A stretch of 64,000 nucleotides of DNA, taken from NCBI GenBank assembly GCA_964513645.1, contig CAZENF010000001.1, positions 200,022-264,021 on the forward strand, in the 5' to 3' direction. The DNA comes from an uncultured Candidatus Saccharibacteria bacterium (lineage in GTDB: Bacteria > Patescibacteriota > Minisyncoccia > 2-02-FULL-40-12 > GWA2-44-9). The notes under the pieces were generated by a model. It had not been told where the DNA came from. It saw nothing but the letters and a program-made list of their open reading frames with translations, and ran no database searches. Below, piece by piece: positions 1-64,000 of this stretch (the stretch's first letter is position 1; each line of letters starts with the position of its first letter). The translations under genes and the position numbers were made by a program.

Positions 1-860
1 TAATCAGCCTGCCACCAAGAATCTTCTCGTACTCCTAAGAAAGTATTCTTAACCTGTTGGACCCCGTAATAGATGATATTTGGCCATGAATCCTGGACCC
101 GCTGCGCTCTGACATAGAAATGAATATCCGCTCTAGTATCCTGTATCATAATTTTTCCGGTATGCTGCCAGATAAAGAATATCCAGCAAAATATCGGAAC
201 AAGAAAGGCGGCAATAAATTTTAATCCATTTTTACCGGTAAAAACCGAAAATTTTTCTTTCCAGATATAACCCATGAGAGCAAGAAGAAACGGCAGATAT
301 AATACATGGAGACGGATAAGCGTCAGCCAGCCAAACGCCAATCCGAAGAGAACAAGGGTCAGAGACCGGCTTCCTTTCTGTCTGATACATTCAACGATAA
401 GATAAAAATTCAGGCCAAGAAAAAAAGTAAATAAAACTTCAGGCAACAATCGGGCCGAGAGATGTCCAAAATAAGGATCCGCCGCAAAAAAAATAGAGCT
501 TAATATCCCGACGTTGGGTTTGCCATATCTGATGAAGGTCAGATATAACAATAGTGCCGTTAACCAAAGAAAAAACGCTTGAAAAATTTGTACCGCCATT
601 ATATTTTCGGTGCCGAATATTTTATATATAAGAACAATGAACAAAATATATCCTGGCTCCCTCCAAGCACTGAAATTTTTTCCGTCCATAGAATAAATAT
701 TATTCTGGGTAATATTTCTGGCATACATATTGAACTCCGTCTCATCGCCTTCAAGATTCTTGACCCGATGGTCAAGGTACCCGAAATAATAAAAGTTGGC
801 CGCAACGACCAAAAAAAGTAAGAGGGCAAAAAATATCGGTCTGTTCTTTAAGAGTTCCAT
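1..860 (-). CDS. GT-C fold membrane glycosyltransferase, ArnT/PMT-like (GT39/GT83); N-terminal part only. The gene starts at 860 and its 3' end runs off the window start.
   Basis: Reverse-complement translation from ATG 858-860 gives MELLKNRPIFFALLLFLVVAANFYYFGYLDHRVKNLEGDETEFNMYARN...WREPGYILF... with no stop down to position 1. It has multiple hydrophobic spans, and the first loop carries the acidic DE motif typical of ArnT/PMT-family transferases. It is absent from the ORF track only because it has no stop in the window. Confidence 0.6.
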   Translation of the reverse strand, partial: MELLKNRPIFFALLLFLVVAANFYYFGYLDHRVKNLEGDETEFNMYARNITQNNIYSMDGKNFSAWREPGYILFIVLIYKIFGTENIMAVQIFQAFFLWLTALLLYLTFIRYGKPNVGILSSIFFAADPYFGHLSARLLPEVLFTFFLGLNFYLIVECIRQKGSRSLTLVLFGLAFGWLTLIRLHVLYLPFLLALMGYIWKEKFSVFTGKNGLKFIAAFLVPIFCWIFFIWQHTGKIMIQDTRADIHFYVRAQRVQDSWPNIIYYGVQQVKNTFLGVREDSWWQAD

Positions 861-964
861 CGAATTTTCATAATTTTAACAACGTTAATTAAGGGTGTCA
901 AACCAAAATGGTTTTGACGCTCGGATGAATTTTTGATAATAAAATAAGAAAATATCCCATTTTT

Positions 965-1537
965 ATGTCTATCAAAAGTTCGATGCTCGAATCCATACAG
1001 ACCAAGATTCAGATCGCCTCAGACGATAAATTTTTGGCCGAAATTCAGAGAGTCGCCAACTATATGACTGCCTGCTTACGGAGCAACCGGAAGATACTCA
1101 TCGCCGGCAATGGCGGCTCGGCCGCGGACGCCCAGCATTTTGCCGCAGAACTTGCCGGACAATTCAAACATACACGCAAAGGCCTGCCGGTCATCGCCCT
1201 GACCACAAACGCATCCATCACCACCGCCATTGGCAATGATTTCGGTTATGAACATGTTTTTTCAAGGCAGGTTGAAGGTTTGGGCCGACAAGGAGATATG
1301 TTCGTCGGAATTTCGACCAGCGGGAACTCACAGAACCTCCTTCACGCACTCGAGGCGGCAAAAAAAGAAGGAATGATAACTGTCGGCCTGTTGGGAAAAA
1401 ACGGCGGTAAAATGAAGGATTTTTGCGACCTGAAACTTATCGTCCCTTCGGACAACACCCAACACATCCAAGAATCTCACATCGTGATAATTCACGAACT
1501 CTGTTCGATAATTGATAACGCTTTTAAACGCTCATAG
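965..1537 (+). CDS. gmhA: D-sedoheptulose-7-phosphate isomerase (phosphoheptose isomerase, SIS domain)
   Basis: 190 aa; ILIAGNGGSAADAQHFAAEL... and GISTSGNS SIS-domain motifs characteristic of GmhA. Confidence 0.9.
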   Translation: MSIKSSMLESIQTKIQIASDDKFLAEIQRVANYMTACLRSNRKILIAGNGGSAADAQHFAAELAGQFKHTRKGLPVIALTTNASITTAIGNDFGYEHVFSRQVEGLGRQGDMFVGISTSGNSQNLLHALEAAKKEGMITVGLLGKNGGKMKDFCDLKLIVPSDNTQHIQESHIVIIHELCSIIDNAFKRS

Positions 1538-1634
1538 TTCTAAGCTTGCTTGCTTGAGGCAAGAAGCCTGTGAAATTATGGCTTTGTCTAACTCAAACAA
1601 GAAAGCTTTGAATTTGTAAATCCCCAAAAGTCAA

Positions 1635-1660
1635 TTGACACCTTTTGACACTTTTTGATA
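1635..1660 (+). promoter_or_regulatory. Copy 1 of a conserved 26-bp motif TTGACACCTTTTGACACTTTTTGATA; promoter and/or operator upstream of the HTH-ABC operon.
   Basis: Near-identical copies at 32389-32414 and 36226-36251, all on the + strand in intergenic DNA 45-70 bp upstream of a + strand gene. Contains a -35-like TTGACA plus a TTGACAC/TTGRYAC direct repeat. Confidence 0.45.
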
Positions 1661-1705
1661 TCTTTAATTTACAATAGAAAAGTTATTGAAGGATAAGTCT
1701 ATATA

Positions 1706-1951
1706 ATGCCCGAAATAAATCCGAACGAAGTCTATACAACCAAAGAAACTGAAAACATCCTGAAGATCTCAAACAGCACAATGAAGCGGTTGCTTAAGGG
1801 CGGGCTGATAAGAGCCAACAAGGTCGGCGGCCAATACCGTATCGTAGGCAAAGAAATACTCCGCATCGTCTCCCCCACTATCGAGAGAAAAGCCGTCAGA
1901 ACTTATCAAAAACTTAAGAAAAAAGTAAAAACAAAAATTAAGAACTGGTAA
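1706..1951 (+). CDS. Small excisionase/Xis-family (MerR-superfamily) helix-turn-helix DNA-binding protein
   Basis: 81 aa; YTTKETENILKISNSTMKRLLKGGLIRANKVGGQYRI matches the excisionase-family HTH pattern (..ETAE.L.VS..T..R....G.L.A.K.GG.YRI). GAAGGA Shine-Dalgarno 12 nt upstream. Stop TAA 1949-1951 lies 2 nt before the TTG start of the ABC gene. Confidence 0.6.
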   Translation: MPEINPNEVYTTKETENILKISNSTMKRLLKGGLIRANKVGGQYRIVGKEILRIVSPTIERKAVRTYQKLKKKVKTKIKNW

Positions 1952-1953
1952 CC

Positions 1954-3741
1954 TTGTTTAAATTCTTTCCTAAAATTTACAGAGCAATAGCCGTTTTCCG
2001 GGAAGCCTTCGGCGAATACAAATACAAGCTTCTGCTTATGACCAGCCTGGGTTTTATCGGCGGCCTTTTGGGCGGCGTCGGAATTGGCGCGATAATCCCC
2101 CTTTTCTCATTCATCTCTTCGAACGGTGAGGCCAATGACGCCATCTCGCTCGCAATCAAAAAAGGATTTTCTGTCGTTCATCTTCATTACAGCCTGACTT
2201 TGTTACTGGTATTGATGGGTATAATTTTTCTCGCCAAGGCGATATTTCTTTACATCGCCAGTTATATAAATTCAAAAGAGTCGGTTGAGTACGGAACTAA
2301 AATGAGGAAGATTCTGTTCGCGGAAACCATGAGAACGGACTGGTCATACCTCTTAAGCCAAAAGATAGGATACCTAACCTCTGTGCTGAATGACGATGTC
2401 CAGGGAGCATCAAGCATTATAATCGATATCAGCGGGTTCATTCTGACCTTAACCAGTTTGATAATGTACGGCGCGGTTGCCTTGAATATTTCAGCCCAAA
2501 TAACATTCCTGACCTTCGGCATCGGCCTGGTCTCGTTCTTTGCTTTGAAACCGCTTTACTATAAGGTCCGCCGGTCAGCCGATAAAAATTCTGAAACAGG
2601 TAAAATGGTCGCCCACCATGTAAATCAACAAATGATGGGTGCCAAGACGGTAAAATCCCTCCTCGCCGAAGAAAGCGCGATAGAAAAAAGCAATTACTAT
2701 TTCGATCGATGGCATGACCACCATCTGATTCAATATAAATACGGGATCATATTCTCGAATTTCTTAGAACCGCTGACTTTTTTTGTCATTATTCCTTTGT
2801 TCCTGATCTATTATCACCGGCCGGATTTTAACATCGCTTCTTTTGCCGCGATAATTTATCTGACCCAGAAAATGTTCAGCTTCATGCAGACCCTCCAGTC
2901 CCGTCTTAACAGCATCAACCAGAAGATACCAAGTCTGGTCAATGTCCTGAAATATAAGAACCAGGCCCGGAAACATTACGAATCTACCGGCGGTGATAAA
3001 CCTTTTGTTTTCAATTACGAAATAAATTTCGAGAATGTTTCATTCAAATATAATGAGCAGGTCCGGATTCTTGAAGGGCTTAATTTTAATATAAAAAAGG
3101 GTCAGACGATCGGATTGATAGGTCCTTCGGGCGCCGGCAAAACAACCGTTGTTGATATTTTTTTGAGATTCTTAAATCCGATCGGAGGAACTATAAAAGT
3201 CGATGGCACCGAACTTTCGGAAATAAATCTTCATGCCTGGAGAAAGCACATCGGTTATGTTTCTCAAGATATGTTCCTGGTCAATGACACGATAGAAAAT
3301 AATATCAAATTTTACGACGAATCATTCTCCCACGAAGAGGTTATTGAGGCCGCCAAAAAAGCTTATATATATGATTTTATAATCGAGCAGCCGGATAAAT
3401 TTGATTCTCTCGTCGGAGAACGCGGTCTTCAGCTTTCAGCCGGACAAAGACAAAGAATAGTTTTCGCCAGAATCCTTCTCCGGAAGCCGAAGATACTTGT
3501 TCTGGACGAAGCAACCAGCGCCCTCGACAATAAGTCCGAGGCGGCGATACAAAAGGCCGTCAATGAACTCGCCGGCAAAATAACGATATTCATGATCGCC
3601 CACCGCCTCTCAACCGTGACCAACACTGACAAGATACTTGTCTTGGACGACGGCAGAATAATCGAACAGGGCAAACCGGAAGAACTCCTAAAAGACAAAA
3701 ATTCCTACTTCTATAAAATCTCCAATATTAACCAGATATAA
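1954..3741 (+). CDS. ABC exporter, fused permease/ATPase half-transporter (MsbA/PglK-like lipid or lipid-linked-glycan flippase type)
   Basis: 595 aa; N-terminal 6-TM domain. Walker A GPSGAGKTT, ABC signature LSAGQRQRIVFARILL, Walker B ILVLDEATSALD. TTG start. Confidence 0.9.
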   Translation: MFKFFPKIYRAIAVFREAFGEYKYKLLLMTSLGFIGGLLGGVGIGAIIPLFSFISSNGEANDAISLAIKKGFSVVHLHYSLTLLLVLMGIIFLAKAIFLYIASYINSKESVEYGTKMRKILFAETMRTDWSYLLSQKIGYLTSVLNDDVQGASSIIIDISGFILTLTSLIMYGAVALNISAQITFLTFGIGLVSFFALKPLYYKVRRSADKNSETGKMVAHHVNQQMMGAKTVKSLLAEESAIEKSNYYFDRWHDHHLIQYKYGIIFSNFLEPLTFFVIIPLFLIYYHRPDFNIASFAAIIYLTQKMFSFMQTLQSRLNSINQKIPSLVNVLKYKNQARKHYESTGGDKPFVFNYEINFENVSFKYNEQVRILEGLNFNIKKGQTIGLIGPSGAGKTTVVDIFLRFLNPIGGTIKVDGTELSEINLHAWRKHIGYVSQDMFLVNDTIENNIKFYDESFSHEEVIEAAKKAYIYDFIIEQPDKFDSLVGERGLQLSAGQRQRIVFARILLRKPKILVLDEATSALDNKSEAAIQKAVNELAGKITIFMIAHRLSTVTNTDKILVLDDGRIIEQGKPEELLKDKNSYFYKISNINQI

Positions 3742-5708
3742 TGGGTTTTGATATAAATTTTTTGCTTGTCCTGATTTCCGCCCTCGGAATAGGGTTTATT
3801 TTCTCATTCGCCACTAAAGATGCGATATATTACGGGCAAAATACAGACAATGAACTGATGGTCTATGCCGCCGCCCAATCGGATAAATGGAAATGGTTCT
3901 CGGACCTTCACAAATACGCGCGCGGCAAAACCGGAATGAAAGACCTGACCGTAATTTTGATATCATTTTTTCAGAAAATCTTGAGGAATAAAGAAGCCGA
4001 GCATTCATACCTGACCTTGGGCGGATTTTCAAACAGTTTTTCGGCGATATTTATTTACTTAATAGCCAGCGCTTACTGGGGTCCCGGAGTCGGAATGTTC
4101 GTGTCGATCCTGTTCTTGACCTCGGTTTGGAACTGGCAAACGGCTTTATACGGCGGGCATGGCAATGTCGCAATGATGATATTTCTGGCCTCGGTATTTT
4201 TCCTTCAGCAATCGGATTCAGGAATGTTAATGAGTTCCTGGTGGTGGGTTTTCTGCTCGGGAGTGATATTTTGTTTTGCCCAGTTTGCTTCGGCTTCCTC
4301 GATAAAATATTCTCCGCTATATCTTGCCGCCGCCGCATTTCTTGGCAGCCCGGAACTGTTTCATAACGGGTACCGAATTGTAATTGATAAGATCGCTTCG
4401 GGCTCTTTTTTGACATTCAACCTGTCGCTTGTCTTCGGCTTCTTGTTCGTCCGGACAATAATACAATTAACCTACAAAAAAATCGTTTCAGATATGTATT
4501 ATAACCGGTCCGTCTCGTATCTTAATGGCATGATACATTCGAGAGACAAATTTCCGGTTGAACACTATCAGGAACATGCAAAAAGTAAGATCGGGCTCTA
4601 CACCAAGCTTACCTCATGTATACTCGTTTTGATATTTCTTTTGGTAAATTTTGCAGGCCTCGAAAATTCGCTTGCAATAATTACCGGATTTTTTACAGGA
4701 TTTCTCATTCTGACCCTGCCGGATATAAAAAAGAGTTTTAAATACTATTATAACTTCCTGCTCGAAACCCAAATCCGAAAAAAATCGCATTTCAAGGGTT
4801 ATGTGGAATTTTTCGCCAAAAGAGGGATAATTGTATCCCGCTATACTCAAGGCGCCGGTATAAAATGGGTTCCGAAGATGCTTTTCCGGATGATACCTGT
4901 TCATACGTTAATTTTTGGTTCAGCGATGATCGGCTCTCTAATTCTGGTCCTCATATCCTCGAGTCCGGCTCTTCAACTGGCAAATACTCTCGTAATACTT
5001 TTCATATCCCTTTCTCCCATAATCTGGGCCGAATTATCAAGGGCTCCCCAGCTTTCAAGAACCTATTCTCCAGGCCTTGTCGGTATATTAATATTCATAG
5101 GATATTTTTCCGCCAAAACCGAAATTTATCCTTTTTCCTACGCCTTGGGTTATCTGTTAATATCCGCCGCCATTATCTGGAATCTTTGGATATTTCTCTC
5201 GGATGTTTTTCCGGCGCGAATGGGTCCGGCCGAATTGGTAAAAACTTTGGACAGTTTGGGTATAAAAGAATTTTATACCTACAACACAACCTACAATGAC
5301 GCCTTTATCGGGGGTATTCCCGGGATGGCCACGTCCTCATATCTTCCTGAAAAGAATATCCTGCCGCCATATCGGGTCCATTACATAAATTCTGTCCGAG
5401 AAGTTAAGAATGGCTGGATAGTCATACCGGGAACCTCAAGCAAGGCGCTGACAATGAACACCTCCGAAGAAGCATTAAGAGAAGATCACTACGACAAAGA
5501 CCCGGTCCTGAATGAACTCATCGCGACCAGAGAAATAGAAAAAATTGCCGCCGCCAAATTTAAAACTATGGCCAACAGCCGGATATGGCCGATAGAAAGC
5601 GAGGTCACCGGGTTCCGGGACCTGATACTCCACGATATAAAAGACGAGGACCGCTACCGCGGTTATGCCTGGTTATTGCACAGCGGTAAATTAAGATTTA
5701 AAATTTAA
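3741..5708 (+). CDS. Large polytopic membrane protein of unknown function with a C-terminal soluble domain. Candidate glycan polymerase or GT-C-like enzyme.
   Basis: 655 aa; more than 10 hydrophobic segments and a roughly 150-aa hydrophilic C-terminus. Start overlaps the ABC stop (TAATG). No diagnostic motif recognised. Confidence 0.4.
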   Translation: MGFDINFLLVLISALGIGFIFSFATKDAIYYGQNTDNELMVYAAAQSDKWKWFSDLHKYARGKTGMKDLTVILISFFQKILRNKEAEHSYLTLGGFSNSFSAIFIYLIASAYWGPGVGMFVSILFLTSVWNWQTALYGGHGNVAMMIFLASVFFLQQSDSGMLMSSWWWVFCSGVIFCFAQFASASSIKYSPLYLAAAAFLGSPELFHNGYRIVIDKIASGSFLTFNLSLVFGFLFVRTIIQLTYKKIVSDMYYNRSVSYLNGMIHSRDKFPVEHYQEHAKSKIGLYTKLTSCILVLIFLLVNFAGLENSLAIITGFFTGFLILTLPDIKKSFKYYYNFLLETQIRKKSHFKGYVEFFAKRGIIVSRYTQGAGIKWVPKMLFRMIPVHTLIFGSAMIGSLILVLISSSPALQLANTLVILFISLSPIIWAELSRAPQLSRTYSPGLVGILIFIGYFSAKTEIYPFSYALGYLLISAAIIWNLWIFLSDVFPARMGPAELVKTLDSLGIKEFYTYNTTYNDAFIGGIPGMATSSYLPEKNILPPYRVHYINSVREVKNGWIVIPGTSSKALTMNTSEEALREDHYDKDPVLNELIATREIEKIAAAKFKTMANSRIWPIESEVTGFRDLILHDIKDEDRYRGYAWLLHSGKLRFKI

Positions 5709-5714
5709 TTCGAG

Positions 5715-6698
5715 ATGATAATTACCCGTACACCATTTAGAATATCTTTTTTCGGCGGAGGAACCGACTATCCCGGCTGGTACAAAGAGAACGGCGGAAC
5801 GGTTTTGTCGACCACAATAGATAAATACTGCTATATCAGCTGCCGGCCGCTGCCGCCGTTCTTTAAATACAAACACCGGATAGTTTATTCAAAAACGGAA
5901 AACGCCAAAGATACCAATAAGATAATCCATCCTTCGGTCCGGGAGTGCATTCGTTTTATAGACCTGGACCATGGCCTCGAAATACATCACGACGGAGACT
6001 TGCCGGCAAGATCCGGCCTCGGTTCAAGCTCTTCATTTACCGTCGGCATGATACACGCTCTTTACGGCCTCAAAGGAATGATAAAAAGCAAAAGAGACCT
6101 GGCTCTTGATGCGATCCACGTTGAGCAGGATCTGATAGGAGAAAACGTCGGCTCACAAGACCAGATAGCCGCGGCCTACGGAGGATTCAACAAGATAGAC
6201 CTAAGCGGCGCCCATGTGATATCGGTCCAGCCGGTTATAATGAGTCCGGAACGGTTAAACCATCTTCAGGACCATATGATGCTTTTCTTTACAGGATTAT
6301 CACGCAATGCTTCAGAAGTTGCCAAAACCCAGATAAAGAACATTCCTAAAACCAGAAACGAATTGACGGCCATGACCGCGATCGCAAATGAAGGTTTTTC
6401 TATCATTAAAAACCAGAAACCGGTTGAAGAATTCGGAAAACTACTTAAAGAGTCCTGGCAATACAAACGCAAATTATCCAAAAAAATAAGCAATGAAAAA
6501 ATAGACACCATTTATGCGACCGCGATGAAGGCGGGCGCTTTGGGTGGAAAATTATTGGGCGCCGGCGGAGGCGGGTTCATATTATTTTTTGCCCCGCCTG
6601 AAATACAACCCAAAATAAAAGAAAAGCTGAAGAAACTTCTTTGCGTCCCCTTCCGTTTTGAGAATCAGGGTAGTCAGATAATTTACTACAACCGCTAA
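5715..6698 (+). CDS. hddA: GHMP-family sugar kinase, D-glycero-alpha-D-manno-heptose-7-phosphate kinase (HddA/WcbL)-like
   Basis: 327 aa; N-terminal RISFFGGGTDYPGWY and PARSGLGSSSSF GHMP ATP-binding motif, C-terminal GAGGGGF. Confidence 0.75.
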   Translation: MIITRTPFRISFFGGGTDYPGWYKENGGTVLSTTIDKYCYISCRPLPPFFKYKHRIVYSKTENAKDTNKIIHPSVRECIRFIDLDHGLEIHHDGDLPARSGLGSSSSFTVGMIHALYGLKGMIKSKRDLALDAIHVEQDLIGENVGSQDQIAAAYGGFNKIDLSGAHVISVQPVIMSPERLNHLQDHMMLFFTGLSRNASEVAKTQIKNIPKTRNELTAMTAIANEGFSIIKNQKPVEEFGKLLKESWQYKRKLSKKISNEKIDTIYATAMKAGALGGKLLGAGGGGFILFFAPPEIQPKIKEKLKKLLCVPFRFENQGSQIIYYNR

Positions 6699-6775
6699 AA
6701 AGCGGCTGTTTTGACAAATGATAAATAAGATTATATGGTACTTAGAGCTTAATTTGAAAATCAGGTTTACAGCCG

Positions 6776-7378
6776 ATGCACCCGAGATACCAGCTTGGCC
6801 AGACCACTGAAGAACTGGAAGGCAAGATAGAAGTTTATGATACAACCCTGCCGGGAGTAAAAAAGATCAGAAGAAAAATTACCCATGACCACCGCGGACA
6901 TTACGGCGAGCTCTACAGTAAAAAGATCTACTTTGCCAACGGAGTCACGGTTGATTTTACCGAAGGCGAGCAGGACTGTTCCTGTTCCCGGAAAAATACA
7001 CTCCGCGGATTACACGGTGATTCAAGGACCTGGAAATTAATAACCTGCCTTTTTGGCAGATTTCATCTGGTAGTTCTGAACTACAACCCTGCTTCTGCCC
7101 TCTTCGGACGTTGGGAAGGATTCGATATGTCGGCCGAGGAAGGCTGGCAAATCCTCATCCCACCACGTCACTGCAACGGTCACCTTATCCTTTCGGATAT
7201 CGCACTTTTTCATTATAATCAGTCCGAATATTATTCGGGGCCCGAACTCCAGAACGTAATAAAATGGGACGATCCGAGATTTAACATTGACTGGCCGATC
7301 GAGAACAAATCAAAACTTCTACTTTCCCCCCGCGACAGCCAAGGCGCTTCCTATTCAGACCTTTCCGCCAAAAAATAA
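6776..7378 (+). CDS. RmlC-like cupin: nucleotide-sugar 3,5-epimerase (dTDP-4-dehydrorhamnose 3,5-epimerase family)
   Basis: 200 aa; RGLHGD...KLITCLFGRFHLVVLN...FGRWEGFDMSAEEGWQILIPPRHCNGHLILSD...HYNQSEYYSGPE follows the RmlC pattern (RGLH, KLV.V, FG.W, IP.G.AHGF, Y). Confidence 0.65.
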   Translation: MHPRYQLGQTTEELEGKIEVYDTTLPGVKKIRRKITHDHRGHYGELYSKKIYFANGVTVDFTEGEQDCSCSRKNTLRGLHGDSRTWKLITCLFGRFHLVVLNYNPASALFGRWEGFDMSAEEGWQILIPPRHCNGHLILSDIALFHYNQSEYYSGPELQNVIKWDDPRFNIDWPIENKSKLLLSPRDSQGASYSDLSAKK

Positions 7379-7401
7379 AATCCCCGAACGGGGATTTTTT
7401 A
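7377..7401. terminator. Bidirectional rho-independent terminator between convergent genes
   Basis: AAAATCCCCGAACGGGGATTTTTT: 7-bp GC-rich stem with a 2-nt loop, flanked by A-tract and T-tract. Confidence 0.65.
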
Positions 7402-7408
7402 TTAAGCC

Positions 7409-7906
7409 CTAACCGCTCGTTTTTATCTTATGGATTATTTTGGTGGTTGAAATAGAATCGAAACCCGGCGGACAAACCCGCTTTGAAATAATGAATTTTA
7501 CATCATATTTTTCGGCAATTTTTTTACGATAAGGGATATCGAAGGCATCTTCATTGATAACATAAACATCCGGCTTCAATCTTTTAAAATTAGGTTCGAG
7601 ATGGGACAAAAGATTTTCATAGTTCGGCAGTTGACTCAAAAAAGTATAATCAACAACCTTAAGCGAATCTATCATTTTAAGTCTGGTGTCATTATTGAGA
7701 ATCGGGCGGGTTTTTCCTTTATATTTCCGGATATCTTTCTCCGCTCCGACACCCACAACTAAAACATCCCCCCGGCTTTTAGAATCTTCCAAGAACAGTA
7801 CATGTCCGGCATGGGTCAGGTCAAATGTCCCGTCGCAATATACTATCTTTTTGTCGGAATTCTGTTTTCTAAGCTGCGAAAATTTTGTTGGTGTTATAAT
7901 AGCCAT
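7409..7906 (-). CDS. Stand-alone cytidylyltransferase-like nucleotidyltransferase (RfaE domain II / TagD-like)
   Basis: 165 aa; KKIVYCDGTFDLTHAGHVLFLE carries the (H/T)xGH nucleotidyltransferase motif. Paralog of 22147..22626. Confidence 0.75.
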   Translation of the reverse strand: MAIITPTKFSQLRKQNSDKKIVYCDGTFDLTHAGHVLFLEDSKSRGDVLVVGVGAEKDIRKYKGKTRPILNNDTRLKMIDSLKVVDYTFLSQLPNYENLLSHLEPNFKRLKPDVYVINEDAFDIPYRKKIAEKYDVKFIISKRVCPPGFDSISTTKIIHKIKTSG

Positions 7907-7996
7907 TTTTCATATCATAACATTTTTTTTATTCTTGACAATAAGCGATAAATAAGCGATGATTTGCCATCAATGTTCTTTAAAATAAGGAGTAAA

Positions 7997-8572
7997 GTGG
8001 CTATCCAGATCCCCAAGAAGATCGGTAAGGAAAAGGTTGTCGGCCAGGTTTACGGCAAATCTCTTATCAGCCAGAACTATATCATGCCCCAGACCGGTCG
8101 AATAGAAGAATATGGAAAATTCAGAGGCAAACACCTTTCAGCTTTTATTCTTCCTGTCACCGAAGACAATATGATTGTTGCTATCAGACAATACCGGATG
8201 GGACCGGATGAAATAGTCCTTGAACTACCCGGCGGAAATATCAAACCGGACGAACCACCTGATATGGGAGCACGAAGAGAACTTCAGGAAGAAACCGGCT
8301 ATTTGGCCGGCACCATGGTATCTTTGTCGGGATGCAAGAAGGTATGCCTCGACCCGGCAAGTTCAGATATATATTTTTATCCTTTTCTGGCCTTGAACTG
8401 CAAGTACACCGACAGAAGGAATCTTGATGTGAACGAAGACATCGAGATAGTCCTAAAGTCATGGCTGGAATGGTTGGATGCCGTTTACAAGATCAGCTCT
8501 AACAGTTCCTACTCCATGCTGACAACCCTGCTCGCACTGCCCCACGTCCAGAAATTGGAAGCGTTCCGATGA
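7997..8572 (+). CDS. NUDIX hydrolase
   Basis: Nudix box GARRELQEETGY. The ORF is open from 7964, but AAGGAG (7987-7992) followed by an in-frame GTG at 7997 is the more likely start. Confidence 0.75.
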   Translation: MAIQIPKKIGKEKVVGQVYGKSLISQNYIMPQTGRIEEYGKFRGKHLSAFILPVTEDNMIVAIRQYRMGPDEIVLELPGGNIKPDEPPDMGARRELQEETGYLAGTMVSLSGCKKVCLDPASSDIYFYPFLALNCKYTDRRNLDVNEDIEIVLKSWLEWLDAVYKISSNSSYSMLTTLLALPHVQKLEAFR

Positions 8573-9534
8573 TAACCACGGAAATTTCACTTGAACTTTA
8601 CGGACGGATGTATCGGATCCGTAAATCCGAAGAAAAGATCATCGAAGAATATTTTAACGATGCCATGAAAACTCCAATGCATATGTCGATGGGTTCCGAA
8701 GCGATCGCAGCCGGTGTCTGCACCGCCTTAGACGACGCTGCCCAGATCTGGGGAACTTATCGGAGTCACGCGACATATCTTGCTCGGACCAAAGACGTGA
8801 ACGGTTTTTTCACGGAACTTTACGGCAAGGTTACTGGACCGGGAGGAGGCAAAGCAGGTTCGATGCATTTAGCCGACCCGGAACAAGGTTTGGTTATGGC
8901 TTCGGCTGTGGTTGCGACAAACATCTCACCGGCCTTAGGCGCCGCTTTTGCCAACAAAATTCTCAAAAATCATGATATCGCTGTTACCTTTTTTGGTGAC
9001 GGCGCCGTTGATGAAGGTGTTTTCTGGGAAAGCATCAATCTCGCTTCTGTCTTGAGTTTGCCAGTCCTGTTCGTCTACGAAGACAACGGTCTGGCTATTC
9101 ATACCTCGGCCAAAAGCCGGCATGGTTATGACAATATCGGAAATCTGATAAAACAATATGCCAACTGGCATTATCTCGAATACGGTGGAACAGACGTTGA
9201 AGAAATATTTCAATTGACCGCAAATGCTTATTTCGGCCAATTGATGCGCGGACCGGTTTTCTTGTCACTTAAATACTACCGCTATCTTGAACATGTCGGT
9301 GTCAATGAAGATTTTAAGGCCGGTTATCGAAGCCGCGAAGAATTTGAAAAGTGGCAAAAAATTGACCCTCTGACCGTTCAAAAGAACCGATTGACCGACC
9401 TTGGTCTTGCCAAAGAGGTTTCACGATTGGAGACAGAGATATTGAATCAGATAGAAGAGGCCGTTACCTATGCAAAAAGCAGCCCTTATCCCGAACCCGG
9501 AGCTTTGTACGAAGGAGTGTACGATGACGAATAA
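8569..9534 (+). CDS. TPP-dependent 2-oxoacid dehydrogenase E1 component, alpha subunit (PDH/acetoin-DH E1-alpha-like)
   Basis: 321 aa; TPP-binding GDGAVDEGVFWESINLA...LPVLFVYEDNGLAI. ATGA overlap with the upstream stop. Confidence 0.8.
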   Translation: MITTEISLELYGRMYRIRKSEEKIIEEYFNDAMKTPMHMSMGSEAIAAGVCTALDDAAQIWGTYRSHATYLARTKDVNGFFTELYGKVTGPGGGKAGSMHLADPEQGLVMASAVVATNISPALGAAFANKILKNHDIAVTFFGDGAVDEGVFWESINLASVLSLPVLFVYEDNGLAIHTSAKSRHGYDNIGNLIKQYANWHYLEYGGTDVEEIFQLTANAYFGQLMRGPVFLSLKYYRYLEHVGVNEDFKAGYRSREEFEKWQKIDPLTVQKNRLTDLGLAKEVSRLETEILNQIEEAVTYAKSSPYPEPGALYEGVYDDE

Positions 9535-10573
9535 CAGAGTTATCTCCTATGAAAAAGCCCTGAACGAAGCCATCAGTCAAGAAATGGCGGCTGATGAAAG
9601 AGTTTTTGTATACGGCCTCGATGTTGACGACCACAAACGGATATTCGGAACAACCGTAGGTTTGGTGCAAAAATTCGGTCCCGAAAGATGTTTCAGCACT
9701 CCCTTGTCTGAAGAGTCTCTGATGGGATTAGGCATCGGTGCCGCAGCTTCGGGCTTAAGACCGATAAACCTACACATCCGGATAGAGTTTTTGCTTTTGG
9801 CCCTGAATCAACTTATAAATATCGGCTCATCCCTCCGTTACGGAAGTAACGGAAAACTTTCAACTCCGATGGTTATAATCGGTATTATCGGCCGAGGCTG
9901 GGGACAAGGTTTCCAGCATTCAAAAAGCCTTCAGTCATTTTTTGCCCATATTCCGGGATTAAAAGTGATAATGCCCACTACCCCTTACGATATAAAAGGC
10001 ATGATGACATCGGCGATACAGGACAACAACATCGTCGTTTGTCTCCTTCACCGCTGGCTTTACTGGATAGAAGGCCATGTTCCGGAAACACAGTACAAAG
10101 TTCCGATAGGCATGAGCCGTATTCTGCGCGAAGGTTCCGACATAACCATTGTCGCTACATCCTGGATGAACATCGAAGCACATGATGCGGCCAATGTCCT
10201 GGCCAAAAGAAATGTCAGCGTCGAGATTATCGACGCACGGACAATTTCGCCTCTTGATTACAGCATGATAGTTCATTCGGTCAACCAGACCGGCCGGTGC
10301 ATCATCGCAGACTATGACTGGCTCAACTGCGGCTTCAGCGCCGAGGTTACAGCCAGAGTTTCAGAGCAATGCTTCGGTAAGCTCAAACTTCCGGTCGCCC
10401 GGATAGGATTTGCCGAGACACCCTGCCCGACGACCAGACCCCTTGAGAACATGTTCTATCCTGACGCCAAATCGATAATCAGAAAAGCCGAAAGAATGCT
10501 CGGTCTTTCTCCTGCCGATCTGTCCGAAGAGAAATTCCACACCTGGGAAAACAAATTCAAAGGACCTTTTTAA
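9524..10573 (+). CDS. TPP-dependent 2-oxoacid dehydrogenase E1 component, beta subunit (transketolase-like pyrimidine-binding and C-terminal domains)
   Basis: MTNNRVISYEKALNEAISQEMAADERVFVYG...TPLSEESLMGLGIGAAASGLRPI... The ORF is open from 9470, but the ATG at 9524 overlaps the alpha stop (ATGACGAATAA) and fits the canonical E1-beta N-terminus. Confidence 0.8.
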   Translation: MTNNRVISYEKALNEAISQEMAADERVFVYGLDVDDHKRIFGTTVGLVQKFGPERCFSTPLSEESLMGLGIGAAASGLRPINLHIRIEFLLLALNQLINIGSSLRYGSNGKLSTPMVIIGIIGRGWGQGFQHSKSLQSFFAHIPGLKVIMPTTPYDIKGMMTSAIQDNNIVVCLLHRWLYWIEGHVPETQYKVPIGMSRILREGSDITIVATSWMNIEAHDAANVLAKRNVSVEIIDARTISPLDYSMIVHSVNQTGRCIIADYDWLNCGFSAEVTARVSEQCFGKLKLPVARIGFAETPCPTTRPLENMFYPDAKSIIRKAERMLGLSPADLSEEKFHTWENKFKGPF

Positions 10574-10600
10574 ACCGCTTTTCAAAAGCGGTTTTTATTT
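10573..10600 (+). terminator. Rho-independent terminator after the E1 alpha/beta pair
   Basis: AACCGCTTTTCAAAAGCGGTT palindrome followed by TTTATTT. Confidence 0.6.
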
Positions 10601-10672
10601 AGCTTGACCTTGACTAAACTCAAAAATATTTATATAAATTAGCCAAATGTTCGTTAAAAACAAGGAGGTAAT

Positions 10673-12379
10673 TTGATAATTTTAGGGATGCTGACCTATT
10701 CTCACGATACGTCCGCCGCCATCTTAAAAGACGGCCGCGTATTGTTTGCCGCCGAAGAAGAAAGGTTCAACGGCGAAAAACATACCACAAAATTTCCGCA
10801 TAATGCGATCAAGGCATGCCTTGATTTCGCAAAGATCACGCTCGATGATGTGGACGTCATCTGCGTTCCCAACATCCCGATAATGAGCGTCCGTCTGCGC
10901 TTCATCCGGAACTGGTACCGCCATTTTCCCAAAGTAACGCCGAGGATGTTAGCTGAATCAAAATGGATAGACAGATTCATTTATATTGAACAGGATATCA
11001 GAGAAAATCTGAATTTCCAAAAAAAAATATTTTTCTGTCATCACCACCTCGCCCACATGGCAAGTGCTTATTACCTTTCCGGATTTTCGTCGAGCGCGCT
11101 TTTGAGCATCGACGGAGTTGGAGACATTGAAAGTCTGACAACCGGAGTTGCCGAAAACAACAAACTGAAGCTTTTCAAGAAAGACAGCGTCGAATGGCCT
11201 CACTCGATGGGTGTTCTATACACTTGTATCACGGATTATCTTGGCTTTAAGCGCCATTGCGATGAAGGCAAGGTCATGGGTCTTGCCCCTTATGGCAACA
11301 TCGAAACTTTTAGAAAGATATTCGAGAAAGTTGTTTTACTCGGTCCGCGCGGCAGATTTGCCCTCGACTATAAGTATTTCGATTATCCGTACATTCAAGG
11401 TTCAACAATGTCGGATGTTTTCAAAGAACTGTGCGGTCCGTCGAGACAAAAAGACGAACCGATCACCCAAAGGCACATGGATATCGCCGCGGCGGCGCAA
11501 TACATGACCGAGAAGGTCATGGTTAATTCAGCCCGGTATCTTCAAGAAAAAACCGGACAAACAAATCTTTCGATGGCCGGCGGCGTAGCGCTTAACTGTG
11601 TCGCTAACGGAAAAATCCTCACCGAAACACCTTTTAAGAATATCTTCATCCAGCCCGCGGCAAATGATTCGGGAGCTTCTCTCGGGGCCGCCCTTTATTA
11701 TCATTATCTGAAAAACAAGAACGCGGAACGTTACCGCCTGAACAATGCTTATCTGGGAAACGGATATGATAACACGGAAGTATTCAAAGCATTAATTTAT
11801 GCTAAAAATAAAGTTAATTTTGTAACCGGACCAAAAGATAAAATGAACCATTATATAGCACGGTTCCTGGCTAGCGGAAAAATAGTCGCCTGGTTCAACG
11901 GACGATTCGAATACGGCCCGAGAGCCCTCGGCAATCGCTCTATCATTACGGCACCGTTCCCGGCAGAAATGAAGGATATTCTAAACTCGCGAGTTAAACA
12001 CCGTGAATCATTCCGGCCTTTTGCTCCGGTTGTTCTCGAAGAAGACTGCGGTGAATATTTCGACAACATTCATATTTCACCCTATATGCTTCTGACCTAT
12101 GGTGTCAGACCTGAAAAAAAACACCAGGTTCCCGCAATCACCCACGTTGACGGAACGGCCAGAGTCCAGACAGTAAATGAAGAACAAAATCCTGACCTTT
12201 ATAACCTTATCAAAGAGTTCAAAACCCAAACCGGAATAGGTATCATTCTGAACACCTCATTCAATGTCATGGGTCAGCCGATAATCAATACCCCCGAAGA
12301 AGCCATTGAATGCTTCCTGGGTACGGATATCGACTATTTGGTCCTGAACGGAGAATTCCTTGTCTCGAAAGCTGCTTAG
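10673..12379 (+). CDS. NodU/CmcH-family O-carbamoyltransferase
   Basis: 568 aa; N-terminal ILGMLTYSHDTSAAILKDGRVLFAAEEERFN (Kae1/YgjD-like fold) and a C-terminal carbamoyltransferase domain. AAGGAGG Shine-Dalgarno before the TTG start. Confidence 0.85.
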   Translation: MIILGMLTYSHDTSAAILKDGRVLFAAEEERFNGEKHTTKFPHNAIKACLDFAKITLDDVDVICVPNIPIMSVRLRFIRNWYRHFPKVTPRMLAESKWIDRFIYIEQDIRENLNFQKKIFFCHHHLAHMASAYYLSGFSSSALLSIDGVGDIESLTTGVAENNKLKLFKKDSVEWPHSMGVLYTCITDYLGFKRHCDEGKVMGLAPYGNIETFRKIFEKVVLLGPRGRFALDYKYFDYPYIQGSTMSDVFKELCGPSRQKDEPITQRHMDIAAAAQYMTEKVMVNSARYLQEKTGQTNLSMAGGVALNCVANGKILTETPFKNIFIQPAANDSGASLGAALYYHYLKNKNAERYRLNNAYLGNGYDNTEVFKALIYAKNKVNFVTGPKDKMNHYIARFLASGKIVAWFNGRFEYGPRALGNRSIITAPFPAEMKDILNSRVKHRESFRPFAPVVLEEDCGEYFDNIHISPYMLLTYGVRPEKKHQVPAITHVDGTARVQTVNEEQNPDLYNLIKEFKTQTGIGIILNTSFNVMGQPIINTPEEAIECFLGTDIDYLVLNGEFLVSKAA

Positions 12380-12398
12380 ATATAAGCAGCTTTTTTTA
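12369..12398 (+). terminator. Rho-independent terminator
   Basis: AAGCTGCTTA-GATA-TAAGCAGCTT: 10-bp stem followed by TTTTTTT. The stop codon lies within the stem. Confidence 0.65.
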
Positions 12399-12484
12399 TT
12401 AAATGGTCAAGATTGACCGAACTAAAAAAATATTATAAATAAAAGTCAAAATCGTACCTTTACAATCCTGACAGGGAGTCTTAA

Positions 12485-13660
12485 GTGAACCATCCTTTCA
12501 AGTATCCCCTTGCTTCTGACACAATAGATGACGCTAACCTTGAAGAACTAATTTCCTGGTTCAAAACAAAACCCCAGCTGACCATGGGTGAAGTGACGAA
12601 AAAATACGAGAAAGTATGGTCTGAATGGGTTGGCAGAAGATCCGTTTTTGTTAATTCCGGTTCATCCGCTAATTTAGCGATGTATTCGGTCTTGGATTGC
12701 TCAAGCCAGCTGATGAACAAGAAAGTCATCGTTCCAAGCAATGGCTGGGCTACGACCATTGATCCCGCGATCCAGCTTGGATTTCAACCTTTGATGTGCG
12801 AAGCTGATCCTGACACATTCGGTCTCGACCTCGACCATCTCGAAGAATTGCTTGAAGAACACCGGCCGGCTACGGTTATGCTCGTTCATGCGCTTGGCGT
12901 TCCCCATAAAATGGATGAACTAATGGCGCTTAAAGAAAAATATGAATTCATCCTTCTGGAAGACGCCTGTGCTTCGGTCGGTTCAGCTTACAAAGGCAAG
13001 CGGGTGGGAACTTTCGGAGATATGTCGAGCTTTTCGACCTATTTCGGCCACCAATCCTCAAGCGTCGAAGGCGGCTTTATTTTTACCGACAACAAAGAGT
13101 TCTATAACATCCTCCGAATGATAAGAAGCCACGGCTGGGCTAAAGACCTCGATGAAGAAACCTACAACAACCATTTCAGCAAATACAACATCGACCCCGC
13201 TCATCGGCCTTTTGCATTTTTTTACCCGGGATATAACATCCGACCGACAGATATTCAGGCAAAGATAGGTCTTGGGCAATTTGAAAAATTCGAATGGGTG
13301 AGAAAGAACCGCATCCGGAATCATGAACTCTATAAAACCCTGCTCCGAAATGATTTCGGCGTTCAAAAGTATTCATCCGATGAAGTTGAGGTTTGCAGCA
13401 TCAGTTTTGCGATCTTGGCCAAAGATCCCGAAGAACGGGATAAGGTTGTGCATGCCCTGAATAACAACAGTATCGAGACCAGACTTTATTCGGCGGCCAA
13501 TCTTGGCCTGCACCCTTTCTGGTATGACAATTTCGGAAAATTCCTGGCACCAAACGCAACTCGGTTATACAGCTGCGGCTTGTTCCTGCCGAACCATCCT
13601 GATCTTGAAAGGTCAGACATAGAATTCATTTCAAAAGTTGCACTGGGGGCAAAAAAATGA
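12485..13660 (+). CDS. DegT/DnrJ/EryC1 family enzyme with His replacing the PLP-lysine: PMP-dependent sugar 3-dehydratase-like (ColD/E1 (RfbH/DdhC) type)
   Basis: 391 aa. SFSTYFGHQSSSVEGG aligns gap-free with FAFYPNKQMTTGEGG (45620 ORF) and [16 protein letters not shown] (56839 ORF), placing H where both paralogs have the Schiff-base K. N-terminus LASDTIDDANLEEL..TMGEVTKKYEKVWSEW.G...V.VNSGSSANL resembles RfbH/ColD. AGGGAG Shine-Dalgarno before the GTG start. Confidence 0.65.
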   Translation: MNHPFKYPLASDTIDDANLEELISWFKTKPQLTMGEVTKKYEKVWSEWVGRRSVFVNSGSSANLAMYSVLDCSSQLMNKKVIVPSNGWATTIDPAIQLGFQPLMCEADPDTFGLDLDHLEELLEEHRPATVMLVHALGVPHKMDELMALKEKYEFILLEDACASVGSAYKGKRVGTFGDMSSFSTYFGHQSSSVEGGFIFTDNKEFYNILRMIRSHGWAKDLDEETYNNHFSKYNIDPAHRPFAFFYPGYNIRPTDIQAKIGLGQFEKFEWVRKNRIRNHELYKTLLRNDFGVQKYSSDEVEVCSISFAILAKDPEERDKVVHALNNNSIETRLYSAANLGLHPFWYDNFGKFLAPNATRLYSCGLFLPNHPDLERSDIEFISKVALGAKK

Positions 13661-14607
13661 GAAAGATCAAGGTCCTGATCACCGGAGGCGCGGGGTATAT
13701 AGGTTCAGTATTGGTTCCTAAATTGTTAGAAACCGGCATTTACAAAATAGCGGTCATCGACAACTTCATGTACCAAGAACCTTCCCTGGTCAATGTTTCC
13801 GACAATCCCGATCTGACCATTCTAAATTCCGATATCAGGGATTATAAACTGGTTAATTTTATAGCCCCAAAATCGGACTATATTTTACCATTGGCCTGCC
13901 TGACCGGTGCACCCATTTGCGACCGTTATCCCAATCAGGCCAGAGAAGTAATAGTGGACGCATTAAAAAATATGATAAGTTCGCTAAAACCCAACCAGAG
14001 ACTGATCTATCCTACAACCAACAGCGGCTACGGGATCGGTAGCGACGATATCTATTGCGATGAGAATAGTCCGCTTAACCCGATATCACATTACGGCCGT
14101 TTGAAAGTCGAAGCCGAAAAAATGATATTGGAAAGAAAAGGAATCGCTCTTAGACTGGCCACCGTTTTCGGTGTCAGCCCGAGAATGAGATTAGACCTCC
14201 TTGTGAACGACATGACCTTCGAGGCGGTTAAGAAGGGTCATATAAAACTTTATGAACCGCATTTCAAAAGAAACTTCATCCACGTCAGAGATATTGCCGA
14301 CGCTTTTGTTTTTTGTCTGAACAATTTTGAAAAAATGCAAGGACAAGTATACAACGTCGGCCTCAGCGAAGCGAATATAAGCAAAATGGACCTGTGCCTG
14401 ATGATAAAAGAGCGGGTACCGAAACTCGAAATAACAACCGATGATTCAAAGAAGGATCCGGACCAGCGCAACTATATTGTCAATAACGAAAAGATCGAAG
14501 CTCTCGGTTTTAAAGCGAAGGTTTCCCTTAAAACCGGAATTCAGGAACTGATAAAATATTACGAGATGCTCGATTATTCCCAAAGACAAAGATTTTCGAA
14601 CATTTAA
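13657..14607 (+). CDS. NAD-dependent epimerase/dehydratase (extended SDR)
   Basis: 316 aa; VLITGGAGYIGS Rossmann motif. Paralog of 34051..34980 (shared VIDNxM, SPRxRLDLxxND, TFIHVxD). Confidence 0.8.
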   Translation: MRKIKVLITGGAGYIGSVLVPKLLETGIYKIAVIDNFMYQEPSLVNVSDNPDLTILNSDIRDYKLVNFIAPKSDYILPLACLTGAPICDRYPNQAREVIVDALKNMISSLKPNQRLIYPTTNSGYGIGSDDIYCDENSPLNPISHYGRLKVEAEKMILERKGIALRLATVFGVSPRMRLDLLVNDMTFEAVKKGHIKLYEPHFKRNFIHVRDIADAFVFCLNNFEKMQGQVYNVGLSEANISKMDLCLMIKERVPKLEITTDDSKKDPDQRNYIVNNEKIEALGFKAKVSLKTGIQELIKYYEMLDYSQRQRFSNI

Positions 14608-14609
14608 TC

Positions 14610-14636
14610 AAGCCGCCTTAAGGCGGCTTTTTGTTT
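14610..14636 (+). terminator. Rho-independent terminator
   Basis: AGCCGCC-TTAA-GGCGGCT followed by TTTTGTTTG. Confidence 0.6.
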
Positions 14637-14690
14637 GCAAAATCGAGCCGATATATTTATACTAACTTCAGTTTTTTCAAAGATATCCCA

Positions 14691-15032
14691 ATGAAAAACA
14701 GAGTTGATAACGACGTCGGCACGAGAATAATCAACAGACTGATAAGAATGACAAAAGCTAACAAACTGATCTGGGTAAAATTCAATAGAGATTTCCACTC
14801 TCATTACAAAGACATCATGAGATTCAGAGTTATTTTGAACGATTCTGAAGTACAGCTTGAAATAATGACGGGTTATCATTTCGGCAAAACTCTCTCTAAT
14901 CCTAAAAACTTGACGCTATTGAAAAAGATCCGGACCCAACAGGCCGAACTCACGGAAGAAGAAAGGCAGAAAGCTCTTGCTAAATCGATTAGCAGGAGCT
15001 ATTTGGAGGATATCCTTGATGTCCTCTCTTAG
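14691..15032 (+). CDS. Hypothetical protein (about 113 aa)
   Basis: The ORF is open from 14631, but that start lies inside the upstream terminator T-tract. The in-frame ATG at 14691 (MKNRVDN...) is more plausible. No recognisable domain. Confidence 0.35.
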   Translation: MKNRVDNDVGTRIINRLIRMTKANKLIWVKFNRDFHSHYKDIMRFRVILNDSEVQLEIMTGYHFGKTLSNPKNLTLLKKIRTQQAELTEEERQKALAKSISRSYLEDILDVLS

Positions 15033-15037
15033 ATTCA

Positions 15038-15072
15038 AAGCCTGCCGGTACCCTAAACGGCAGGCTTTTAAA
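15038..15072 (+). terminator. Rho-independent terminator
   Basis: AAGCCTGCCG...CGGCAGGCTT: 10-bp stem with a 10-nt loop, followed by TTTAAAATTTTT. Confidence 0.6.
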
Positions 15073-15146
15073 ATTTTTGGAATATTGACGATTTGTTTAA
15101 AAGTATATAAAGTATTTTCAGTTCATATACAAAAAGTTGCAAATTA

Positions 15147-17222
15147 GTGAGCAAAAAAATCACTGTCGGCCTGTGCCAGATAAATGCCAGCTTCTCGGGG
15201 GTAAGCTACCTGCCCTACTCGGTAGGACTCCTTGAAGCCCACGCCCGTAAAAACCTTCCTGAAATTGATAAATACGAGTTCATGCCTCCGATCTTCGCGA
15301 GAGAATCGGTAGATTCGGCGGTTAAAAAACTTCTGCCGTGTGACGTGGTTTATATCAGTCTTTACGTCTGGAACAACAATCTGGCCCTGATGATTGCCAA
15401 AGAATTAAAAAAGCTCAAGCCCGAGGTTGTCATTGTGGTAGGCGGACCCCATGTCCCCGATAAATACAAATCTCACACCCAGAACAAACAAATAACCCCG
15501 GTTTTTATCGGAATAAAAAATTCAAAATCAACTCGAACCCCGCCTGAACTTTTAAGAACAGAGACCTATCTGCGCGAAAATCCTTATATCGATATTGCCG
15601 TCCACGGTGAAGGCGAAAGAGTTTCAACAATTCTTTTGCAGAACCTTCACGGTGACTGGAGTAAAATACCGTCCATCAGCTACCTGGATAAAGAGGGTTA
15701 TATTGTACAGACCGAAAAAATTTCGCGTCTCAAAGAGCTCGATGAGATACCTTCTCCTTATCTTGAAGGCACCTTCGACTCCCTTATCAAGTCCAACCCT
15801 GACACTAAATGGATAACCGTCTGGGAAACAAACCGCGGCTGTCCTTTCTCCTGCACATTCTGCGACTGGGGTTCCGCGATCGCCTCAAAGGTGTATAAAT
15901 GGGAACTTGAGCGGGCCTACCGCGAAATGGATTGGTTCGCCGCCCATCAGATAGAATTTATTTTTCTGGCTGATGCAAATTTCGGCATCCTGAACCGCGA
16001 CATTGATATCGCAAAATACTGCGCCAGGACCAGAGAATTAACTGGCTATCCGAAAGCGATCACGGTCTCGAACACCAAGAACGCGACCGACCGTTCATAT
16101 CAGGTCCAGAAAATATTTGCCGAAGCCGGCCTTGCCGCCGGAGCTTCGCTCTCAATGCAGTCTCTTGACCCTGGGACTTTGAAAGATATCAAAAGGGACA
16201 ACATCAGTCTCGACTCTTACAACGAGATCCAACAAAGAATGAAACAGGACGGCGTCGCCTCTTTCACAGACATTGTCATCGGTCTGCCCGGTGAAACATA
16301 CGAAACTTTCGCCAATGGTGTCGATCAACTTATCCGGAACGGTCTCCATGACCGGATCCTATTCTATGACCTGACCATTCTGCCCAACGCCGAAATGGCC
16401 GACCCGGGATACCGAAAAAAGTTCGGAATGGAAACCGTTAACGCCAAGACGATAAACATCCACGGCTCACGCAAAGAAATTCAGAATGACGTTCCTGAAT
16501 TCCAGGAAGTCGTCGTCGCAACGGCCGCAATGCCTCGCCCTGACTGGGCAAGGGTCAAAGCTTTCAGCTGGACGGCTGCTTTCCTTCATTTCGACAAGAT
16601 ACTTCAGATACCGCTGGTCCTGATGCATGAGCTGGCCGGCATAAAATACCGTGAGCTTATCGAATTACTTTCCGAAGCAAAATTCGGAAACCCCCGAAAA
16701 TTCCCGACCCTGAATAAGATACATGGCTTTTTCATTGAAAAAGCACGTTCTATCCAGGCAGGCGGCGAGGAGTTCTGCCATTCCAAGGAACACCTCGACA
16801 TGTGGTGGCCGTCAGACGAGAAAATACTCATCGAGCTGGCAACCAATGACGAACTTCCGGGTTTTTACGAAGAAGCATATTTTGCTCTGAAAAATATTCT
16901 GAAAATATCAGGCAAGACCGAATTCGACAATGCTCTTAGAGAATCAGTGATACTTAACGAAGCCCTGCTTAAACTCCCGTTCCTGAACGGCACAGTTAAA
17001 GTAAAGCTTGAACATAACATCTGGGAATTTTACAAGGCCGCGGTCAGGTCGGAACCGATACCGCTTGTAAAACAAAGATCGGTTATCAGTATCAACCGTG
17101 ACATTGAAAAATGGAATTCATGGAACGACTGGTGCCGATTCGTTGTATGGTACGGCAGCAAACAGAGCGCATATCTGTACGGAAATAAATCGGTCCGGGT
17201 ACAAATTGCCGGACATTTCTAA
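15147..17222 (+). CDS. Cobalamin-binding (class B) radical SAM enzyme with a roughly 300-aa C-terminal extension
   Basis: 691 aa; radical SAM CxxxCxxC as ETNRGCPFSCTFCDWG, preceded by a B12-binding-type N-terminal Rossmann region (VVIVVGGPHV). Paralog of 24610..26760. Confidence 0.8.
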   Translation: MSKKITVGLCQINASFSGVSYLPYSVGLLEAHARKNLPEIDKYEFMPPIFARESVDSAVKKLLPCDVVYISLYVWNNNLALMIAKELKKLKPEVVIVVGGPHVPDKYKSHTQNKQITPVFIGIKNSKSTRTPPELLRTETYLRENPYIDIAVHGEGERVSTILLQNLHGDWSKIPSISYLDKEGYIVQTEKISRLKELDEIPSPYLEGTFDSLIKSNPDTKWITVWETNRGCPFSCTFCDWGSAIASKVYKWELERAYREMDWFAAHQIEFIFLADANFGILNRDIDIAKYCARTRELTGYPKAITVSNTKNATDRSYQVQKIFAEAGLAAGASLSMQSLDPGTLKDIKRDNISLDSYNEIQQRMKQDGVASFTDIVIGLPGETYETFANGVDQLIRNGLHDRILFYDLTILPNAEMADPGYRKKFGMETVNAKTINIHGSRKEIQNDVPEFQEVVVATAAMPRPDWARVKAFSWTAAFLHFDKILQIPLVLMHELAGIKYRELIELLSEAKFGNPRKFPTLNKIHGFFIEKARSIQAGGEEFCHSKEHLDMWWPSDEKILIELATNDELPGFYEEAYFALKNILKISGKTEFDNALRESVILNEALLKLPFLNGTVKVKLEHNIWEFYKAAVRSEPIPLVKQRSVISINRDIEKWNSWNDWCRFVVWYGSKQSAYLYGNKSVRVQIAGHF

Positions 17223-17247
17223 AACGCCCAAAAGGGCGTTTTTATTT
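17222..17247 (+). terminator. Rho-independent terminator
   Basis: AACGCCC-AAAA-GGGCGTT followed by TTTTATTT. Confidence 0.65.
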
Positions 17248-17306
17248 GACTTTTTTTAAAAAAAATCTATTATTATTGACGGAACTTTCACAACAAAAGG
17301 CGGGTA

Positions 17307-17879
17307 ATGAACCAAGTCGTTCCGATTGAACCATACTATGACGGCTGGTCGAGTTTTTTTAGGCAAGTATTTAAGCTTAACTTACCTTCTCAAGAAAACA
17401 TCAAAATCCCTCAAACCGATAAAGAATTTAATTGGTCGGTTATTATTCCTCAAGGCCTTACGATTGAAAAAATTATTTCGAGTTACGAAGATGTCTGCCC
17501 TGTTTGGCGATGGACAAATGATAATATCGATACAAATACCAGATCGGTCAGAACAGCCGATAATGGTCCATACCTCGTCCGGTTGCGAGCTGGAATTGAG
17601 CCGGAAGATAATTACAAAAACACTACTGCCAAATATATCGAGAAGTCCAATATTAAAGGTATGACACTGATGGAGCGTCTGCTCTTGGGCCGGTTTGACA
17701 ATTGGGTAAGTAAGGAGCATTTGGATCTGGTGAATCTAACACGCTGTGACGGAACCAGAGATTTTCGAGGTTATGTTCCGGCTGTGTATTTTGATACACG
17801 CGACGGTAAGCTTTATGTTTTCAGGCATGATGATGAGGAGTGCGAAGAAAGACTCAGAACAAGGGAGGTGCGAGCATGA
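17307..17879 (+). CDS. Hypothetical soluble protein (190 aa), no recognisable domain
   Basis: ORF with an AAAGGCGGG Shine-Dalgarno-like element upstream. Its stop overlaps the next start (ATGA at 17876-17879). Confidence 0.5.
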   Translation: MNQVVPIEPYYDGWSSFFRQVFKLNLPSQENIKIPQTDKEFNWSVIIPQGLTIEKIISSYEDVCPVWRWTNDNIDTNTRSVRTADNGPYLVRLRAGIEPEDNYKNTTAKYIEKSNIKGMTLMERLLLGRFDNWVSKEHLDLVNLTRCDGTRDFRGYVPAVYFDTRDGKLYVFRHDDEECEERLRTREVRA

Positions 17880-18814
17880 ATCATGATCTAAATAAGCGTA
17901 TCGAAAGATTTGACGAGTTAGCTTCAAGGACCGAGTGCGAAAGACTGGCACCGCTGATCCTGAAGTTAAAAATAAAACCGGAACTTTACGCCACGTTAAG
18001 ACATGCAGTCGCAGTATATATGTCGGGCTGTCTTCTCGATGATAAAATATCAGTCACTGAACCGGATATCATGTCCCGGTTCCACGAAAAATTAAAGGAA
18101 TTGAAAAACAAGAACAAGAACGGCTGTCTTCTGCCCAGACGCGAACTAATACTGGAATATAATGCGGTCTATCGCGCTTATGCCGACATAATGAGAAGTT
18201 TTAATTTCAGAGGCCTGTTAGGAGCCTTCTCCGGAATGCTCACGATCCGCCACAAAGACGGCTGGGACCAGAGCGCTTGGGCCGATGAGAACAATAACGC
18301 AAAAACTTATTCGACCGAGAATCCTCATTCTGATGCCTGGTTGGGTGAATCAGCCCACAGCACCAATACCATCACTCCGATATTCGGCGACCTGCCAAAT
18401 AACAACTGTGCCTATTATTCGCCTCCTGATAATTTTTCAGACAGATGGCTAAGGATCATAAAATTCCTTGATGGTGCGGAATATTTCAGCCACTACGATC
18501 CACAACTCGCCGCTGAAAGCTCGGAAGCCGGCTTTACTTATATCTCGGATATCTCAGTAATCCACAAATCGCATCTTAAACGAGACGCCGGTTCGCGCGT
18601 ATCCATCGATCATCTTTCTTATTTTGATCTTGGCGGCAGTGAACTCTATCATCCAACACATCCCCGTTTAAGCTATAATGATTTTTGCAGTATCGGCCGC
18701 GAAAAACTGATAACTTTCAAACCCTCCATCTATGACCCAATAACGATAGAAAATGCCGATCCCCATAAATCCTGGGGAGTCATGGATATTTCAAAAGAAA
18801 CTGTATTAAAATAA
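17876..18814 (+). CDS. Hypothetical protein (about 312 aa) with His-rich segments, unknown function
   Basis: The ORF is open from 17840, but the ATG at 17876 is translationally coupled to the upstream gene. Contains HKSH...H and HPTHP motifs but no confident family assignment. Confidence 0.5.
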   Translation: MNHDLNKRIERFDELASRTECERLAPLILKLKIKPELYATLRHAVAVYMSGCLLDDKISVTEPDIMSRFHEKLKELKNKNKNGCLLPRRELILEYNAVYRAYADIMRSFNFRGLLGAFSGMLTIRHKDGWDQSAWADENNNAKTYSTENPHSDAWLGESAHSTNTITPIFGDLPNNNCAYYSPPDNFSDRWLRIIKFLDGAEYFSHYDPQLAAESSEAGFTYISDISVIHKSHLKRDAGSRVSIDHLSYFDLGGSELYHPTHPRLSYNDFCSIGREKLITFKPSIYDPITIENADPHKSWGVMDISKETVLK

Positions 18815-18838
18815 AACCGCCATTTAGGCGGTTTTTAA
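18813..18838. terminator. Bidirectional terminator shared by convergent genes
   Basis: AAACCGCC-ATTTA-GGCGGTTT followed by TTTT. The minus-strand gene stop codon (18824-18826) sits in the loop. Confidence 0.65.
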
Positions 18839-19471
18839 TTTGCTCCAGACAAAATAGAACTGGGGATAAAGTGTATCCGGAGGCCGGAAGACTTCAATGA
18901 TCTTAAGGCCTCCTTCGCTGATCATATTTTCAAAATCTTCCGGCCTGGTAAAACCCAGCCGGCTGACATTTCCGTTCTCCTGAATAATTACCGAGCCGCC
19001 GGGTTTAAGAAAATTACCCACGCGTTCGTATAATTTTTTATGAACCCTAAGGTTCAGGTCAAATGTCCGGATATCAGAAAGACGGATATCTTCTGAATCT
19101 GTCAGAAAATGAGGAGGGTTTGAGACCACAAGGTCCCATTTTTCAGTTTCAGGTATTGAGTCCAGGCAATCAGATTCAAATACCCTAACCTTGTCTTCAA
19201 GATGATTATCTCTGACCGTTTTACGGCACAATTCAACCGATGCCGAGTTTATATCGGCAAGAGTCAACTTAGCACAGAGCCCGCTTGAGAGAAGTGAAAA
19301 ACCTATAAAACCCGGGCCGGCGCAATATTCAAAGACATGCTCAACTTTTCCAAGCTTTTTTGAAATAACACCAAGATAATCCTGGCCGTATTGGCGGCCT
19401 CCGCCTTCAAGCCGAGTTGTATAACTAACCCCTATATTTCCATAAAAAACCAACCTTAATACGTCGTCCAT
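18824..19471 (-). CDS. Class I SAM-dependent methyltransferase, methyltransferase small domain with NPPH amino-methyltransferase motif
   Basis: 215 aa; EYCAGPGFIGFSL (motif I) and VVSNPPHF (motif IV, typical of N-directed MTases such as RsmC/HemK-like). Confidence 0.7.
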   Translation of the reverse strand: MDDVLRLVFYGNIGVSYTTRLEGGGRQYGQDYLGVISKKLGKVEHVFEYCAGPGFIGFSLLSSGLCAKLTLADINSASVELCRKTVRDNHLEDKVRVFESDCLDSIPETEKWDLVVSNPPHFLTDSEDIRLSDIRTFDLNLRVHKKLYERVGNFLKPGGSVIIQENGNVSRLGFTRPEDFENMISEGGLKIIEVFRPPDTLYPQFYFVWSKLKTA

Positions 19472-19600
19472 GATCCGTCATTTAAAAGATGCTGACCCAT
19501 ATTACAGCGCCTTAGGAACTAAATCAAATCATGTTTGACGAACCAATTTTTTGATAGTATAATCTGTCCAGTTATTTTTACAAAAAGGATATATCAATTC

Positions 19601-20407
19601 ATGACCGAACTTCTTAAACTTGAAGAACGAGCAAGGCGAGTAAGAAAAGATATATTAGATATGGCTTATAATGCGAGTGATTCACATATCGGCTGCGCAA
19701 TGTCCGTGGTTGAAATACTTGTCGGCCTCTATTTTAAAGTTATGAATATAAACCCTAATGATCCACGCTGGCAAGAACGTGACCGCTTCGTCTTAAGCAA
19801 AGGCCATGTCGCATCGGCATTATATTCGGTTTTGTCCGAACGGGAATTTTTCCCCAAGAACTTTTTGTCTGAATTCGCCAGGAATGGAAGCTTTTTATCA
19901 AGCCATGTTGACGGTTCCGCTCTTCCCGGAGTTGAGACCTCGGGCGGTTCCGGAGGTCATGGTCTGTCGCTTGGCGCAGGGATGGCCCTTGCTGCCAAGA
20001 TGGATAATTCAAAACGCCGGATATTTGTTCTGTGCGGAGACGGAGAACTTCAGGAAGGTTCGGTCTGGGAAGCGGCGATGTTCGCAGCTTCAAGGAAATT
20101 GAACAACTTAACCCTTGTCATAGATCGAAACCATTATCAAACCTGGGATGATGTTGACAATGTTGTTTCTCCTGAACCTTTGGATAAAAAATTCGACGCT
20201 TTTGGATGGGAAACCGAAAGAGTTGAAGGTCACAGATTTGTCGCCCTGTGTCATGTGCTTAGCAGATATACCGATAGACCGCACGCTGTTATCGCTGAAA
20301 CGGTCAAAGGTAAAGGAATATCATTCATGGAAAACAAAGGAGAATGGCACAATGGCGTCCTCACCAAAGAACAATATGAAGCCGCGGTAAAGGAGGTATC
20401 CTACTAA
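19601..20407 (+). CDS. Transketolase, N-terminal (TPP-binding) subunit of a split transketolase
   Basis: GHVASALYSVL...GSGGHGLSLGAGMALA...VLCGDGELQEGSVWEA. The ORF is open from 19535, but ATG 19601 preceded by AAGGA is the likely start. Confidence 0.8.
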   Translation: MTELLKLEERARRVRKDILDMAYNASDSHIGCAMSVVEILVGLYFKVMNINPNDPRWQERDRFVLSKGHVASALYSVLSEREFFPKNFLSEFARNGSFLSSHVDGSALPGVETSGGSGGHGLSLGAGMALAAKMDNSKRRIFVLCGDGELQEGSVWEAAMFAASRKLNNLTLVIDRNHYQTWDDVDNVVSPEPLDKKFDAFGWETERVEGHRFVALCHVLSRYTDRPHAVIAETVKGKGISFMENKGEWHNGVLTKEQYEAAVKEVSY

Positions 20408-21315
20408 TGCGAAACGCGGTTATCGAAGCTCTATATCAGGAGGCCGTAAAAGATCCCCGGATCTGTTTTTTTACCGGCGATTTCCAGCATGTCAGAGAAA
20501 GAGATTTCATCGCCATGGGACAAAGATACCAGAACGCCGGAATGGCCGAACAGAATATAATCGGTCTCGCTGCAGGTGCAGCATTAAGCGGAAAAAAAGT
20601 TTTCGTTTATTCCATAATCCCCTTCATAACTCTCCGTTGTCTTGAACAGATAAAAATGGATGTTTGCGTCCACAATGTAGACGTAACTATCATCGGCGGC
20701 GGAGCGGGTTTTACTTACGGTACCTGCGGTCCCAGCCATCTTGCAATCGAAGATATTGCAGTAATGCGTGCCTTGCCCAACATGAAAATAGTCTGCCCTT
20801 CCGGCCCGCGGGAAGCGGTCCAGCTTTTGAGTCAGGTCATCAAAGCCAGTGGCCCGACATATTTACGCCTGAACAAAAGAGGAGAAAAGGATCTACACGA
20901 TCATCTCCCGATAATGGGACATGGGGTGGTTATCCGTCCCGGTTCTGACATAACAATAATCGCAACCGGCACCATTGTGGCAGAGGCGCTTGAAGCCGCA
21001 ACAATACTTTCCGCTTCAGGTATTTCAACCGAAGTGGTCAATATGCACACGATAAAACCGATTGACAAAAACCTTATCCTTAAGAGGGTATACACAAAGA
21101 GACTGATCTGTACCCTTGAGGAACACAGCGTCATCGGCGGCTTGGGCAGCGCCGTATCTGAAATTATCGCCGGAAAAAATATCAGAGCGGGTTTTATGTC
21201 ATTTGGCGTAAAGGATAAGTGGCCAGATTTTGTTGGAGACCAGAAATATCTCCGAAAAGGAACAGGTCTCAACGGCGAATCAATCGCATCAGCCATCAAA
21301 GAAAGTTACGTGTAA
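20407..21315 (+). CDS. Transketolase, C-terminal (pyrimidine-binding and C-terminal domain) subunit
   Basis: 302 aa; FFTGDFQHV...GMAEQNIIGLAAGAALSGKKVFVYSIIPF. Start overlaps the upstream stop (TAATG). Confidence 0.8.
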   Translation: MRNAVIEALYQEAVKDPRICFFTGDFQHVRERDFIAMGQRYQNAGMAEQNIIGLAAGAALSGKKVFVYSIIPFITLRCLEQIKMDVCVHNVDVTIIGGGAGFTYGTCGPSHLAIEDIAVMRALPNMKIVCPSGPREAVQLLSQVIKASGPTYLRLNKRGEKDLHDHLPIMGHGVVIRPGSDITIIATGTIVAEALEAATILSASGISTEVVNMHTIKPIDKNLILKRVYTKRLICTLEEHSVIGGLGSAVSEIIAGKNIRAGFMSFGVKDKWPDFVGDQKYLRKGTGLNGESIASAIKESYV

Positions 21316-22155
21316 ATGAACATTCCTCTTCTTTTCCAGAACTCTGCTCCGGAAGAAAGAGAATATTTTACAAAGCTCGCACATTCTCATCAAAAAGAAC
21401 TCAAGCTTCATGAGAGCTACGGACTTTGGGAAAAAGAACCTTCGGGAAAAACCTGGACCAATGTTACGGAACATTGCCTGATAGAAGCCGCCCGTTCAAA
21501 AGTATTATCGAGCTGGCTCAATTTGCCTCAAGACATACGTGATTCAATGGAATCAGCCGCAGTTGTGCATGATTTTTACAAAAAAAGAGAAATAGAACTG
21601 GTGCATGAAGATATAAAAGCCGGAAGAACCGGAAAAGACGGCACCCTCAAAGCCTCCGACGAATCTGAAAAAATCATGAGTAGCTTGGGATTTGACGATT
21701 TCGTCGTCTCACTGGTTGAATGCGTCGGGGCGACCCAGATGAATCTTCATCGGATGAAAAGAATGCTTGACCTTAAATTCAGGAGTGATGAAGACCTGGC
21801 CCATCTGGCCATTCACTACATTGATGATTACACCATTCATAGTTGCTGGGCAAAACCGGCGGAAATAAAAGAAGGAAAGAAAAAAAATGATGCCGACAGA
21901 AGGAACGAAAAAAATATTCAGAATCCTGACTATAAAAAAATGGGGGCTGAAAGTACAAAGCTCAACCAAAATTCACCGTATTTCAAAGGTATGAGCATGT
22001 ATGAATCAGCTGTGTATGTCGACCATCTTATAGAAAATGAATTTGCCGGGATAATCAGAAATCACGGAATAACTATCGGTGACCCGATAGATCTTCCGTG
22101 GCTTGTAGACAATTACTTAAGAAATAAAATAAATAAAAAACGCGACCTACATTAG
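21316..22155 (+). CDS. HD-domain phosphohydrolase-like protein
   Basis: 279 aa; H (TEHCL) ... HD (AAVVHDFYK) at HD-domain spacing. Confidence 0.45.
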   Translation: MNIPLLFQNSAPEEREYFTKLAHSHQKELKLHESYGLWEKEPSGKTWTNVTEHCLIEAARSKVLSSWLNLPQDIRDSMESAAVVHDFYKKREIELVHEDIKAGRTGKDGTLKASDESEKIMSSLGFDDFVVSLVECVGATQMNLHRMKRMLDLKFRSDEDLAHLAIHYIDDYTIHSCWAKPAEIKEGKKKNDADRRNEKNIQNPDYKKMGAESTKLNQNSPYFKGMSMYESAVYVDHLIENEFAGIIRNHGITIGDPIDLPWLVDNYLRNKINKKRDLH

Positions 22156-22626
22156 GCCGCGTATTTTTTTTATGATCGCACTCGTTGATATCGGAAATTC
22201 TCGATGGAAAATTTCTAAAGGCACATCCCACCTCTTTGAAAGGCCCCGCCGTTTTTCTATGTCACCATCATCATTAACAGCCCAAACATCCGGTTTAAAA
22301 TATAAGAATATCTCTTCGATTGGAAGGAGCCAGTGCTCACCTTTTTTAGAAGGATTTGAAAAGAACGAATAATCTACCGCTCTCATGGCATCAACCACCC
22401 TTAAGCGCAGATCCTGACCCAGGATAGGGAGCTGAGGGTTTTTATTATTTCTGATATCCTCATCTGTGCCTACGGCAACAACAAGGATATCGCCTAAACT
22501 TTTACAATTCTCAAGAAAAATGACATGGCCGGCATGAAATAAGTCAAAAGTCCCGGAACAAAAAACTATTTTTTTATCCGGACGCTTTTCCCTGAGTTTT
22601 GAAAGATCGTCATAACAAATGACCAT
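22147..22626 (-). CDS. Stand-alone cytidylyltransferase-like nucleotidyltransferase (second paralog)
   Basis: 159 aa; KKIVFCSGTFDLFHAGHVIFLE, collinear with 7409..7906. Confidence 0.75.
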   Translation of the reverse strand: MVICYDDLSKLREKRPDKKIVFCSGTFDLFHAGHVIFLENCKSLGDILVVAVGTDEDIRNNKNPQLPILGQDLRLRVVDAMRAVDYSFFSNPSKKGEHWLLPIEEIFLYFKPDVWAVNDDGDIEKRRGLSKRWDVPLEIFHREFPISTSAIIKKIRGLM

Positions 22627-22691
22627 GTTGCAAAGCCTCTTTGGTGAACTAGGATATTAATAGCATAAATTTTAGAAAAATCAACCTTAAA

Positions 22692-22719
22692 TTGACATAC
22701 CTGTCAAAAAATATATAAT
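22692..22719 (+). promoter_or_regulatory. Sigma70-type promoter TTGACA-N16-TATAAT, with the palindrome TTGACATACCTGTCAA overlapping the -35
   Basis: TTGACA 22692-22697, TATAAT 22714-22719, about 30 bp upstream of the 22750 SDR gene. The inverted repeat TTGACA/TGTCAA spans 22692-22707. Confidence 0.5.
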
Positions 22720-22749
22720 AATTCAAGCTTTTTTGAAAACGAGGTATAC

Positions 22750-23550
22750 ATGAACTTAGGCCTTAAAGGCAAGACAGCCCTTGTTACCGGCTCAAGCCAA
22801 GGCATCGGCAAAGCCTGCGCCCTAGCACTGGCCCGTGAAGGATGCAATGTTATTTTGTGTGCCAGAGACATGGATAAATTAAAAAGAACTCAGAAACAAA
22901 TTTCCAATTTGTACCCAACCGTCAACGTAAGCTACGACCATGTTGATGTAACTGACCGTGAAAGGATAAAATATTTCATCAGCCATATCGGAGCTCTTGA
23001 TATCCTGGTCAACAATGCCGGCGGCTCTTCGGATAAAGAAGTTAAACTTTTTGACATCCCCGAAGAGGAATGGATACATATGTTCAAGCTTAATACCTTG
23101 AGCGCGCTTTGGTTCACCGAATTCTGTGTTCCCCTTCTTGAAAGATCGTCCCAGCCGAGAGTAATCAATATCGGCACCAAGGCATCGCATGAACCTGGTT
23201 ATACCAATGCACCTTACGCCACGGCTAAATCAGGTCTTGATTACCTGAACAAGAGAATGTCTAACGAACTTGCCCCTAAAGGTATCCCAGTTAATCTTAT
23301 CGGGCCACATATGCTTACCTCTGAAACCTGGGAAAGAAAACTTGAACAGAAAGCCAAAGATAACAATGTTTCGGTCGATGAAGCGCGGGCGATGACCCTC
23401 AAAGAAATACTCAAGCAAATACCGATGGGCCGGCAAGGCACGACAGAAGATGTCGCCAACCTTGTCGTGTTCCTTGCCTCCGCCCAGGCAAACTTCATTA
23501 CCGGTGGTTATTTCCCTCTCGACGGGGGAAATTCCCGGTATCGTTACTAA
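22750..23550 (+). CDS. Short-chain dehydrogenase/reductase (classical SDR)
   Basis: 266 aa; TGSSQGIGKA, NNAG, and catalytic YATAKSGL (YxxxK). Confidence 0.85.
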   Translation: MNLGLKGKTALVTGSSQGIGKACALALAREGCNVILCARDMDKLKRTQKQISNLYPTVNVSYDHVDVTDRERIKYFISHIGALDILVNNAGGSSDKEVKLFDIPEEEWIHMFKLNTLSALWFTEFCVPLLERSSQPRVINIGTKASHEPGYTNAPYATAKSGLDYLNKRMSNELAPKGIPVNLIGPHMLTSETWERKLEQKAKDNNVSVDEARAMTLKEILKQIPMGRQGTTEDVANLVVFLASAQANFITGGYFPLDGGNSRYRY

Positions 23551-23559
23551 GGAGAACCG

Positions 23560-24516
23560 ATGAGATACAGGCGGCTTGGAAAAACCCTCGTTGTTTCAGA
23601 AATAGGATTCGGCGGCTGGGGCATCGGCGGCGTGACTACCGGTGCTACATCGTACGGAGCGACCGACGACAGAGAATCTGTCAGGACGCTTCAAAAAGCT
23701 TTCGATAACGGCATAAGCTATTACGATACAGCGGGTGTTTATGGCCACAGCGAAGAACTGATAGGCCGGACATTCAAAGATTGCCGAGGACAAGTTGTCA
23801 TCGGCACCAAGGTCGGATTTCATGACCATCTCGAACCACAAGATTTTACCAAAGAAAACATCAGCGCTTCGCTTGAAAAAAGTCTGAAAAATATGGGGAC
23901 CGACTATGTTGATCTTTATCAGCTTCATAACCCTGACAACCCGGATATCACAAAGACCCTGAACGATGATGTTGTCAGTACTTTGTTAAGATTAAAAGAG
24001 AAAGGTCTGACCAGGGCTTTAGGTGTCTCGGTTAAATCACCCCAAAGCGGATTGGTTGCTCTGGGATACGGAATTTTTGATTCTGTCCAAACAAATTTGA
24101 GCATGCTCGACCAAAGAGCATCCGAGGCCGGCCTCCTCCAAAAAGCCCATGAAAAGGATGTCGGCATTATCGGCCGGACGCCTTTAAACTTCGGCTTCCT
24201 GACCGAAAACGGAAAAACCATGAGTCTCGACTTCGGACCCAGAGACCACCGGTCTTTGTGGAAAAGACCTCAACTCGAAGCCTGGCAAAAAGGCGCAAAA
24301 ATATTCTCTGAAGTAATACCGGAAGAACCCTTGGCAATTCTGGCTTTGCGCTTTTGTCTCGGTTTTCCGGAAGCTTCAACGATTATTCCAGGACTGATAA
24401 CGGTAAATGATGTTTTACAAAATGTTGTCGCCTCAACCAGAGAAAAATTGGGTTCAGACAAATTCGAAAAGATCCGACAGATATATCTCGAAAACAAAGG
24501 ATTTTTCGCCAAATGA
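23560..24516 (+). CDS. Aldo/keto reductase
   Basis: 318 aa; YRRLGKT...SEIGFGGWGIGG, YYDTAGVYGHSEELIG, DLYQLHNPD. Confidence 0.85.
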   Translation: MRYRRLGKTLVVSEIGFGGWGIGGVTTGATSYGATDDRESVRTLQKAFDNGISYYDTAGVYGHSEELIGRTFKDCRGQVVIGTKVGFHDHLEPQDFTKENISASLEKSLKNMGTDYVDLYQLHNPDNPDITKTLNDDVVSTLLRLKEKGLTRALGVSVKSPQSGLVALGYGIFDSVQTNLSMLDQRASEAGLLQKAHEKDVGIIGRTPLNFGFLTENGKTMSLDFGPRDHRSLWKRPQLEAWQKGAKIFSEVIPEEPLAILALRFCLGFPEASTIIPGLITVNDVLQNVVASTREKLGSDKFEKIRQIYLENKGFFAK

Positions 24517-24517
24517 G

Positions 24518-24545
24518 AAAAGCCCCTTTCAGGGGCTTTTAATTT
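24518..24545 (+). terminator. Rho-independent terminator
   Basis: AGCCCCT-TTC-AGGGGCT followed by TTTTAATTT. Confidence 0.65.
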
Positions 24546-24609
24546 GGGATAATTTGCCAAATATTATTTTTATGTTAGAGTCCAGCCAGAACTTTTAAAA
24601 ACGGTTGCC

Positions 24610-26760
24610 ATGCCTGACCCTTTCATTCCTTTAAGAATGATCAATCAATACGGCCCTCCAAGGGTCATACCCAAGCCAAGGGAAAAAATAAAGATAGCCC
24701 AGATCCAGCTGAATACAAGCTTTTCGAACCAATACTATTTCCCGCTTGCGGCCGGAATGATCCAGGCCTATGCGAAAAAACATTTTACCTATCCTGAAGA
24801 CCTCGAATTTACCGAAATCATATTCAAATTCCCTCAAAGCAGAAAAGAGATCGATGAAATATCCGAAAGACTTAGTGATTGCCACATCGTGGGCGTCGGA
24901 AGCTATACCTGGGGTGCGGAACATTCATTAGCTTTCGGCCGGGCTTACAAAAAAAGGAATCCCGGCGGGATACTTGTTTTCGGCGGACCCCAAGTCCCCG
25001 ACAGCAAAAAACAATTTCGCCACAACCGGACCAAAGAACTTACTGAAGAAGAAAAGGGTCGGCGGAGAATAAATTTTACTCCCGACTACCATCAAGCTCA
25101 TCCTGAAATCGATATTTGCGTCCATGGCGAAGGCGAAAGAGTATTTACCAAAATTCTTGAACAATTTGCTGTAGACGGATGCTACGATAAAATCTCCGTC
25201 CCCTCGGCAAGTTATATCGACAGAAATGGTGAATTCCATTACAACGATAAGCTTGAGAGGATGAACGATAAAGAATTATCGGACACACCTTCTCCTTTTA
25301 CGACTGGGGTTTTCGACAAACTTATCGAACAAAACCGTGATTTGGTTTTCATAACAATGTACGAAACCAATCGCGGCTGTCCATTTTCCTGCACATATTG
25401 TGACTGGGGCGGAGCAACAGAAGACAAGGTCAGCAAATTTCCAATGCCTCAAGTTTACAATGATATTATGTGGTGTTCGGAACAAAAGGTACCGTACTGG
25501 TTCATCTGTGATGCCAATTGGGGCATCCTCGAAAGAGATGAGCAAATTTCAGAATTTTTTGCCGAAGCAAAATCAAGATTCGGTTATCCTGAAGCGGTTT
25601 CGACCCAAAATTCAAAAAACCCTAAAGCTCATACTATCCGAGCATTAAAAGCCCTCGAAAGAGCCGGGCTCAACAAAGCTACGGTCATGTCCCAGCAGTC
25701 TCTTAACCCGGCAACACTTAAAGCGGTGCGCAGAGACAACATGAAACTTGAACAGTATTACCAGATACAGAAAGAACTGGCCGCTCAAGGTATTTTTACC
25801 ATGACCGACCTTATCCCCGGCATGCCCGAAGAAACCTATGAAACCTTCTTCGATGCCATCGCGACTCTTATCACGAACGGACAACACAATCGGATCCAAT
25901 TCAACATTCTTTCAATCCTCTGCAACACCGAAATGGCCGATTGGGAATATCAGCAACGTTACGGTTTCAAAACCGTAAAAACCAAAATTATAAATGCCCA
26001 TGGAAGCAGGAACGAGCGTGATACCGGGATAGACGAGCTCCAGGAATTTGTTATCGGAACGAACACAATGCCGCCCGAAGACTGGGTCAAAACCTATACT
26101 CTTTGCTGGACTGTGAATTTGTTCTATTTCAGCAAACTCTTCCAAATCCCCATTATCATCCTTCACGAAGTCTATGGCTTCAGCTACAAAGAGATCCTGG
26201 AACTTTTCAGCGCCAAAATACTTAAGAAGTACGGAGATTTTCCGGTCCTATCAGAGATTGAGCAATTCTTTTCCCAGAGAGGTCGGATGATACAAAACGG
26301 CCAGGATGGCGAATTTATTTATTCAGAAGATTGGCTGAAAATTTACTGGATGCCTGACGAGCATATTCTGATAAAAATATGCCGGGAAAATAAACTGAAC
26401 GAGCTTTATAAAGAAGCTTTTGAACTTATGAAAAATCTGGCTGTAACAAAGCCGGAAATACCTTTGGAGATTCTGAAAGAATCGACGGAGCTTAACCGTC
26501 AGCTTTTCAAGATACCGTTTCAGTCAGAAGATCTGACCGTTAAACTTTCCTGGAACATCTGGGAAATCTACCGATCGGTTCTGCTCGGAAAGACAGCGGA
26601 ACTGAAACACCAGTCTAAAGCATTAATTATCGACCGGACCTCCCAAACTTGGTCGACCTGGCAGGATTGGTATCAAAAAATGGTCTGGTATTGTAATCGG
26701 CGCGGAGCATATCTGTACGGTAGCAAGAATCCGCACCCTGAAATCGAAGGACATCATTGA
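24610..26760 (+). CDS. Cobalamin-binding (class B) radical SAM enzyme with C-terminal extension (paralog of 15147)
   Basis: 716 aa; YETNRGCPFSCTYCDWGG and HGEGERV. The C-terminal ...WYCNRRGAYLYGSKN... is collinear with ...WYGSKQSAYLYGNKS... in the 15147 ORF. Confidence 0.8.
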   Translation: MPDPFIPLRMINQYGPPRVIPKPREKIKIAQIQLNTSFSNQYYFPLAAGMIQAYAKKHFTYPEDLEFTEIIFKFPQSRKEIDEISERLSDCHIVGVGSYTWGAEHSLAFGRAYKKRNPGGILVFGGPQVPDSKKQFRHNRTKELTEEEKGRRRINFTPDYHQAHPEIDICVHGEGERVFTKILEQFAVDGCYDKISVPSASYIDRNGEFHYNDKLERMNDKELSDTPSPFTTGVFDKLIEQNRDLVFITMYETNRGCPFSCTYCDWGGATEDKVSKFPMPQVYNDIMWCSEQKVPYWFICDANWGILERDEQISEFFAEAKSRFGYPEAVSTQNSKNPKAHTIRALKALERAGLNKATVMSQQSLNPATLKAVRRDNMKLEQYYQIQKELAAQGIFTMTDLIPGMPEETYETFFDAIATLITNGQHNRIQFNILSILCNTEMADWEYQQRYGFKTVKTKIINAHGSRNERDTGIDELQEFVIGTNTMPPEDWVKTYTLCWTVNLFYFSKLFQIPIIILHEVYGFSYKEILELFSAKILKKYGDFPVLSEIEQFFSQRGRMIQNGQDGEFIYSEDWLKIYWMPDEHILIKICRENKLNELYKEAFELMKNLAVTKPEIPLEILKESTELNRQLFKIPFQSEDLTVKLSWNIWEIYRSVLLGKTAELKHQSKALIIDRTSQTWSTWQDWYQKMVWYCNRRGAYLYGSKNPHPEIEGHH

Positions 26761-26767
26761 TAGTTTC

Positions 26768-26792
26768 AGCCCCGGCACACCGGGGCTTTTAT
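26768..26792 (+). terminator. Rho-independent terminator
   Basis: AGCCCCGG-CACA-CCGGGGCT followed by TTTT. Confidence 0.65.
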
Positions 26793-26820
26793 ATTAAAAT
26801 ATTTATACTAAACTATTGAT

Positions 26821-27429
26821 ATGGCCAAATTTAATCCCCTAAAATTACCATATCGTGGATACCGCTACCTGCGCCGCCGGGTGATAAGAGCGATGAGTCC
26901 GACTCCATTGCATGAAGAAAAGGCAATGATCCTAAAAAAAATCGCCAAACGGTATGGCCTCCGAACTCTGATCGAGACCGGAACATATTTAGGAGAAATG
27001 TTGGAATCGACTAAAGATTATTTCGATAATATTGTTTCGATAGAATTCGACCGGAAGCTCTTCGAAGAGGCCCAAAAAAAATTTGCCCGATATCCTAAGA
27101 TTAGGATAGTTCACGGAGACAGCGGAGAAAAACTTCCAGAGATCGTAGCAAATATCAAAGAGCCCGCTCTATTCTGGCTTGATGCTCATTATTCAGGGAA
27201 CGGCACAGGAAAAAGTCTCCTGGAAACTCCGATAATTAAAGAGTTGGATACGATATTTTTAAACAAAAGCGGTAAAAATGTGATATTGATAGACGATGCC
27301 AGATGTTTTGACGGTACCCATGATTATCCCACTATCCAAGAAATAAACGAGAAAATAAACGGCTACGGCGGATATTCGTTGAGCGTAAAAAGAGATATCA
27401 TAAGGATCGAGCCATTAAAAATAAAATAA
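26821..27429 (+). CDS. Class I SAM-dependent methyltransferase (TylF/MycF-like, candidate sugar O-methyltransferase)
   Basis: 202 aa; LIETGTYLGEMLE glycine-rich SAM motif and an acidic IVSIEFD motif II. Confidence 0.5.
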   Translation: MAKFNPLKLPYRGYRYLRRRVIRAMSPTPLHEEKAMILKKIAKRYGLRTLIETGTYLGEMLESTKDYFDNIVSIEFDRKLFEEAQKKFARYPKIRIVHGDSGEKLPEIVANIKEPALFWLDAHYSGNGTGKSLLETPIIKELDTIFLNKSGKNVILIDDARCFDGTHDYPTIQEINEKINGYGGYSLSVKRDIIRIEPLKIK

Positions 27430-27438
27430 TTTTTTTTC

Positions 27439-28290
27439 GTGATAATTGTTAATCTAATAGGCGGTTTAGGCAACCAATTGTTTCAATATTCCCTGGGTCG
27501 CCGTCTGGCTCTCAAAAATAAAACCGGACTCCGTCTGGATATTTTTGATTTTAAAAATTATGAAAACCGGTCTTTCTTGCTCGATAATTTTAATATTCGA
27601 GAGTCTTTGGCCACAAAACTGGAAATTATGAGATTGAAGTTCATGAGTTCTTTCGGTTCCAAGCCCTACTATGAAAAATCTGCTATTTATGAAAAGAGTC
27701 TGTCCTTTGACCCAAACATCCTGCATGCCCCCGCAAATTGTTATTTAAAAGGTTATTGGCAAAGTGAAAGATATTTTAAAGATATTGATGATGTTATTAG
27801 ATCAGAAATTACTCTTAAAAATCCGCCGAGTCCGGAATATCTGAAGATTTCCCAAGATATTCATAATTCCAATTCGGTTTCTCTCCATATTCGCCGTTCG
27901 GATTATTTATCCGGGAAAAATAAGAATATCTTTGCCGAGTGTTCGCCTGATTACTATAACAAGGCAATAGATGAGATATCTAAAAAAGTTGGCAATATAA
28001 AATTGTATTTATTTTCCGATGACATAGACTGGGTTAAAAATAATTTACAATTATCCTATCCGTCAGAATTTGTTTCAGACAAAAAGCTTCCGGTCTACGA
28101 AGAACTAATGCTGATGAGCTCATGTAAGCACAATGTTATCGCCAACAGTTCTTTCAGCTGGTGGGGTGCCTGGTTAAATAACAATTCTCAAAAAATAGTT
28201 ATCGCCCCTGAAAAATGGTTCCTCGGTCCCGAAATTAATCCGAGGTTCCAATCAAGCGATATTGTTCCCTCTTCTTGGCTAAAAATGTGA
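27439..28290 (+). CDS. Alpha-1,2-fucosyltransferase-like glycosyltransferase, family GT11
   Basis: 283 aa; N-terminal GGLGNQLFQYSLG and HIRRSDY, both GT11 hallmarks. Confidence 0.85.
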   Translation: MIIVNLIGGLGNQLFQYSLGRRLALKNKTGLRLDIFDFKNYENRSFLLDNFNIRESLATKLEIMRLKFMSSFGSKPYYEKSAIYEKSLSFDPNILHAPANCYLKGYWQSERYFKDIDDVIRSEITLKNPPSPEYLKISQDIHNSNSVSLHIRRSDYLSGKNKNIFAECSPDYYNKAIDEISKKVGNIKLYLFSDDIDWVKNNLQLSYPSEFVSDKKLPVYEELMLMSSCKHNVIANSSFSWWGAWLNNNSQKIVIAPEKWFLGPEINPRFQSSDIVPSSWLKM

Positions 28291-28366
28291 TATAACATAT
28301 ATTTTTAGCATTATTGCTATCTTCAGAATAAAAATATATAATGCTGTGATAACTTAATAAAAAAAT

Positions 28367-29176
28367 ATGAAAACTAAAAAAACGATCAACTCACTTAAAA
28401 ATAACTATCAAAAAGATGGTCATGTGCTATTGAAGAATTTCTTAGATCCAAACGACGTTAAAGGTTTTAAAGATATCCTGATCGATCTTATAAATTACCA
28501 TCTCCGCAAAGAGGGAATAAAATCCAACGACCCGGTCAATGATGGCTTGATAAAATTGGACCGCAAGAACCACAAAGCGATCGTCGCGATCTATGAAACC
28601 TTAAGAAATTCGGATGCGCTTTGTCGAATAGTTTATAACCAAAAATTATTGTCAGCGGTAAAGGAAATCCTCGGTCTGTCACCGGACCAGGCGGTTTATC
28701 TGGCTGGCCATTCCTGCCGGATCGACCCGCCCCGGGATGAAAGATTTACATATAAATGGCACCAGCAGTCTTATTATTCTATCCGTGAAGCGGCGGAGGT
28801 TCAGTTATGGACCCCGATGATTGCCAGAAATACCAAAGAAAAAGGCACCTTAAGCATCTTGCTCAAATCTCACAAAAAAGAACTGTCGCATCATCTCGAA
28901 AGAAATCCGGGCGGCCATGAACAAATGTTCATACCTGATGAAACTGTTAAAGGAATGTTCGTCGAGAAATTTGTAGAAATAGATCCAGGCGATGTTATTT
29001 TATTCCACCCTTATATGATCCACCGGAGCAATCATAACTCAAGCAAACAGGTCCGATATTCCATGATCGCATCCTACGCCAACCCTTTTGATAAAAGATT
29101 TAAGCTCGGACTATCAAAGGAGGATATCGAAGATATCGCCACTCATAACAAAAAAAGGGCCATCGTAAAGAAATAG
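28367..29176 (+). CDS. PhyH-family Fe(II)/2-oxoglutarate-dependent oxygenase-like protein
   Basis: 269 aa; DGHVLLKNFL N-terminus, WHQQSY and HPYMIHRSNHN His motifs in PhyH-like arrangement. Confidence 0.55.
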   Translation: MKTKKTINSLKNNYQKDGHVLLKNFLDPNDVKGFKDILIDLINYHLRKEGIKSNDPVNDGLIKLDRKNHKAIVAIYETLRNSDALCRIVYNQKLLSAVKEILGLSPDQAVYLAGHSCRIDPPRDERFTYKWHQQSYYSIREAAEVQLWTPMIARNTKEKGTLSILLKSHKKELSHHLERNPGGHEQMFIPDETVKGMFVEKFVEIDPGDVILFHPYMIHRSNHNSSKQVRYSMIASYANPFDKRFKLGLSKEDIEDIATHNKKRAIVKK

Positions 29177-29291
29177 ACTGCAAAATAAAAACCGTTACGA
29201 AAAGGACTGTTTTTTGTTATATATCCTTGATTGACAATGTAGATTTTTAATGATATTGTCTCGCACAAGCACTTTACCAATTGAGGATCTG

Positions 29292-30266
29292 ATGATAAAA
29301 AAAGTTCTGATAACCGGAATTAACGGTTCCGGCGCAAGTTACTTGGCCGAATACATAGTTAATCGCCATCCTGAAATTGACCTTTACGGGACGTTTCGCT
29401 CTTTAACTAATCTTAAAAATATTGAAACTATTTATGACCGAATCTTTCCTTTGCTATGTTCATTGACTGATACCGCTTTTCTTGAAAAAAAATTAAGAAC
29501 AATAAATCCTGATCTGATATTCCACATCGCCTCTTATGCCGATGTAAGAGCATCCTGGGATAGAATTCCTTTTGTTTTACAAAACAACATCGGTCTTACC
29601 GTAAATTTACTTGAAGCCGTCCGTCACGTCGGAATAAAACCAAAGATACAGATCTGCAGCACTCCGGAAGTCTACGGCCAGGTTGATCCGAAAAATATTC
29701 CGATCGACGAAAGCTGTCCGATAAATCCTTCGAATCCTTATGCGGTATCGAAATATGCTCAAGAGTCCCTGGCCTATTCCTACTACAAAGGCTTCGGGAT
29801 ACCCGTTGTTATCACCCGAATGTCGACCTATATCAATCCGCGCCGGCAAGATCTTTTTGCCACTTCTTTCGCAATGCAGGTAGCTCGGATCGAAGCCGGA
29901 CTCCAAAAAACATTACTTCACGGCAACCTTGAATCAACAAGAACGATCTTAGATGCCCGAGATTGTGCAAGAGCATACTGGTATGCACTTGAAAAATGTG
30001 ATGTCGGTCAAGTTTATAATATCGGCGGAAAAGTTATAGTCACTGTCGGTGATTTTCTTGAAATTCTCAAGAAAAAAGCCCGTTGTCCCATTCCCTCAGA
30101 GGTTGATCCTAAACTTCTGCGCCCGAATGACGCAACTCTACAGATCATCAACAGCCAGAAGTTCATTTCACAGACCGGCTGGCAGCCTAATTATAGTTTC
30201 GAAGAAAGTGTCGACCTTCTTCTGGACCATTGTCGTAAGGTCGTACAAAAGGAGTATAAGCTGTGA
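29292..30266 (+). CDS. GDP-sugar 4,6-dehydratase (Gmd/DmhA family)
   Basis: VLITGINGSGASYLAEYIV resembles ITGxTGQDGSYLAEFLL of Gmd. Catalytic triad region ICSTPEVYG and NPYAVSKYA. The ORF is open from 29250, but GAGGA plus ATG 29292 is the likely start. Confidence 0.7.
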   Translation: MIKKVLITGINGSGASYLAEYIVNRHPEIDLYGTFRSLTNLKNIETIYDRIFPLLCSLTDTAFLEKKLRTINPDLIFHIASYADVRASWDRIPFVLQNNIGLTVNLLEAVRHVGIKPKIQICSTPEVYGQVDPKNIPIDESCPINPSNPYAVSKYAQESLAYSYYKGFGIPVVITRMSTYINPRRQDLFATSFAMQVARIEAGLQKTLLHGNLESTRTILDARDCARAYWYALEKCDVGQVYNIGGKVIVTVGDFLEILKKKARCPIPSEVDPKLLRPNDATLQIINSQKFISQTGWQPNYSFEESVDLLLDHCRKVVQKEYKL

Positions 30267-31222
30267 AGAAGAAAAAAGTTCTGGTTTTGGGAGCAAGCGG
30301 ATTTATCGGACACAATCTGTTCAGAGATTTTTCCTCAAGAGACGATCTTGATGTTTACGGAACTTATTTTACCAACGACCGGACCGGAATTGATACCACC
30401 AATCCCCGCCTTTTTCATGTCGACCTGACGAACAAGGATTGGGTCGAAACCATCGTCAACGGTTACGACGTCCTGATACAGGCAGCCGCAACAACTTCAG
30501 GTTCAAAGATCATAAAAGAACATCCGGAACTCCACGTTACCGACAACGGCCTGATGAATCATCTTATCTTCAGGGCCGCTCATCACAACAATATTCCTCA
30601 TGTCATATATTTCAGCTGCACGATAATGTACAGCTTCGGTCACACCGCCCTGAAAGAAACCGACCTTGACCTAAACCGGGAGCTTGGCGATTACTTCGGA
30701 GCCGGCTGGACCAAAGTATATAACGAAAAACTTTGTGAATTTTATTCAAGACTTGGACGGACCCATTACACCGTTGTCAGACATTCAAATATTTACGGTC
30801 CTTATGACAAATTCGATCTCGAAAAATCTCATGTTTTCGGAGCCGCGATGAACAAAACCCTTAACCCGAAGAACGACAAGGTTGTTATCTGGGGTGACGG
30901 CAAAGAAAAAAGAGATCTCTTGTACGTAGACGATCTCGTCGAATTCGTCGGATTGGCAATGGATAAACAGAAAACTGTTTTTGAAATATTCAATGTCGGA
31001 TCCGGTGAAACAATATCCGTTAAAGAATTGTATGAAAAAATGGTTGCACATTCAGGAAGAAAAATAGAGCTTACTCACGACTTGTCTAAACCGACCTTCA
31101 AAGACAGTTCAATCACGATTGATATCGGCAAAGCCAAAGCCTTTGGCTGGACGCCCGGAACAAGCTTAGACGAAGGTATCCGAAAAACCATGGCCTGGTA
31201 TCTCGAAAACTTAAATAAATAG
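30263..31222 (+). CDS. NAD(P)-dependent epimerase/reductase (extended SDR; nucleotide-sugar 4-reductase/epimerase candidate)
   Basis: 319 aa; VLVLGASGFIGHNL Rossmann motif and YGPYDKF. Confidence 0.7.
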   Translation: MKKKKVLVLGASGFIGHNLFRDFSSRDDLDVYGTYFTNDRTGIDTTNPRLFHVDLTNKDWVETIVNGYDVLIQAAATTSGSKIIKEHPELHVTDNGLMNHLIFRAAHHNNIPHVIYFSCTIMYSFGHTALKETDLDLNRELGDYFGAGWTKVYNEKLCEFYSRLGRTHYTVVRHSNIYGPYDKFDLEKSHVFGAAMNKTLNPKNDKVVIWGDGKEKRDLLYVDDLVEFVGLAMDKQKTVFEIFNVGSGETISVKELYEKMVAHSGRKIELTHDLSKPTFKDSSITIDIGKAKAFGWTPGTSLDEGIRKTMAWYLENLNK

Positions 31223-31246
31223 CTTCAACTACTGAAGCTATTTTTA
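31220..31246 (+). terminator. Rho-independent terminator
   Basis: TAGCTTCA-ACTAC-TGAAGCTA followed by TTTTTATTTG. Confidence 0.65.
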
Positions 31247-31254
31247 TTTGAAAA

Positions 31255-32379
31255 ATGTGTTATCCTGTTTTTATGAACGACGCCCTCAGGGTGGCAATTT
31301 ATTTCAGGACCCGGAACCGCTCGGATTTTGTCATCCGCCAGCTGGAATATTACGCCGCGCAAAATTCGCCTCATCCGGTATATATTGCCGATGCCAGCGA
31401 CAAAGATGACGCACTCAAAACCCAAAAAGCCATTGAAAGATTAAAAGGCCGGCTTAAGGTGATATATAAATGGTATCCCTGGTCCGAAACAATGAACCAG
31501 AGCGATATCCATTGCGCTATCATATCCCTGATAAAAGAAAAATACGGCGCAAGTATCGGCGATGATGATTATTTTATACCCGATTCTCTGACAAAATGCG
31601 CGGAATTTCTTGAAAAAAATCCCGACTATGCAAGCGCAAGCGGCTACGCCGTCAGCTGTTATATTCAGGACAACGGAACATACGGGAAAATAGATTATAT
31701 TGCCGACTACCCGAGAAAACAGGTCGAATTTCCGACCGCTTCGGAAAGACTGGTGAAATTTTTTGAAGAATATTACACTTCAGGATTTTATGTTCACCGC
31801 ATGGAACCGATGCGCCGGTACTGGACCTTGGCCAAAGATATTCCGGATTTTTCTTTGTCGACGGAGATAGTTCACAGCGCGCTTTTAGTTTCCAAAGGCA
31901 AAGCTAAAATAGTTGATTGTTTAAGTCTTATCCGTCAGATCCATAACCGCCATGTAAAAGTCAGCAACACCTACGACTGGATAATGAGCGACAAATGGTA
32001 TCCTTCCCATAAAATGGCCGAGGAGATCCTGTCAAAAGAAATAATGGATATAGACAAGGTAAGCGAAGCTGAAGCTAAAAAATCTTTCCGAAAAGGGTTT
32101 TGGACCTATATTAACGACTGTTTAATACAGGATTTTAATTATGAATTCCCTTCCCCGGACGAAAAAGAAAAACTTCATAAAATTTATATGCGGAAAATAA
32201 GATCATTCGCCGGCAGAATGTTCCCGGCCGCAAAAAGAATTTACCGGACAAAAATAAAACCCCGCCGAACCGGCCAAAAATACCTTCATTCTCTGGTCAT
32301 CGATCCCGGCTCTGAATATTATAAAGACTTCCGGCCGATCACGGATTCTTTCTCCGGAAAATACATAGACATCCGATAA
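31255..32379 (+). CDS. Putative GT-A fold (GT2-like) glycosyltransferase, hypothetical
   Basis: 374 aa; RVAIYFRTRNRSDF...IADASD...GDDDYFIP (DxD-like). Weak family assignment. Confidence 0.4.
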   Translation: MCYPVFMNDALRVAIYFRTRNRSDFVIRQLEYYAAQNSPHPVYIADASDKDDALKTQKAIERLKGRLKVIYKWYPWSETMNQSDIHCAIISLIKEKYGASIGDDDYFIPDSLTKCAEFLEKNPDYASASGYAVSCYIQDNGTYGKIDYIADYPRKQVEFPTASERLVKFFEEYYTSGFYVHRMEPMRRYWTLAKDIPDFSLSTEIVHSALLVSKGKAKIVDCLSLIRQIHNRHVKVSNTYDWIMSDKWYPSHKMAEEILSKEIMDIDKVSEAEAKKSFRKGFWTYINDCLIQDFNYEFPSPDEKEKLHKIYMRKIRSFAGRMFPAAKRIYRTKIKPRRTGQKYLHSLVIDPGSEYYKDFRPITDSFSGKYIDIR

Positions 32380-32388
32380 TAACACCAC

Positions 32389-32414
32389 TTGACACCTTTT
32401 GGCACTTTTTAATA
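32389..32414 (+). promoter_or_regulatory. Copy 2 of the conserved 26-bp motif: TTGACACCTTTTGGCACTTTTTAATA
   Basis: Ends only 10 nt upstream of the ATG at 32425. 23 of 26 positions match copy 1. Confidence 0.45.
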
Positions 32415-32424
32415 CCATTTAGTC

Positions 32425-33132
32425 ATGGCTAAGATAAAATATCTCATCACCGGAGGAAGTGGAAGACTGGGCACACAGATAAGAAACAGAATCTCGTCTG
32501 TTTATCCGACCACAAAACAACTGGATATTTTGAAACCGGTCCAAATAGAAAAATATTTGTCCGACAAAACTGTCGGGGCGGTCCTCCACCTTGCGGCCGT
32601 ATGCGATATGGCCAAAACAGAGAAAGACCACGACCTGACATACCGGGTCAACGTTATCGGAACAAGAAATATCGCCCAGGCAGCCAAAAAATATAATAAA
32701 AAAATTATATACATATCTTCAGATTATATATTTCCGGGCACCAAAGGAAACTATAAAGAGACCGACACTCCCCAGCCGGCAAACTGGTATGGTTACACCA
32801 AGTATGCGGGAGAACTTGAGATTCGGAACTTAACCGACAACTACCTGATAATAAGAACGAGTTTTCGGCCGTTAATTTGGTCCTTCCCTACTGCCTACAC
32901 GAATGTTTATACCAGCGCAGATTATATAGATGTTATTGCGGATGAGATAAAAACAGCTTTAAACCTCGGGCTGTCCGGAATTGTTAATATCGGTACCCCG
33001 GTAAAAACATTTTATGACCTCGCAAAACAACGAAATTCGAAAGTATTGCCTGAAGAATGTAAAAATGATAATTTTCCCAAAAGAAGAGACCTATCCATCG
33101 CAAAATGGTTAAAAATAAAAAAACAATCTTAG
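32425..33132 (+). CDS. dTDP-4-dehydrorhamnose reductase (RmlD)-like NAD(P)H-dependent sugar-nucleotide reductase, compact form
   Basis: 235 aa; ITGGSGRLG and WYGYTKYAGE (RmlD-type YGxxKxxGE). Confidence 0.65.
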   Translation: MAKIKYLITGGSGRLGTQIRNRISSVYPTTKQLDILKPVQIEKYLSDKTVGAVLHLAAVCDMAKTEKDHDLTYRVNVIGTRNIAQAAKKYNKKIIYISSDYIFPGTKGNYKETDTPQPANWYGYTKYAGELEIRNLTDNYLIIRTSFRPLIWSFPTAYTNVYTSADYIDVIADEIKTALNLGLSGIVNIGTPVKTFYDLAKQRNSKVLPEECKNDNFPKRRDLSIAKWLKIKKQS

Positions 33133-34046
33133 TCTTAGGTGGAACGGGTTTTATAGGAAAAAACCTTATCCGAACTCTTTCCGCCCGAAAAGACCGTCGG
33201 ATAATTTCCGCATCAAAAAGCACCGGACTCGACTTGCTTGACCTTAAACAAGTTAGAAAGTATTTCGGAAAAGTCAAACCCGATGTAATAATTAATTGCG
33301 CCGCCCACACTGGCAGTCTTCACTATGTCACCGCTAAATCAGCCGATGTTTTAAATGATAACGTAGCGATGACGTTGAATATTTACAATGCCGTCCGGAG
33401 CGAATGTCCTGATGCAAAAATAATAAATCCCCTTTCAAATTGCTCCTATCCCGGAGATGCGAACATACACTTTGAGCCTGACTGGTTCAACGGACATGTA
33501 CATGACTCCGTATATTCCTACGGAAATGCCAAGCGTTTTATTTATATAATATCCCGTTGTTATCAGAAGCAATACGGAATTAAAACGGTAAATTTTCTTC
33601 TGCCAAATACTTTCGGGCCGGGAGACCATGCCGATGCCAATAAAGTCCACGCTCTGAACGGAATGATCATCCGGATGATAAAGGCAGATAAAGAAAAAGC
33701 TCCGGCTTTTGAAATCTGGGGCACCGGAAAACCAATAAGAGAATGGGCTTATGTTGACGACGTGATAAACATTCTCAAGGCCGGAATAGATACACAACAC
33801 GACTTGATTTATCCGGTCAATATGGGCCAAAATAGAGGATATTCGATAAAGCAATCAGCAAAACTTATCGCCCAAGCTCTCGGTTATAAAGGTAAATTAG
33901 TATTCAACACCAAATATCAGGACGGTGCCCCGATAAAGATCCTGGACAATAAAAAATTTAAAAAAATGTTCCCTAAATTCAGATTCACGGATCACAAAAA
34001 AGGAATTAAAAACACAGTCGAGTATTATAAATCAATCTTAACTTAA
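33105..34046 (+). CDS. GDP-L-fucose synthase (GMER/Fcl)-like epimerase-reductase
   Basis: 313 aa; ILVLGGTGFIGKNL, DLLDL, PDVIINCAAHTG, and LSNCSYPGD which resembles the LGSSCIYP motif of Fcl. Confidence 0.65.
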   Translation: MVKNKKTILVLGGTGFIGKNLIRTLSARKDRRIISASKSTGLDLLDLKQVRKYFGKVKPDVIINCAAHTGSLHYVTAKSADVLNDNVAMTLNIYNAVRSECPDAKIINPLSNCSYPGDANIHFEPDWFNGHVHDSVYSYGNAKRFIYIISRCYQKQYGIKTVNFLLPNTFGPGDHADANKVHALNGMIIRMIKADKEKAPAFEIWGTGKPIREWAYVDDVINILKAGIDTQHDLIYPVNMGQNRGYSIKQSAKLIAQALGYKGKLVFNTKYQDGAPIKILDNKKFKKMFPKFRFTDHKKGIKNTVEYYKSILT

Positions 34047-34050
34047 TAAA

Positions 34051-34980
34051 ATGAAAAAAATATTAGTCACCGGTGGTGCGGGATATGTCGGAACTTCGCT
34101 TATTCCCCAACTATTGGCTGAAGGCCACAAGGTCAGGGTCATTGATAACCTTATGTTCGGCGGAGATCAGCTGATAAACTTCATGAGGAATAAAAATTTT
34201 GAATTCATGAAAGGAGATATCCGGAATAAGATGCAATTAAAAGAAGCGTTGAAAGGCCGGGATGCAATTGTTCACTTGGCGGCAATTGTCGGTTTTCCGG
34301 CCTGCCGCATGAATCCAAAACTGGCCAAAGAGGTTAATTATGAAGGCACTAAAAATATCGCCGACCTTGCTTCCAAGAACCAACTGATAACTTTTGCTTC
34401 GACCGGAAGCTGCTACGGAGCGGTGATGGATATCTGCACCGAAAAAACACCCTTAAACCCATTAAGTCTATATGGTCAGACCAAAGTTTTGGCGGAAAAT
34501 TATCTTCTTAAAAAACATGACCCTGTGATCTTAAGGTTCGCCACAGCTTTTGGCCTTTCTCCGAGGCTCAGACTTGACCTGATGATAAACGATTTTACTT
34601 ACAAGGCCTTGACCCAGCAATACCTGGTGGTTTACGAAAAGAATTTCATGAGAACCTTTATTCATGTTCACGATATGGGACGGGCATTTTTAATGTCGAT
34701 AAACAAAGCCGCAAAAATGGCCGGCGAGGTTTATAATGTCGGTTCCGCCTCCCTTAATTTCAGCAAGGAAGATATCTGTAATAAGATAAAAAAACACGTT
34801 GACTGCTTTGTTCATTATGCCGATGTGGGCGAAGATCAGGATAAAAGGGATTACGAGGTAAGTTACAAAAAAATCAAAAAATTAGGATTTGATACTACTA
34901 TCACCGTGGACGAAGGTATACGTGAAATGATACCCGCTTTTCACATAATCAACGCCAAACTTCCCTACGGAAACGTCTAA
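34051..34980 (+). CDS. NAD-dependent epimerase/dehydratase (extended SDR), paralog of 13657
   Basis: 309 aa; ILVTGGAGYVGT, VIDNLMFGG, SPRLRLDLMINDF. Confidence 0.8.
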   Translation: MKKILVTGGAGYVGTSLIPQLLAEGHKVRVIDNLMFGGDQLINFMRNKNFEFMKGDIRNKMQLKEALKGRDAIVHLAAIVGFPACRMNPKLAKEVNYEGTKNIADLASKNQLITFASTGSCYGAVMDICTEKTPLNPLSLYGQTKVLAENYLLKKHDPVILRFATAFGLSPRLRLDLMINDFTYKALTQQYLVVYEKNFMRTFIHVHDMGRAFLMSINKAAKMAGEVYNVGSASLNFSKEDICNKIKKHVDCFVHYADVGEDQDKRDYEVSYKKIKKLGFDTTITVDEGIREMIPAFHIINAKLPYGNV

Positions 34981-35017
34981 TTCGTCATCTAAAAAACATG
35001 ATTTTGCCCTCTCTATA

Positions 35018-35045
35018 TTGACAAAGTCATAAATTTTGGTATTAT
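35018..35045 (+). promoter_or_regulatory. Sigma70-type promoter TTGACA-N16-TATTAT
   Basis: TTGACA 35018-35023, TATTAT 35040-35045. Followed by AAGGAGG (35069-35075) and the ATG at 35084. Confidence 0.5.
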
Positions 35046-35083
35046 ATTAGCCACTCTGTACATTCACAAGGAGGTTACCAGAG

Positions 35084-36178
35084 ATGGTGATCTTGGCGGC
35101 AGTGAAGTATGTTGGCGGCGCCAACGCCGTACTGCCGGTTATTACTGAAGCGATCAGAGATAAACAAGGACACGTTGTATTTGCCGACCCCTCCGGACCA
35201 GTCGCCTCTTCTTTTGCTTTGAGATATCCTCAATATCTGGACATTGTCGAACTTAAAGAAGACCCCATACACCTCTTACAGCGGGTCAAGCCGGATGTTG
35301 TTCTTATCTCTACCATTTGTTTTCATGAAGCAAATAAGAATTTAGAACTGATCCGGGAGGCGGCCCATCAAGGCAGCAAAATCGTTGTCGTTCAGGATTT
35401 CTGGGGAAACCACGTACTCATCAAAGAGGACATGCTACCAGATATAATTTGTGTCCAAGATCAATTTGGCAAAAAACTTGTTCTGGACACCTGGAAAAAT
35501 TATCCGGCAGAAAAAGTATTGCCTACCGGGCAACCGGCTTTTGATTACTTGGCCAAAGTGAATTGCCAAGAGGCCAAAGCGGAGCTAAGGCAGAAATTCG
35601 AACTGAGGGAAAATTGGCCGATAATCCATTTTTCCGGCGGGGTTGACGGAATGCCTGAAGCTGTGGCCATGACAATTGAAGCTCTGAACAATACTGACCG
35701 CCCTGTTTATTTTTTTATGCGCCATCATCCGGTACTTCTATCACCCAATTCCAATAAGCATCAAAAGAAAATATACGAAGCATACAAAGATCTGTCCAAA
35801 CAGTTAAAAAATGGTTTGGCAGTCGAATCCCAGTCTCAAGTCACCAGCAATCTTGTTAACACCGCTTCTGATATTGTTGTCAGCCAATATGGAACAATGC
35901 TGATCGAGGCTTGTTATTTGGGAAAACCTTCAATCGCTATCTGGACAAATACCACCGCCGATGATTTTAGAAAATCGACCAATTTGAACGATTTTCCCCC
36001 ATATTCTCTCGGCGCGGCTTCACAGGTAACAAATCCTGAACAGCTAACCTCTGTTCTTGATTCCGCCTTCAGACAAGATAACCGTTTCGACGCAATCAAA
36101 CAAAACCAATTCTATAATTTCAAGTCTGACGGTCAGAGCGCTAAAAGAATTTACGGAGTGATTAAGGAGTTGATCTGA
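35084..36178 (+). CDS. GT-B fold glycosyltransferase-like protein (hypothetical; LpxB/MurG/PseG-like topology)
   Basis: 364 aa; C-terminal YGTMLIEACYLGKPSIA resembles the GT-B donor-binding helix (G..xxE). No family-specific motif. Confidence 0.35.
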   Translation: MVILAAVKYVGGANAVLPVITEAIRDKQGHVVFADPSGPVASSFALRYPQYLDIVELKEDPIHLLQRVKPDVVLISTICFHEANKNLELIREAAHQGSKIVVVQDFWGNHVLIKEDMLPDIICVQDQFGKKLVLDTWKNYPAEKVLPTGQPAFDYLAKVNCQEAKAELRQKFELRENWPIIHFSGGVDGMPEAVAMTIEALNNTDRPVYFFMRHHPVLLSPNSNKHQKKIYEAYKDLSKQLKNGLAVESQSQVTSNLVNTASDIVVSQYGTMLIEACYLGKPSIAIWTNTTADDFRKSTNLNDFPPYSLGAASQVTNPEQLTSVLDSAFRQDNRFDAIKQNQFYNFKSDGQSAKRIYGVIKELI

Positions 36179-36181
36179 ACT

Positions 36182-36207
36182 AACCGCCTTCGCCGGCGGT
36201 TTTTTAT
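36182..36207 (+). terminator. Rho-independent terminator
   Basis: AACCGCC-TTCGCC-GGCGGTT followed by TTTTTATTTG. Confidence 0.65.
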
Positions 36208-36225
36208 TTGTCAACATGATACCAT

Positions 36226-36251
36226 TTGACACCTTTTGATACTTTTTGATA
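36226..36251 (+). promoter_or_regulatory. Copy 3 of the conserved 26-bp motif: TTGACACCTTTTGATACTTTTTGATA
   Basis: About 47 bp upstream of the GT2 gene at 36298, immediately after the terminator. Confidence 0.45.
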
Positions 36252-36297
36252 AAGTGGATTAAAGCTTTTAAAAATGATATCCTAAGCTTGTTAAAAT

Positions 36298-37164
36298 ATG
36301 AACGAAAATTACCGTAAGGTCGAGCACAAGAGAACCTTGGCTGATCATCTTATCAGCGGTTTTAATGTTGCCCGCTATTCCCTGACCGAACCGGTAAGAT
36401 TAAAACTCGCCCGGAAAAAATATTCCCACTTTTACACGGATAAGAACTCTAAACCACTGATCTCGATAGTTCTGCCGACTTACCGCCGCTGGAAATTGCT
36501 GACAGAGCGGTGTATCCCCCCGATACTTTCTCAAACCTATACAAATTTTGAACTTATCATAATCGGCGACAGTAAGCTCGACGGACACACACCCGGAGAT
36601 ACCGCCCAGCTTCTGAAACAGATGAGGGATCCAAGAATTAAGTTCGTGGATATCCCGGAATATACAAAATACCCCAAGGAAACCAAGTCACGCTGGTTCG
36701 TCGGAGGTGTCCCCGCCCGAAATGAAGGTTTTAAAAAAGTCCACGGAACGTGGATAGCAGAATTGGATGATGATGATGTATTTCTCCCCGATCACCTTGA
36801 ATCGCTTTTGAAATTTGCCCAGAAAGGTGACCATGAATTCGTTTCAGCCTCTTATATCACCTATCGCAACGGCCAGGAAACTTTAGTCGACGTCAAAGAT
36901 ATGAAAGCTCCTCGCATCGGCGGGGTGGAAACCTGGCTTTACCGCTCTTATCTTAGTTTATTCAAAGCAAACATAAATGCCTGGCGGAAAGGAAATAACC
37001 GTCCCCAGGATCTCGACCGTCAGGACCGGATGATAAGGGCCGGTGTTCGTTTCGGATTTTTGGACCAGGTCGTCTCAAAAGTATTACCTCTGCCAGGCAA
37101 TAATACTATCGGGGTTGATGCATTGAATAGCGCCCGTTACGCCAAAGATGGCGCTAAACCTTAA
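36298..37164 (+). CDS. Glycosyltransferase family 2
   Basis: 288 aa; LISIVLPTYRRW, FELIIIGDS, and ELDDDD (DxD). Confidence 0.8.
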   Translation: MNENYRKVEHKRTLADHLISGFNVARYSLTEPVRLKLARKKYSHFYTDKNSKPLISIVLPTYRRWKLLTERCIPPILSQTYTNFELIIIGDSKLDGHTPGDTAQLLKQMRDPRIKFVDIPEYTKYPKETKSRWFVGGVPARNEGFKKVHGTWIAELDDDDVFLPDHLESLLKFAQKGDHEFVSASYITYRNGQETLVDVKDMKAPRIGGVETWLYRSYLSLFKANINAWRKGNNRPQDLDRQDRMIRAGVRFGFLDQVVSKVLPLPGNNTIGVDALNSARYAKDGAKP

Positions 37165-37199
37165 TCGCCGTAACTTATTTACGTTACGGCAAAAGACTG

Positions 37200-38765
37200 A
37201 TGAAAAAGCGTATAATCGCCCGTCTTGACATAAAAGGACCTAACGTCATCAAGGGCGTACAATTTGAATGTCTTAGAGTAATGGGAAAACCAGCCGATTT
37301 GGCTCAAAAATATTACGAACAAGGAGCGGATGAAATAATCTATTTGGACACTGTTGCCAGTCTCTACCGGCGAAATAATATTTTAAATATCGTCAAAGAA
37401 GCATCCCAGAATATTTTTATCCCTTTCATTGCGGGTGGAGGTGTAAGAACCTTGGAGGATATCCGTTCTCTTCTGGCCGCTGGTGCCGAAAAAGTTGCGA
37501 TCAATACCGCCGCCACTAAAAATCCAGAACTCATCCGACAAGCCGCAAAAAGATTTGGCTCTCAATGTATTGTGCTTTCCATCGAAGCTAAACTTATCTC
37601 GCCCGGCAAATGGGAAGCTTATACGGACAATGGCAGACAACGAACCGGACTTGATGTTGTTAACTGGGCCAAACACGGTGAAAAACTCGGGGCCGGAGAA
37701 ATCTTGCTTACTTCAGTGGATATGGACGGGACAGAAAGAGGTTTAGACCTTGAACTTATCCGGGCTGTAACCGAATCTGTTTCTATCCCAGTTATTGCGT
37801 CAGGCGGCATCGGTTCAGTTGAAGATATTTCTGAATGTCTGAAAGGGACAAAAACTGATGCAGTAGCCACAGCAAGTATTCTTCATTACAACAAATCAGA
37901 TATTCCGGCGATAAAAAAAGAACTGATTAAAAACAGAATCGAGGTCAGGCCTGTGACGGATCTAAAGGACCGAAAAAACCAGAATACCAAATACGACAGC
38001 AAAAATTACAACAAACACACTCTGAAACATTTAAGAGGAGTCATCGGCTCTTCAGTCGACCGAATAGATCAGAAACAAAATATCCGGACACTCGAAAAGG
38101 ATTATCCTAAAGGGACGGCTGACATCGGCATAATTGATTACAAAATAAACAATGTAATGAGCGTGGTGAGGGCTTTCCAGAAAATAGGTCAAAAAATTTC
38201 TATTATCGAAAAACCTTCCGAACTTCGCCAAGTAAAAGCACTGGTCCTGCCCGGAGTGGGATCATTCGGAGACGGCATGAAAGCATTGAACGGATCAAAA
38301 TTCGTTGAACCTTTGAGACAGCTCGCTAAACAAGGCGTGCCTGTCTTGGGCATATGTCTCGGAATGCAGATGCTTTTTTCGGAAAGCCAGGAATTCGGCA
38401 AACATAAGGGCCTGGGTCTCGTTCCCGGAAAAGTAATCCCCTTCAAGCCCGTCGGCCAGGTCAGGTTGAACGATTATAAACTTCCTCATATCGGCTGGAA
38501 TAAAACTACCGCCACATCTCGAAAGACATCTGCTCTTATGTCGGGCATCAATGATTCCGACGTATATTTTGTACATTCCTTTTACCCCAAGCCGGAAAAT
38601 AAAGACATTGTTATTGGTACAACAGAATACGGAGACCAGAAATTCTGCGCTGTATTCCAAAAAGACAACATCATGGGCGCACAATTTCACCCTGAAAAAA
38701 GCGGAGAAGTGGGGTTGACCCTTTTAAGAAATTTCTGTAAAATAATTTCTGTTAAAAATAATTAG
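37200..38765 (+). CDS. Fused imidazole-glycerol-phosphate-synthase-like protein: HisF-type cyclase domain (N-terminal) plus HisH-type class I glutamine amidotransferase domain (C-terminal); WbuZ/WbuY-like
   Basis: 521 aa. N-terminal IIARLDIKG...GADEIIYLD...IAGGGVRT...SIPVIASGGIG follows the HisF pattern. C-terminal VLPGVGSFGDG...GICLGMQMLF...VHSFY...QFHPEKS gives the GATase Cys-His-Glu triad. A roughly 60-aa linker joins the two. Confidence 0.85.
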   Translation: MKKRIIARLDIKGPNVIKGVQFECLRVMGKPADLAQKYYEQGADEIIYLDTVASLYRRNNILNIVKEASQNIFIPFIAGGGVRTLEDIRSLLAAGAEKVAINTAATKNPELIRQAAKRFGSQCIVLSIEAKLISPGKWEAYTDNGRQRTGLDVVNWAKHGEKLGAGEILLTSVDMDGTERGLDLELIRAVTESVSIPVIASGGIGSVEDISECLKGTKTDAVATASILHYNKSDIPAIKKELIKNRIEVRPVTDLKDRKNQNTKYDSKNYNKHTLKHLRGVIGSSVDRIDQKQNIRTLEKDYPKGTADIGIIDYKINNVMSVVRAFQKIGQKISIIEKPSELRQVKALVLPGVGSFGDGMKALNGSKFVEPLRQLAKQGVPVLGICLGMQMLFSESQEFGKHKGLGLVPGKVIPFKPVGQVRLNDYKLPHIGWNKTTATSRKTSALMSGINDSDVYFVHSFYPKPENKDIVIGTTEYGDQKFCAVFQKDNIMGAQFHPEKSGEVGLTLLRNFCKIISVKNN

Positions 38766-38775
38766 CCCGTCCTCA

Positions 38776-40053
38776 ATGGATATAAAATTAAAATTTCCAT
38801 CTCTCAAAATAGACGAGAAAAAGTACAAAAATTACCCGTTTAAAACGGTTGACCGTCAGTTGGCGATATTGCCGAAAAAAGTTCAGTTCTGTGCAAAATG
38901 CATCATGTCAAATCAAAGGCCAAGAACCGATTTTGATTATGAAGGAGTTTGCAACGCCTGCCGGTATGCCGAACAAAAATTCGGCGGCAAGATCGACTGG
39001 GGAAAAAGAGAAAAAGAACTTGTCAGACTTCTGGATAAATACCGCTCTAAGGACGGCAGCTGGGATGTCGTTGTTCCGGGCAGCGCAGGCAAGGACAGCA
39101 GTTTGGTCACGGACCAGCTCAAAAAATACGGCATGCACCCGTTAGCTGTAACCTGGGCGCCATTCATATATACCGATATCGGCTGGCAGAATTACTTCAA
39201 TATGATCCAGGCCGGATTCGACGGTATTCTGGCTTGGCCCAACGGAATTTTGCACCGCAAACTGGCTAGGGTTGCTTTTGAATTAAAAGGCGACCCGTGG
39301 GAACCTTTCACCTTCGGTCAGAAGGCCTATGCTTTCCAGATCGCGGCCAAATTCAAGATCCCTCTGATGTTCTACGGTGAGAACGGAGAGGTGGAATACG
39401 GAGGTTCCTTCAAGAACGCAAACAAACCTTATGAGTCGCCGGATGACTGGGATGAACTGTACTTTAAAGGCGCGGGCATAGATGTCCTCTTACAGGAAGG
39501 ATATAAGATGGGGATTTTCACCAAAGAAGAACTGGCCAACAATCAGTTCGAGCTTTACAAACCGCCTCCGAAAAAAGATATCAAAGACCTCGGACTTCAG
39601 ATGCATTGGTGGTCATATTACAAACTTTGGGTCCCGCAGGAGAATTTTTACTATGCGGCAAAAAATACAGGATTTGAAGCAAGTCCGACCCGCACCGAAG
39701 GCACTTATACCAAATCTTTCAGTATTGATGACCGTCTCGACCCGTTTCACTGGTATCTGGCTTACGTTAAATTTGGTTACGGCCGGGCAACCCGTGAAGC
39801 ATGCAGTGATATAAGATGCGGCCACATAACCCGAGAAGAGGGCGTAGCTTTGGCCCAACGGTACGACCACGAATTCCCAAAAACATATTTCCACGAATTT
39901 TTGGCTTATCTCGATATAAGTGAAAAACATTTCTGGGAGATTCTTGAGAAATACCGTTCTCCGCGTGTGTGGACCAAAGAAAACAATAAATGGAAGCGTA
40001 AAATAATAGTTTCCAATAAAAGCGTTTATGGCGAAAAACCCAAACACGAATAA
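38776..40053 (+). CDS. N-acetyl sugar amidotransferase (WbpG/PseA/LfnA family, PP-loop ATP pyrophosphatase)
   Basis: 425 aa; N-terminal zinc-ribbon CAKC...CNAC and PP-loop VVPGSAGKDSS (SGGKDS-type). Confidence 0.85.
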   Translation: MDIKLKFPSLKIDEKKYKNYPFKTVDRQLAILPKKVQFCAKCIMSNQRPRTDFDYEGVCNACRYAEQKFGGKIDWGKREKELVRLLDKYRSKDGSWDVVVPGSAGKDSSLVTDQLKKYGMHPLAVTWAPFIYTDIGWQNYFNMIQAGFDGILAWPNGILHRKLARVAFELKGDPWEPFTFGQKAYAFQIAAKFKIPLMFYGENGEVEYGGSFKNANKPYESPDDWDELYFKGAGIDVLLQEGYKMGIFTKEELANNQFELYKPPPKKDIKDLGLQMHWWSYYKLWVPQENFYYAAKNTGFEASPTRTEGTYTKSFSIDDRLDPFHWYLAYVKFGYGRATREACSDIRCGHITREEGVALAQRYDHEFPKTYFHEFLAYLDISEKHFWEILEKYRSPRVWTKENNKWKRKIIVSNKSVYGEKPKHE

Positions 40054-40762
40054 AAACTTGGCGATAATTCCGGCCCGTTCAGGTTCAAAAGGCATACCCG
40101 GAAAAAATATTAAACAATTCTGCGGCAAGCCCCTTATCGCTCACACGATAGACCAGGCAAAGAAAAGCAGAATTTTTGACCGGATATTGGTTGATACCGA
40201 CAGTGCCAAGATATCCTCGATCGCCCGTAAATATGGAGCCGAAACCCCTTTCTTAAGACCGGCCGAACTGGCCGGAGACAAAGCCCAGGTCACAGATGCA
40301 GTTCTGCTTTTGCTTGAACGCCTTAAGAGTTCAGAAAATTACGCTCCTGATGTAATTACTCTCCTTCAGACCACTTCTCCTCTCCGCGAAGTATCCGATA
40401 TTTTGAACTGCGCAAAACTTATCGCCGATCCGAAGGTCCGGTCGCTCTGCACGATCTGCGAGACACATCACCGTCTTTATCATTTATCTTCTGAAGGAAA
40501 GCTCATCCTGGTTAATAGGCCAAATCATGACAATCAAAACCGTCAGGCCTGGCCTGAATGCTATATCCTGAACGGCTGCATGGTTTACATGGTCCGCACC
40601 GGGCATTTTATAGAAACACGTAAATTCGTCGACGAAAATACCTATGGTGTTACTTGCGATAAATGGCGTTCGGTAGATCTCGATAATCCGGCAGACTGGG
40701 TATTGGCCGAAACACTTTATAAGAATAAAAGCAAAATCAATGCCAAACTTAAAAAAATATAA
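40028..40762 (+). CDS. Acylneuraminate (CMP-nonulosonic acid) cytidylyltransferase, NeuA/LegF/PseF family
   Basis: LAIIPARSGSKGIPGKN, the canonical CMP-NeuAc synthetase N-terminus. The ATG at 40028 overlaps the upstream gene by 26 nt. A TTG at 40058 is an alternative start. Confidence 0.85.
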   Translation: MAKNPNTNKNLAIIPARSGSKGIPGKNIKQFCGKPLIAHTIDQAKKSRIFDRILVDTDSAKISSIARKYGAETPFLRPAELAGDKAQVTDAVLLLLERLKSSENYAPDVITLLQTTSPLREVSDILNCAKLIADPKVRSLCTICETHHRLYHLSSEGKLILVNRPNHDNQNRQAWPECYILNGCMVYMVRTGHFIETRKFVDENTYGVTCDKWRSVDLDNPADWVLAETLYKNKSKINAKLKKI

Positions 40763-41774
40763 ATTTTTCCAGATCGGACTCGGTTCAATGGGCAAGAGAA
40801 GGATCCGCAACCTCATTTATCACGGTATTCTACCGGAACAGATAATAGGTTTTGATGTGCGGCCCGACCGGATAGCCGAAGCGGTAAAATTGCATAAAAT
40901 AATTCCAGTGAAAAGTTTCAAAGAAGGAATAAATAAATTCCGTCCGGATGTATTTATCATTTCAACCCCGCCCAATACTCACTGGGGATATTTCCTGACG
41001 GCCGCCCGCCTGAAGAAACACTTTTTTGTCGAGCATCCGACAACTGATAAAGGGTACGCGGAACTTTCCCGGCTTATGGATGGAACTTTTGTGGGTGTAC
41101 CGTCATCAACTTTGCAATTCAACTCGGCAGTAAGAGAGGCGAAAAAACAGCTCGAAAATAACGCCATCGGAAAAATATTGTCCTTTCAATATCATTTGGG
41201 CCAATATCTTCCAGACTGGCATCCTTGGGAGGATTTTAGGAACGTATACTTTTCTAAAAAGATAACCGGCGCCTGCCGGGAAATGTTCGCCTTCGAACTG
41301 GTCTGGCTGACCTATGCTCTTAATCTTCCCGAGATACATAAAATATCCGGCGTAAACAAGAAACTGTCGGACCTCAAAATGGCGGCGGATGATTTTTACT
41401 CTTATATCGCCGAATTCAAGAACGGAGTTATGGGTACAGTGGTTATCGACCTTCTTTCCAGAACGCCATTCAGAACTTTGCGGATTATCGGCACAGAAGG
41501 TGTACTTGATTGGGAATGGCAAAAATACGAAATGAGAATATTCAACATCAAAGACAAGAAAACCAAAATAATCAATTTTAAACCCGGTCACCGGGAAAAA
41601 CACTATATCGCCACCGAAGATATGTACGAAGAAGAGATAGGAAATTTTTTAGATGCGATAATGGGTAAGAAAAAATATAAATTTAGCTTTAAAGATAATC
41701 AAAAACACCTGAAAGCTCTGCTTGCACTCGAAAAAAGTTCTAAGACAGGAAAAAACATAGTTATAAAATATTAA
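40740..41774 (+). CDS. NAD(P)-binding Rossmann oxidoreductase (Gfo/Idh/MocA-like)
   Basis: 344 aa; FFQIGLGSMGKRRIRNL N-terminal dinucleotide-binding motif. Confidence 0.5.
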   Translation: MPNLKKYKFFQIGLGSMGKRRIRNLIYHGILPEQIIGFDVRPDRIAEAVKLHKIIPVKSFKEGINKFRPDVFIISTPPNTHWGYFLTAARLKKHFFVEHPTTDKGYAELSRLMDGTFVGVPSSTLQFNSAVREAKKQLENNAIGKILSFQYHLGQYLPDWHPWEDFRNVYFSKKITGACREMFAFELVWLTYALNLPEIHKISGVNKKLSDLKMAADDFYSYIAEFKNGVMGTVVIDLLSRTPFRTLRIIGTEGVLDWEWQKYEMRIFNIKDKKTKIINFKPGHREKHYIATEDMYEEEIGNFLDAIMGKKKYKFSFKDNQKHLKALLALEKSSKTGKNIVIKY

Positions 41775-42836
41775 ATGCCCAAAAACCTTAAAATTGGCAA
41801 CCATATTATCGGACCTCGCGAGCCGGTTTTTATCATTGCCGAGGCCGGAGTAAACCATAACGGACGCCTTGACCTTGCCCTGAAGCTGATAGACGCCGCC
41901 GCCGATGCGGGAGCAGATGCGGTCAAATTCCAGACATTTAAAGCGGAGCAGGTCACGATTGGCAGTGGTGAAATGGCCGATTATCAAAAAAGAAATATAG
42001 GCAAAACAATGTCCCAAATAGAGATGGTCCGCGGATTGGAAATTAAAGACGCTTGGTACCGTGCCCTCTTACGACATTGTAACAAGAAAAATATAATTTT
42101 TATGTCCGCTCCTCATGGCCACACCGTAAGCGCGGATCTTCTCAAAAAACTAAGACTTAAAGTTTACAAGATAGCTTCCGGCGACCTGATCAACCGTCCC
42201 CTTTTGGAACATGTTGCGCACTTTGATAAGCCGATGATAATTTCAAGCGGCATGGCTGATATGGCCGAAGTTAAAGAAGCTGTCGCCTGGGTTAAAAAGG
42301 CAGATAACGACAAAGTGGTGGTCCTTCATTGCACAACAAACTATCCATGCCCGGCTGAAGAAGTTAACTTGGCCGCAATGCAGACAATAATGAAACAACT
42401 TCCTGGGATTCCCGTCGGTTATTCCGACCACACCCGAGACAATCAGGCGAGTCTGATGGCGGTAACCCTCGGAGCGTGTGTCATAGAAAAACATCTGACT
42501 CTGGATAAAAATTTACCAGGACCTGATCATAAAGGCTCGCTCGAACCCGAAGAATTTAAAGCATTTGTGAAAGCGCTCCGAAACGTTTCAGTAATTTTAG
42601 GCAGTCCCGACAAAAAACCCAATAAAAGCGAACTTGAAACAATGAGAATAGTCCGCAAAAGCATTGTAACCACTGCCGCTATCAGAAAGGGTGAAAAATT
42701 AACGGAAAAAAATCTTGGCATCAAGCGTCCGGGAAACGGTATTCATCCGAAATACTACCACTCTCTGCTTGGCAAGAAGGCCAATAGAGATATTGCAAAC
42801 GACGTTCTGTTGGTTAAACAAGATATAAATGAGTAA
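41775..42836 (+). CDS. N-acetylneuraminate-synthase-family enzyme (NeuB/LegI/PseI; nonulosonic acid synthase) with C-terminal SAF domain
   Basis: 353 aa; FIIAEAGVNHNG...AGADAVKFQTF, TIM-barrel aldolase motifs of NeuB. Confidence 0.9.
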   Translation: MPKNLKIGNHIIGPREPVFIIAEAGVNHNGRLDLALKLIDAAADAGADAVKFQTFKAEQVTIGSGEMADYQKRNIGKTMSQIEMVRGLEIKDAWYRALLRHCNKKNIIFMSAPHGHTVSADLLKKLRLKVYKIASGDLINRPLLEHVAHFDKPMIISSGMADMAEVKEAVAWVKKADNDKVVVLHCTTNYPCPAEEVNLAAMQTIMKQLPGIPVGYSDHTRDNQASLMAVTLGACVIEKHLTLDKNLPGPDHKGSLEPEEFKAFVKALRNVSVILGSPDKKPNKSELETMRIVRKSIVTTAAIRKGEKLTEKNLGIKRPGNGIHPKYYHSLLGKKANRDIANDVLLVKQDINE

Positions 42837-43947
42837 CTTGAGGAAAAAATTGCTTTTCGTAACCGGTACCCGCGCCGAATATGGCTTGGCCAGAGCTACG
42901 CTTTTAGAATTGGCAAAGCTTAACTCCATAGATTTGAGGACTTTGGCCACCGGTATGCACACTTTAAAAAAATATGGCCTGACCCTGAATGAGATCAAAA
43001 AAGACATTAAAATTAACTGTATTGTGCCGATAAAAGAATCGGACGACATGATAACGGCTTTGACAAAAGAGATCAATGGTATTCAAGGATACGTTCAAAA
43101 AGAAAAAATTGACACAATAATCATTATCGGAGACCGGGACGAAGCATTTGCCGCGGCAACGGTCGGAGTACATTTGGGTATTCCTGTGATTCATGTGTCC
43201 GGCGGAGATGTTTCAGGGCCTTCCGTCGACCATTACTTACGCAATGCCATTACCGTTTTTTCTAAGCTCCACCTTGTTCAAACCGAACAGGCCGCCAAAA
43301 ACGTGATACGCCTGGGAGCAGATCCGAAAACAGTTCATGTCGTCGGTTCGATGGGTCTCCACGGATTAAACGGAAAAAATTTAAAAAACCGGAACGAGAT
43401 AGCCAGAGGAATCGGGCTTGATGCAAAAATGCCTTGGTATCTTATCGCCTATCATCCGACCATTTTCAGCAAAACAGGATTTCAAGAACAGATAGAACCG
43501 GTTCTTTCAGCCCTTAAAGACTTGGGTGAAAAAAGTGAAAAGATAATAATATATCCGAATTCTGATATGGGTTCGGATGTCTTCATAAAAAACGTTGAGA
43601 AACTCAGGAAAAATTCGCGCTATCACATCTTCAGAAACCTTGGCCGGGAATCATTTTTAGCCGCCCTTTATCACAGCGAAGCAATGATAGGCAACTCGAG
43701 CGCCGGGCTTTTTGAAGCCGGTTTCCTCAAAAAACCCTTCATAAATATCGGTGAAAGACAGGCCGGACGCGAGCAGGGACCAAATGTTATGAATGTCGGA
43801 TATAAAGCCGGGTCAATTACAAAAGCCGTCAAAAATTCTTCGTCTGCCAAATTCAAAACCAAGCTTGCTAATTCCCTTTCCCTCTATCAAGGTGGCGATG
43901 TGGCCGGCAAGATAGCCGATATAATTGAAAAATTCCTTCATGAATAA
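42829..43947 (+). CDS. UDP/GDP-N-acetylglucosamine 2-epimerase (hydrolysing), NeuC/LegG-like
   Basis: 372 aa; LLFVTGTRAEYGLARA, GDRDEAFAAA and HVSGGDVSG, typical of hydrolysing 2-epimerases. Confidence 0.85.
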   Translation: MSNLRKKLLFVTGTRAEYGLARATLLELAKLNSIDLRTLATGMHTLKKYGLTLNEIKKDIKINCIVPIKESDDMITALTKEINGIQGYVQKEKIDTIIIIGDRDEAFAAATVGVHLGIPVIHVSGGDVSGPSVDHYLRNAITVFSKLHLVQTEQAAKNVIRLGADPKTVHVVGSMGLHGLNGKNLKNRNEIARGIGLDAKMPWYLIAYHPTIFSKTGFQEQIEPVLSALKDLGEKSEKIIIYPNSDMGSDVFIKNVEKLRKNSRYHIFRNLGRESFLAALYHSEAMIGNSSAGLFEAGFLKKPFINIGERQAGREQGPNVMNVGYKAGSITKAVKNSSSAKFKTKLANSLSLYQGGDVAGKIADIIEKFLHE

Positions 43948-45616
43948 ATTTCCAAAAATAAAATTTGAAGACAATCAGATACATTCGACTTACAGCGACG
44001 GCCAAAGAACATTGGAAGAAATATTTGAATACAACCATTATCATGACAAGCTTGATATAACTCTGACCGATCATGTCGACAAGAATACGGATTGGTTCGA
44101 TAAGTATGTGGAAAATATAAAAAAGCTCAGAAAAAAATACCCTTCATTCTCGGCCAAGATAGGATGTGAAGTTAAGATCTTGGACGACGGGACACTGAAT
44201 ACAACAGCCGATATACTCAAAAAGGCCGAAGTCGTTATCGGCAGCGTTCATAATTTCAAAAACATTAAAACCCTAAGTGCAGATGAGTTGGTCAAGGAAG
44301 AATACCGATTAACAAAGGTCTTGGCGGAAAACAAAAAAATAGACATCCTCGGACACCCGTTCAGTATGGCCAAGAGGTTCTTTAATGCCGAACCACCTTT
44401 AAAGTATATGAGGGATATCTACGAAATCTGCGTTAAGAGCGGGATAAAGTTCGAATATAACAAGAAAAATTCACCAGAAAATGTCAAAAAGTTCATACTG
44501 GAGAAAATAGCCGAAGGAAAGATAGATACTTTTTCTTTCGGGAGCGATATGCATGCCGCTCTTTCTGAAATCGGCAATTCTGCTTTTGATATTTCTCCGG
44601 CCGTTAATGTTCTGGTTACCGGCGCGGGAGCCGGAGTCGGCCAGAGTATTATAAAATCTTTGAAATTATCCAATCTGAAGATACGGATAATCAGCGCCGA
44701 CAATAGCCATTTGGCCGCCGGGTTATACAGAAGTGACGCCGCCTATCTTATCCCCAAATACGACGAGAAGGATTATATTCCACGGATAATAGAAATCTGT
44801 AAAAAAGAAAGGGTAAATGTGGTCCTCATCGGAACGGATGTAGAACTTGGAATAATTGCTAAAAATAAAAAATATATCGAATCGGGAACAGGAGCATATG
44901 CCGCAGTAAGTCACCCGGAAACAGTGGCGATCGCGGATGATAAATGGAAAACCGCCGAGTTTCTGAAAAAGAACGGTTTCCCATACCCTCGCTCCTGGTC
45001 AGGCCCAAATGAAAAAGCGTTAGAAAAACTTAAATACCCGGTAATAGTAAAGCCCAGAATCGGCGCACGTTCTATCGGATTCAAGATAATAAATACAAGA
45101 AAAGAACTTAAGGCCGAACTGTCAGCTTCTCCAAATCTTATCGTACAGGAACTCCTTTCGGGTGAAAACAAAGAATACACCTGCGGAACCCTATTCTTAG
45201 GTGGTAAAAATTACGGGGTTGTTCCTGCACAGCGTTGGCTCCGGAACGGCGATACTTACAAAGCTTATTTCAGACACGACAAAAAACTGGAAAAATTCAT
45301 TTCTTCTGTCGGCAAAAAATTAAAAATAGACGGTCCGTGCAATTTCCAATTAAGAAAGACCCTCCGCGGGCCGGTGATATTCGAAATAAATGCCCGTTTT
45401 TCCGGCACTTCCGGCGCGGCAAGTTTTCTTGGATTTAACGGCGCAAATGCTCTTATCCAGCATAAGATCTTTGGCCGCAGGATAACCGGTCTTGATTTTA
45501 AAGAGGCGCGGATGTTCCGGTATTGGAACGAGGTTTTCGCTGAAAATTCGAATACGGAATCCTTGGCTAAAAACCGACGGCACGATGAAATTAATTCCGA
45601 GATAAATATTTTCTAA
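43925..45616 (+). CDS. Two-domain fusion: N-terminal PHP-type (histidinol-phosphatase-like) metal-dependent phosphoesterase plus C-terminal ATP-grasp ligase
   Basis: 563 aa. PHP motifs IHSTYSDG, ITLTDHVD, GCEV and IGSVHNF. ATP-grasp part YPVIVKPRIGARSIGF, LIVQELLSG and FEINARFSG. Confidence 0.65.
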   Translation: MKNSFMNKFPKIKFEDNQIHSTYSDGQRTLEEIFEYNHYHDKLDITLTDHVDKNTDWFDKYVENIKKLRKKYPSFSAKIGCEVKILDDGTLNTTADILKKAEVVIGSVHNFKNIKTLSADELVKEEYRLTKVLAENKKIDILGHPFSMAKRFFNAEPPLKYMRDIYEICVKSGIKFEYNKKNSPENVKKFILEKIAEGKIDTFSFGSDMHAALSEIGNSAFDISPAVNVLVTGAGAGVGQSIIKSLKLSNLKIRIISADNSHLAAGLYRSDAAYLIPKYDEKDYIPRIIEICKKERVNVVLIGTDVELGIIAKNKKYIESGTGAYAAVSHPETVAIADDKWKTAEFLKKNGFPYPRSWSGPNEKALEKLKYPVIVKPRIGARSIGFKIINTRKELKAELSASPNLIVQELLSGENKEYTCGTLFLGGKNYGVVPAQRWLRNGDTYKAYFRHDKKLEKFISSVGKKLKIDGPCNFQLRKTLRGPVIFEINARFSGTSGAASFLGFNGANALIQHKIFGRRITGLDFKEARMFRYWNEVFAENSNTESLAKNRRHDEINSEINIF

Positions 45617-45619
45617 CCC

Positions 45620-46747
45620 ATGCCCAAGAAACATTACCCTGTCGCGAGACCATATATAACCAAGGACGAAGAACTCTCGGTTCTCGAGGTTTTGCGTTCG
45701 GGCAATTTAAGCTTAGGGCCGAAATACAGAGAATTCGAACAAAAATTCGCAAAAAAAATAGGCAGAAAATATGCCTGTACTGTTTCAAGCGGCACCGCCG
45801 GACTCCATTTGGCGATGCTCACCGCAAGAATAAAACCCGGAGATGAAGTCATAACCTCCCCGTTCTCGTTCGTTGCATCAGCCAATTCTATCCTCTATGT
45901 CGGAGCAAAGCCGGTATTTGTGGATATAGACCCGAAAACCTACAACATTAATCCTTCGAAGATCGAAACTGTCGTCACCAAAAAAACAAAAGCGATATTG
46001 GTTGTCCATATTTTCGGCCAGACATCGGATATGGAACAGATCCATAAAATAGCCAAAAAATATAATTTAAAAATAATCGAAGATGCTTGTGAATCCTTCG
46101 GCGCAACATACAAAGGAAAAAATGCCGGTACTTTCGGTGAATCGGCCGTTTTCGCATTTTACCCGAACAAACAAATGACCACAGGCGAGGGCGGAATGAT
46201 CGTTACGGATGATAAAAAAATCCATGACACTTGTTCGAGCTTAAAAAACCAAGGACGCTCGGATGATCTTCAATGGCTCGACCACAACCGTCTCGGCTAC
46301 AATTACCGGATGGATGAATTAAGTGCGGCTCTTGGCATAACCCAACTTTCCAAGATAGACTATTTACTCAATGAACGGGTTAAGATAGCCGCTCTCTACA
46401 CAAAATATCTTTCTCCCCATTCCAACCTTATCCAAGTACCTTTAACCGATAAGAACAATAAACATAGCTGGTTTGTCTACGTGGTTACGATAAAGGACAA
46501 AAATATCAAAAGAGATGAACTGGTCCTGGCGCTTGCAAAAGAAGGAATAAACACAAAACCCTATCTTCCCTCCATCCATTTATTTAGTTTTTACAAAGAT
46601 AAGTTCGGATTCAAGAAAGGCGACTTTCCCGTATCGGAAAAAGTCAGTAATTCGTCCTTAGCTTTACCACTTTATATAGGGTTGAAAGAAGCGGACATTA
46701 AATATATAGTAGGGGGGCTAATAAATGCTCTAAATAGACATGCTTAA
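45620..46747 (+). CDS. DegT/DnrJ/EryC1 family PLP-dependent sugar aminotransferase (PseC/LegC/PglE-like)
   Basis: 375 aa; ...VSSGTAGLHLA... and FAFYPNKQMTTGEGG with the catalytic Lys present. Confidence 0.85.
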   Translation: MPKKHYPVARPYITKDEELSVLEVLRSGNLSLGPKYREFEQKFAKKIGRKYACTVSSGTAGLHLAMLTARIKPGDEVITSPFSFVASANSILYVGAKPVFVDIDPKTYNINPSKIETVVTKKTKAILVVHIFGQTSDMEQIHKIAKKYNLKIIEDACESFGATYKGKNAGTFGESAVFAFYPNKQMTTGEGGMIVTDDKKIHDTCSSLKNQGRSDDLQWLDHNRLGYNYRMDELSAALGITQLSKIDYLLNERVKIAALYTKYLSPHSNLIQVPLTDKNNKHSWFVYVVTIKDKNIKRDELVLALAKEGINTKPYLPSIHLFSFYKDKFGFKKGDFPVSEKVSNSSLALPLYIGLKEADIKYIVGGLINALNRHA

Positions 46748-47756
46748 CGATAAATTCAAAGAACAATTCTCTGATAAAGTTATCCTTGTTACCGGCGGAA
46801 CCGGCTCTATTGGCTCTGCCCTGATCAAGGAACTTTTGCCATATAACCCGAATCAGATAAGGGTTTTTTCACGCGACCAGAACAAACAGTACGATCTTAT
46901 GGAGGACCTCGGCGAACAGCCGAATGTCCGCTTTCTGGTCGGAGATATCAGGGACGAAAAACGCTTAAATCTGGCCATGGGCGGGGTTGATATCGTCTTC
47001 CATGCTGCAGCTCTAAAACACGTCCCCTCGTGTGAATATAACCCTTTTGAGGCGGTAAAGACCAATATCATCGGCTCCCAGAACGTGATCGAAGCCGCTC
47101 TGGCTCACGATGTCGAAAAAGTTATCGGGATATCGACAGATAAGGTCGTCCATCCGACCAGCGTTATGGGCACCTCCAAACTGATGATGGAAAAATTATT
47201 TTCAAGCGCATACCATTACATGGGTCAAAAGAGGACCAAATTCGCCTGCGTCCGTTTCGGAAATGTTGCCTGGTCAACCGCCTCGGTTCTGCCGATATGG
47301 AAAAAACAGATAGACAAACATGGCGAGATCCGCATTACCGACAAAAAAATGAGCCGCTTCCTGATGTCCAAAGAACAGGCCGCCCGATTAGTATTAAAAG
47401 CGGCCGAGATCACTAACGGCGATGAAATTTTCGTCCTGAAAATGTCAGCCATCAAACTCCCTCAGCTTGCCAAGATCTTCATAGAAAAATATGCTCCCGA
47501 TAAAAAAGTAAAGATAAAAATTATCGGCAACCGTGGCGGCGAAAAGATACATGAAGACCTTTTTTCAAGTTCGGACACAGAACAACGGCTGTACGAGAAC
47601 CAGGAAATGTTCATTTTGGTCCCAAGTATGAATCAATATGATGAGGGCGGCACGAACAAGCGGGAATATCCGGGATTCAAAAAAATAAAGAAAGAAAAAT
47701 TAAAACTCTCTTCTCACAATAATTTGAGCGTCTCGGAGGTCAAAAAAATAATATAG
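46740..47756 (+). CDS. UDP/GDP-N-acetylglucosamine 4,6-dehydratase (PseB/LegB/FlaA1/CapD-like)
   Basis: 338 aa; ILVTGGTGSIGSAL, FSRDQNKQ, GDIRD and HAAALKHVP. Confidence 0.85.
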   Translation: MLNDKFKEQFSDKVILVTGGTGSIGSALIKELLPYNPNQIRVFSRDQNKQYDLMEDLGEQPNVRFLVGDIRDEKRLNLAMGGVDIVFHAAALKHVPSCEYNPFEAVKTNIIGSQNVIEAALAHDVEKVIGISTDKVVHPTSVMGTSKLMMEKLFSSAYHYMGQKRTKFACVRFGNVAWSTASVLPIWKKQIDKHGEIRITDKKMSRFLMSKEQAARLVLKAAEITNGDEIFVLKMSAIKLPQLAKIFIEKYAPDKKVKIKIIGNRGGEKIHEDLFSSSDTEQRLYENQEMFILVPSMNQYDEGGTNKREYPGFKKIKKEKLKLSSHNNLSVSEVKKII

Positions 47757-48728
47757 ATGAAAAATATTTTAATAATCGGCGCCGGACAGATCGGAAGCCG
47801 TCACCTTCAGGCCCTGAAAAAAGTTAATTTTCACCTTAATATTCTGGTCATTGACCCTTCTTCGGCCTCTCTTGAACAGGCAAAGGAAAGATACGATGCG
47901 TTTGACGGAGGAAAATTTGAACACAAAATTGAATATCAGACATCCGTTCCTTCTGGCAGACATATCTTTGATATTGCCATCGTTGCATCAAGTTCTGATG
48001 TCCGGAGAAAAATCACCGAAATACTTCTTAAAAAACATGGGGTAAAATACCTGATACTTGAAAAGATACTTTTCCAAAAAAGATCCGACTACGAACAGAT
48101 CAGTAAATTATTGAAAAATACAAAAACCAGATGCTGGGTCAATTGCCCGATGCGAATGATGCCTTTCTATGGTGGGATTAAAAAACACAAGCCCGAAAAG
48201 ATAATTTCTTATTCTGTCTCCGGCGGAAATTACGGCCTGGTAACCAGCACGATCCACCACCTCGACCACATTGTTTACCTGACCGGCGATGAAAGTTTTC
48301 AAATATCTTCAGAATTGCTGGACAAGGACCCGGTACCGAGCAAGCGTAAAGGATTCTTAGAAATAACTGGAACGTTAACCGCAAAATTTTCAAAGGGAAC
48401 AATAGCCGTGTTCAGTTCTTATAAAACTCCGGGCTTACCCTTGATAATTAAAATAGACACGGAGCACTTCCGGTATATTATCAAAGAGTCTGAAGGTGAG
48501 GTCTTGATATTTTCTTCGGATAAAAATGAATGGAAAAACGAAAAAATAGACATCCCCTACCAAAGCCAGATGACAACCGGGCTTGTTGAAGAACTTCTTA
48601 AGACCGGCACCTGCCGCCTGGTCAGTTACGATGTTTCCGCCGAAACTCATGTTCAATTTTTAGAACCGTTAAGACGCTTCTTAAACATTGCGGCAAAGAA
48701 AAAATATAATTATTACCCTTTCACATAA
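47757..48728 (+). CDS. NAD(P)-binding oxidoreductase (Gfo/Idh/MocA-like)
   Basis: 323 aa; ILIIGAGQIGSRH Rossmann motif. Confidence 0.5.
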   Translation: MKNILIIGAGQIGSRHLQALKKVNFHLNILVIDPSSASLEQAKERYDAFDGGKFEHKIEYQTSVPSGRHIFDIAIVASSSDVRRKITEILLKKHGVKYLILEKILFQKRSDYEQISKLLKNTKTRCWVNCPMRMMPFYGGIKKHKPEKIISYSVSGGNYGLVTSTIHHLDHIVYLTGDESFQISSELLDKDPVPSKRKGFLEITGTLTAKFSKGTIAVFSSYKTPGLPLIIKIDTEHFRYIIKESEGEVLIFSSDKNEWKNEKIDIPYQSQMTTGLVEELLKTGTCRLVSYDVSAETHVQFLEPLRRFLNIAAKKKYNYYPFT

Positions 48729-49693
48729 TGAGCCAGAAATTTGAAAAAAATGAGATTTTATTGGTGGGGGCAGGTTATATGGCAACAGAGTACGCCAAGG
48801 TTTTGAAGGCCATGAGAATTAAATTTACTGTCATTGGAAATTCACAGGTTTCGGCTGAAAAGTTTGCTCTTGAAGCAGGAATTCAGCCGATAACCGGCGG
48901 CATAGAGAAATGGGTCAGAAATCAAAGTAAAATACCCTCATCAGCCATAATCGCCACAAACGTTGAGACCCTCGGCAAAATAACAAGATTACTCCTTAAA
49001 AAAGGTGTAAAAAATATTCTGCTTGAAAAGCCGGGCGGCTTAGAAATTAATAACATCAAAAAGACCGCCGGTCTTGCCCGTTCAAAAAACGCCGGTGTTT
49101 ATATTGCCTACAATCGAAGATTCTATGCTTCGACCGCAAAAGCCGGGGAAATAATAAAACAGGACGGCGGATTGTTATCGGTGGTGTTCGAATTTACGGA
49201 ATGGAGCAATCTGATAGAAAGGTCAGACAAATCTCCTTTAAAAATTAAAAAGCACTGGCTGACGGCAAATTCAAGCCATGTCATAGATCTTGCTTTTTAT
49301 GTCGCGGGCTGGCCCAAACTTATATCCTCCTATAAACTCGGGCGCCTTGCCTGGCATCCGTCAGGAGCAATTTTTGGCGGAGCGGGCATAACTGAGAAAA
49401 AGGCCGTTTTTTCTTATCACGCCAATTGGCAGTCGGCCGGCCGCTGGGGCATAGAATTTATGACCATTAAAAACCGCTTGATACTAAGGCCGCTTGAAAA
49501 ACTTTTTATTCAAAAAAGGGATTCGCTTGAGCTGAATCAGGTGGAGATCGATGACGAGCTTGATAAAAAATTCAAACCCGGACTGTACAAGCAGGTTGAA
49601 TCTTTTCTCGGCCCTAAAAACAACCTGGTTACCGTAAACGATCAACTTGAACATTACAAGATATTCGAATCTATCAATAAAGGTCTGAATTAA
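48728..49693 (+). CDS. Gfo/Idh/MocA family oxidoreductase
   Basis: 321 aa; LLVGAGYMATEYA and the EKP motif ILLEKPGGLE. Confidence 0.65.
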   Translation: MSQKFEKNEILLVGAGYMATEYAKVLKAMRIKFTVIGNSQVSAEKFALEAGIQPITGGIEKWVRNQSKIPSSAIIATNVETLGKITRLLLKKGVKNILLEKPGGLEINNIKKTAGLARSKNAGVYIAYNRRFYASTAKAGEIIKQDGGLLSVVFEFTEWSNLIERSDKSPLKIKKHWLTANSSHVIDLAFYVAGWPKLISSYKLGRLAWHPSGAIFGGAGITEKKAVFSYHANWQSAGRWGIEFMTIKNRLILRPLEKLFIQKRDSLELNQVEIDDELDKKFKPGLYKQVESFLGPKNNLVTVNDQLEHYKIFESINKGLN

Positions 49694-50577
49694 TGCTTAC
49701 CGAAAAAATAAAATACATACCCGGTTATATATACAGGAATCTGGCTCTGCCAAGGATTTTAACTTTTAAAAACAGAGAGGTCCTGTCACAAAACCTCGCT
49801 TTGAAAAATAAGATACAAGGCAGATGTTTTATACTTGGTAGCGGGCCATCTATTAACGAGATTGATATCAAACGTTTTGCCGATGAACAAACCTTTATGG
49901 TCAATACATTCTCCAAGCATGCCGATTTTAGCTCGCTCAAACATACGAATTATATAATCATTGATTCCGGACTTCCTTCGAAACCTTCATACGAGATGGT
50001 AACCGACGTATCGCGGAAGGCGGTCAAAAATACAAATATATTTTTTAACGTCAATGACAAAGAAGAGCTGGAAAAAAGCGGATTGTTTAAGAACCAAAAT
50101 ATCTATTATATATCCGCCCAAGGAATAATGAGTCGGTATTTTGATTTTAATATTAATATCGACCGGACGATCCCCGCCCCCAAGAACAGCGTCCTGCTCT
50201 GCATTATTATCGCGGTTTATATGGGTTTTAAAGAGATATATCTTTTGGGCTGCGAACACAATTTTTTGTCTTATGATTTCTGGACCCAGGACCACAAAGA
50301 ACAGGACAATCATTACGATTTCGGCCATTTTCAAAAAGAGAATTCGGAAGAAACCGAACCCAAAGGTTTTAAAATAGTGGATACCAAAAAAGTTAAATGG
50401 CAAAACAATATTTCGTACGAGAACAGCATCGCCCACGTCCTTCAATTGTTCAAAAGTTACAGATTTTTGTACGCCAAGATAAAAAAAGTTCATCCTGAAG
50501 TAAAAATATATAACGCAACGCCCAAAAGTTTTTTGGATGTTTTTCCGAGAATAAAATATGAAGATATCAAATTCTAA
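49693..50577 (+). CDS. GT42-family (CstII-like) nonulosonic-acid (sialic-acid-type) transferase
   Basis: 294 aa. FILGSGPSINEIDIKRF, FMVNTF, CIIIAVYMGFKEIYLLGCEHNF and HYDFGHF are collinear with CstII AGNGPSLKEIDYSRL, FRCNQF, AVAIALGYKEIYLSGIDFY and HYIGHS. Confidence 0.55.
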   Translation: MLTEKIKYIPGYIYRNLALPRILTFKNREVLSQNLALKNKIQGRCFILGSGPSINEIDIKRFADEQTFMVNTFSKHADFSSLKHTNYIIIDSGLPSKPSYEMVTDVSRKAVKNTNIFFNVNDKEELEKSGLFKNQNIYYISAQGIMSRYFDFNINIDRTIPAPKNSVLLCIIIAVYMGFKEIYLLGCEHNFLSYDFWTQDHKEQDNHYDFGHFQKENSEETEPKGFKIVDTKKVKWQNNISYENSIAHVLQLFKSYRFLYAKIKKVHPEVKIYNATPKSFLDVFPRIKYEDIKF

Positions 50578-51795
50578 ATGAACATCCTTCAGATAAACAC
50601 CGTGGACAACCGGGGCGGAGCGGCAAAGATCGCTTATCTTCTAAAACAGGGCTTGGCCAAAAAAGGACACGAGACACATATGCTCGTTGGGAGAAAGTAT
50701 TCAAGTGACAATAATGTGAATCTCATAACGGATATGATGTCATTTCCGGGAAAAGTCCGCCGTAAACTCGCCTATTGGCTGGCCAACGATATAGATATTT
50801 TTTATTCCGAAAAATTATTAAAAACCGCTGAATTCAAAAACGCCAACATCGTCCATCTCCACAACCTTCACAGTAATTACTTCAATCTCGGAATTCTAAA
50901 GAAAATATCCGCTCTTAAGCCCGTTGTCTGGACCTTACATGATATGTGGCCTCTGACCAGTCACTGCGCACATGCGTTTGACGGCAAGATCCAGTCGAAC
51001 GGATTTTTTGCCTGTCCAAGCACGGATATTTATCCGCCCATCGCCTGGCACAATGAAAAATATCTCGAAAAAAGAAAATCAGAGATTTATAAAAATTCTG
51101 AATTCCAGATAGTCACGCCTTCTAAATGGCTTCAAGTAAAAGTTAAAGAAAGTATCCTTAAGGACAAACCTCTCTCGGTCATATATAACGGCGTTAATAC
51201 TTCGAGTTTTAAACCATATGACCGCCGAATATGCCGCAAAGAACTCGGCTTGCCTGAAAATAAAAAAATAATCCTCGTTGTCGCAAAAAAGGGCCGGTCA
51301 AACCCGTGGAAAGGCGGAAATTACGCCCAAAACATTATTAAAAATTTTGCTAACAGGCCGGATGTATTTTTTGTTGATTTAGGGGGCAATTCTGAACAAG
51401 ATAGCACGCACTTAAAAACAGTAGGCTATGTTTCAGATATGATAGTTTTAGCTAAATATTATTCTGCCGCGGATATACTTCTTTACCCATCCATAGCCGA
51501 CAACTGCCCTCTGGTAGTTCTCGAAGCAATGGCCTGCGGATTGCCGGTGTGTGCGTTCCAGACCGGTGGAATACCCGAACTGGTCGGCCATAAGATACAT
51601 GGTTATCTTGCGGAGTATAAAAACGAAAAAGAACTCAAAAACGGCCTTGAATATCTGCTTAATTTGCCGTTCAATGAAATTGAAAAAATGAAGGCAAATT
51701 CCGTCGGCAAGGTCAGAGACAGTTTTACAACCTCGAAAATGGTCGACCAATATTTGTCACTTTATGAAAAAGTTATCGAGGATTTCAATTCATAA
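50578..51795 (+). CDS. Glycosyltransferase family 4 (GT-B)
   Basis: 405 aa; C-terminal YPSIADNCPLVVLEAMACGLPVCAFQTGGIPELV (E-x7-E motif). Confidence 0.85.
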   Translation: MNILQINTVDNRGGAAKIAYLLKQGLAKKGHETHMLVGRKYSSDNNVNLITDMMSFPGKVRRKLAYWLANDIDIFYSEKLLKTAEFKNANIVHLHNLHSNYFNLGILKKISALKPVVWTLHDMWPLTSHCAHAFDGKIQSNGFFACPSTDIYPPIAWHNEKYLEKRKSEIYKNSEFQIVTPSKWLQVKVKESILKDKPLSVIYNGVNTSSFKPYDRRICRKELGLPENKKIILVVAKKGRSNPWKGGNYAQNIIKNFANRPDVFFVDLGGNSEQDSTHLKTVGYVSDMIVLAKYYSAADILLYPSIADNCPLVVLEAMACGLPVCAFQTGGIPELVGHKIHGYLAEYKNEKELKNGLEYLLNLPFNEIEKMKANSVGKVRDSFTTSKMVDQYLSLYEKVIEDFNS

Positions 51796-51797
51796 AA

Positions 51798-52736
51798 ATG
51801 CCCACACCCAAAGTTTCAGTAATAATGCCGGCTTATAATTCGGAGAGATATATCACAGAGTCTGTTTTAAGTGTTCTCGGACAGACCTTAAGAGACCTCG
51901 AACTCATTATCGTAAATGACGCCTCCACAGATAAAACGGCCGAAATCATTGATGAGTATGCCCGATTAGACTCCCGTGTAAAAGCTATCCATAACAAGAC
52001 CAATCTTCAGCCAGCAATATCCCGGAACAAAGCACTTGCAGAAGCCAAAGGTGAATATATAGCGGTTTTAGACTCAGACGATATTTGCCTGCCTGACCGC
52101 CTGAAGGTTCAGTCAATATTTCTTGATAAGAATCCTGAAATATCTCTGGTCGGCTGCGGAGCACAGATTATAAACTCAAAAGGCGAAGTAACCGGCCGTA
52201 AGCAACCGACCAGCACTATGTATAAATTAAAATTCGAACTTTTAACAAAAAATCCAATAATTCATTCGAGCGTTATGTACAGAAAATCTGCGATGAATGA
52301 GGTCGGCGGCTATGACAAAAATTATCTTCATTCCGAGGATTATAAGCTGTATTCGGTTCTGATAAAAAAACAAGGAGTAACGAATCTGCAAGATATTTTG
52401 ATAAAATACCGCCACGTCCCGACGGCTATTTCCATCGCCGCCCCCACCAGAAAAATCCAGTTAGAACACGCCTTCAAGATAAGTTATGAGAATATTCAAA
52501 ATTACCTTGCTTTGTCCGAAAATTCAGCCCGTATTTTTGTTGACACACTCTACCGAAGAGAATTAAGACCCGGCTCAATCCTTAGAACAATCAAGACATA
52601 TAAGGAATTGCTGGCCGCTTACATTTCTAAAGAAAAGCTAAACAAAGAACAGGCGACAGAATTAAAAAATTTTTACAGAACGGAAATAAAAAAGACAGTC
52701 AAAAGCTACTTTAAACAAAAATTTAATCTCACCTAA
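51798..52736 (+). CDS. Glycosyltransferase family 2
   Basis: 312 aa; VSVIMPAYNSERYI, IIVNDASTD, and VLDSDD (DxD). Confidence 0.85.
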   Translation: MPTPKVSVIMPAYNSERYITESVLSVLGQTLRDLELIIVNDASTDKTAEIIDEYARLDSRVKAIHNKTNLQPAISRNKALAEAKGEYIAVLDSDDICLPDRLKVQSIFLDKNPEISLVGCGAQIINSKGEVTGRKQPTSTMYKLKFELLTKNPIIHSSVMYRKSAMNEVGGYDKNYLHSEDYKLYSVLIKKQGVTNLQDILIKYRHVPTAISIAAPTRKIQLEHAFKISYENIQNYLALSENSARIFVDTLYRRELRPGSILRTIKTYKELLAAYISKEKLNKEQATELKNFYRTEIKKTVKSYFKQKFNLT

Positions 52737-53782
52737 TCATTCAGGGATCTTAAGTTTATCAATAATTCTCCGGCAAGTATTTTAGGCGTTAATTTTTCTT
52801 TAAAAAGCTCGTAACCGTTTCCGGCTATTTTTTCGAGTTCGTCCGGATTGTTTTTGGCCCATAATATTTTTTCTGCCAAAGAATCTGAATTTCCCGGTTC
52901 AAAGGTTATACAATTCTTTCCGTCTTCTAAAAGCTCAAGCACCCCTCTATTCGCCGCGGTCAAATAGGGTAGCTTCATTGCCGACGATTCAAAGGCCTTG
53001 TGGGGAATAGTTCTCTTAAGTCTTTCGTGCGACGAAAGTTGTCCTAAATTTAAATGAAAACTTTGCATTGTCTGATTAAGTTCAAAAGACGGCATAAATT
53101 CGTTTATAACTTTCAGATTCGAGGGACGCAGCTTGTCCACCAATCTCTGTATTTTTGACATCTCCTGGCCACCCGTTATCATGACAAAATTTACTCCTTT
53201 ATTTTCCAATTTTTTAGCCGCTCTGACAACATACTCCCCGCCTGATTCAGGCACAAGCATACCTCTAAAAACCGTCGTAAAATCGCCCAGTTTAACTATT
53301 TTTGAATTATAGATGAAATCATCTTCATTTACTCCGGTCAGCGCTTTGATACATTTTGACCTGGGAACAAAGAACATCTGATTACAATATTCTATCTGAC
53401 TATTGGTCTCGAGCATAACTTTATCTGCTAAATTAAAAGACATACTGTCTAAAATTCTGTAATAAAAAGCTTTAAGCGAATATTTCGAAGCAAGTGACCT
53501 TGCAACTATCAGTCTTTCATAAACCGAACAGAGAGCGTTATAGATAACCTTATTTTTTGAAAATAATTTAGAAAAAATCACCAACCACGGACTGTCATAG
53601 CCTATCATCATGAGGTCAACATCTTTAACACTCCGGCAATAGTTTTTTACCTGCCCAAATCCGGCCCAACCTTTGGGTATTTGATGCGCTTCAACAGTAA
53701 CCCCGTTCTCTCGAAGGCCTTTGATATAAACATTATTGACCGAGTGGGGTAATTTTGAATTGCTTAGATATAGTATCTTCAT
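52733..53782 (-). CDS. GT-B fold glycosyltransferase (GT4-like), paralog of 62483..63538
   Basis: 349 aa; shared motifs I(K/D)GLRENGV near the N-terminus and LTPK..(A)GELL..L at the C-terminus with the 62483 ORF. FESSAMKLPYLTAANRGVLELLEDGKN E-rich donor-binding region. Confidence 0.65.
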   Translation of the reverse strand: MKILYLSNSKLPHSVNNVYIKGLRENGVTVEAHQIPKGWAGFGQVKNYCRSVKDVDLMMIGYDSPWLVIFSKLFSKNKVIYNALCSVYERLIVARSLASKYSLKAFYYRILDSMSFNLADKVMLETNSQIEYCNQMFFVPRSKCIKALTGVNEDDFIYNSKIVKLGDFTTVFRGMLVPESGGEYVVRAAKKLENKGVNFVMITGGQEMSKIQRLVDKLRPSNLKVINEFMPSFELNQTMQSFHLNLGQLSSHERLKRTIPHKAFESSAMKLPYLTAANRGVLELLEDGKNCITFEPGNSDSLAEKILWAKNNPDELEKIAGNGYELFKEKLTPKILAGELLINLRSLND

Positions 53783-54726
53783 TTAATTTTGCTTTTTACC
53801 AGACCTATCCCGTGGGCATATAATTCCTGCCTTCTGCCACTGGTATAGTGCTTGGCAACTGTCTTATCATCTACTCTCCCTTTTACCCGGTAAGCGTCAA
53901 GCTGTAAAAGCCTGAAATTAAGTTGGCCCAAGAGACTGACCCAACCGGATGCTTCAACGAAATAAAAACCAGTTTCTGCAGTGCAATTATTATAGTATTC
54001 GCCCATCTTTTCAAGAGTTATGGCCCCATTATCAAAAATATTCAAACTGCCCTGGATATACTCCGCTCCGTTATTTAGAATCCCATACTTCGCAAGATAA
54101 TCTTTCTTAACTATCGACATATCGTAAGCTTTCTCGGATTGTCCCCACAACAAAGCTTCTTTTTTATTTTTATCTCGGATAAGACTGACTATTTCTTTCG
54201 GCTCTCTAAAAAATAAAATATCGCTGTCCATGACCATTATTTTTGCCGCACCTTGATCAAGCAAAACCGAATCTATTAATTTCATATTCAAAGGATAGCC
54301 ATTCTTCCGATATTCATATATCTTTCCCCGCCCGGATAATTTTTCAAGAACCGTTCTGTTGGCATAAGCCCGTCGGATAACTTTTAGATTTGAGAATTTT
54401 TTTTCTAATTTTCCGGCGGTTTCAGCTTTTATAGAACCGTCGTCATGGATGACTATCGCTTTGGGCATCAATTTTGAAAAATAAAGGAATGAATATAAAC
54501 ACCAGGTCAGCATCCAGACATCGTTTTCCTGGCAAAGAAAATGAAGTTCAAAGTCATCTTTGCTTTCAAATTTATAGCCGGGAAATTTATCGAATAATCC
54601 TGCCCCGCCGAACCTGTTTCTAAAATAATCCACGTAACATTTAACATCTCCGGCACAAACCGGAGTGTATTTCGGATTGAACAACTTATAAAGGAAGAAC
54701 AGTTCGGTTTTAACTTTTTTATACAT
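53779..54726 (-). CDS. Hypothetical GT-A fold (nucleotide-diphospho-sugar transferase-like) protein
   Basis: 315 aa; AIVIHDDGS ... IMVMDSDILF (DxD-like) spacing typical of GT-A enzymes. Weak assignment. Confidence 0.4.
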   Translation of the reverse strand: MYKKVKTELFFLYKLFNPKYTPVCAGDVKCYVDYFRNRFGGAGLFDKFPGYKFESKDDFELHFLCQENDVWMLTWCLYSFLYFSKLMPKAIVIHDDGSIKAETAGKLEKKFSNLKVIRRAYANRTVLEKLSGRGKIYEYRKNGYPLNMKLIDSVLLDQGAAKIMVMDSDILFFREPKEIVSLIRDKNKKEALLWGQSEKAYDMSIVKKDYLAKYGILNNGAEYIQGSLNIFDNGAITLEKMGEYYNNCTAETGFYFVEASGWVSLLGQLNFRLLQLDAYRVKGRVDDKTVAKHYTSGRRQELYAHGIGLVKSKIK

Positions 54727-54729
54727 CGA

Positions 54730-55422
54730 CTAAAATCTTGTTTTAAATATTGTCCAAAGGATAAGGAATCCGTGATGCCATTTTATCTTCTTGCCGGTGG
54801 AATAGTTACGGGGATGATAATGGATAGGCACGTCAACTGTTTTATATCCCGCCTTGAGTATCTTGCACACTAGCTCGTTGTCATAATCAAAATCATTAGT
54901 TTCAATATTTATTTTCCGGATAACGTCGGCTGAAAAAGCCTTATAACAACCCTCGTAATCCTTAGAATTATTCCAATAAAGCCAGTTGGTCGACCAGGTT
55001 ATGAGCTTGTTACCAAACCAAGCCAACCAATAATGACTCTTCCTCTTTCTTTCATCCATTTCAGGATTAATCCGAGCACCCAAAACAACCTTGATTTTAC
55101 CTTCAAGTATCGGTTGTATCATCGCCGGATAATCGTTCGGGTCATATTCGAGATCCGCATCTTGAATGATAAAGATATCGCCGGTAGCATTTCTAAAACC
55201 CGTCTTCACCGCTCCGCCTTTGCCTAAATTATGTTCGTGAAAAAAATATCTGATATCCGGCATTTTCCTGATAATATCGCGCGTACCGTCATTCGAACCG
55301 TCATCCACGATAATTATTTCTTTTTCTATCCCCGGAATACTGACTGATCTTATCCGTCTTACTATTTCTTCGATAGTATTTTTTTCATTAAAGGCAGGGA
55401 TGATAATGGATAATTTTTTCAT
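54730..55422 (-). CDS. GT2 polyprenyl-phosphate glycosyltransferase (ArnC/DPM1/GtrB-like)
   Basis: 230 aa; LSIIIPAFNE, IIIVDDGSNDGT, IQDADLEYDP. Confidence 0.8.
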   Translation of the reverse strand: MKKLSIIIPAFNEKNTIEEIVRRIRSVSIPGIEKEIIIVDDGSNDGTRDIIRKMPDIRYFFHEHNLGKGGAVKTGFRNATGDIFIIQDADLEYDPNDYPAMIQPILEGKIKVVLGARINPEMDERKRKSHYWLAWFGNKLITWSTNWLYWNNSKDYEGCYKAFSADVIRKINIETNDFDYDNELVCKILKAGYKTVDVPIHYHPRNYSTGKKIKWHHGFLILWTIFKTRF

Positions 55423-55423
55423 A

Positions 55424-56776
55424 TTAAAGTGTGTGTATCTTTCCGAATATTCTGTCTAAATTCCTAAAGACGTCGAACGCCGTATTCATCAATAAAAGTC
55501 CGGCGACCAACAAGGCTGGCTTCAATAATATCCGGCGTTTCAAAATATCTTCGACTGCGAGTCCGGCAAACAAGGCAAAGAAAGGATAGGAAAGAAAACG
55601 ATATCTGGTCTCGACCACTATCCCGATTATCGAAATAGGCATCATGACAAGCAACCCCAGCAAAAAATATCCTCTTATCTTATCTTCCTGTTCAAGTTTC
55701 GTTGTCTGCAGAATTCCCCAAAAACCAAGAATAAAAAGAATAATAGAATACGCAGACGATAAAATTAATGTCAGAGCTTTGCTTAAACCATGGAGGTGGA
55801 ACCAGAAACCGGTCGGTCTGGCAAAACTGAAATATATCGAGACCCTTTTAAGCGTGATCTTTGCAAATTCTATTGGGTAGCTCTTGATAAAATGAAGGGC
55901 TTGACTTGTCGCTTTGTCGTTCGCCCCAACATATCCGAACTTATTAACATAATCTTCAAAAGATACCGAAAGATTGTCGCCTTGCTCACCGCTCGCGCCC
56001 AGGTGGTTTCCGGTCAGAAGATTATATCCTCCGGCCGCATTGGTCGGAATGAATTTGCCGAATACCTCGTAGTTTCTCACTGTCCAAGGAATGAACAGAA
56101 CTGCAACAGAAATCACAAAAATAATTAATTTTTTATACTCCTTTATCCAAATAAAATATCCGGCCATCGGAACGAACAAGAATAGCGCCGGCGTCCGGAC
56201 CAAACCCGCCGCACCCAAAAACAAGCCTAACAAAAAAGTTTTCCAGAATGATTTTGCTACATCATTGTAATATTTGAAGAACAGATAGACCGATAGGATT
56301 AACAAAAAAACTCCGAGGAGTTCCGTCATAAGCATTGATTGCAGAGTTATGAGGTCGGGCGAAAAACCTATCAAAATTGCTGCTACAATACCCAGATGGT
56401 AATTTGACCTACCTTTAAATACTTCCTGCCCGGTCAGATACATCAACCAAAAAGAAAAAGCCATTAAGATCGCTTGGGCCAGCCAAACGATCGATAAACG
56501 ATGTCCGAACAAATAAAATATTCCGGCCAGGAAAAATTCATATCCCGGCCCGACCCGGATTATAGATTGGTCGTTTGAGAGCAGTCCATTTAGATTTTCG
56601 CGATAACCATTGCCTTGGGCAATGTTCCAGGCAATATTATCATAAGCCCTGGCATCGACTAACGGCTTAACCTGGAAATAAAAAGAATAGGCTAAGGATA
56701 CCATTAAGACCGCCGAACAGAGCATTATAAGGGCCTTTTTTTGCTTATACGAGAGGCCTGATGGGGCATTAAACAT
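55424..56776 (-). CDS. GT-C fold membrane glycosyltransferase, ArnT/PMT-like (GT39/GT83)
   Basis: 450 aa polytopic. First loop DARAYDNIAWNIAQGNGY, with acidic and aromatic residues as in ArnT/PMT. Directly downstream of the ArnC-like GT2 in the same operon. Confidence 0.7.
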   Translation of the reverse strand: MFNAPSGLSYKQKKALIMLCSAVLMVSLAYSFYFQVKPLVDARAYDNIAWNIAQGNGYRENLNGLLSNDQSIIRVGPGYEFFLAGIFYLFGHRLSIVWLAQAILMAFSFWLMYLTGQEVFKGRSNYHLGIVAAILIGFSPDLITLQSMLMTELLGVFLLILSVYLFFKYYNDVAKSFWKTFLLGLFLGAAGLVRTPALFLFVPMAGYFIWIKEYKKLIIFVISVAVLFIPWTVRNYEVFGKFIPTNAAGGYNLLTGNHLGASGEQGDNLSVSFEDYVNKFGYVGANDKATSQALHFIKSYPIEFAKITLKRVSIYFSFARPTGFWFHLHGLSKALTLILSSAYSIILFILGFWGILQTTKLEQEDKIRGYFLLGLLVMMPISIIGIVVETRYRFLSYPFFALFAGLAVEDILKRRILLKPALLVAGLLLMNTAFDVFRNLDRIFGKIHTL

Positions 56777-56838
56777 CCTAAAATTATAACTTCTTGAGTG
56801 ATTGCGGTCAATTTAAAAACCCCTGATAAATTGGGGTT

Positions 56839-57945
56839 TTAAGAATATGAATTACAGGCCTCAATCACTTGTGATACTTCCATTCCAGTCATCGCCGGAT
56901 TCAGCGGCAAACTGACTATTGTTCTGTGTATCTCTTCGCTGACTGGATAACTTTTTGAGTTGAGCCAGAAAAGGGCCTGTTGCTTATGAGGTGGCAAGGG
57001 GTAATGTACTGCTGTTGCTACTCCATGCCCATGTTTAGAGAGATGTTCGGCAAACCGGTCACGGTCTTTGGTCCGGACAGTGAATAAATGCCAGACGTGG
57101 GACCTTCTTTCCTTTGGACAGGGCATTATCAAATTCGGATTACCGATCGACTCGAGATAACGCATGGCGATATGGCAGCGTATCTCATTTTCAAAATCAA
57201 GATATTTTAATTTATATGAAAGTATCGCCGCCTGAAGTTCATCTAAACGGCTGTTTGTTCCCTGAAACCGGTTATAGTATTTGACCTGACTTCCGTAATT
57301 ACGGAGAGCTGTTATCACTTCAGCAAGTTCCGAGTTATTGGTGGTTACCGCTCCCCCGTCACCCAAAGCACCGAGATTTTTAGTGGGATAAAAACTAAAT
57401 CCCGCAGCGTCACCCAAACTGCCGACCCTTTTTGCCCCATACATTGCTCCATGAGCTTGGGCACAATCTTCGATTATTTTAAGCTCGAATTCTTTGGCAA
57501 TTTCTTCTAATTTATCGGACCAGGCCGTCTGGCCATAAAGATGGACCGGCATTACGGCTACAGTCTTAGCGGTGATTCTTTTTTCTATCAGATCAAAATT
57601 AAGATTATAAGTCTTGATATCCGGCTCTACTAAAACCGGAGTCAGACCGTTTTCCAGGATCGCTAAAATAGTTGCGATATATGTGTTGGCCGGAACAATT
57701 ATCTCATCGCCCTTTCTGAACAATCCGATCTCGCGGTAAGCCCGGATAATTAGCGTTAAGGCGTCAAGACCGTTCCCGACCCCAATACAATACTTCACTC
57801 CGCAATAATCTGCGAATTCCTTCTCAAACAAAGCAACTTTCGGGCCTAATATATACTGACCTCCATCAATTACCGAAGCAGTAATCTCAAGTAATTCTTT
57901 ACGATGTTTGGCGTTTATTTTCTGCAAATCCATAAACGACATCAT
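56839..57945 (-). CDS. DegT/DnrJ/EryC1 family PLP-dependent sugar aminotransferase (ArnB/WecE-like)
   Basis: 368 aa; [19 protein letters not shown] with the catalytic Lys. Confidence 0.85.
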
Positions 57946-58077
57946 GGCCCTTCTGCACCTCTGTGTTAAGGTTCTGATCCAAATTATTATACATTTAAAT
58001 CCAAAACTCGCAATATTGATGATTTTTAATAAATACGTAGGATAAAAGACAGTTCTTTGACCATTTTGAGGATGGCG

Positions 58078-59565
58078 ATGGAGACATGCCTGATCACTCC
58101 GCCATCCATTTTTCTTTTGGATGAGCGGGTATTTCCGACGATTGGCATTTTAAAAGTTGCCGCCGTACTTGAAAGATCCGGGGTTGATGTTAACCATATT
58201 GACTTGGCTGGGATCGAAAACTACAAACAAGTTATTTCTGACTATTGCCGAAATTTTCAAACTCAAATTTTCGGATTAACCGCTACCACTCCCCAGCTGC
58301 CAGCAACAGTAAAGATCCTAAAGAAGATCAGAGATACCAAACCATCAGCTAAGGTCATCCTTGGCGGTCCACACATTACTCTCGTAAATGCGGCTTATAA
58401 GCGTGAGAAAAAACTTAATTTTGAAGGCCGGGCCACCACTGCTTTTGAGCAGCTCTCAAATGATTTTGACGTTTTAGTCGCTGGTGACGGTGAAGAGGCA
58501 ATCTTTGAAGCCTTAAGAGATACGGCGCCCAAACTTATCGACGCCGATGTTCCTAAATCCGTTCTTTTCCTGACCAACAAAAAACTTACCGAAAACCCAT
58601 TTCCAGCCCGGCACATGATTGATCTGGACACCTACCATTACTATATTGACGGGGTTAGGGCGACAAGCATGATCGCCCAGCTCGGCTGCCCGTTTGAGTG
58701 CGGCTTCTGCGGTGGGAGAGCATCGCCATTTTTGAGGAAAGTCCGTACCCGGACCAGTGAAAACATCGTCGCCGAGATGCTTCATATTTATCAAACCTAT
58801 GGCATCCGCGGATTTATGATGTATGACGACGAACTGAACGTCAACAAGCAGGTCGTCAGTCTGATGAACATGATCGCCGACCTTCAAAAAAACCTCGGTA
58901 CAGAGTTCCGTCTCCGTGGTTTTATCAAAGCCGAACTTTTCACCGAAGAACAGGCCGAAGCAATGTACCGGGCGGGGTTCCGCTGGATACTCGTCGGATT
59001 TGAATCCGGCTCTCCGCGCATCCTTGAGAACATAAACAAAAAGGCAACCCAGGAAGACAACACGCGTTGTCTCGCCATAGCCCACAAACACGGCTTAAAA
59101 GTAAAAGCCCTGATGTCCATCGGCCACCCCGGAGAATCAAAAGATACTATCTTTGAAACCCGCGACTGGCTTCTGCGCGTTAAGCCGGATGACTTCGACG
59201 TTACCATCATCACCACTTATCCCGGAACACCGTACTATGATTACGCCATTCCCCATCCTGATAAGCCCGGAATTTGGGTTTATACCTACGAAAAGACCGG
59301 CGATAAACTTTACGGCATCGAGGTCGATTACCGGACCACCGCCGACTACTACAAAGGCGACCCTGAAGGCGGATATAAATCTTTCGTTTATACCGACCAT
59401 CTTTCTCCGGAAGAACTTGTTGAATTACGCAACAATGTCGAGCGTGATGTCAGACAAAAACTGAACATCCCGTTCAATCCTTCTGCTCCGGCAATGCGAT
59501 ACGAGCATTCAATGGGCCAAACCGGATTACCGCCAAATATCCTTCGAACAGGCAGAAAACAATAA
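58078..59565 (+). CDS. Cobalamin-binding (class B) radical SAM enzyme (third, divergent copy)
   Basis: [14 protein letters not shown] radical SAM motif and an N-terminal B12-binding-type region (VILGGPHIT). The ORF is open from TTG 58057, but GAGG plus ATG 58078 is the likely start. Confidence 0.75.
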
Positions 59566-59596
59566 TCCCCCGCTTTTAATCGGGGGATTTCTATTT
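59564..59596. terminator. Bidirectional rho-independent terminator between convergent genes
   Basis: ATCCCCCG-CTTTTAAT-CGGGGGAT followed by TTCTATTTT. The minus-strand gene stop codon lies at 59591-59593. Confidence 0.65.
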
Positions 59597-60697
59597 TACA
59601 AAATTAAATATTTTTTCCGCCCTTTTCTGCCAAGTATATTCTTTAACATCTTCGAGAGATTTTTGAGCCAATCTCTGACTACGATCGTTATCATATATCA
59701 AAAAGCTTATCTCTTTAGCAAGAACTTTGGGGTCATCGGCTTCAATAAGAACCGAGTTGTCTTTGTTTAAAACTTCTTCAAAAGACGGGACTTTGGCGGC
59801 AAGTATCGGCCGGCCTGAAGCCATATATTCGAACATTTTAAGAGGCGAACCGAACCTGTCTTCAGACTTAGGCAAGATAAGAACATCCGCTGATTTTAAA
59901 TACATCGGAATTTCCGCATGAGGCTTACGGCCGACTATCAATATGTTCTTTCTATCACCGTATTTTTTTCTAAAAATATTTATGTCCTTATCTGTTCCTC
60001 CGACAAAAACAAATAGGCATTCCGGAACAAGCTTAGCAGCTTCAGCCAATAGATCTGCCCCCTTCCAACCAAAAAGATGTCCGGTATAGAGAACAATCTT
60101 CTTGTCAGAGGGCAAACCCATATTCCTTCTCGCTTCTTCCTGGGATATTTTCAGGTCAAACCCACCGACATCAACCCCGTCATGAGCAACCAAAATATTT
60201 TCGTCCGAAAAGCCTAAATTTTTAAATTCATCTTTAAGGCCTTGTGAGATAGTGATTACTTTTACTCCTTTCTTTAAAAAATGACGGTAAAAGAATTTCT
60301 TCCTTTTGGAAAATTTATGGGCTTCAAAAACAATGTTCTTTTTTGCGGAGCTCAACAAAAGAACCGGCAGCTCGTCTCTGGACACGGCCAGATCAAAATC
60401 ATTTCTCTTGGCATATATCAGAAGAGAAAGGGCTGAAAAAAATTCCTTTATTAGTACCGCGAGGTTATCGAATTTCCCGGGCAGATAAAAATCAAAAGCA
60501 AAAACCTCTTTTGTCTTAAAATTCCTCTTGACCGAATAAAATTCAAAAAAATCATCCTTAACATGATTATCCCTGAAGGGATAAGCCAAAGTCACATCAT
60601 TGCCCGCCAAAGCAAAAGCTTCGCACATTTTAGCGATTTGGATACCATACGCCTTTTCGGTCGGCAGTCTTAAGTTGGCAAGATATAAAAGTTTCAT
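59591..60697 (-). CDS. Glycosyltransferase family 4 (GT-B)
   Basis: 368 aa; LPKSEDRFGSPLKMFEYMASGRPILAAKVPSFEEVL. Confidence 0.8.
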   Translation of the reverse strand: MKLLYLANLRLPTEKAYGIQIAKMCEAFALAGNDVTLAYPFRDNHVKDDFFEFYSVKRNFKTKEVFAFDFYLPGKFDNLAVLIKEFFSALSLLIYAKRNDFDLAVSRDELPVLLLSSAKKNIVFEAHKFSKRKKFFYRHFLKKGVKVITISQGLKDEFKNLGFSDENILVAHDGVDVGGFDLKISQEEARRNMGLPSDKKIVLYTGHLFGWKGADLLAEAAKLVPECLFVFVGGTDKDINIFRKKYGDRKNILIVGRKPHAEIPMYLKSADVLILPKSEDRFGSPLKMFEYMASGRPILAAKVPSFEEVLNKDNSVLIEADDPKVLAKEISFLIYDNDRSQRLAQKSLEDVKEYTWQKRAEKIFNFVK

Positions 60698-60700
60698 AAT

Positions 60701-61456
60701 TTAGACCCTTGCAGAAGCAACTATTTTGAACACCTTCCTCAACACACTTTTCATGGTAAACCTAACAACTCTTTTTCTAAATCCCCTTTTGGGTAATTTT
60801 TCTATTATTGCCGACAATCCTAACTGAAGATTCAGGAGTCCGATTAGGACATATTCTCGTAAGGTAATTCTTTTTTTGTGATTTAAGTCTTTTCTCGCGA
60901 ACATTATTGAATCAACTACTCCGTAATCGCTGTAAGCCTTTTCTTTTATCATCTCGCGGATTATAACCTTCGCCGGACCGTCACACGGGTTAAGTGTGTC
61001 ATGAAAGACAACATATGCGCCGTCTTTCAAAAATTTCGCAAACTTAAAATCCTCATGGACATTGGGGTAATCATGCGCCGCATCAATGAACAGCAAATCA
61101 AGCGGTCTCTGCCAGCCCTTTATCGCATCCGTAGATTTAAGAAATATCGGTTCAACAAGGTCCTCAATTCCACTCTCTCTGATATTCCTTAAAAACACCG
61201 GCTTGGTATCCATAATGCCCGCATCCGGGTCGCCAACACCATGGTCAACCGCAACCACCTTTGCCCGTCTCCCGCTGTCCTTAATTCCGTTTGCCGTCCA
61301 GACAGTCGATTTGCCCTTAAAACTGCCTATCTCAAGAGCTAAGGCCCCGTTTTTGAGCTTACTGCCTAATTTATAAAGCAAAAGACCCTCATCAATACTG
61401 AGGTAGCCCTCGATCTTATCTATTTTCTCTATCTTATCTTTGGTTAGCATGCTCAT
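60701..61456 (-). CDS. Class I SAM-dependent O-methyltransferase (family 3, YrrM/CCoAOMT-like)
   Basis: 251 aa; ALEIGSFKGKSTVW, VVAVDHG and LDLLFIDAAHDYPNVHEDF...GAYVVFHDT follow the family-3 OMT pattern. Confidence 0.6.
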   Translation of the reverse strand: MSMLTKDKIEKIDKIEGYLSIDEGLLLYKLGSKLKNGALALEIGSFKGKSTVWTANGIKDSGRRAKVVAVDHGVGDPDAGIMDTKPVFLRNIRESGIEDLVEPIFLKSTDAIKGWQRPLDLLFIDAAHDYPNVHEDFKFAKFLKDGAYVVFHDTLNPCDGPAKVIIREMIKEKAYSDYGVVDSIMFARKDLNHKKRITLREYVLIGLLNLQLGLSAIIEKLPKRGFRKRVVRFTMKSVLRKVFKIVASARV

Positions 61457-62486
61457 TAATTTTAATACTGTTTTTCATTATATCAAGCATATTCTTCACC
61501 CTGTCTTCGATAGTATGCTTCCTGAAGACCAACATCTGACCGGCCTTGGCAATATCTGAAAGTTTATCTTCATTCTCAAGATAATAAGAAACCTTGGCCG
61601 AGAGTTCGCCGACATTCCGGTAAAAAACCGCTTCTTCATTTTCTTTAAAAATATCCGCGACGGCATTATTATAATCACTGACCAGAAGCGCCCCGTTACC
61701 CGGCGCTTCAAAATCCCTCAAGTTCGTACCACTCGCTTTTTCAGTCGGATTGTGTGAATTTATCACTATTTTGCTTTGTCGGTAAATCTGGTCGAGTTCC
61801 GGGCCAAAAACGCTGCCACGATAGAATTTCTTTAATTCTGTCTCTTCCCATACTTTCGGTCCCCAGATGTTCAAATTAAAATTGCTGATAGAGTTCAAAA
61901 CCCTTTCGCGTAATTCATTCGGCGTTCCGATAAAAGAGACTTCATATATCCTGTTCGGGTTTTTCCGGCTATTAAACTCAGTCTCGCTCACCCGTGTGCC
62001 GTGCGGCAAATAATAGGCGCTCTTTATCCCTTTGTCCCTAAGAACCGAAACCGTATATTCATCCATCACAAAAAAATAATCATATATCGGTGATAATATA
62101 AAAACCGACTGATGCCAAAGCCCCTCCATATACCAATTAGCGGTTGTAATGCCCATCTTACGAAGCTGAAGAACTGTTCCGGTATCAACTTCTTTTGCCT
62201 TAACTGCCAAAAAAACATCCGGCCGGAAACTTCTGGCCGCCTGAATGACTTTTTTCTGGGAAGCCGAACTGCTTGTCCGTAAAACAAAATGATTCCAAAG
62301 GTAAGGCGAGGTTTTCAGGAACAATCTCCGGCCAAGACGGAATAACAATCGGCTACCGAAAAGTTTATACTGGACATCGCAAACCATCACATCATGTCCC
62401 AATTTCTCCAAAGCCGCGCCGACCGGAAACTGCTCCTCATCATGAGGATTGGTCGAGGTCAATAATATCTTTAGGGGACGGTTCAT
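61434..62486 (-). CDS. CgeB-family (GT-B, glycosyltransferase-1-like) protein
   Basis: 350 aa; SFIGTPNELRERV...NIWGP.W...FGPE...IYRQSKIVINSH...NLRDFEAPGNGALLVSD pattern of CgeB/DUF3880 proteins. Confidence 0.5.
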   Translation of the reverse strand: MNRPLKILLTSTNPHDEEQFPVGAALEKLGHDVMVCDVQYKLFGSRLLFRLGRRLFLKTSPYLWNHFVLRTSSSASQKKVIQAARSFRPDVFLAVKAKEVDTGTVLQLRKMGITTANWYMEGLWHQSVFILSPIYDYFFVMDEYTVSVLRDKGIKSAYYLPHGTRVSETEFNSRKNPNRIYEVSFIGTPNELRERVLNSISNFNLNIWGPKVWEETELKKFYRGSVFGPELDQIYRQSKIVINSHNPTEKASGTNLRDFEAPGNGALLVSDYNNAVADIFKENEEAVFYRNVGELSAKVSYYLENEDKLSDIAKAGQMLVFRKHTIEDRVKNMLDIMKNSIKINEHANQR

Positions 62487-63538
62487 GGTTGAGAAATTAA
62501 ATTTAACAGTTCTCTTCCGATCGCTTTTGGCGTAAGTTTCCTCTGATACAGTTCGAAGCCGCCTTCGGCGATATTTCGGGAGAGTATCGGGTCGTTTTTC
62601 AGTTCTAATATTTTATCAGCCAGATCCTCGCTATCCGCTAAATTACAGAACAGAACATTTTTTCTGTCACTTAAAAATTCAAGCAAAGCCGGACTAACTC
62701 CAGTAATAACCGGCTTTTTCATTGCCATCGCTTCCACTATTTTAAAGATATACGTCCTCTTGGCTTTTTCGGTATTGCCGAAAGCGCCGAGACAAACATC
62801 GGCTTCAGCAATTAGTTCGGCTAATTTTTCATAAGGCATATAATCAAAAAAATTAACATTTCTGACATTCAGTTTTTTAGCCAATTCAAGCGATTCGCCG
62901 TAAGTATTTAATTTGCCGACAATGTTAAATTTTATGCCTTTGTTCTCAAGTAATTTTGCCGCTTCGATTATATAAGGAATGCCCTGGGTCGGAATATATG
63001 TCCCGTGGAAATGAACGATGAAATCCCCGCCGGTTTTATTCTGCGATCTCGGATGCATTACTTCACTTGAACAGCCAACTAAAAGTCCGTTGAACTTATC
63101 CCGGGAAATATGAAAAGTTTTGGCCATATAGTCGCAATGTGCTTCGGCATCCATTAAAACCATGTCCGACAGAACACAGGAAAGCCAGTCTATCAGCCAA
63201 TATTTAACCGCCTTAATGCTGTAGCGGGAATGTTTTTGGCGGTCAAAAATATTTGAATCGTAGGTAGAGATAAAAGCATCGAAAATTAATTTTTTCCTTG
63301 GAAATCTGGTTAACATCCAAGCTAAGGGCACGACCGTATGGCCGTTAAAACCGACTATCATCACGTCGTATTTGCCCTTGAATTCTTTGTGTTTTCTGAA
63401 GAGCTGCCAGTATTTTTTAAATCCTTCCGTCCGAACATTGCATTCGAGAACTCCGACTCCGTTCTCACGCAGCCCGTCAATATTCACCCGATTCCGGGTA
63501 TAATTAGGCGGATAAATTCCAAAATAACAAATTTTCAT
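62483..63538 (-). CDS. GT-B fold glycosyltransferase (GT4-like), paralog of 52733..53782
   Basis: 351 aa; IDGLRENGVGV, C-terminal LTPKAIGRELLNL. Confidence 0.65.
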   Translation of the reverse strand: MKICYFGIYPPNYTRNRVNIDGLRENGVGVLECNVRTEGFKKYWQLFRKHKEFKGKYDVMIVGFNGHTVVPLAWMLTRFPRKKLIFDAFISTYDSNIFDRQKHSRYSIKAVKYWLIDWLSCVLSDMVLMDAEAHCDYMAKTFHISRDKFNGLLVGCSSEVMHPRSQNKTGGDFIVHFHGTYIPTQGIPYIIEAAKLLENKGIKFNIVGKLNTYGESLELAKKLNVRNVNFFDYMPYEKLAELIAEADVCLGAFGNTEKAKRTYIFKIVEAMAMKKPVITGVSPALLEFLSDRKNVLFCNLADSEDLADKILELKNDPILSRNIAEGGFELYQRKLTPKAIGRELLNLISQP

Positions 63539-64000
63539 TATTTTAAATTTTCAAAAAAATTATAATATTTTTTCGATATAACTTTTTCACCGTAATTAGC
63601 CGCAACAAATTCCCTGCCATTCCGGCCCATCAATATCCTTTTTTCTTCATCTTTTGCTAATATCATCATCGCTTCCTTAAGCGCCGTCATATTATCCGGT
63701 TTAATCAGAATTCCTGTTTTACCATCCACAACCAGTTCCGAAATAGAACCTGAACGGGTTGTAATTATCGGCAATTCCATGGAAGAAGCTTCCATTAAGG
63801 AATAACCAAATTGCTCCTCCCAACCTTCATTTGGAATGCTCGGGTAAAGAAAAACATCTGAAGCATTGAACAGTTCTCTTAACCCGTTCCGATCGAGCCA
63901 AGGCACTTTTGTAATAAGACTTTGCGCGCCAGACAGGGCTATCAGTTCATCTATTTGTGACTCATATTCACCCGTCCCGGCAAGCAGCAATCTGACATTC
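63538..64000 (-). CDS. Glycosyltransferase family 4, C-terminal part. The gene continues beyond the window end.
   Basis: LYPSIPNEGWEEQFGYSLMEASSMELPIITTRSGSISELVVDGKTG is a GT4 donor-binding region. No stop codon in frame up to position 64000. Confidence 0.7.
   Translation of the reverse strand, partial: NVRLLLAGTGEYESQIDELIALSGAQSLITKVPWLDRNGLRELFNASDVFLYPSIPNEGWEEQFGYSLMEASSMELPIITTRSGSISELVVDGKTGILIKPDNMTALKEAMMILAKDEEKRILMGRNGREFVAANYGEKVISKKYYNFFENLK

What the first reader, a model, noticed from the sequence alone, without database searches (positions are those of the whole stretch)
8569..10573. Pyruvate-dehydrogenase-type E1 alpha/beta pair without E2/E3 embedded in a sugar-nucleotide operon
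Translationally coupled genes encode a TPP-binding E1 alpha (GDGAVDEG...YEDNGLAI) and an E1 beta. No lipoyl-acyltransferase (E2) or dihydrolipoamide dehydrogenase (E3) is present anywhere in the window. The pair sits between a NUDIX hydrolase and a carbamoyltransferase, a His-for-Lys DegT dehydratase-like enzyme and an SDR epimerase. The best-known precedent for E1 alpha/beta homologues in glycan biosynthesis is AviB1/AviB2 of avilamycin biosynthesis, which are proposed to install a two-carbon branch on a sugar. By analogy this pair may transfer a hydroxyethyl or acetyl unit from pyruvate to a keto-sugar nucleotide, producing a branched-chain or chain-extended sugar.
Basis: partly seen in the sequence, partly recalled or inferred. 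Interest (0 to 1): 0.6.

Follow-up and report, generated by a model that had tools for sequence, protein, structure and literature searches.

The report
Sugar-branching E1 pair for GDP-heptose
These two genes look like the first enzyme of the pyruvate dehydrogenase complex, but they belong to a widespread, uncharacterised clade that always sits among GDP-heptose genes and never next to E2 or E3, so they most likely add a two-carbon branch from pyruvate to a 4-keto heptose destined for a cell-surface glycan.

Summary
Overlapping genes at 8569-9534 and 9524-10573 encode intact E1 alpha and beta subunits. The window holds no E2 or E3.

- Homologues at 50-65% identity form a distinct clade in at least 169 species, spanning CPR bacteria, Omnitrophota, Planctomycetota, Chloroflexota, Heliobacterium and archaea.
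- None of 81 neighbourhoods contains E2 or E3; 77 contain sugar-nucleotide genes.
- In 48 of 76 loci, a gene about 48% identical to the C. jejuni GDP-heptose 4,6-dehydratase lies directly upstream.

In the window, the downstream "DegT" is a ColD-type 3-dehydratase. The "SDR epimerase" is 49% identical to Cj1427, the GDP-heptose C4-dehydrogenase. Together these two should produce a GDP-3-deoxy-4-keto-heptose, which is a plausible acceptor ketone. The same module (NUDIX, E1 alpha, E1 beta, dehydratase, dehydrogenase) recurs in Azospirillum, Niveispirillum and Solidesulfovibrio magneticus.

The beta subunit carries a conserved 23-residue C-terminal tail (...FKGPF) that is absent from E2-linked E1 enzymes.

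The chemistry itself is known from actinomycete antibiotics (AviB1/B2, Pau11/12, KbDH). I found no description of the GDP-heptose surface-glycan context. I could not test sequence clustering with AviB1/B2.

The parts
965..1537 (+). GmhA, sedoheptulose-7-phosphate isomerase (entry into heptose synthesis)
   Evidence: TIGR00441 gmhA scores 212.8 bits, above its cut-off of 209.45.
5715..6698 (+). GHMP kinase, HddA-like (heptose-7-P 1-kinase candidate)
   Evidence: GHMP_kinases_N and _C in Pfam. The best NCBIfam hit is HddA at 151 bits, far below its cut-off of 600. The family is present in 39 of 81 related loci.
6776..7378 (+). RmlC-fold C3/C5 epimerase of nucleotide-4-keto-sugars
   Evidence: dTDP_sugar_isom E 3e-35. 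PDB matches are RmlC at about 85 bits and the C. jejuni GDP-4-keto-heptose 3,5-epimerases at about 79 bits. Present in 33 of 81 loci.
7964..8572 (+). NUDIX hydrolase, first gene of the NUDIX-E1alpha-E1beta unit; role unexplained
   Evidence: Pfam NUDIX. The best PDB matches are nucleoside-diphosphate-sugar / ADP-ribose pyrophosphatases. Its stop overlaps the E1 alpha start. A promoter-like site lies at 7935-7963. A NUDIX gene also sits just upstream of the pair, or of the pair plus a kinase gene, in about 10 related loci, in Niveispirillum and in S. magneticus; in A. thermophilum it lies about 3 kb upstream.
8569..9534 (+). E1 alpha-type ThDP-binding subunit
   Evidence: E1_dh E 8e-45. TIGR03182 scores 222 bits, below its cut-off of 394. 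The GDG...EDN Mg/ThDP motif is at nt 8995-9090. His242 aligns with the YRYHGH His of human E1 alpha. Clade signatures are MKTPMHM and YYRYLEHV.
9524..10573 (+). E1 beta-type subunit (pyrimidine-binding and C-terminal domains)
   Evidence: Transket_pyr and Transketolase_C. PRK09212 scores 284 bits, below its cut-off of 321. The TPLSE Glu and the QHS His are retained. The exact 349-aa product is a called gene in NCBI.
10502..10570 (+). Clade-specific 23-residue C-terminal tail of E1 beta, ending F-K-G-P-F
   Evidence: The tail is conserved in 70 clade members, with F345, G347, P348 and F349 at 97-99%. It is present in the Azospirillum and Niveispirillum pairs. It is absent from S. magneticus, from Thermus AcoB, from E2-linked beta subunits and from all solved E1 beta chains; G. 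stearothermophilus E1 beta ends 2 residues after query residue 326.
10572..10594 (+). Terminator-like hairpin directly after E1 beta
   Evidence: A 10-bp stem followed by a T-run. Similar hairpins follow the carbamoyltransferase (12367-12394) and the SDR (14610-14629).
10673..12379 (+). O-carbamoyltransferase (NodU/CmcH type), a window-specific insertion into the module
   Evidence: Carbam_trans_N and _C. A homologue is found in only 2 of 82 related loci. It is flanked by terminator-like hairpins.
12485..13660 (+). ColD-type PLP/PMP-dependent nucleotide-4-keto-sugar 3-dehydratase
   Evidence: The best PDB match is ColD (2gms) at 183.5 bits. The His aligns with ColD His188; the column is identified by the H188N mutant 3b8x. 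Of the 22 DegT-cluster members in related loci, 17 carry His at this column, as do the Azospirillum and S. magneticus proteins.
13657..14607 (+). Cj1427-type GDP-heptose C4-dehydrogenase homologue, translationally coupled to the 3-dehydratase
   Evidence: 49% identical (149/304), 315.6 bits, to PDB 6vo6_A. I identified 6vo6_A as Cj1427 by a primer-to-peptide match. It is 48-50% identical to the SDRs beside the E1 pairs of S. magneticus, A. thermophilum and A. lipoferum.
15147..17222 (+). B12-binding radical SAM enzyme, KedN5-family C-methyltransferase-like (tailoring candidate)
   Evidence: NF033712 scores 255.7 bits, below its cut-off of 700. The family is present in 13 of 81 loci.
22750..24516 (+). 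Classical SDR (22750-23550) and aldo-keto reductase (23560-24516), candidates for reducing the acetyl branch
   Evidence: Pfam adh_short and Aldo_ket_red. These families occur in 27 and 21 of 81 loci. An AKR (Pau7) performs this reduction in paulomycin synthesis (PMC4753412). The assignment here is inference only.
29250..31222 (+). Gmd/Rmd-family SDR (29250-30266) and GDP-fucose-synthase-like SDR (30263-31222): a second GDP-sugar branch of the island
   Evidence: PDB matches are 2pk3 Rmd at 154 bits and 7us5 GDP-heptose 4,6-dehydratase at 144 bits. NF047922 GDP-L-fucose synthase scores 134 bits, below its cut-off.

Best explanation
The two genes encode a stand-alone alpha2beta2 ThDP enzyme of the E1 fold. 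It works as a carboligase on a nucleotide sugar, not as part of a 2-oxoacid dehydrogenase complex.

Proposed sequence of events in this window:
1. [quoted passage not shown] The phosphatase and the guanylyltransferase were not found in the window.
2. The Cj1427-like SDR (13657-14607) oxidises C4.
3. The ColD-like enzyme (12485-13660) removes the 3-OH, giving a GDP-3-deoxy-4-keto-heptose.
4. E1 alpha/beta decarboxylates pyruvate on ThDP. The ThDP is activated by the beta-subunit Glu of TPLSE, and beta His132 helps pyruvate addition.
5. With no lipoyl acceptor available, the hydroxyethylidene-ThDP carbanion adds to the C4 carbonyl. The product is a 4-C-acetyl tertiary alcohol.
6. A reductase (SDR 22750-23550 or AKR 23560-24516) then makes the 1-hydroxyethyl branch. 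Carbamoylation and C-methylation follow, and the sugar goes into a surface glycan.

In most relatives the ketone is instead supplied by a GDP-heptose 4,6-dehydratase encoded directly upstream.

Shown here: the domain content, the retained cofactor and catalytic residues, the separation from E2-linked E1 enzymes, the gene linkage, and the identity of the neighbouring enzymes.

Inferred: the donor (pyruvate), the acceptor, the position of attack (C4) and the product.
For: (1) The E1 machinery is intact: the GDG-X26-(D)N motif, the beta Glu in TPLSE, and both catalytic His columns. The roles of H128beta and H271alpha are described in PMC2663715.

(2) The pair is not an equivalog of PDH E1: 222 against a cut-off of 394 bits, and 284 against 321 bits. 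The nearest annotated Aco/PDH-type proteins are at most 38% identical. Clade members are 50-65% identical.

(3) None of 81 loci (+-10 kb), nor the window, contains an AceF or Lpd homologue. Positive controls behave as expected: the Rhizobium and C. difficile pairs are followed by E2, and in C. difficile by lpdA as well.

(4) An NJ tree of concatenated alpha and beta (666 columns, 100 bootstraps) gives the core clade 100. Adding A. thermophilum gives 99, and adding S. magneticus gives 100. These groups stand apart from Thermus AcoAB and the two E2-linked pairs.

(5) The pair is linked to enzymes that make a ketone. A gene with 285 bits to the C. jejuni GDP-heptose 4,6-dehydratase 7us5 lies on the same strand within 1.5 kb upstream in 48 of 76 loci, and somewhere in 61 of 81.

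(6) In the window and its closest relatives, a ColD-type 3-dehydratase and a Cj1427-type dehydrogenase follow the pair. In vitro, Cj1427 plus a ColD-type C3-dehydratase produce GDP-3-deoxy-4-keto-heptose (PMC10680097).

(7) The same module occurs in a classical Wzx/Wzy polysaccharide locus of Niveispirillum lacus, in Azospirillum species, and on S. magneticus plasmid pDMC1. The pDMC1 cluster also encodes an L-2-hydroxyglutarate oxidase, which fits the by-product of Cj1427.

(8) E1-type pairs that put a pyruvate-derived C2 branch on nucleotide-keto-sugars are established. The evidence is genetic for AviB1/B2, AlmDI/DII and Plm8/9, and in vitro for KbDH-alpha/beta (PMC12247030, PMC4802897, PMC4753412).
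Against: There is no biochemical or glycan-structure evidence for any member of this clade.

Sequence relatedness to AviB1/B2, Pau11/12 or KbDH was not tested.

Sixteen of 81 loci show neither the dehydratase nor the dehydrogenase within reach; several of these are short contigs.

The window lacks an identifiable heptose-1-P guanylyltransferase and GmhB, and its own Gmd-family gene is 19 kb away and ambiguous between Rmd-like and dehydratase-like.

The kinase is far below the HddA cut-off.

I know of no natural glycan that contains a 4-C-branched heptose.

The tree has only three non-sugar comparators.

The island also encodes a split transketolase, so the ThDP chemistry may be more complicated than one C2 addition.
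Confidence: 0.6

Rival explanations
1. The pair does ThDP chemistry on the same sugar pathway, but not a C2 branch at C4. Possibilities are a different 2-oxoacid donor (hydroxypyruvate, 2-oxobutyrate), attack at another carbonyl (C3 after ketoisomerisation), DXP-synthase-like chain extension onto a sugar aldehyde, or joint action with the split transketolase to build a longer branch.
For: A split transketolase is present in the window (19535-21315) and in 20 of 81 loci, often directly downstream of E1 beta. A YerE/ALS-type ThDP enzyme is present in 9 loci. C3 branching by E1-type enzymes exists in aldgamycin and kibdelomycin synthesis (PMC12247030). Donor specificity cannot be read from the sequence with the data available.
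Against: The characterised E1-type branching enzymes appear restricted to pyruvate and C2 branches (PMC12247030, section 2.2). The enzymes most tightly linked to the pair make a C4 ketone. No ketoisomerase was recognised next to the pair.
Confidence: 0.22
2. It is an ordinary catabolic E1 (pyruvate, acetoin or branched-chain 2-oxoacid dehydrogenase), and its E2 and E3 partners are encoded elsewhere in the genome.
For: The best Pfam, NCBIfam and PDB matches are PDH/BCKDH E1 subunits, and both catalytic histidines used in reductive acylation are retained. Sources label relatives as 'acetoin dehydrogenase' or 'pyruvate dehydrogenase E1'. The 240 kb of the source contig outside the window could not be inspected.
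Against: The pair scores below the curated cut-offs. E2/E3 are absent from all 81 related neighbourhoods across more than 15 phyla, whereas real complexes keep E2 adjacent. Synteny with GDP-sugar enzymes is constant. Stop and start codons overlap with a NUDIX gene inside a glycan island. A conserved beta tail replaces the free C-terminus found in E2-binding E1 beta subunits.
Confidence: 0.05
3. It is a stand-alone 2-oxoacid decarboxylase or acyloin synthase that makes a small non-sugar molecule. That molecule would be an aldehyde, acetoin-like or acyl unit later attached to the glycan as a substituent. Alternatively it decarboxylates a 2-keto-3-deoxy sugar acid made by the nonulosonic-acid genes of the island.
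For: E1-fold Ao:DCPIP oxidoreductase does carboligations on small ketones (PMC12247030, section 2.2.1). NeuB-type genes lie at 40-48 kb in the window.
Against: Across relatives the linkage is to GDP-heptose 4-keto-forming enzymes, not to NeuB-type genes. No acyl carrier, CoA ligase or acyltransferase is consistently adjacent.
Confidence: 0.06

Closest known systems
E1-type (alphaKADH2) sugar-branching pairs of actinomycete antibiotics: AviB1/AviB2 (avilamycin), Pau11/Pau12 = Plm8/Plm9 (paulomycin), AlmDI/DII (aldgamycin), KbDH-alpha/beta (kibdelomycin)
   Same: All are separate E1 alpha and beta genes with no E2 or E3. All sit inside a deoxysugar cluster next to enzymes that make a nucleotide-keto-sugar. 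A ketoreductase candidate lies nearby, as with Pau7. The predicted reaction is the same: a pyruvate-derived C2 unit added to a sugar ketone (PMC12247030, PMC4753412, PMC4802897).
   Different: Here the sugar is most likely a GDP-heptose derivative rather than a deoxyhexose of the kind drawn as dTDP- or NDP-linked for paulomycin. The product would go into a cell-surface glycan rather than an antibiotic. The hosts are CPR bacteria, Omnitrophota, Planctomycetota, Chloroflexota, Proteobacteria, Firmicutes and archaea rather than actinomycetes. The beta subunit has a conserved ...FKGPF tail. Sequence relatedness to these enzymes was not tested.
YerE / ErwE / MyGE (acetolactate-synthase-fold ThDP enzymes of yersiniose, erwiniose and caryophyllose synthesis)
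   Same: The pathway logic is the same: a 4-keto-3-deoxy nucleotide sugar made with a PMP-dependent 3-dehydratase, then ThDP-dependent acyl addition at C4, then reduction of the branch, for a lipopolysaccharide sugar (PMC9306805).
   Different: The fold is unrelated: TPP_enzyme_N/M/C in a single chain (a flavoprotein in the case of YerE), against E1 alpha/beta here. The substrates of YerE-type enzymes are CDP-hexoses. The literature contrasts YerE in Gram-negative bacteria with E1 pairs in Gram-positive bacteria (PMC4753412). This clade blurs that contrast.
E1 (alpha2beta2) of pyruvate, branched-chain 2-oxoacid and acetoin dehydrogenase complexes
   Same: The fold, the ThDP/Mg motif, the activating Glu and both catalytic His are shared. 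Identity to the solved and annotated E1 chains compared here is 34-38% for alpha and 38-45% for beta.
   Different: There is no E2 or E3 partner nearby in any relative. The pair scores below the curated equivalog cut-offs. It forms a separate clade. A C-terminal tail on beta sits where E2-binding E1 enzymes end.
Campylobacter jejuni GDP-heptose modification enzymes (Cj1427 C4-dehydrogenase, DdahA 4,6-dehydratase, HS:5 C3-dehydratase, C3/C5 epimerases, C4 reductases)
   Same: The neighbours of the pair are homologues of this toolkit: 49% identity to Cj1427, 285 bits to the 4,6-dehydratase in typical loci, a ColD-type 3-dehydratase, and an RmlC-fold epimerase (PMC10680097).
   Different: No ThDP enzyme is among the C. 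jejuni heptose-modification enzymes listed in PMC10680097. Adding an E1 pair would extend the known heptose repertoire to C-branched heptoses.
Split-gene transketolases proposed for hydroxyacetyl branching in miharamycin and amipurimycin synthesis
   Same: A split transketolase (19535-21315) lies in the same island and often sits directly after the E1 pair in relatives.
   Different: It is a different ThDP family from the finding. Those cases are unproven, and so far all reported examples come from Streptomyces (PMC12247030, section 2.3).

Membership tests
E1 alpha/beta ThDP enzyme superfamily (Pfam E1_dh + Transket_pyr + Transketolase_C) | Domain matches above the Pfam gathering scores on two separate chains | tested here: met
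   E1_dh 153.5 bits (cut-off 22); Transket_pyr 91.8 bits (27); Transketolase_C 107.3 bits (25.9).
E1 alpha/beta ThDP enzyme superfamily (Pfam E1_dh + Transket_pyr + Transketolase_C) | ThDP/Mg2+ motif GDG-X(25-30)-N in alpha; cofactor-activating Glu in beta; catalytic His in alpha (YRxxxH) and in beta (QHS) | tested here: met
   G143-D144-G145...N173; beta TPLSE; alpha H242; beta H132. All align to the corresponding columns of human, T. thermophilus and P. aerophilum E1. Residue roles are from PMC2663715.
Pyruvate / 2-oxoacid / acetoin dehydrogenase complex E1 (functional membership) | Reaches the curated NCBIfam score for PDH E1 alpha and beta | tested here: not met
   Alpha: TIGR03182 222 bits against 393.85. 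Beta: PRK09212 284 bits against 321 and PRK11892 264 bits against 454.
Pyruvate / 2-oxoacid / acetoin dehydrogenase complex E1 (functional membership) | Lipoyl-acyltransferase (E2) and dihydrolipoamide dehydrogenase (E3) encoded with the pair | tested here: not met
   There were no tblastn hits to AceF or Lpd in the window or in 81 related loci (+-10 kb). E2-linked controls show E2 immediately downstream. The rest of the source genome was not available.
Pyruvate / 2-oxoacid / acetoin dehydrogenase complex E1 (functional membership) | Beta chain ends at the C-terminal domain. [quoted passage not shown] | tested here: not met
   The beta chain continues for 23 conserved residues past the point where the solved G. 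stearothermophilus, T. thermophilus and human PDH E1 beta chains end. Whether the tail really blocks E2 docking is not testable here.
E1-type (alphaKADH2) nucleotide-sugar C-branching enzymes (AviB1/B2, Pau11/12, AlmDI/DII, KbDH) | E1 alpha and beta genes without E2/E3, embedded in a sugar-nucleotide biosynthesis cluster | tested here: met
   This holds for the window and for 77 of 81 related loci, and for Azospirillum, Niveispirillum and S. magneticus.
E1-type (alphaKADH2) nucleotide-sugar C-branching enzymes (AviB1/B2, Pau11/12, AlmDI/DII, KbDH) | Co-encoded enzyme(s) that generate the nucleotide-keto-sugar acceptor | tested here: met
   A GDP-heptose 4,6-dehydratase homologue lies directly upstream in 48 of 76 loci. 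In the window a Cj1427-type C4-dehydrogenase and a ColD-type 3-dehydratase follow the pair.
E1-type (alphaKADH2) nucleotide-sugar C-branching enzymes (AviB1/B2, Pau11/12, AlmDI/DII, KbDH) | Sequence clustering with the characterised members | not testable with these tools
   Their sequences are not in any searchable collection offered. Krug et al. 2024 is not held. A search seeded with the Azospirillum homologue returned no named actinomycete protein among the 120 hits listed.
E1-type (alphaKADH2) nucleotide-sugar C-branching enzymes (AviB1/B2, Pau11/12, AlmDI/DII, KbDH) | Pyruvate-dependent acetyl transfer to a ketone acceptor, demonstrated in vitro or by knockout | not testable with these tools
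   This requires enzymology or genetics.
YerE/ErwE-type branching enzymes | Single-chain TPP_enzyme_N/M/C architecture (acetolactate-synthase fold) | tested here: not met
   The finding has the E1 architecture. A separate YerE-like gene (cluster c21) occurs in 9 related loci but not in the window.

The most novel reading that the evidence does not exclude
The E1 pair is one of up to three ThDP carboligase types recurrently encoded together around a GDP-4-keto-heptose core: the E1 alpha/beta pair, a split transketolase, and in some relatives a YerE-like enzyme. Acting together with B12-radical-SAM C-methylases, they would build undescribed higher-carbon, multiply C-branched heptose derivatives (C9 and beyond). 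These sugars would decorate the cell surfaces of many uncultured phyla, including CPR bacteria and DPANN archaea. In this reading the conserved beta-subunit tail is the adaptation that turns a complex-bound E1 into a free GDP-sugar enzyme.
Probability: 0.15. Interest if true: 0.75.

Novelty: new variant of a known kind. Interest (0 to 1): 0.55.

Why it matters
If the prediction holds, C-branching of sugars by E1-type ThDP enzymes is not an actinomycete antibiotic speciality. It would be a widespread step in making cell-surface glycans from GDP-heptose, in at least 169 species across bacterial and archaeal phyla. Many of these are known only from metagenomes.

It predicts a class of sugar that has not been reported, to my knowledge: 4-C-acetyl or 4-C-(1-hydroxyethyl) 3-deoxy- or 6-deoxy-heptoses.

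It names culturable organisms in which to look for that sugar: Azospirillum lipoferum 4B, Niveispirillum lacus, Solidesulfovibrio magneticus RS-1 and Heliobacterium mobile DSM 6151.

The experiment is immediately feasible, because both candidate GDP-4-keto-heptose acceptors have already been made enzymatically for the C. jejuni work.

It would also add stand-alone carboligases that form tertiary alcohols to the biocatalysis toolbox. And it would correct the routine mis-annotation of these genes as pyruvate or acetoin dehydrogenase in metabolic reconstructions of CPR and other small genomes.

Tried and rejected
(1) Erwiniose or caryophyllose from heptose. I considered that the cluster (heptose pathway, 3-dehydratase, C2 branch, B12-rSAM methylation) might make these sugars. 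I rejected this. Published work shows they are 3,6-dideoxyhexoses carrying long acyl branches, installed by YerE-type ErwE/MyGE from C4-C8 keto acids (PMC9306805).

(2) Getting AviB1/B2-type sequences for a joint tree. A plasmid tblastn, a second protein search seeded with the Azospirillum homologue and papers yielded no sequences. Krug et al. 2024 is not held.

(3) Identifying the source organism. The exact E1 alpha product is not in the contig index. The cluster look-up gave no name. The only contig recovered is a 3.3-kb Logan fragment. The genome is not among the GTDB species representatives, where the best match is 63-64% identical.

(4) Confirming by literature that PDB 6VO6 is Cj1427. 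Text searches for the code found nothing relevant and the structure paper is not held. I settled it by matching a published Cj1427 primer to the chain's C-terminal peptide.

(5) The first bootstrap script timed out. I reran it with fewer sequences and a faster distance calculation.

(6) I looked for an L-2-hydroxyglutarate oxidase like that of S. magneticus in the window and in the other loci. None was found.

(7) I looked for an HddC-type nucleotidyltransferase and a GmhB-type phosphatase in the window. None was found by tblastn with representatives from related loci.

(8) I did not predict structures. A single chain cannot show where the beta tail sits in the heterotetramer, and the tool does not accept the beta homologues needed for an alignment.

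Full report
OBSERVATION

The two genes are real and intact. E1 alpha (8569-9534, 321 aa) matches Pfam E1_dh end to end at E 8e-45. E1 beta matches Transket_pyr and Transketolase_C.

The beta gene starts at the ATG at 9524, not at the upstream ATG at 9470. This gives an 11-nt overlap with the alpha stop. The 349-aa product is exactly the gene called in NCBI.

The alpha ATG overlaps the stop of the NUDIX gene. A promoter-like site precedes the NUDIX gene, and a 10-bp terminator-like hairpin follows beta (10572-10594). NUDIX, E1 alpha and E1 beta therefore read as one three-gene unit. The carbamoyltransferase stands alone between two hairpins. The DegT and SDR genes form another overlapping pair.

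tblastn with E. coli AceF and Lpd finds nothing in the window. About 50 ORFs scanned with Pfam show only glycan-related functions.

WHAT THE PROTEINS ARE

The E1 catalytic apparatus is retained:
- the GDG...(D)N ThDP/Mg motif;
- the beta-subunit Glu of TPLSE;
- alpha His242 in YRYLEH, the column of the catalytic His of human E1 alpha;
- beta His132 in QHS.

PMC2663715 assigns the beta His a role in adding pyruvate to ThDP, and the alpha His a role in the second half-reaction. The enzyme should therefore still decarboxylate a 2-oxoacid on ThDP.

It is not an equivalog of PDH E1. Alpha scores 222 bits against a curated cut-off of 394. Beta scores 284 against 321.

A DISTINCT, WIDESPREAD CLADE

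A search of 5.8 billion proteins returns hundreds of relatives at 50-65% identity. The nearest annotated Aco/PDH-type proteins on plasmids are at most 38% identical.

A scan of one genome per species, using the clade motifs MKTPMHM and YYRYLEHV, confirmed 169 relatives. The hosts include:
- Saccharibacteria, Yanofskybacteria and Microgenomates;
- Omnitrophota, Planctomycetota and Chloroflexota;
- Nitrospirota, Desulfobacterota and Acidobacteriota;
- Verrucomicrobiota, Elusimicrobia, Bacteroidetes and Proteobacteria;
- Heliobacterium mobile, Nanoarchaeota and Thermoplasmatales.

The window's own genome is not among them. I could not name the source organism.

NEIGHBOURHOODS

I called ORFs in 81 non-redundant loci (+-10 kb), clustered them and annotated the recurrent clusters.

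No locus has an AceF or Lpd homologue. Seventy-five have E1 beta directly after alpha, and the other six are cut by contig ends. Seventy-seven have at least one sugar-nucleotide family.

The commonest neighbour is an extended SDR. It lies on the same strand within 1.5 kb upstream of alpha in 48 of 76 loci, and somewhere in 61 of 81. A typical member scores 285 bits against the C. jejuni GDP-D-glycero-D-manno-heptose 4,6-dehydratase (7us5). It scores 204 bits against Rmd and about 130 against GDP-mannose dehydratases.

Other recurrent partners are:
- an HddA-like GHMP kinase (39 loci);
- a nucleotidyltransferase (22), GmhA (10) and a GmhB-like phosphatase (9);
- RmlC-fold epimerases (33);
- GDP-fucose-synthase-like reductases (55);
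- methyltransferases and B12-radical-SAM enzymes;
- a classical SDR (27) and an aldo-keto reductase (21).

In the window, GmhA passes its curated cut-off.

THE WINDOW'S OWN MODULE

The "DegT" is a ColD-type 3-dehydratase. Its best PDB match is ColD at 183.5 bits. The His falls in the column of ColD His188, which the H188N mutant entry identifies.

The "SDR epimerase" is 49% identical (149/304, E 3e-93) to PDB 6vo6_A. I identified that chain as Cj1427. Its C-terminus contains RAFKMMKV, which is the translation of the reverse complement of the Cj1427 primer printed in PMC3546167.

[quoted passage not shown] Combined in vitro with the C. jejuni PLP/glutamate-dependent C3-dehydratase, it gives GDP-D-glycero-3-deoxy-4-keto-heptose (PMC10680097). 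The two genes after the pair therefore encode what is needed to make a 4-keto-3-deoxy nucleotide heptose. This is the heptose counterpart of the CDP-4-keto-3,6-dideoxyglucose that YerE branches in yersiniose synthesis (PMC9306805).

The order ABC transporter, membrane protein, kinase, E1 alpha, E1 beta, 3-dehydratase, dehydrogenase is kept in the closest relative at 65% identity. The other close relatives (61-64%) keep E1 alpha, E1 beta, 3-dehydratase and dehydrogenase in order.

Of the 22 DegT-cluster members in related loci, 17 carry His at the Lys position. The five with Lys are ordinary aminotransferases lying elsewhere in those loci.

MORE DISTANT RELATIVES IN CULTURED BACTERIA

Pairs at about 36% alpha identity keep the same partners:
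- Azospirillum thermophilum: E1 alpha, E1 beta, a His-type DegT and an SDR 49% identical to the window's, with a NUDIX gene about 3 kb upstream.
- A. lipoferum 4B: SDR, E1 alpha, E1 beta, DegT.
- Niveispirillum lacus: NUDIX, E1 alpha, E1 beta, DegT inside a Wzz/Wzy/Wzx locus with an initiating transferase and glycosyltransferases.
- Solidesulfovibrio magneticus pDMC1: radical SAM, NUDIX, kinase, E1 alpha, E1 beta, GDP-fucose synthase, His-type DegT, an SDR 48% identical to the window's, and a nucleotidyltransferase. Further along lie a PMT-type glycosyltransferase, an L-2-hydroxyglutarate oxidase and a SIS protein.

That oxidase fits the L-2-hydroxyglutarate that Cj1427 releases when it recycles NADH with alpha-ketoglutarate (PMC10680097).

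In contrast, pairs from a Rhizobium plasmid and a C. difficile plasmid are followed by E2, and in C. difficile by lpdA as well.

In an NJ tree of concatenated alpha and beta (666 columns, 100 bootstraps), the core clade has support 100. The core plus A. thermophilum has 99. The core plus A. thermophilum plus S. magneticus has 100. These stand against Thermus AcoAB and the two E2-linked pairs. The outgroup sample is small.

A STRUCTURAL SIGNATURE

E1 beta continues for 23 residues beyond the point where the solved G. stearothermophilus, T. thermophilus and human PDH E1 beta chains end. The tail is conserved in 70 clade members, ending F-K-G-P-F at 97-99% for F, G, P and F. It is also present in the Azospirillum and Niveispirillum proteins. 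It is absent from S. magneticus, Thermus AcoB and the E2-linked beta subunits.

[quoted passage not shown] If so, the tail may mark the loss of E2 docking or a new substrate contact. That is conjecture.

MECHANISM PROPOSED

The enzyme decarboxylates pyruvate on ThDP. With no lipoyl acceptor, the carbanion adds to the C4 carbonyl of the GDP-4-keto-heptose. That ketone comes from the dehydrogenase plus 3-dehydratase here, and from the 4,6-dehydratase in most relatives. The product is a 4-C-acetyl tertiary alcohol.

A reductase then makes the 1-hydroxyethyl group. Candidates are the SDR at 22750-23550 and the AKR at 23560-24516. An AKR, Pau7, does this in paulomycin synthesis (PMC4753412).

The carbamoyltransferase, the B12-radical-SAM enzymes and the epimerases would tailor the sugar. 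The many glycosyltransferases and the PMT-type enzyme of the island would then install it.

The retention of catalytic residues, the gene linkage and the identities of the neighbours are shown. Donor, acceptor, regiochemistry and product are inferred. I put this specific scheme at 0.6. I put the broader statement, a stand-alone ThDP enzyme of a GDP-sugar pathway that is not a dehydrogenase-complex component, at about 0.85.

COMPARISON WITH WHAT IS KNOWN

E1-type pairs that branch nucleotide sugars are an established kind:
- AviB1/B2 and AlmDI/DII rest on knockouts, and for aldgamycin also on feeding experiments.
- Plm8/9 (Pau11/12) were inferred from the side chains of paulomycin derivatives made by pathway engineering.
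- KbDH-alpha/beta was characterised in vitro.

About 120 biosynthetic clusters are said to encode one, all giving C2 branches (PMC12247030, PMC4802897, PMC4753412).

The literature I could search places these enzymes in Gram-positive antibiotic pathways. It contrasts them with the unrelated YerE fold used for Gram-negative lipopolysaccharide (PMC4753412). I found nothing linking an E1 pair to GDP-heptose.

I therefore rate this a new variant of a known kind. The predicted chemistry is the same. The nucleotide-sugar substrate class, the biological context, the taxonomic range and the beta-tail signature are different. Membership by sequence in the AviB1/B2 family remains untested.

VERDICT

It can be sharpened: the acceptor is a GDP-4-keto-heptose made by the adjacent Cj1427-like and ColD-like enzymes.

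The finding is not categorically new, but it defines a large, mis-annotated and readily testable enzyme clade. Interest 0.55.

Noticed in passing
window 19535-20407 and 20407-21315 (+): A split transketolase (N-terminal and C-terminal halves as abutting genes) lies in the same island. The same pair occurs in 20 of 81 related loci, often directly after E1 beta. In four loci the C-terminal half is fused to a methyltransferase (cluster c43, for example L060:12912-14855). Split transketolases have only been proposed for hydroxyacetyl branching in Streptomyces nucleoside antibiotics (PMC12247030).
   Followed up: partly
L007, L008, L013, L014, L029, L034, L035, L038 (cluster c21, e.g. L029:14029-15717): Nine related loci also encode a YerE/acetolactate-synthase-fold ThDP enzyme beside the E1 pair and the split transketolase. 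That makes up to three different ThDP carboligase types in one sugar cluster.
   Followed up: partly
window 10502-10570 (E1 beta residues 327-349): This is a conserved C-terminal tail ending F-K-G-P-F. It is shared by the core clade and the Azospirillum/Niveispirillum clade and is absent from E2-linked E1 beta subunits. Its function is unknown.
   Followed up: partly
window 7964-8572 (+): A NUDIX hydrolase gene overlaps the start of E1 alpha. A NUDIX gene recurs immediately upstream of the pair in about 10 related loci and in Niveispirillum lacus, one gene further upstream in S. magneticus, and about 3 kb upstream in A. thermophilum. Why a nucleotide-sugar pyrophosphatase-like protein should accompany the pair is unexplained.
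   Followed up: partly
L084 22383-23585 (S. magneticus pDMC1): An L-2-hydroxyglutarate oxidase gene sits in the same cluster as a Cj1427-like SDR. Cj1427 produces L-2-hydroxyglutarate when it recycles NADH with alpha-ketoglutarate, so this looks like a dedicated recycling step. No equivalent was found in the window or in the other loci.
   Followed up: yes
window 15147-17222, 24610-26760, 58057-59565 (+): The island encodes three B12-binding radical SAM enzymes. Two of them are KedN5-family C-methyltransferase-like, which suggests C-methylation of sugars.
   Followed up: no
window 10673-12379 (+): A carbamoyltransferase is inserted between E1 beta and the 3-dehydratase and is bracketed by terminator-like hairpins (10572-10594 and 12367-12394). 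A homologue is present in only 2 of 82 related loci.
   Followed up: partly
window 37200-48728 (+): A second pathway in the island makes a nonulosonic acid (legionaminic or pseudaminic type). Its genes include a HisF-HisH fusion-like amidotransferase (37200-38765), a cytidylyltransferase (40028-40762), NeuB (41775-42836), a NeuC-like 2-epimerase (42829-43947), an ATP-grasp enzyme, an aminotransferase (45620-46747) and a PseB/LegB-like dehydratase (46740-47756).
   Followed up: no
window 17307-17879, 17840-18814, 21316-22155, 31255-32379, 38776-40053, 53779-54726(-): Six ORFs of 190-425 aa inside the island have no Pfam family. The first two have a homologue in only one related locus each, and the third in none; the other three were not compared with the related loci.
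   Followed up: no
window 3741-5708 (+) and 55424-56776 (-): A 655-aa polytopic membrane protein with no Pfam hit follows an ABC transporter, and this pairing is conserved with the E1 module in the closest relatives (L001, L003, L004). A PMT_2-type lipid-linked glycosyltransferase lies further along, as in the S. magneticus cluster. These are possible installers of the modified sugar.
   Followed up: no

What the first reader, a model, noticed from the sequence alone, without database searches (positions are those of the whole stretch)
12485..13660. DegT paralog with His replacing the PLP-lysine: ColD/E1-type PMP-dependent sugar 3-dehydratase
Three DegT-family proteins are present in the window. 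The motif ...FAFYPNKQMTTGEGG (45620 ORF) and ...[16 protein letters not shown] (56839 ORF) carry the Schiff-base lysine. The collinear segment of this protein reads ...FSTYFGHQSSSVEGG, placing His exactly at the lysine position without gaps. This substitution is the hallmark of the PMP-dependent 3-dehydratases ColD (GDP-4-keto-6-deoxymannose 3-dehydratase, about 390 aa) and E1/DdhC. The 391-aa length matches ColD. A Gmd/DmhA-like 4,6-dehydratase (29292..30266) and GMER/RmlD-like reductases (30263..34046) are in the same island. The locus therefore probably makes a 3,6-dideoxy sugar, colitose-like or a 3,6-dideoxyheptose. Such a 4-keto-3,6-dideoxy intermediate is also the classical acceptor for TPP-dependent C2 branching (yersiniose-type chemistry), which ties in with the E1 alpha/beta genes immediately upstream.
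Basis: seen in the sequence. Interest (0 to 1): 0.6.

Follow-up and report, generated by a model that had tools for sequence, protein, structure and literature searches.

The report
ColD-like sugar 3-dehydratase, new clade
A gene that databases call a sugar aminotransferase has histidine where the cofactor-binding lysine should be, so it most likely removes the 3-hydroxyl from an activated seven-carbon sugar, as one step of a widespread, unstudied pathway for branched surface sugars in uncultured bacteria.

Summary
ORF 12485..13660 (+, 391 aa) is a DegT-family protein. Its His189 (CAC, 13049..13051) aligns without gaps to the catalytic His188 of ColD and to the Schiff-base lysines of the two DegT paralogs in the window. 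ColD is the best solved relative by sequence (E 5e-53) and by fold (TM 0.89). The E1/SpnQ iron-sulfur cysteine motif is absent.

It is not a ColD ortholog. Identity to ColD and to the Campylobacter heptose 3-dehydratase is 32-33%, whereas those two share 60%. It belongs to a separate, highly conserved clade with a G-H-Q motif, found in Patescibacteria, Elusimicrobia, Deltaproteobacteria and Nitrospira.

The gene overlaps (ATGA) a 49%-identical homolog of Cj1427, the GDP-heptose C4-dehydrogenase. In 49 of 49 related loci with full flanks, a Cj1427-like gene lies nearby. Three genomes fuse the two genes into one ORF. HddA-like heptose kinases (47/49) and thiamine-dependent enzymes (at least 46/49) also co-occur, but GMD-type 4,6-dehydratases rarely do (4/49).

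Most likely function: PMP-dependent 3-dehydration of an NDP-4-keto-heptose, giving the acceptor for thiamine-dependent C-4 branching. The colitose reading is not supported; the branching idea is. This is a new variant of a known enzyme kind.

The parts
12485..13660 (+). DegT-family protein with His189 in place of the Schiff-base Lys. Predicted PMP-dependent NDP-4-keto-heptose 3-dehydratase of ColD type, belonging to the G-H-Q clade.
13049..13051 (+). CAC codon of the catalytic His189. The flanking residues Gly188 and Gln190 are invariant in the family.
12474..12478 (+). GGGAG ribosome-binding site six nt before the GTG start. It supports the long 391-aa form over the 358-aa public gene call.
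12367..12394 (+). Terminator-like hairpin plus T-run at the end of the carbamoyltransferase gene. It separates that gene from the DegT-His/SDR pair.
13657..14607 (+). [quoted passage not shown] Its ATG overlaps the DegT-His stop codon (ATGA). Predicted to supply the 4-keto substrate.
14610..14629 (+). Terminator-like hairpin directly after the SDR gene.
8569..9534 (+). ThDP-dependent E1 alpha-like subunit. No E2 or E3 gene is present in the window. Candidate C-4 branching enzyme together with the next gene.
9470..10573 (+). E1 beta-like subunit (Transket_pyr plus Transketolase_C). Orthologs scoring 445-635 bits sit next to DegT-His genes in other phyla.
5715..6698 (+). HddA-like GHMP kinase (D-glycero-D-manno-heptose 7-phosphate kinase type).
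965..1537 (+). GmhA, sedoheptulose 7-phosphate isomerase. It scores above the TIGR00441 cut-off.
6776..7378 (+). RmlC-type cupin epimerase, 37% identical over 123 aa to the C. jejuni HS:5 heptose epimerase.
7409..7906 (-). HldE-domain-II-like nucleotidyltransferase (CTP_transf_like). It is the only candidate heptose-1-phosphate nucleotidyltransferase near the cassette.
7964..8572 (+). NUDIX hydrolase, NudE-like.
10673..12379 (+). Carbamoyltransferase, probably tailoring the sugar. It is syntenic in the closest relatives L001 and L003.
15147..17222 (+). B12-binding radical SAM enzyme whose best match is the KedN5 C-methyltransferase family. Probably tailoring.
19535..21315 (+). Second ThDP pair, split transketolase-like N and C subunits. 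Its role is open: branching, or supply of sedoheptulose 7-phosphate.

Best explanation
The gene encodes a ColD-type, iron-sulfur-free, PMP-dependent nucleotide-sugar 3-dehydratase from a previously uncharacterised clade.

Proposed pathway:
1. An activated heptose is made by GmhA, an HddA-like kinase and a nucleotidyltransferase.
2. The co-translated Cj1427-like SDR oxidises it at C-4.
3. PMP on this enzyme forms a ketimine with the 4-keto group.
4. His189 abstracts the C-4' proton of PMP and the 3-hydroxyl is expelled.
5. The ene-amine is hydrolysed to NDP-3-deoxy-4-keto-heptose, ammonia and PLP.
6. PLP is returned to PMP by transamination with L-glutamate.
7. The 4-keto product is then the acceptor for a ThDP-dependent acyl (C2) branch at C-4, added here by the E1 alpha/beta-like pair. 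Reduction, carbamoylation and radical-SAM methylation follow.

What is shown: the His substitution and its conservation, the ColD-like sequence and fold, the absence of the Fe-S motif, the identity of the neighbour as a Cj1427 homolog, and the conserved linkage and fusion.

What is inferred: the chemistry (by analogy with ColD), the substrate, the nucleotide and the branching step.
For: Enzyme class:
- DegT fold with His189 in the Lys column, matching ColD His188.
- ColD is the top PDB hit by sequence (E 5e-53, above E1 at 4e-36).
- ColD is also the top hit by fold: AF2 model pLDDT 93.7, Foldseek best hit 2gms with TM 0.89.
- Residues that align with ColD Asp159, Ser183, Asn248, Arg250, Glu329 and Arg331 are invariant in the family.
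- The E1 region CYCAPGCDNTC has no cysteine counterpart in this protein. The protein has five scattered Cys, of which only two are conserved.

Substrate:
- The downstream gene overlaps by ATGA and is 49% identical to PDB 6vo6/6vo8 (E 3e-93). [quoted passage not shown]
- A Cj1427-like gene lies within 10 kb in 74 of 81 related loci and in 49 of 49 loci with at least 8 kb on both sides. The median gap is 394 bp.
- Three Patescibacteria MAGs encode DegT-His and the Cj1427-like domain as a single ORF of 725-747 aa.
- HddA-like kinases occur in 47 of 49 loci and NTP_transferases in 40 of 49. The window also holds GmhA, an HddA-like kinase and an RmlC-type epimerase.
- The two-step chemistry has been shown in vitro with relatives: Cj1427 plus the C. 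jejuni ColD-type dehydratase converts GDP-heptose to GDP-D-glycero-3-deoxy-4-keto-heptose (PMC10680097).

Branching:
- ThDP enzymes co-occur in 42 of 49 full-flank loci, and four more carry a pair of the divergent E1-like type confirmed in L037.
- NDP-4-keto-3-deoxy sugars are the known acceptors of YerE-type and AviB1/B2-type ThDP branching enzymes (PMC9306805; PMC4753412).
Against: - No biochemical data exist for any member of this clade.
- Identity to ColD is only 33%. Family-specific changes sit at the active site: Gly188 where ColD has Ser187, Gln190 where it has His189, and Ala163 where it has Glu162. Altered chemistry cannot be excluded.
- The window protein departs from its own family at about ten otherwise invariant positions.
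- The window has no HddC-type NTP_transferase and no recognisable GmhB phosphatase, so the nucleotide and the completeness of the heptose route here are open.
- A GMD-type dehydratase (29250..30266) and a second Cj1427 paralog (34051..34980) are also in the window, so a 6-deoxy substrate is possible.
- The split-transketolase pairs could supply sedoheptulose 7-phosphate rather than add a branch.
- Residue-level structural superposition was not available. The His placement rests on ungapped, high-confidence sequence alignments.
Confidence: 0.6

Rival explanations
1. It is a 3-dehydratase acting on a 6-deoxy-4-keto sugar made by a 4,6-dehydratase, such as the 29250..30266 gene. The product would be a 3,6-dideoxyheptose, as in Campylobacter HS:5, or a 3,6-dideoxyhexose.
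For: A GDP_Man_Dehyd-type ORF is present in the window. GMD-type genes sit next to the DegT-His gene in about 10 of the 81 loci. ColD-type enzymes accept both 6-deoxy and 6-hydroxy 4-keto-heptoses in vitro.
Against: The 29250 gene is 16 kb away, in a separate block with a GT11 fucosyltransferase-like gene, and falls below all NCBIfam cut-offs. GMD-type genes accompany the family in only 4 of 49 full-flank loci, against 49 of 49 for Cj1427-like genes. The fusion partner is the C4-dehydrogenase type.
Confidence: 0.15
2. It is a true ColD, a GDP-4-keto-6-deoxy-D-mannose 3-dehydratase on the colitose pathway.
For: ColD is the closest solved protein and has nearly the same length (390-residue PDB chain against 391 aa). 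There is no Fe-S motif.
Against: Identity is 33%, whereas E. coli ColD and the C. jejuni enzyme share 60%. All 200 family members are 28-38% identical to ColD. The motif is G-H-Q, not S-H-H. The adjacent SDR is Cj1427-like rather than ColC/GMER-like. The conserved context is heptose activation plus ThDP enzymes.
Confidence: 0.08
3. It is an ordinary sugar aminotransferase, as NCBI names several members, or it works mainly as a 4-aminotransferase the way SpnQ does without its reductase.
For: It has the DegT fold. Sources name homologs 'DegT/DnrJ/EryC1/StrS family aminotransferase'. SpnQ shows transaminase activity in vitro (PMC8987622).
Against: The Schiff-base Lys is absent in all 200 family sequences examined. 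In ColD and E1, aminotransferase behaviour required mutating His to Lys. No Lys lies at or next to the aligned position.
Confidence: 0.05
4. It is an E1/SpnQ-type 3-dehydrase that needs a [2Fe-2S] cluster and an external reductase (E3 or ferredoxin).
For: The best NCBIfam hit is RfbH (183 bits). JGI labels several homologs CDP-6-deoxy-D-xylo-4-hexulose-3-dehydrase.
Against: The RfbH score is far below the 423-bit cut-off. The E1 cysteine motif region has no Cys in this protein. No E3, ferredoxin or flavodoxin-reductase gene was found among the annotated ORFs of the window. The protein is about 45 aa shorter than E1.
Confidence: 0.03

Closest known systems
ColD / WbdK, GDP-4-keto-6-deoxy-D-mannose 3-dehydratase of E. 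coli O55:H7 (PDB 2gms, 3b8x, 2r0t, 3gr9)
   Same: DegT fold and length. The catalytic His sits at the Lys position. There is no Fe-S cluster. Residues aligning with Asp159, Ser183, Asn248, Arg250, Glu329 and Arg331 are conserved. It is the best hit by sequence and by fold.
   Different: Only 33% identical. The motif is G-H-Q rather than S-H-H, and Ala replaces Glu162. The partner gene is a C4-dehydrogenase rather than GMD/ColC, and the family is linked to ThDP enzymes.
C. jejuni HS:5/HS:11 C3-dehydratase (GDP-6-deoxy-4-keto-heptose 3-dehydratase; Ghosh et al. 2023, PMC10440746)
   Same: It acts on GDP-heptose derivatives. In vitro it also dehydrates the Cj1427 product to GDP-3-deoxy-4-keto-heptose, which is the reaction proposed here.
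   Different: It belongs to the ColD clade (60% identical to ColD, 32% to this protein). In its native setting it works after a 4,6-dehydratase. The Cj1427 combination was presented in that paper as an in vitro synthesis of novel GDP-heptoses.
E1 (AscC/DdhC/RfbH) of Yersinia and SpnQ of Saccharopolyspora
   Same: His replaces Lys, and both carry out PMP-dependent C-3 deoxygenation of NDP-4-keto sugars. E1 feeds the YerE branching step of yersiniose biosynthesis.
   Different: They carry a four-Cys [2Fe-2S] motif and need a reductase. Identity is 28%, and E1 is 437 aa long.
[quoted passage not shown] This is the closest known relative of the partner gene 13657..14607.
   Same: 49% identity over 302 aa. 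The active-site strand reads TNSGYG and lacks the Asp/Glu of 4,6-dehydratases.
   Different: In C. jejuni it feeds epimerases and reductases, not a 3-dehydratase. Here it is translationally coupled to one, and elsewhere fused to one.
Acyl-branched sugar pathways: YerE/ErwE/MMAR_2332 (single-chain ThDP enzymes) and AviB1/AviB2 (E1 alpha/beta-like pair)
   Same: A ThDP enzyme adds an acyl group to C-4 of an NDP-3-deoxy-4-keto sugar, and reduction follows (PMC9306805, PMC4753412). All three ThDP architectures occur next to this family.
   Different: The known acceptors are 3,6-dideoxyhexoses or pentoses made via E1 or other routes. A heptose acceptor made by a Cj1427-type plus ColD-type pair has not been described in the literature searched.

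Membership tests
DegT/DnrJ/EryC1/StrS (Pfam PF01041) sugar aminotransferase superfamily | Whole-protein match to the family profile above the gathering score | tested here: met
   225.9 bits against a cut-off of 19.8, covering residues 20-382.
PMP-dependent nucleotide-sugar 3-dehydratases (ColD, E1, SpnQ) | Histidine in place of the Schiff-base lysine | tested here: met
   His189 aligns with ColD His188, with the first His of the E1 A-H-H motif, and with the Lys of both paralogs. It is conserved in 119/119 homologs and 81/81 loci.
PMP-dependent nucleotide-sugar 3-dehydratases (ColD, E1, SpnQ) | Closer to known dehydratases than to aminotransferases in sequence and fold | tested here: met
   The top seven PDB sequence hits are ColD variants, E1 and a putative 3-dehydratase. 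The six best Foldseek hits are ColD chains, TM 0.86-0.89, followed at rank 7 by a sugar transaminase (7b0m, TM 0.84).
PMP-dependent nucleotide-sugar 3-dehydratases (ColD, E1, SpnQ) | C-3 deoxygenation activity on an NDP-4-keto sugar | not testable with these tools
   This needs an enzyme assay.
ColD sensu stricto (GDP-4-keto-6-deoxy-D-mannose 3-dehydratase, colitose pathway) | Orthology-level similarity to characterised ColD enzymes | tested here: not met
   33% identity to E. coli ColD and 32% to the C. jejuni enzyme, while those two share 60% (62-67% in PMC10440746). The whole family is 28-38% identical to ColD.
ColD sensu stricto (GDP-4-keto-6-deoxy-D-mannose 3-dehydratase, colitose pathway) | Ser187-His188-His189 active-site motif | tested here: not met
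   The motif is Gly188-His189-Gln190, invariant in the family.
ColD sensu stricto (GDP-4-keto-6-deoxy-D-mannose 3-dehydratase, colitose pathway) | Gene context with GMD and ColC (GDP-colitose synthase) | tested here: not met
   The adjacent SDR is Cj1427-like. The GMD-like ORF is 16 kb away. GMD-type genes occur in 4 of 49 full-flank loci.
ColD sensu stricto (GDP-4-keto-6-deoxy-D-mannose 3-dehydratase, colitose pathway) | No iron-sulfur cluster; PMP regenerated with glutamate | tested here: inconclusive
   Absence of the Cys motif is shown. Use of glutamate is inferred only.
E1 / RfbH / DdhC (CDP-6-deoxy-L-threo-D-glycero-4-hexulose 3-dehydrase) | Four-Cys [2Fe-2S] motif (one Cys in EDCC plus C-x-C-x7-C) | tested here: not met
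   The E1 segment RDCYCAPGCDNTC aligns to AKDL...DEETYNNH with no Cys.
E1 / RfbH / DdhC (CDP-6-deoxy-L-threo-D-glycero-4-hexulose 3-dehydrase) | NCBIfam NF011936 equivalog score | tested here: not met
   183.4 bits against a cut-off of 423.
E1 / RfbH / DdhC (CDP-6-deoxy-L-threo-D-glycero-4-hexulose 3-dehydrase) | Partner reductase E3 (AscD) nearby | tested here: not met
   No such domain was found among the annotated ORFs of the 64-kb window.
G-H-Q clade of His-DegT proteins (defined here) | At least 50% identity to clade members, the [YF][FY]GHQ motif, and an adjacent Cj1427-like SDR | tested here: met
   50.5-72% identity to 200 members, motif present, SDR overlapping by ATGA.

The most novel reading that the evidence does not exclude
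The DegT-His gene, the Cj1427-like dehydrogenase (sometimes fused to it), an HddA-type kinase, a nucleotidyltransferase and a ThDP enzyme together form a widespread, undescribed pathway in Patescibacteria, Nitrospira, Elusimicrobia and others. The pathway would make 3-deoxy-4-C-acyl-branched heptoses, a class of higher-carbon branched sugars not yet reported from any glycan. The 2-oxoglutarate released when the dehydratase regenerates PMP from glutamate could be the oxidant that the Cj1427-type enzyme needs to recycle its bound NADH, making the pair a self-contained redox/amino cycle.
Probability: 0.35. Interest if true: 0.7.

Novelty: new variant of a known kind. Interest (0 to 1): 0.5.

Why it matters
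PMP-dependent 3-dehydratases have been characterised in only a few lineages (ColD, E1, SpnQ). This is a fourth, large and very conserved clade that annotation pipelines label as an aminotransferase or as E1.

Its constant pairing with a heptose C4-dehydrogenase, and its occasional fusion to one, points to a natural route to 3-deoxy-4-keto-heptoses. So far that combination has only been assembled in vitro from Campylobacter enzymes.

Its near-universal linkage to thiamine-dependent enzymes predicts C-branched heptoses on the surfaces of organisms whose glycans are essentially unknown. These include candidate-phyla-radiation bacteria and nitrite-oxidising Nitrospira.

The finding gives concrete, cheap experiments: two or three recombinant enzymes and a known substrate. 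It also suggests an annotation rule, namely that G-H-Q next to a Cj1427-like gene marks a heptose 3-dehydratase.

Tried and rejected
- Exact look-up of the public gene product P0001 found no contig record, and the cluster look-up gave no name or accession. The source organism is therefore only inferred: the closest syntenic relative is an uncultured Saccharibacteria MAG at 71% identity.
- The primary ColD, E1 and Cj1427 structure papers are not held. ColD ligand-contact residues could not be checked against the literature. Only alignment conservation is reported.
- Single-sequence AlphaFold of the SDR failed (pLDDT 33.8). Its Foldseek result was used only to read the PDB titles of 6vo6 and 6vo8, not as structural evidence.
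- No HddC-type NTP_transferase, inositol-phosphatase-like or YerE-like gene is in the window, and no GmhB was recognised among the unannotated ORFs.
- Literature searches for a ThDP-branched heptose or a natural 3-deoxy-heptose pathway found nothing relevant.
- Colitose, E1-type and plain aminotransferase readings were considered and rejected for the reasons given under the rival explanations.
- The two apparently long DegT-His ORFs in L036 and L066 were dismissed as start-codon artefacts of mechanical ORF calling in high-GC DNA, not fusions.
Full report
**1. The observation**

ORF 12485..13660 (+) is real: 391 aa, GTG start. It matches Pfam DegT_DnrJ_EryC1 at 1.1e-66, as do the ORFs at 45620 and 56839.

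In a MAFFT alignment with 119 database homologs, ColD and the two window paralogs, the segment FSTYFGHQSSSVEGG aligns without gaps to three sequences. These are ColD FSSFYSHHIATMEGG, 45620 FAFYPNKQMTTGEGG and 56839 [16 protein letters not shown]. His189 lies in the lysine column.

The PDB rows for ColD H188N (3b8x...YSNH...) and H188K (2r0t...YSKH...) identify which ColD histidine is residue 188. That residue is the one paired with His189.

The codon is CAC (13049..13051), two changes away from any Lys codon. His is present in 119 of 119 homologs and in 81 of 81 related genomic loci.

**2. What kind of protein it is**

The best solved relatives by sequence are four ColD entries (E 5e-53 to 9e-52). 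Next come E1 (4e-36), a putative NDP-4-keto-6-deoxyglucose 3-dehydratase (1e-31), and only then aminotransferases.

An AlphaFold2 model built on a 49-sequence family alignment is confident (mean pLDDT 93.7, pTM 0.92). Its top Foldseek matches in the PDB are ColD chains with TM 0.86-0.89.

Residues that align with ColD Asp159, Ser183, Asn248, Arg250, Glu329 and Arg331 are invariant in the family.

The E1 segment that carries three cysteines of its [2Fe-2S] motif (RDCYCAPGCDNTC) aligns to a Cys-free stretch of this protein. The protein's five cysteines are scattered, and only two are conserved. No E3-like reductase gene was found among the annotated ORFs of the window.

According to the review PMC8987622, two features define the ColD type among 3-dehydratases. 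One is His in place of Lys. The other is absence of the Fe-S cluster, with hydrolysis of the ene-amine and regeneration of PMP by glutamate. The protein therefore works like ColD.

**3. It is not a ColD ortholog**

- Identity is 33% to E. coli ColD, 32% to the C. jejuni HS:5 heptose C3-dehydratase, 28% to E1 and 25-26% to the window's Lys-bearing paralogs.
- ColD and the Campylobacter enzyme share 60% here, and 62-67% according to PMC10440746.
- Across 200 family sequences, identity to the query is 50.5-72%, but to ColD only 28-38%.
- The family is very conserved: 132 positions are at least 97% identical among the 119 homologs.
- It has its own signature. Gly-His-Gln replaces ColD's Ser-His-His, and Ala163 sits where ColD, E1 and the aminotransferases have Glu, Asp or Gln.
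- No NCBIfam model reaches its cut-off; the best is RfbH at 183 bits against 423.
- Source names are generic ('aminotransferase') or the automatic label 'CDP-6-deoxy-D-xylo-4-hexulose-3-dehydrase'.
- Members come from Patescibacteria (Saccharibacteria, Liptonbacteria, Yanofskybacteria, Jorgensenbacteria, Wolfebacteria), Elusimicrobia, Deltaproteobacteria, Omnitrophota and many Nitrospira, including the complete Ca. Nitrospira defluvii genome.
- The closest relative (71%) is an uncultured Saccharibacteria MAG. Its locus is syntenic with the window over about 21 kb.

**4. The neighbour sets the substrate**

The DegT-His stop codon overlaps the start of the next gene (ATGA at 13657..13660). Terminator-like hairpins at 12367..12394 and 14610..14629 bracket the pair.

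That gene (13657..14607) is an extended SDR. It matches PDB 6vo6/6vo8 at E 2.8e-93 with 49% identity over 302 residues. [quoted passage not shown] The active-site strand of the window protein reads TTNSGYG, like Cj1427's NTNSGYG. From my own knowledge of RmlB and GMD motifs, this strand lacks the Asp/Glu that 4,6-dehydratases carry there.

**5. Comparative genomics**

I fetched 84 loci and reduced them to 81 non-redundant ones. I called ORFs mechanically and searched them with the window's proteins and with the Cj1427 sequence.

A Cj1427-like gene scoring at least 250 bits lies within the locus in 74 of 81 cases. The median gap to the DegT-His gene is 394 bp.

Among the 49 loci with at least 8 kb on both sides of the DegT-His gene:

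| Neighbour | Loci with it |
|---|---|
| Cj1427-like SDR | 49 |
| HddA-like GHMP kinase | 47 |
| NTP_transferase | 40 |
| Any ThDP enzyme | 42 |
| E1 alpha/beta-like pair | 10 |
| Split transketolase-like pair | 11 |
| YerE/acetolactate-synthase-like | 23 |
| GMD-type 4,6-dehydratase | 4 |

Four of the seven loci scored as lacking a ThDP enzyme (L037, L042, L045, L050) carry weak E1-alpha hits. Pfam confirmed these as a divergent E1_dh plus Transket_pyr pair in L037.

In three independent Patescibacteria assemblies (L013, L017, L020), the DegT-His domain and a Cj1427-like domain are one continuous ORF of 725-747 aa. The Cj1427-like domain is 57-58% identical to Cj1427. Such a fusion is strong evidence that the two activities act on the same molecule.

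**6. The rest of the local cassette**

- GmhA (965..1537) scores above the TIGR00441 cut-off.
- The GHMP kinase (5715..6698) has its best matches to HddA and to the solved heptose kinases 4usk, 3k85 and 4n3o.
- There is an RmlC-type cupin epimerase (6776..7378), an HldE-domain-II-like nucleotidyltransferase (7409..7906, minus strand) and a NudE-like NUDIX hydrolase.
- This is essentially the Campylobacter heptose-modification toolkit plus a 3-dehydratase.
- Upstream lies an E1 alpha/beta-like ThDP pair with no E2 or E3 gene, then a carbamoyltransferase.
- Downstream lie a B12-radical SAM enzyme of the KedN5 C-methyltransferase type, a SAM methyltransferase, and a second ThDP pair with an SDR and an aldo-keto reductase.

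**7. Proposed mechanism**

Shown:
- the sequence features of the protein;
- the identity of its partner gene;
- the conserved linkage and the fusion.

Established for relatives:
- Cj1427 plus a ColD-type dehydratase converts GDP-heptose to GDP-D-glycero-3-deoxy-4-keto-heptose in vitro.
- ThDP enzymes of the YerE class, and the AviB1/AviB2 two-protein complex, add acyl branches at C-4 of NDP-3-deoxy-4-keto sugars.

Inferred for this locus:
- An NDP-heptose is oxidised at C-4 by the 13657 product.
- The DegT-His enzyme forms the PMP ketimine and His189 removes the C-4' proton.
- The 3-OH leaves, and the ene-amine hydrolyses to the 3-deoxy-4-keto sugar, ammonia and PLP. Glutamate restores PMP.
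- The E1 alpha/beta-like pair then adds a two-carbon unit from pyruvate at C-4. Reduction, carbamoylation and C-methylation follow.

A further inference of my own concerns cofactors. The 2-oxoglutarate released in PMP regeneration is the co-substrate that Cj1427-type enzymes consume, so the coupled or fused pair could balance itself.

**8. Caveats**

- No member of the clade has been assayed.
- The active-site differences from ColD could mean altered chemistry.
- The window protein carries about ten substitutions at positions invariant in the rest of its family. Examples are D18N, L26F, V86N, Q135H and G338A.
- The window lacks an HddC-type transferase and a recognisable GmhB, so the activating nucleotide is uncertain.
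- A GMD-like gene and a second Cj1427 paralog elsewhere in the window keep a 6-deoxy substrate possible.
- The split transketolases may make sedoheptulose 7-phosphate rather than a branch.
- I could not superpose structures residue by residue. The His placement rests on ungapped alignments with maximal posterior support.

**9. Verdict**

Its interpretation is partly supported. The enzyme class (ColD type, not E1 type) and the link to ThDP branching are right. The ColD orthology and the colitose or 3,6-dideoxy route via the distant Gmd-like gene are not supported.

The protein is a new variant of a known kind: a distinct, widespread clade of His-DegT 3-dehydratases tied to heptose C-4 oxidation and C-branching. 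Interest is moderate (0.5). The enzyme chemistry is known, but the pathway it implies is not. That pathway appears in poorly understood lineages and can be tested directly.

Noticed in passing
window 12485-12586: The public gene call for this ORF (P0001, 358 aa) starts at Met34. Seven family-invariant residues (L9, A10, D12, T13, W25, P30, T33) lie upstream of that start. The GTG at 12485 has a GGGAG six nt before it, so the deposited start is probably wrong.
   Followed up: yes
L013 1381-3558; L017 9992-12229; L020 9992-12235: Single ORFs of 725-747 aa fuse a DegT-His domain (about 58% identical to the query) to a Cj1427-like SDR (57-58% identical to Cj1427). They occur in three independent Patescibacteria MAGs.
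   Followed up: yes
window 12485-13660: The window protein alone departs from about ten positions that are at least 97% conserved in its 119 nearest homologs: N18, F26, A65, N86, Q101, H135, A136, S193, A338 and an inserted E300. The ORF is intact. The cause is unresolved (long branch, new specificity or relaxed constraint).
   Followed up: partly
window 34051-34980: A second Cj1427-like SDR paralog (45.5% identical to Cj1427) lies at the end of a block that holds a GMD-like dehydratase (29250) and several other SDRs.
   Followed up: partly
window 37200-47756: This is a nonulosonic-acid biosynthesis block. It holds a HisF/HisH-like fusion (37200), a WbuX amidotransferase (38776), a CMP-sugar synthetase-like gene (40028), NeuB (41775) and a hydrolysing UDP-GlcNAc 2-epimerase (42829). 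It also holds an ATP-grasp gene (43925), the Lys-bearing DegT 45620 (best match PseC/LegC) and a PseB/LegB-like dehydratase (46740).
   Followed up: partly
window 52733-57945 (minus strand): The Lys-bearing DegT 56839 sits with a PMT_2 (GT-C) glycosyltransferase (55424), a GT2 (54730) and a GT1 (52733). The arrangement resembles Arn-type transfer of a lipid-linked amino sugar.
   Followed up: no
window 15147-17222, 24610-26760, 58057-59565: Three large radical SAM genes lie in one glycan island. Pfam finds a B12-binding domain in 15147 and 58057, but not in 24610. The first gene's best match is the KedN5 C-methyltransferase family. B12-radical SAM genes also recur in the Nitrospira cassettes (L037, L054).
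   Followed up: partly
window 19535-24516; also L001, L003, L023 (and L004 without the short SDR): A conserved quartet recurs with the DegT-His gene: split transketolase-like N and C subunits, a short-chain SDR and an aldo-keto reductase. L004 shows the transketolase pair and the reductase but no hit for the short-chain SDR. The function is unknown; branch formation or supply of a heptulose phosphate are both possible.
   Followed up: partly
window 32425-33132 and 33105-34046: The 235-aa ORF covers only the N-terminal half of an RmlD-type reductase and overlaps the next SDR gene by 28 nt. It may be a truncated or split gene.
   Followed up: no
window 3741-5708: A 655-aa ORF has no Pfam or NCBIfam match. 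A 657-aa product sits in the same position upstream of the GHMP kinase in the Saccharibacteria relative L001; its sequence could not be compared because that gene runs off the end of the locus.
   Followed up: no
L054 13882-15243; L037 15759-16976: The Nitrospira versions of the cassette add a class I/II aminotransferase between the nucleotidyltransferase and the ThDP or radical SAM genes. This hints at an amino-substituted branch in those organisms.
   Followed up: no
window 27439-29176: A GT11 (fucosyltransferase-family) gene and a PhyH-type dioxygenase lie just upstream of the GMD-like gene. This suggests a separate 6-deoxy-sugar module, distinct from the DegT-His cassette.
   Followed up: no
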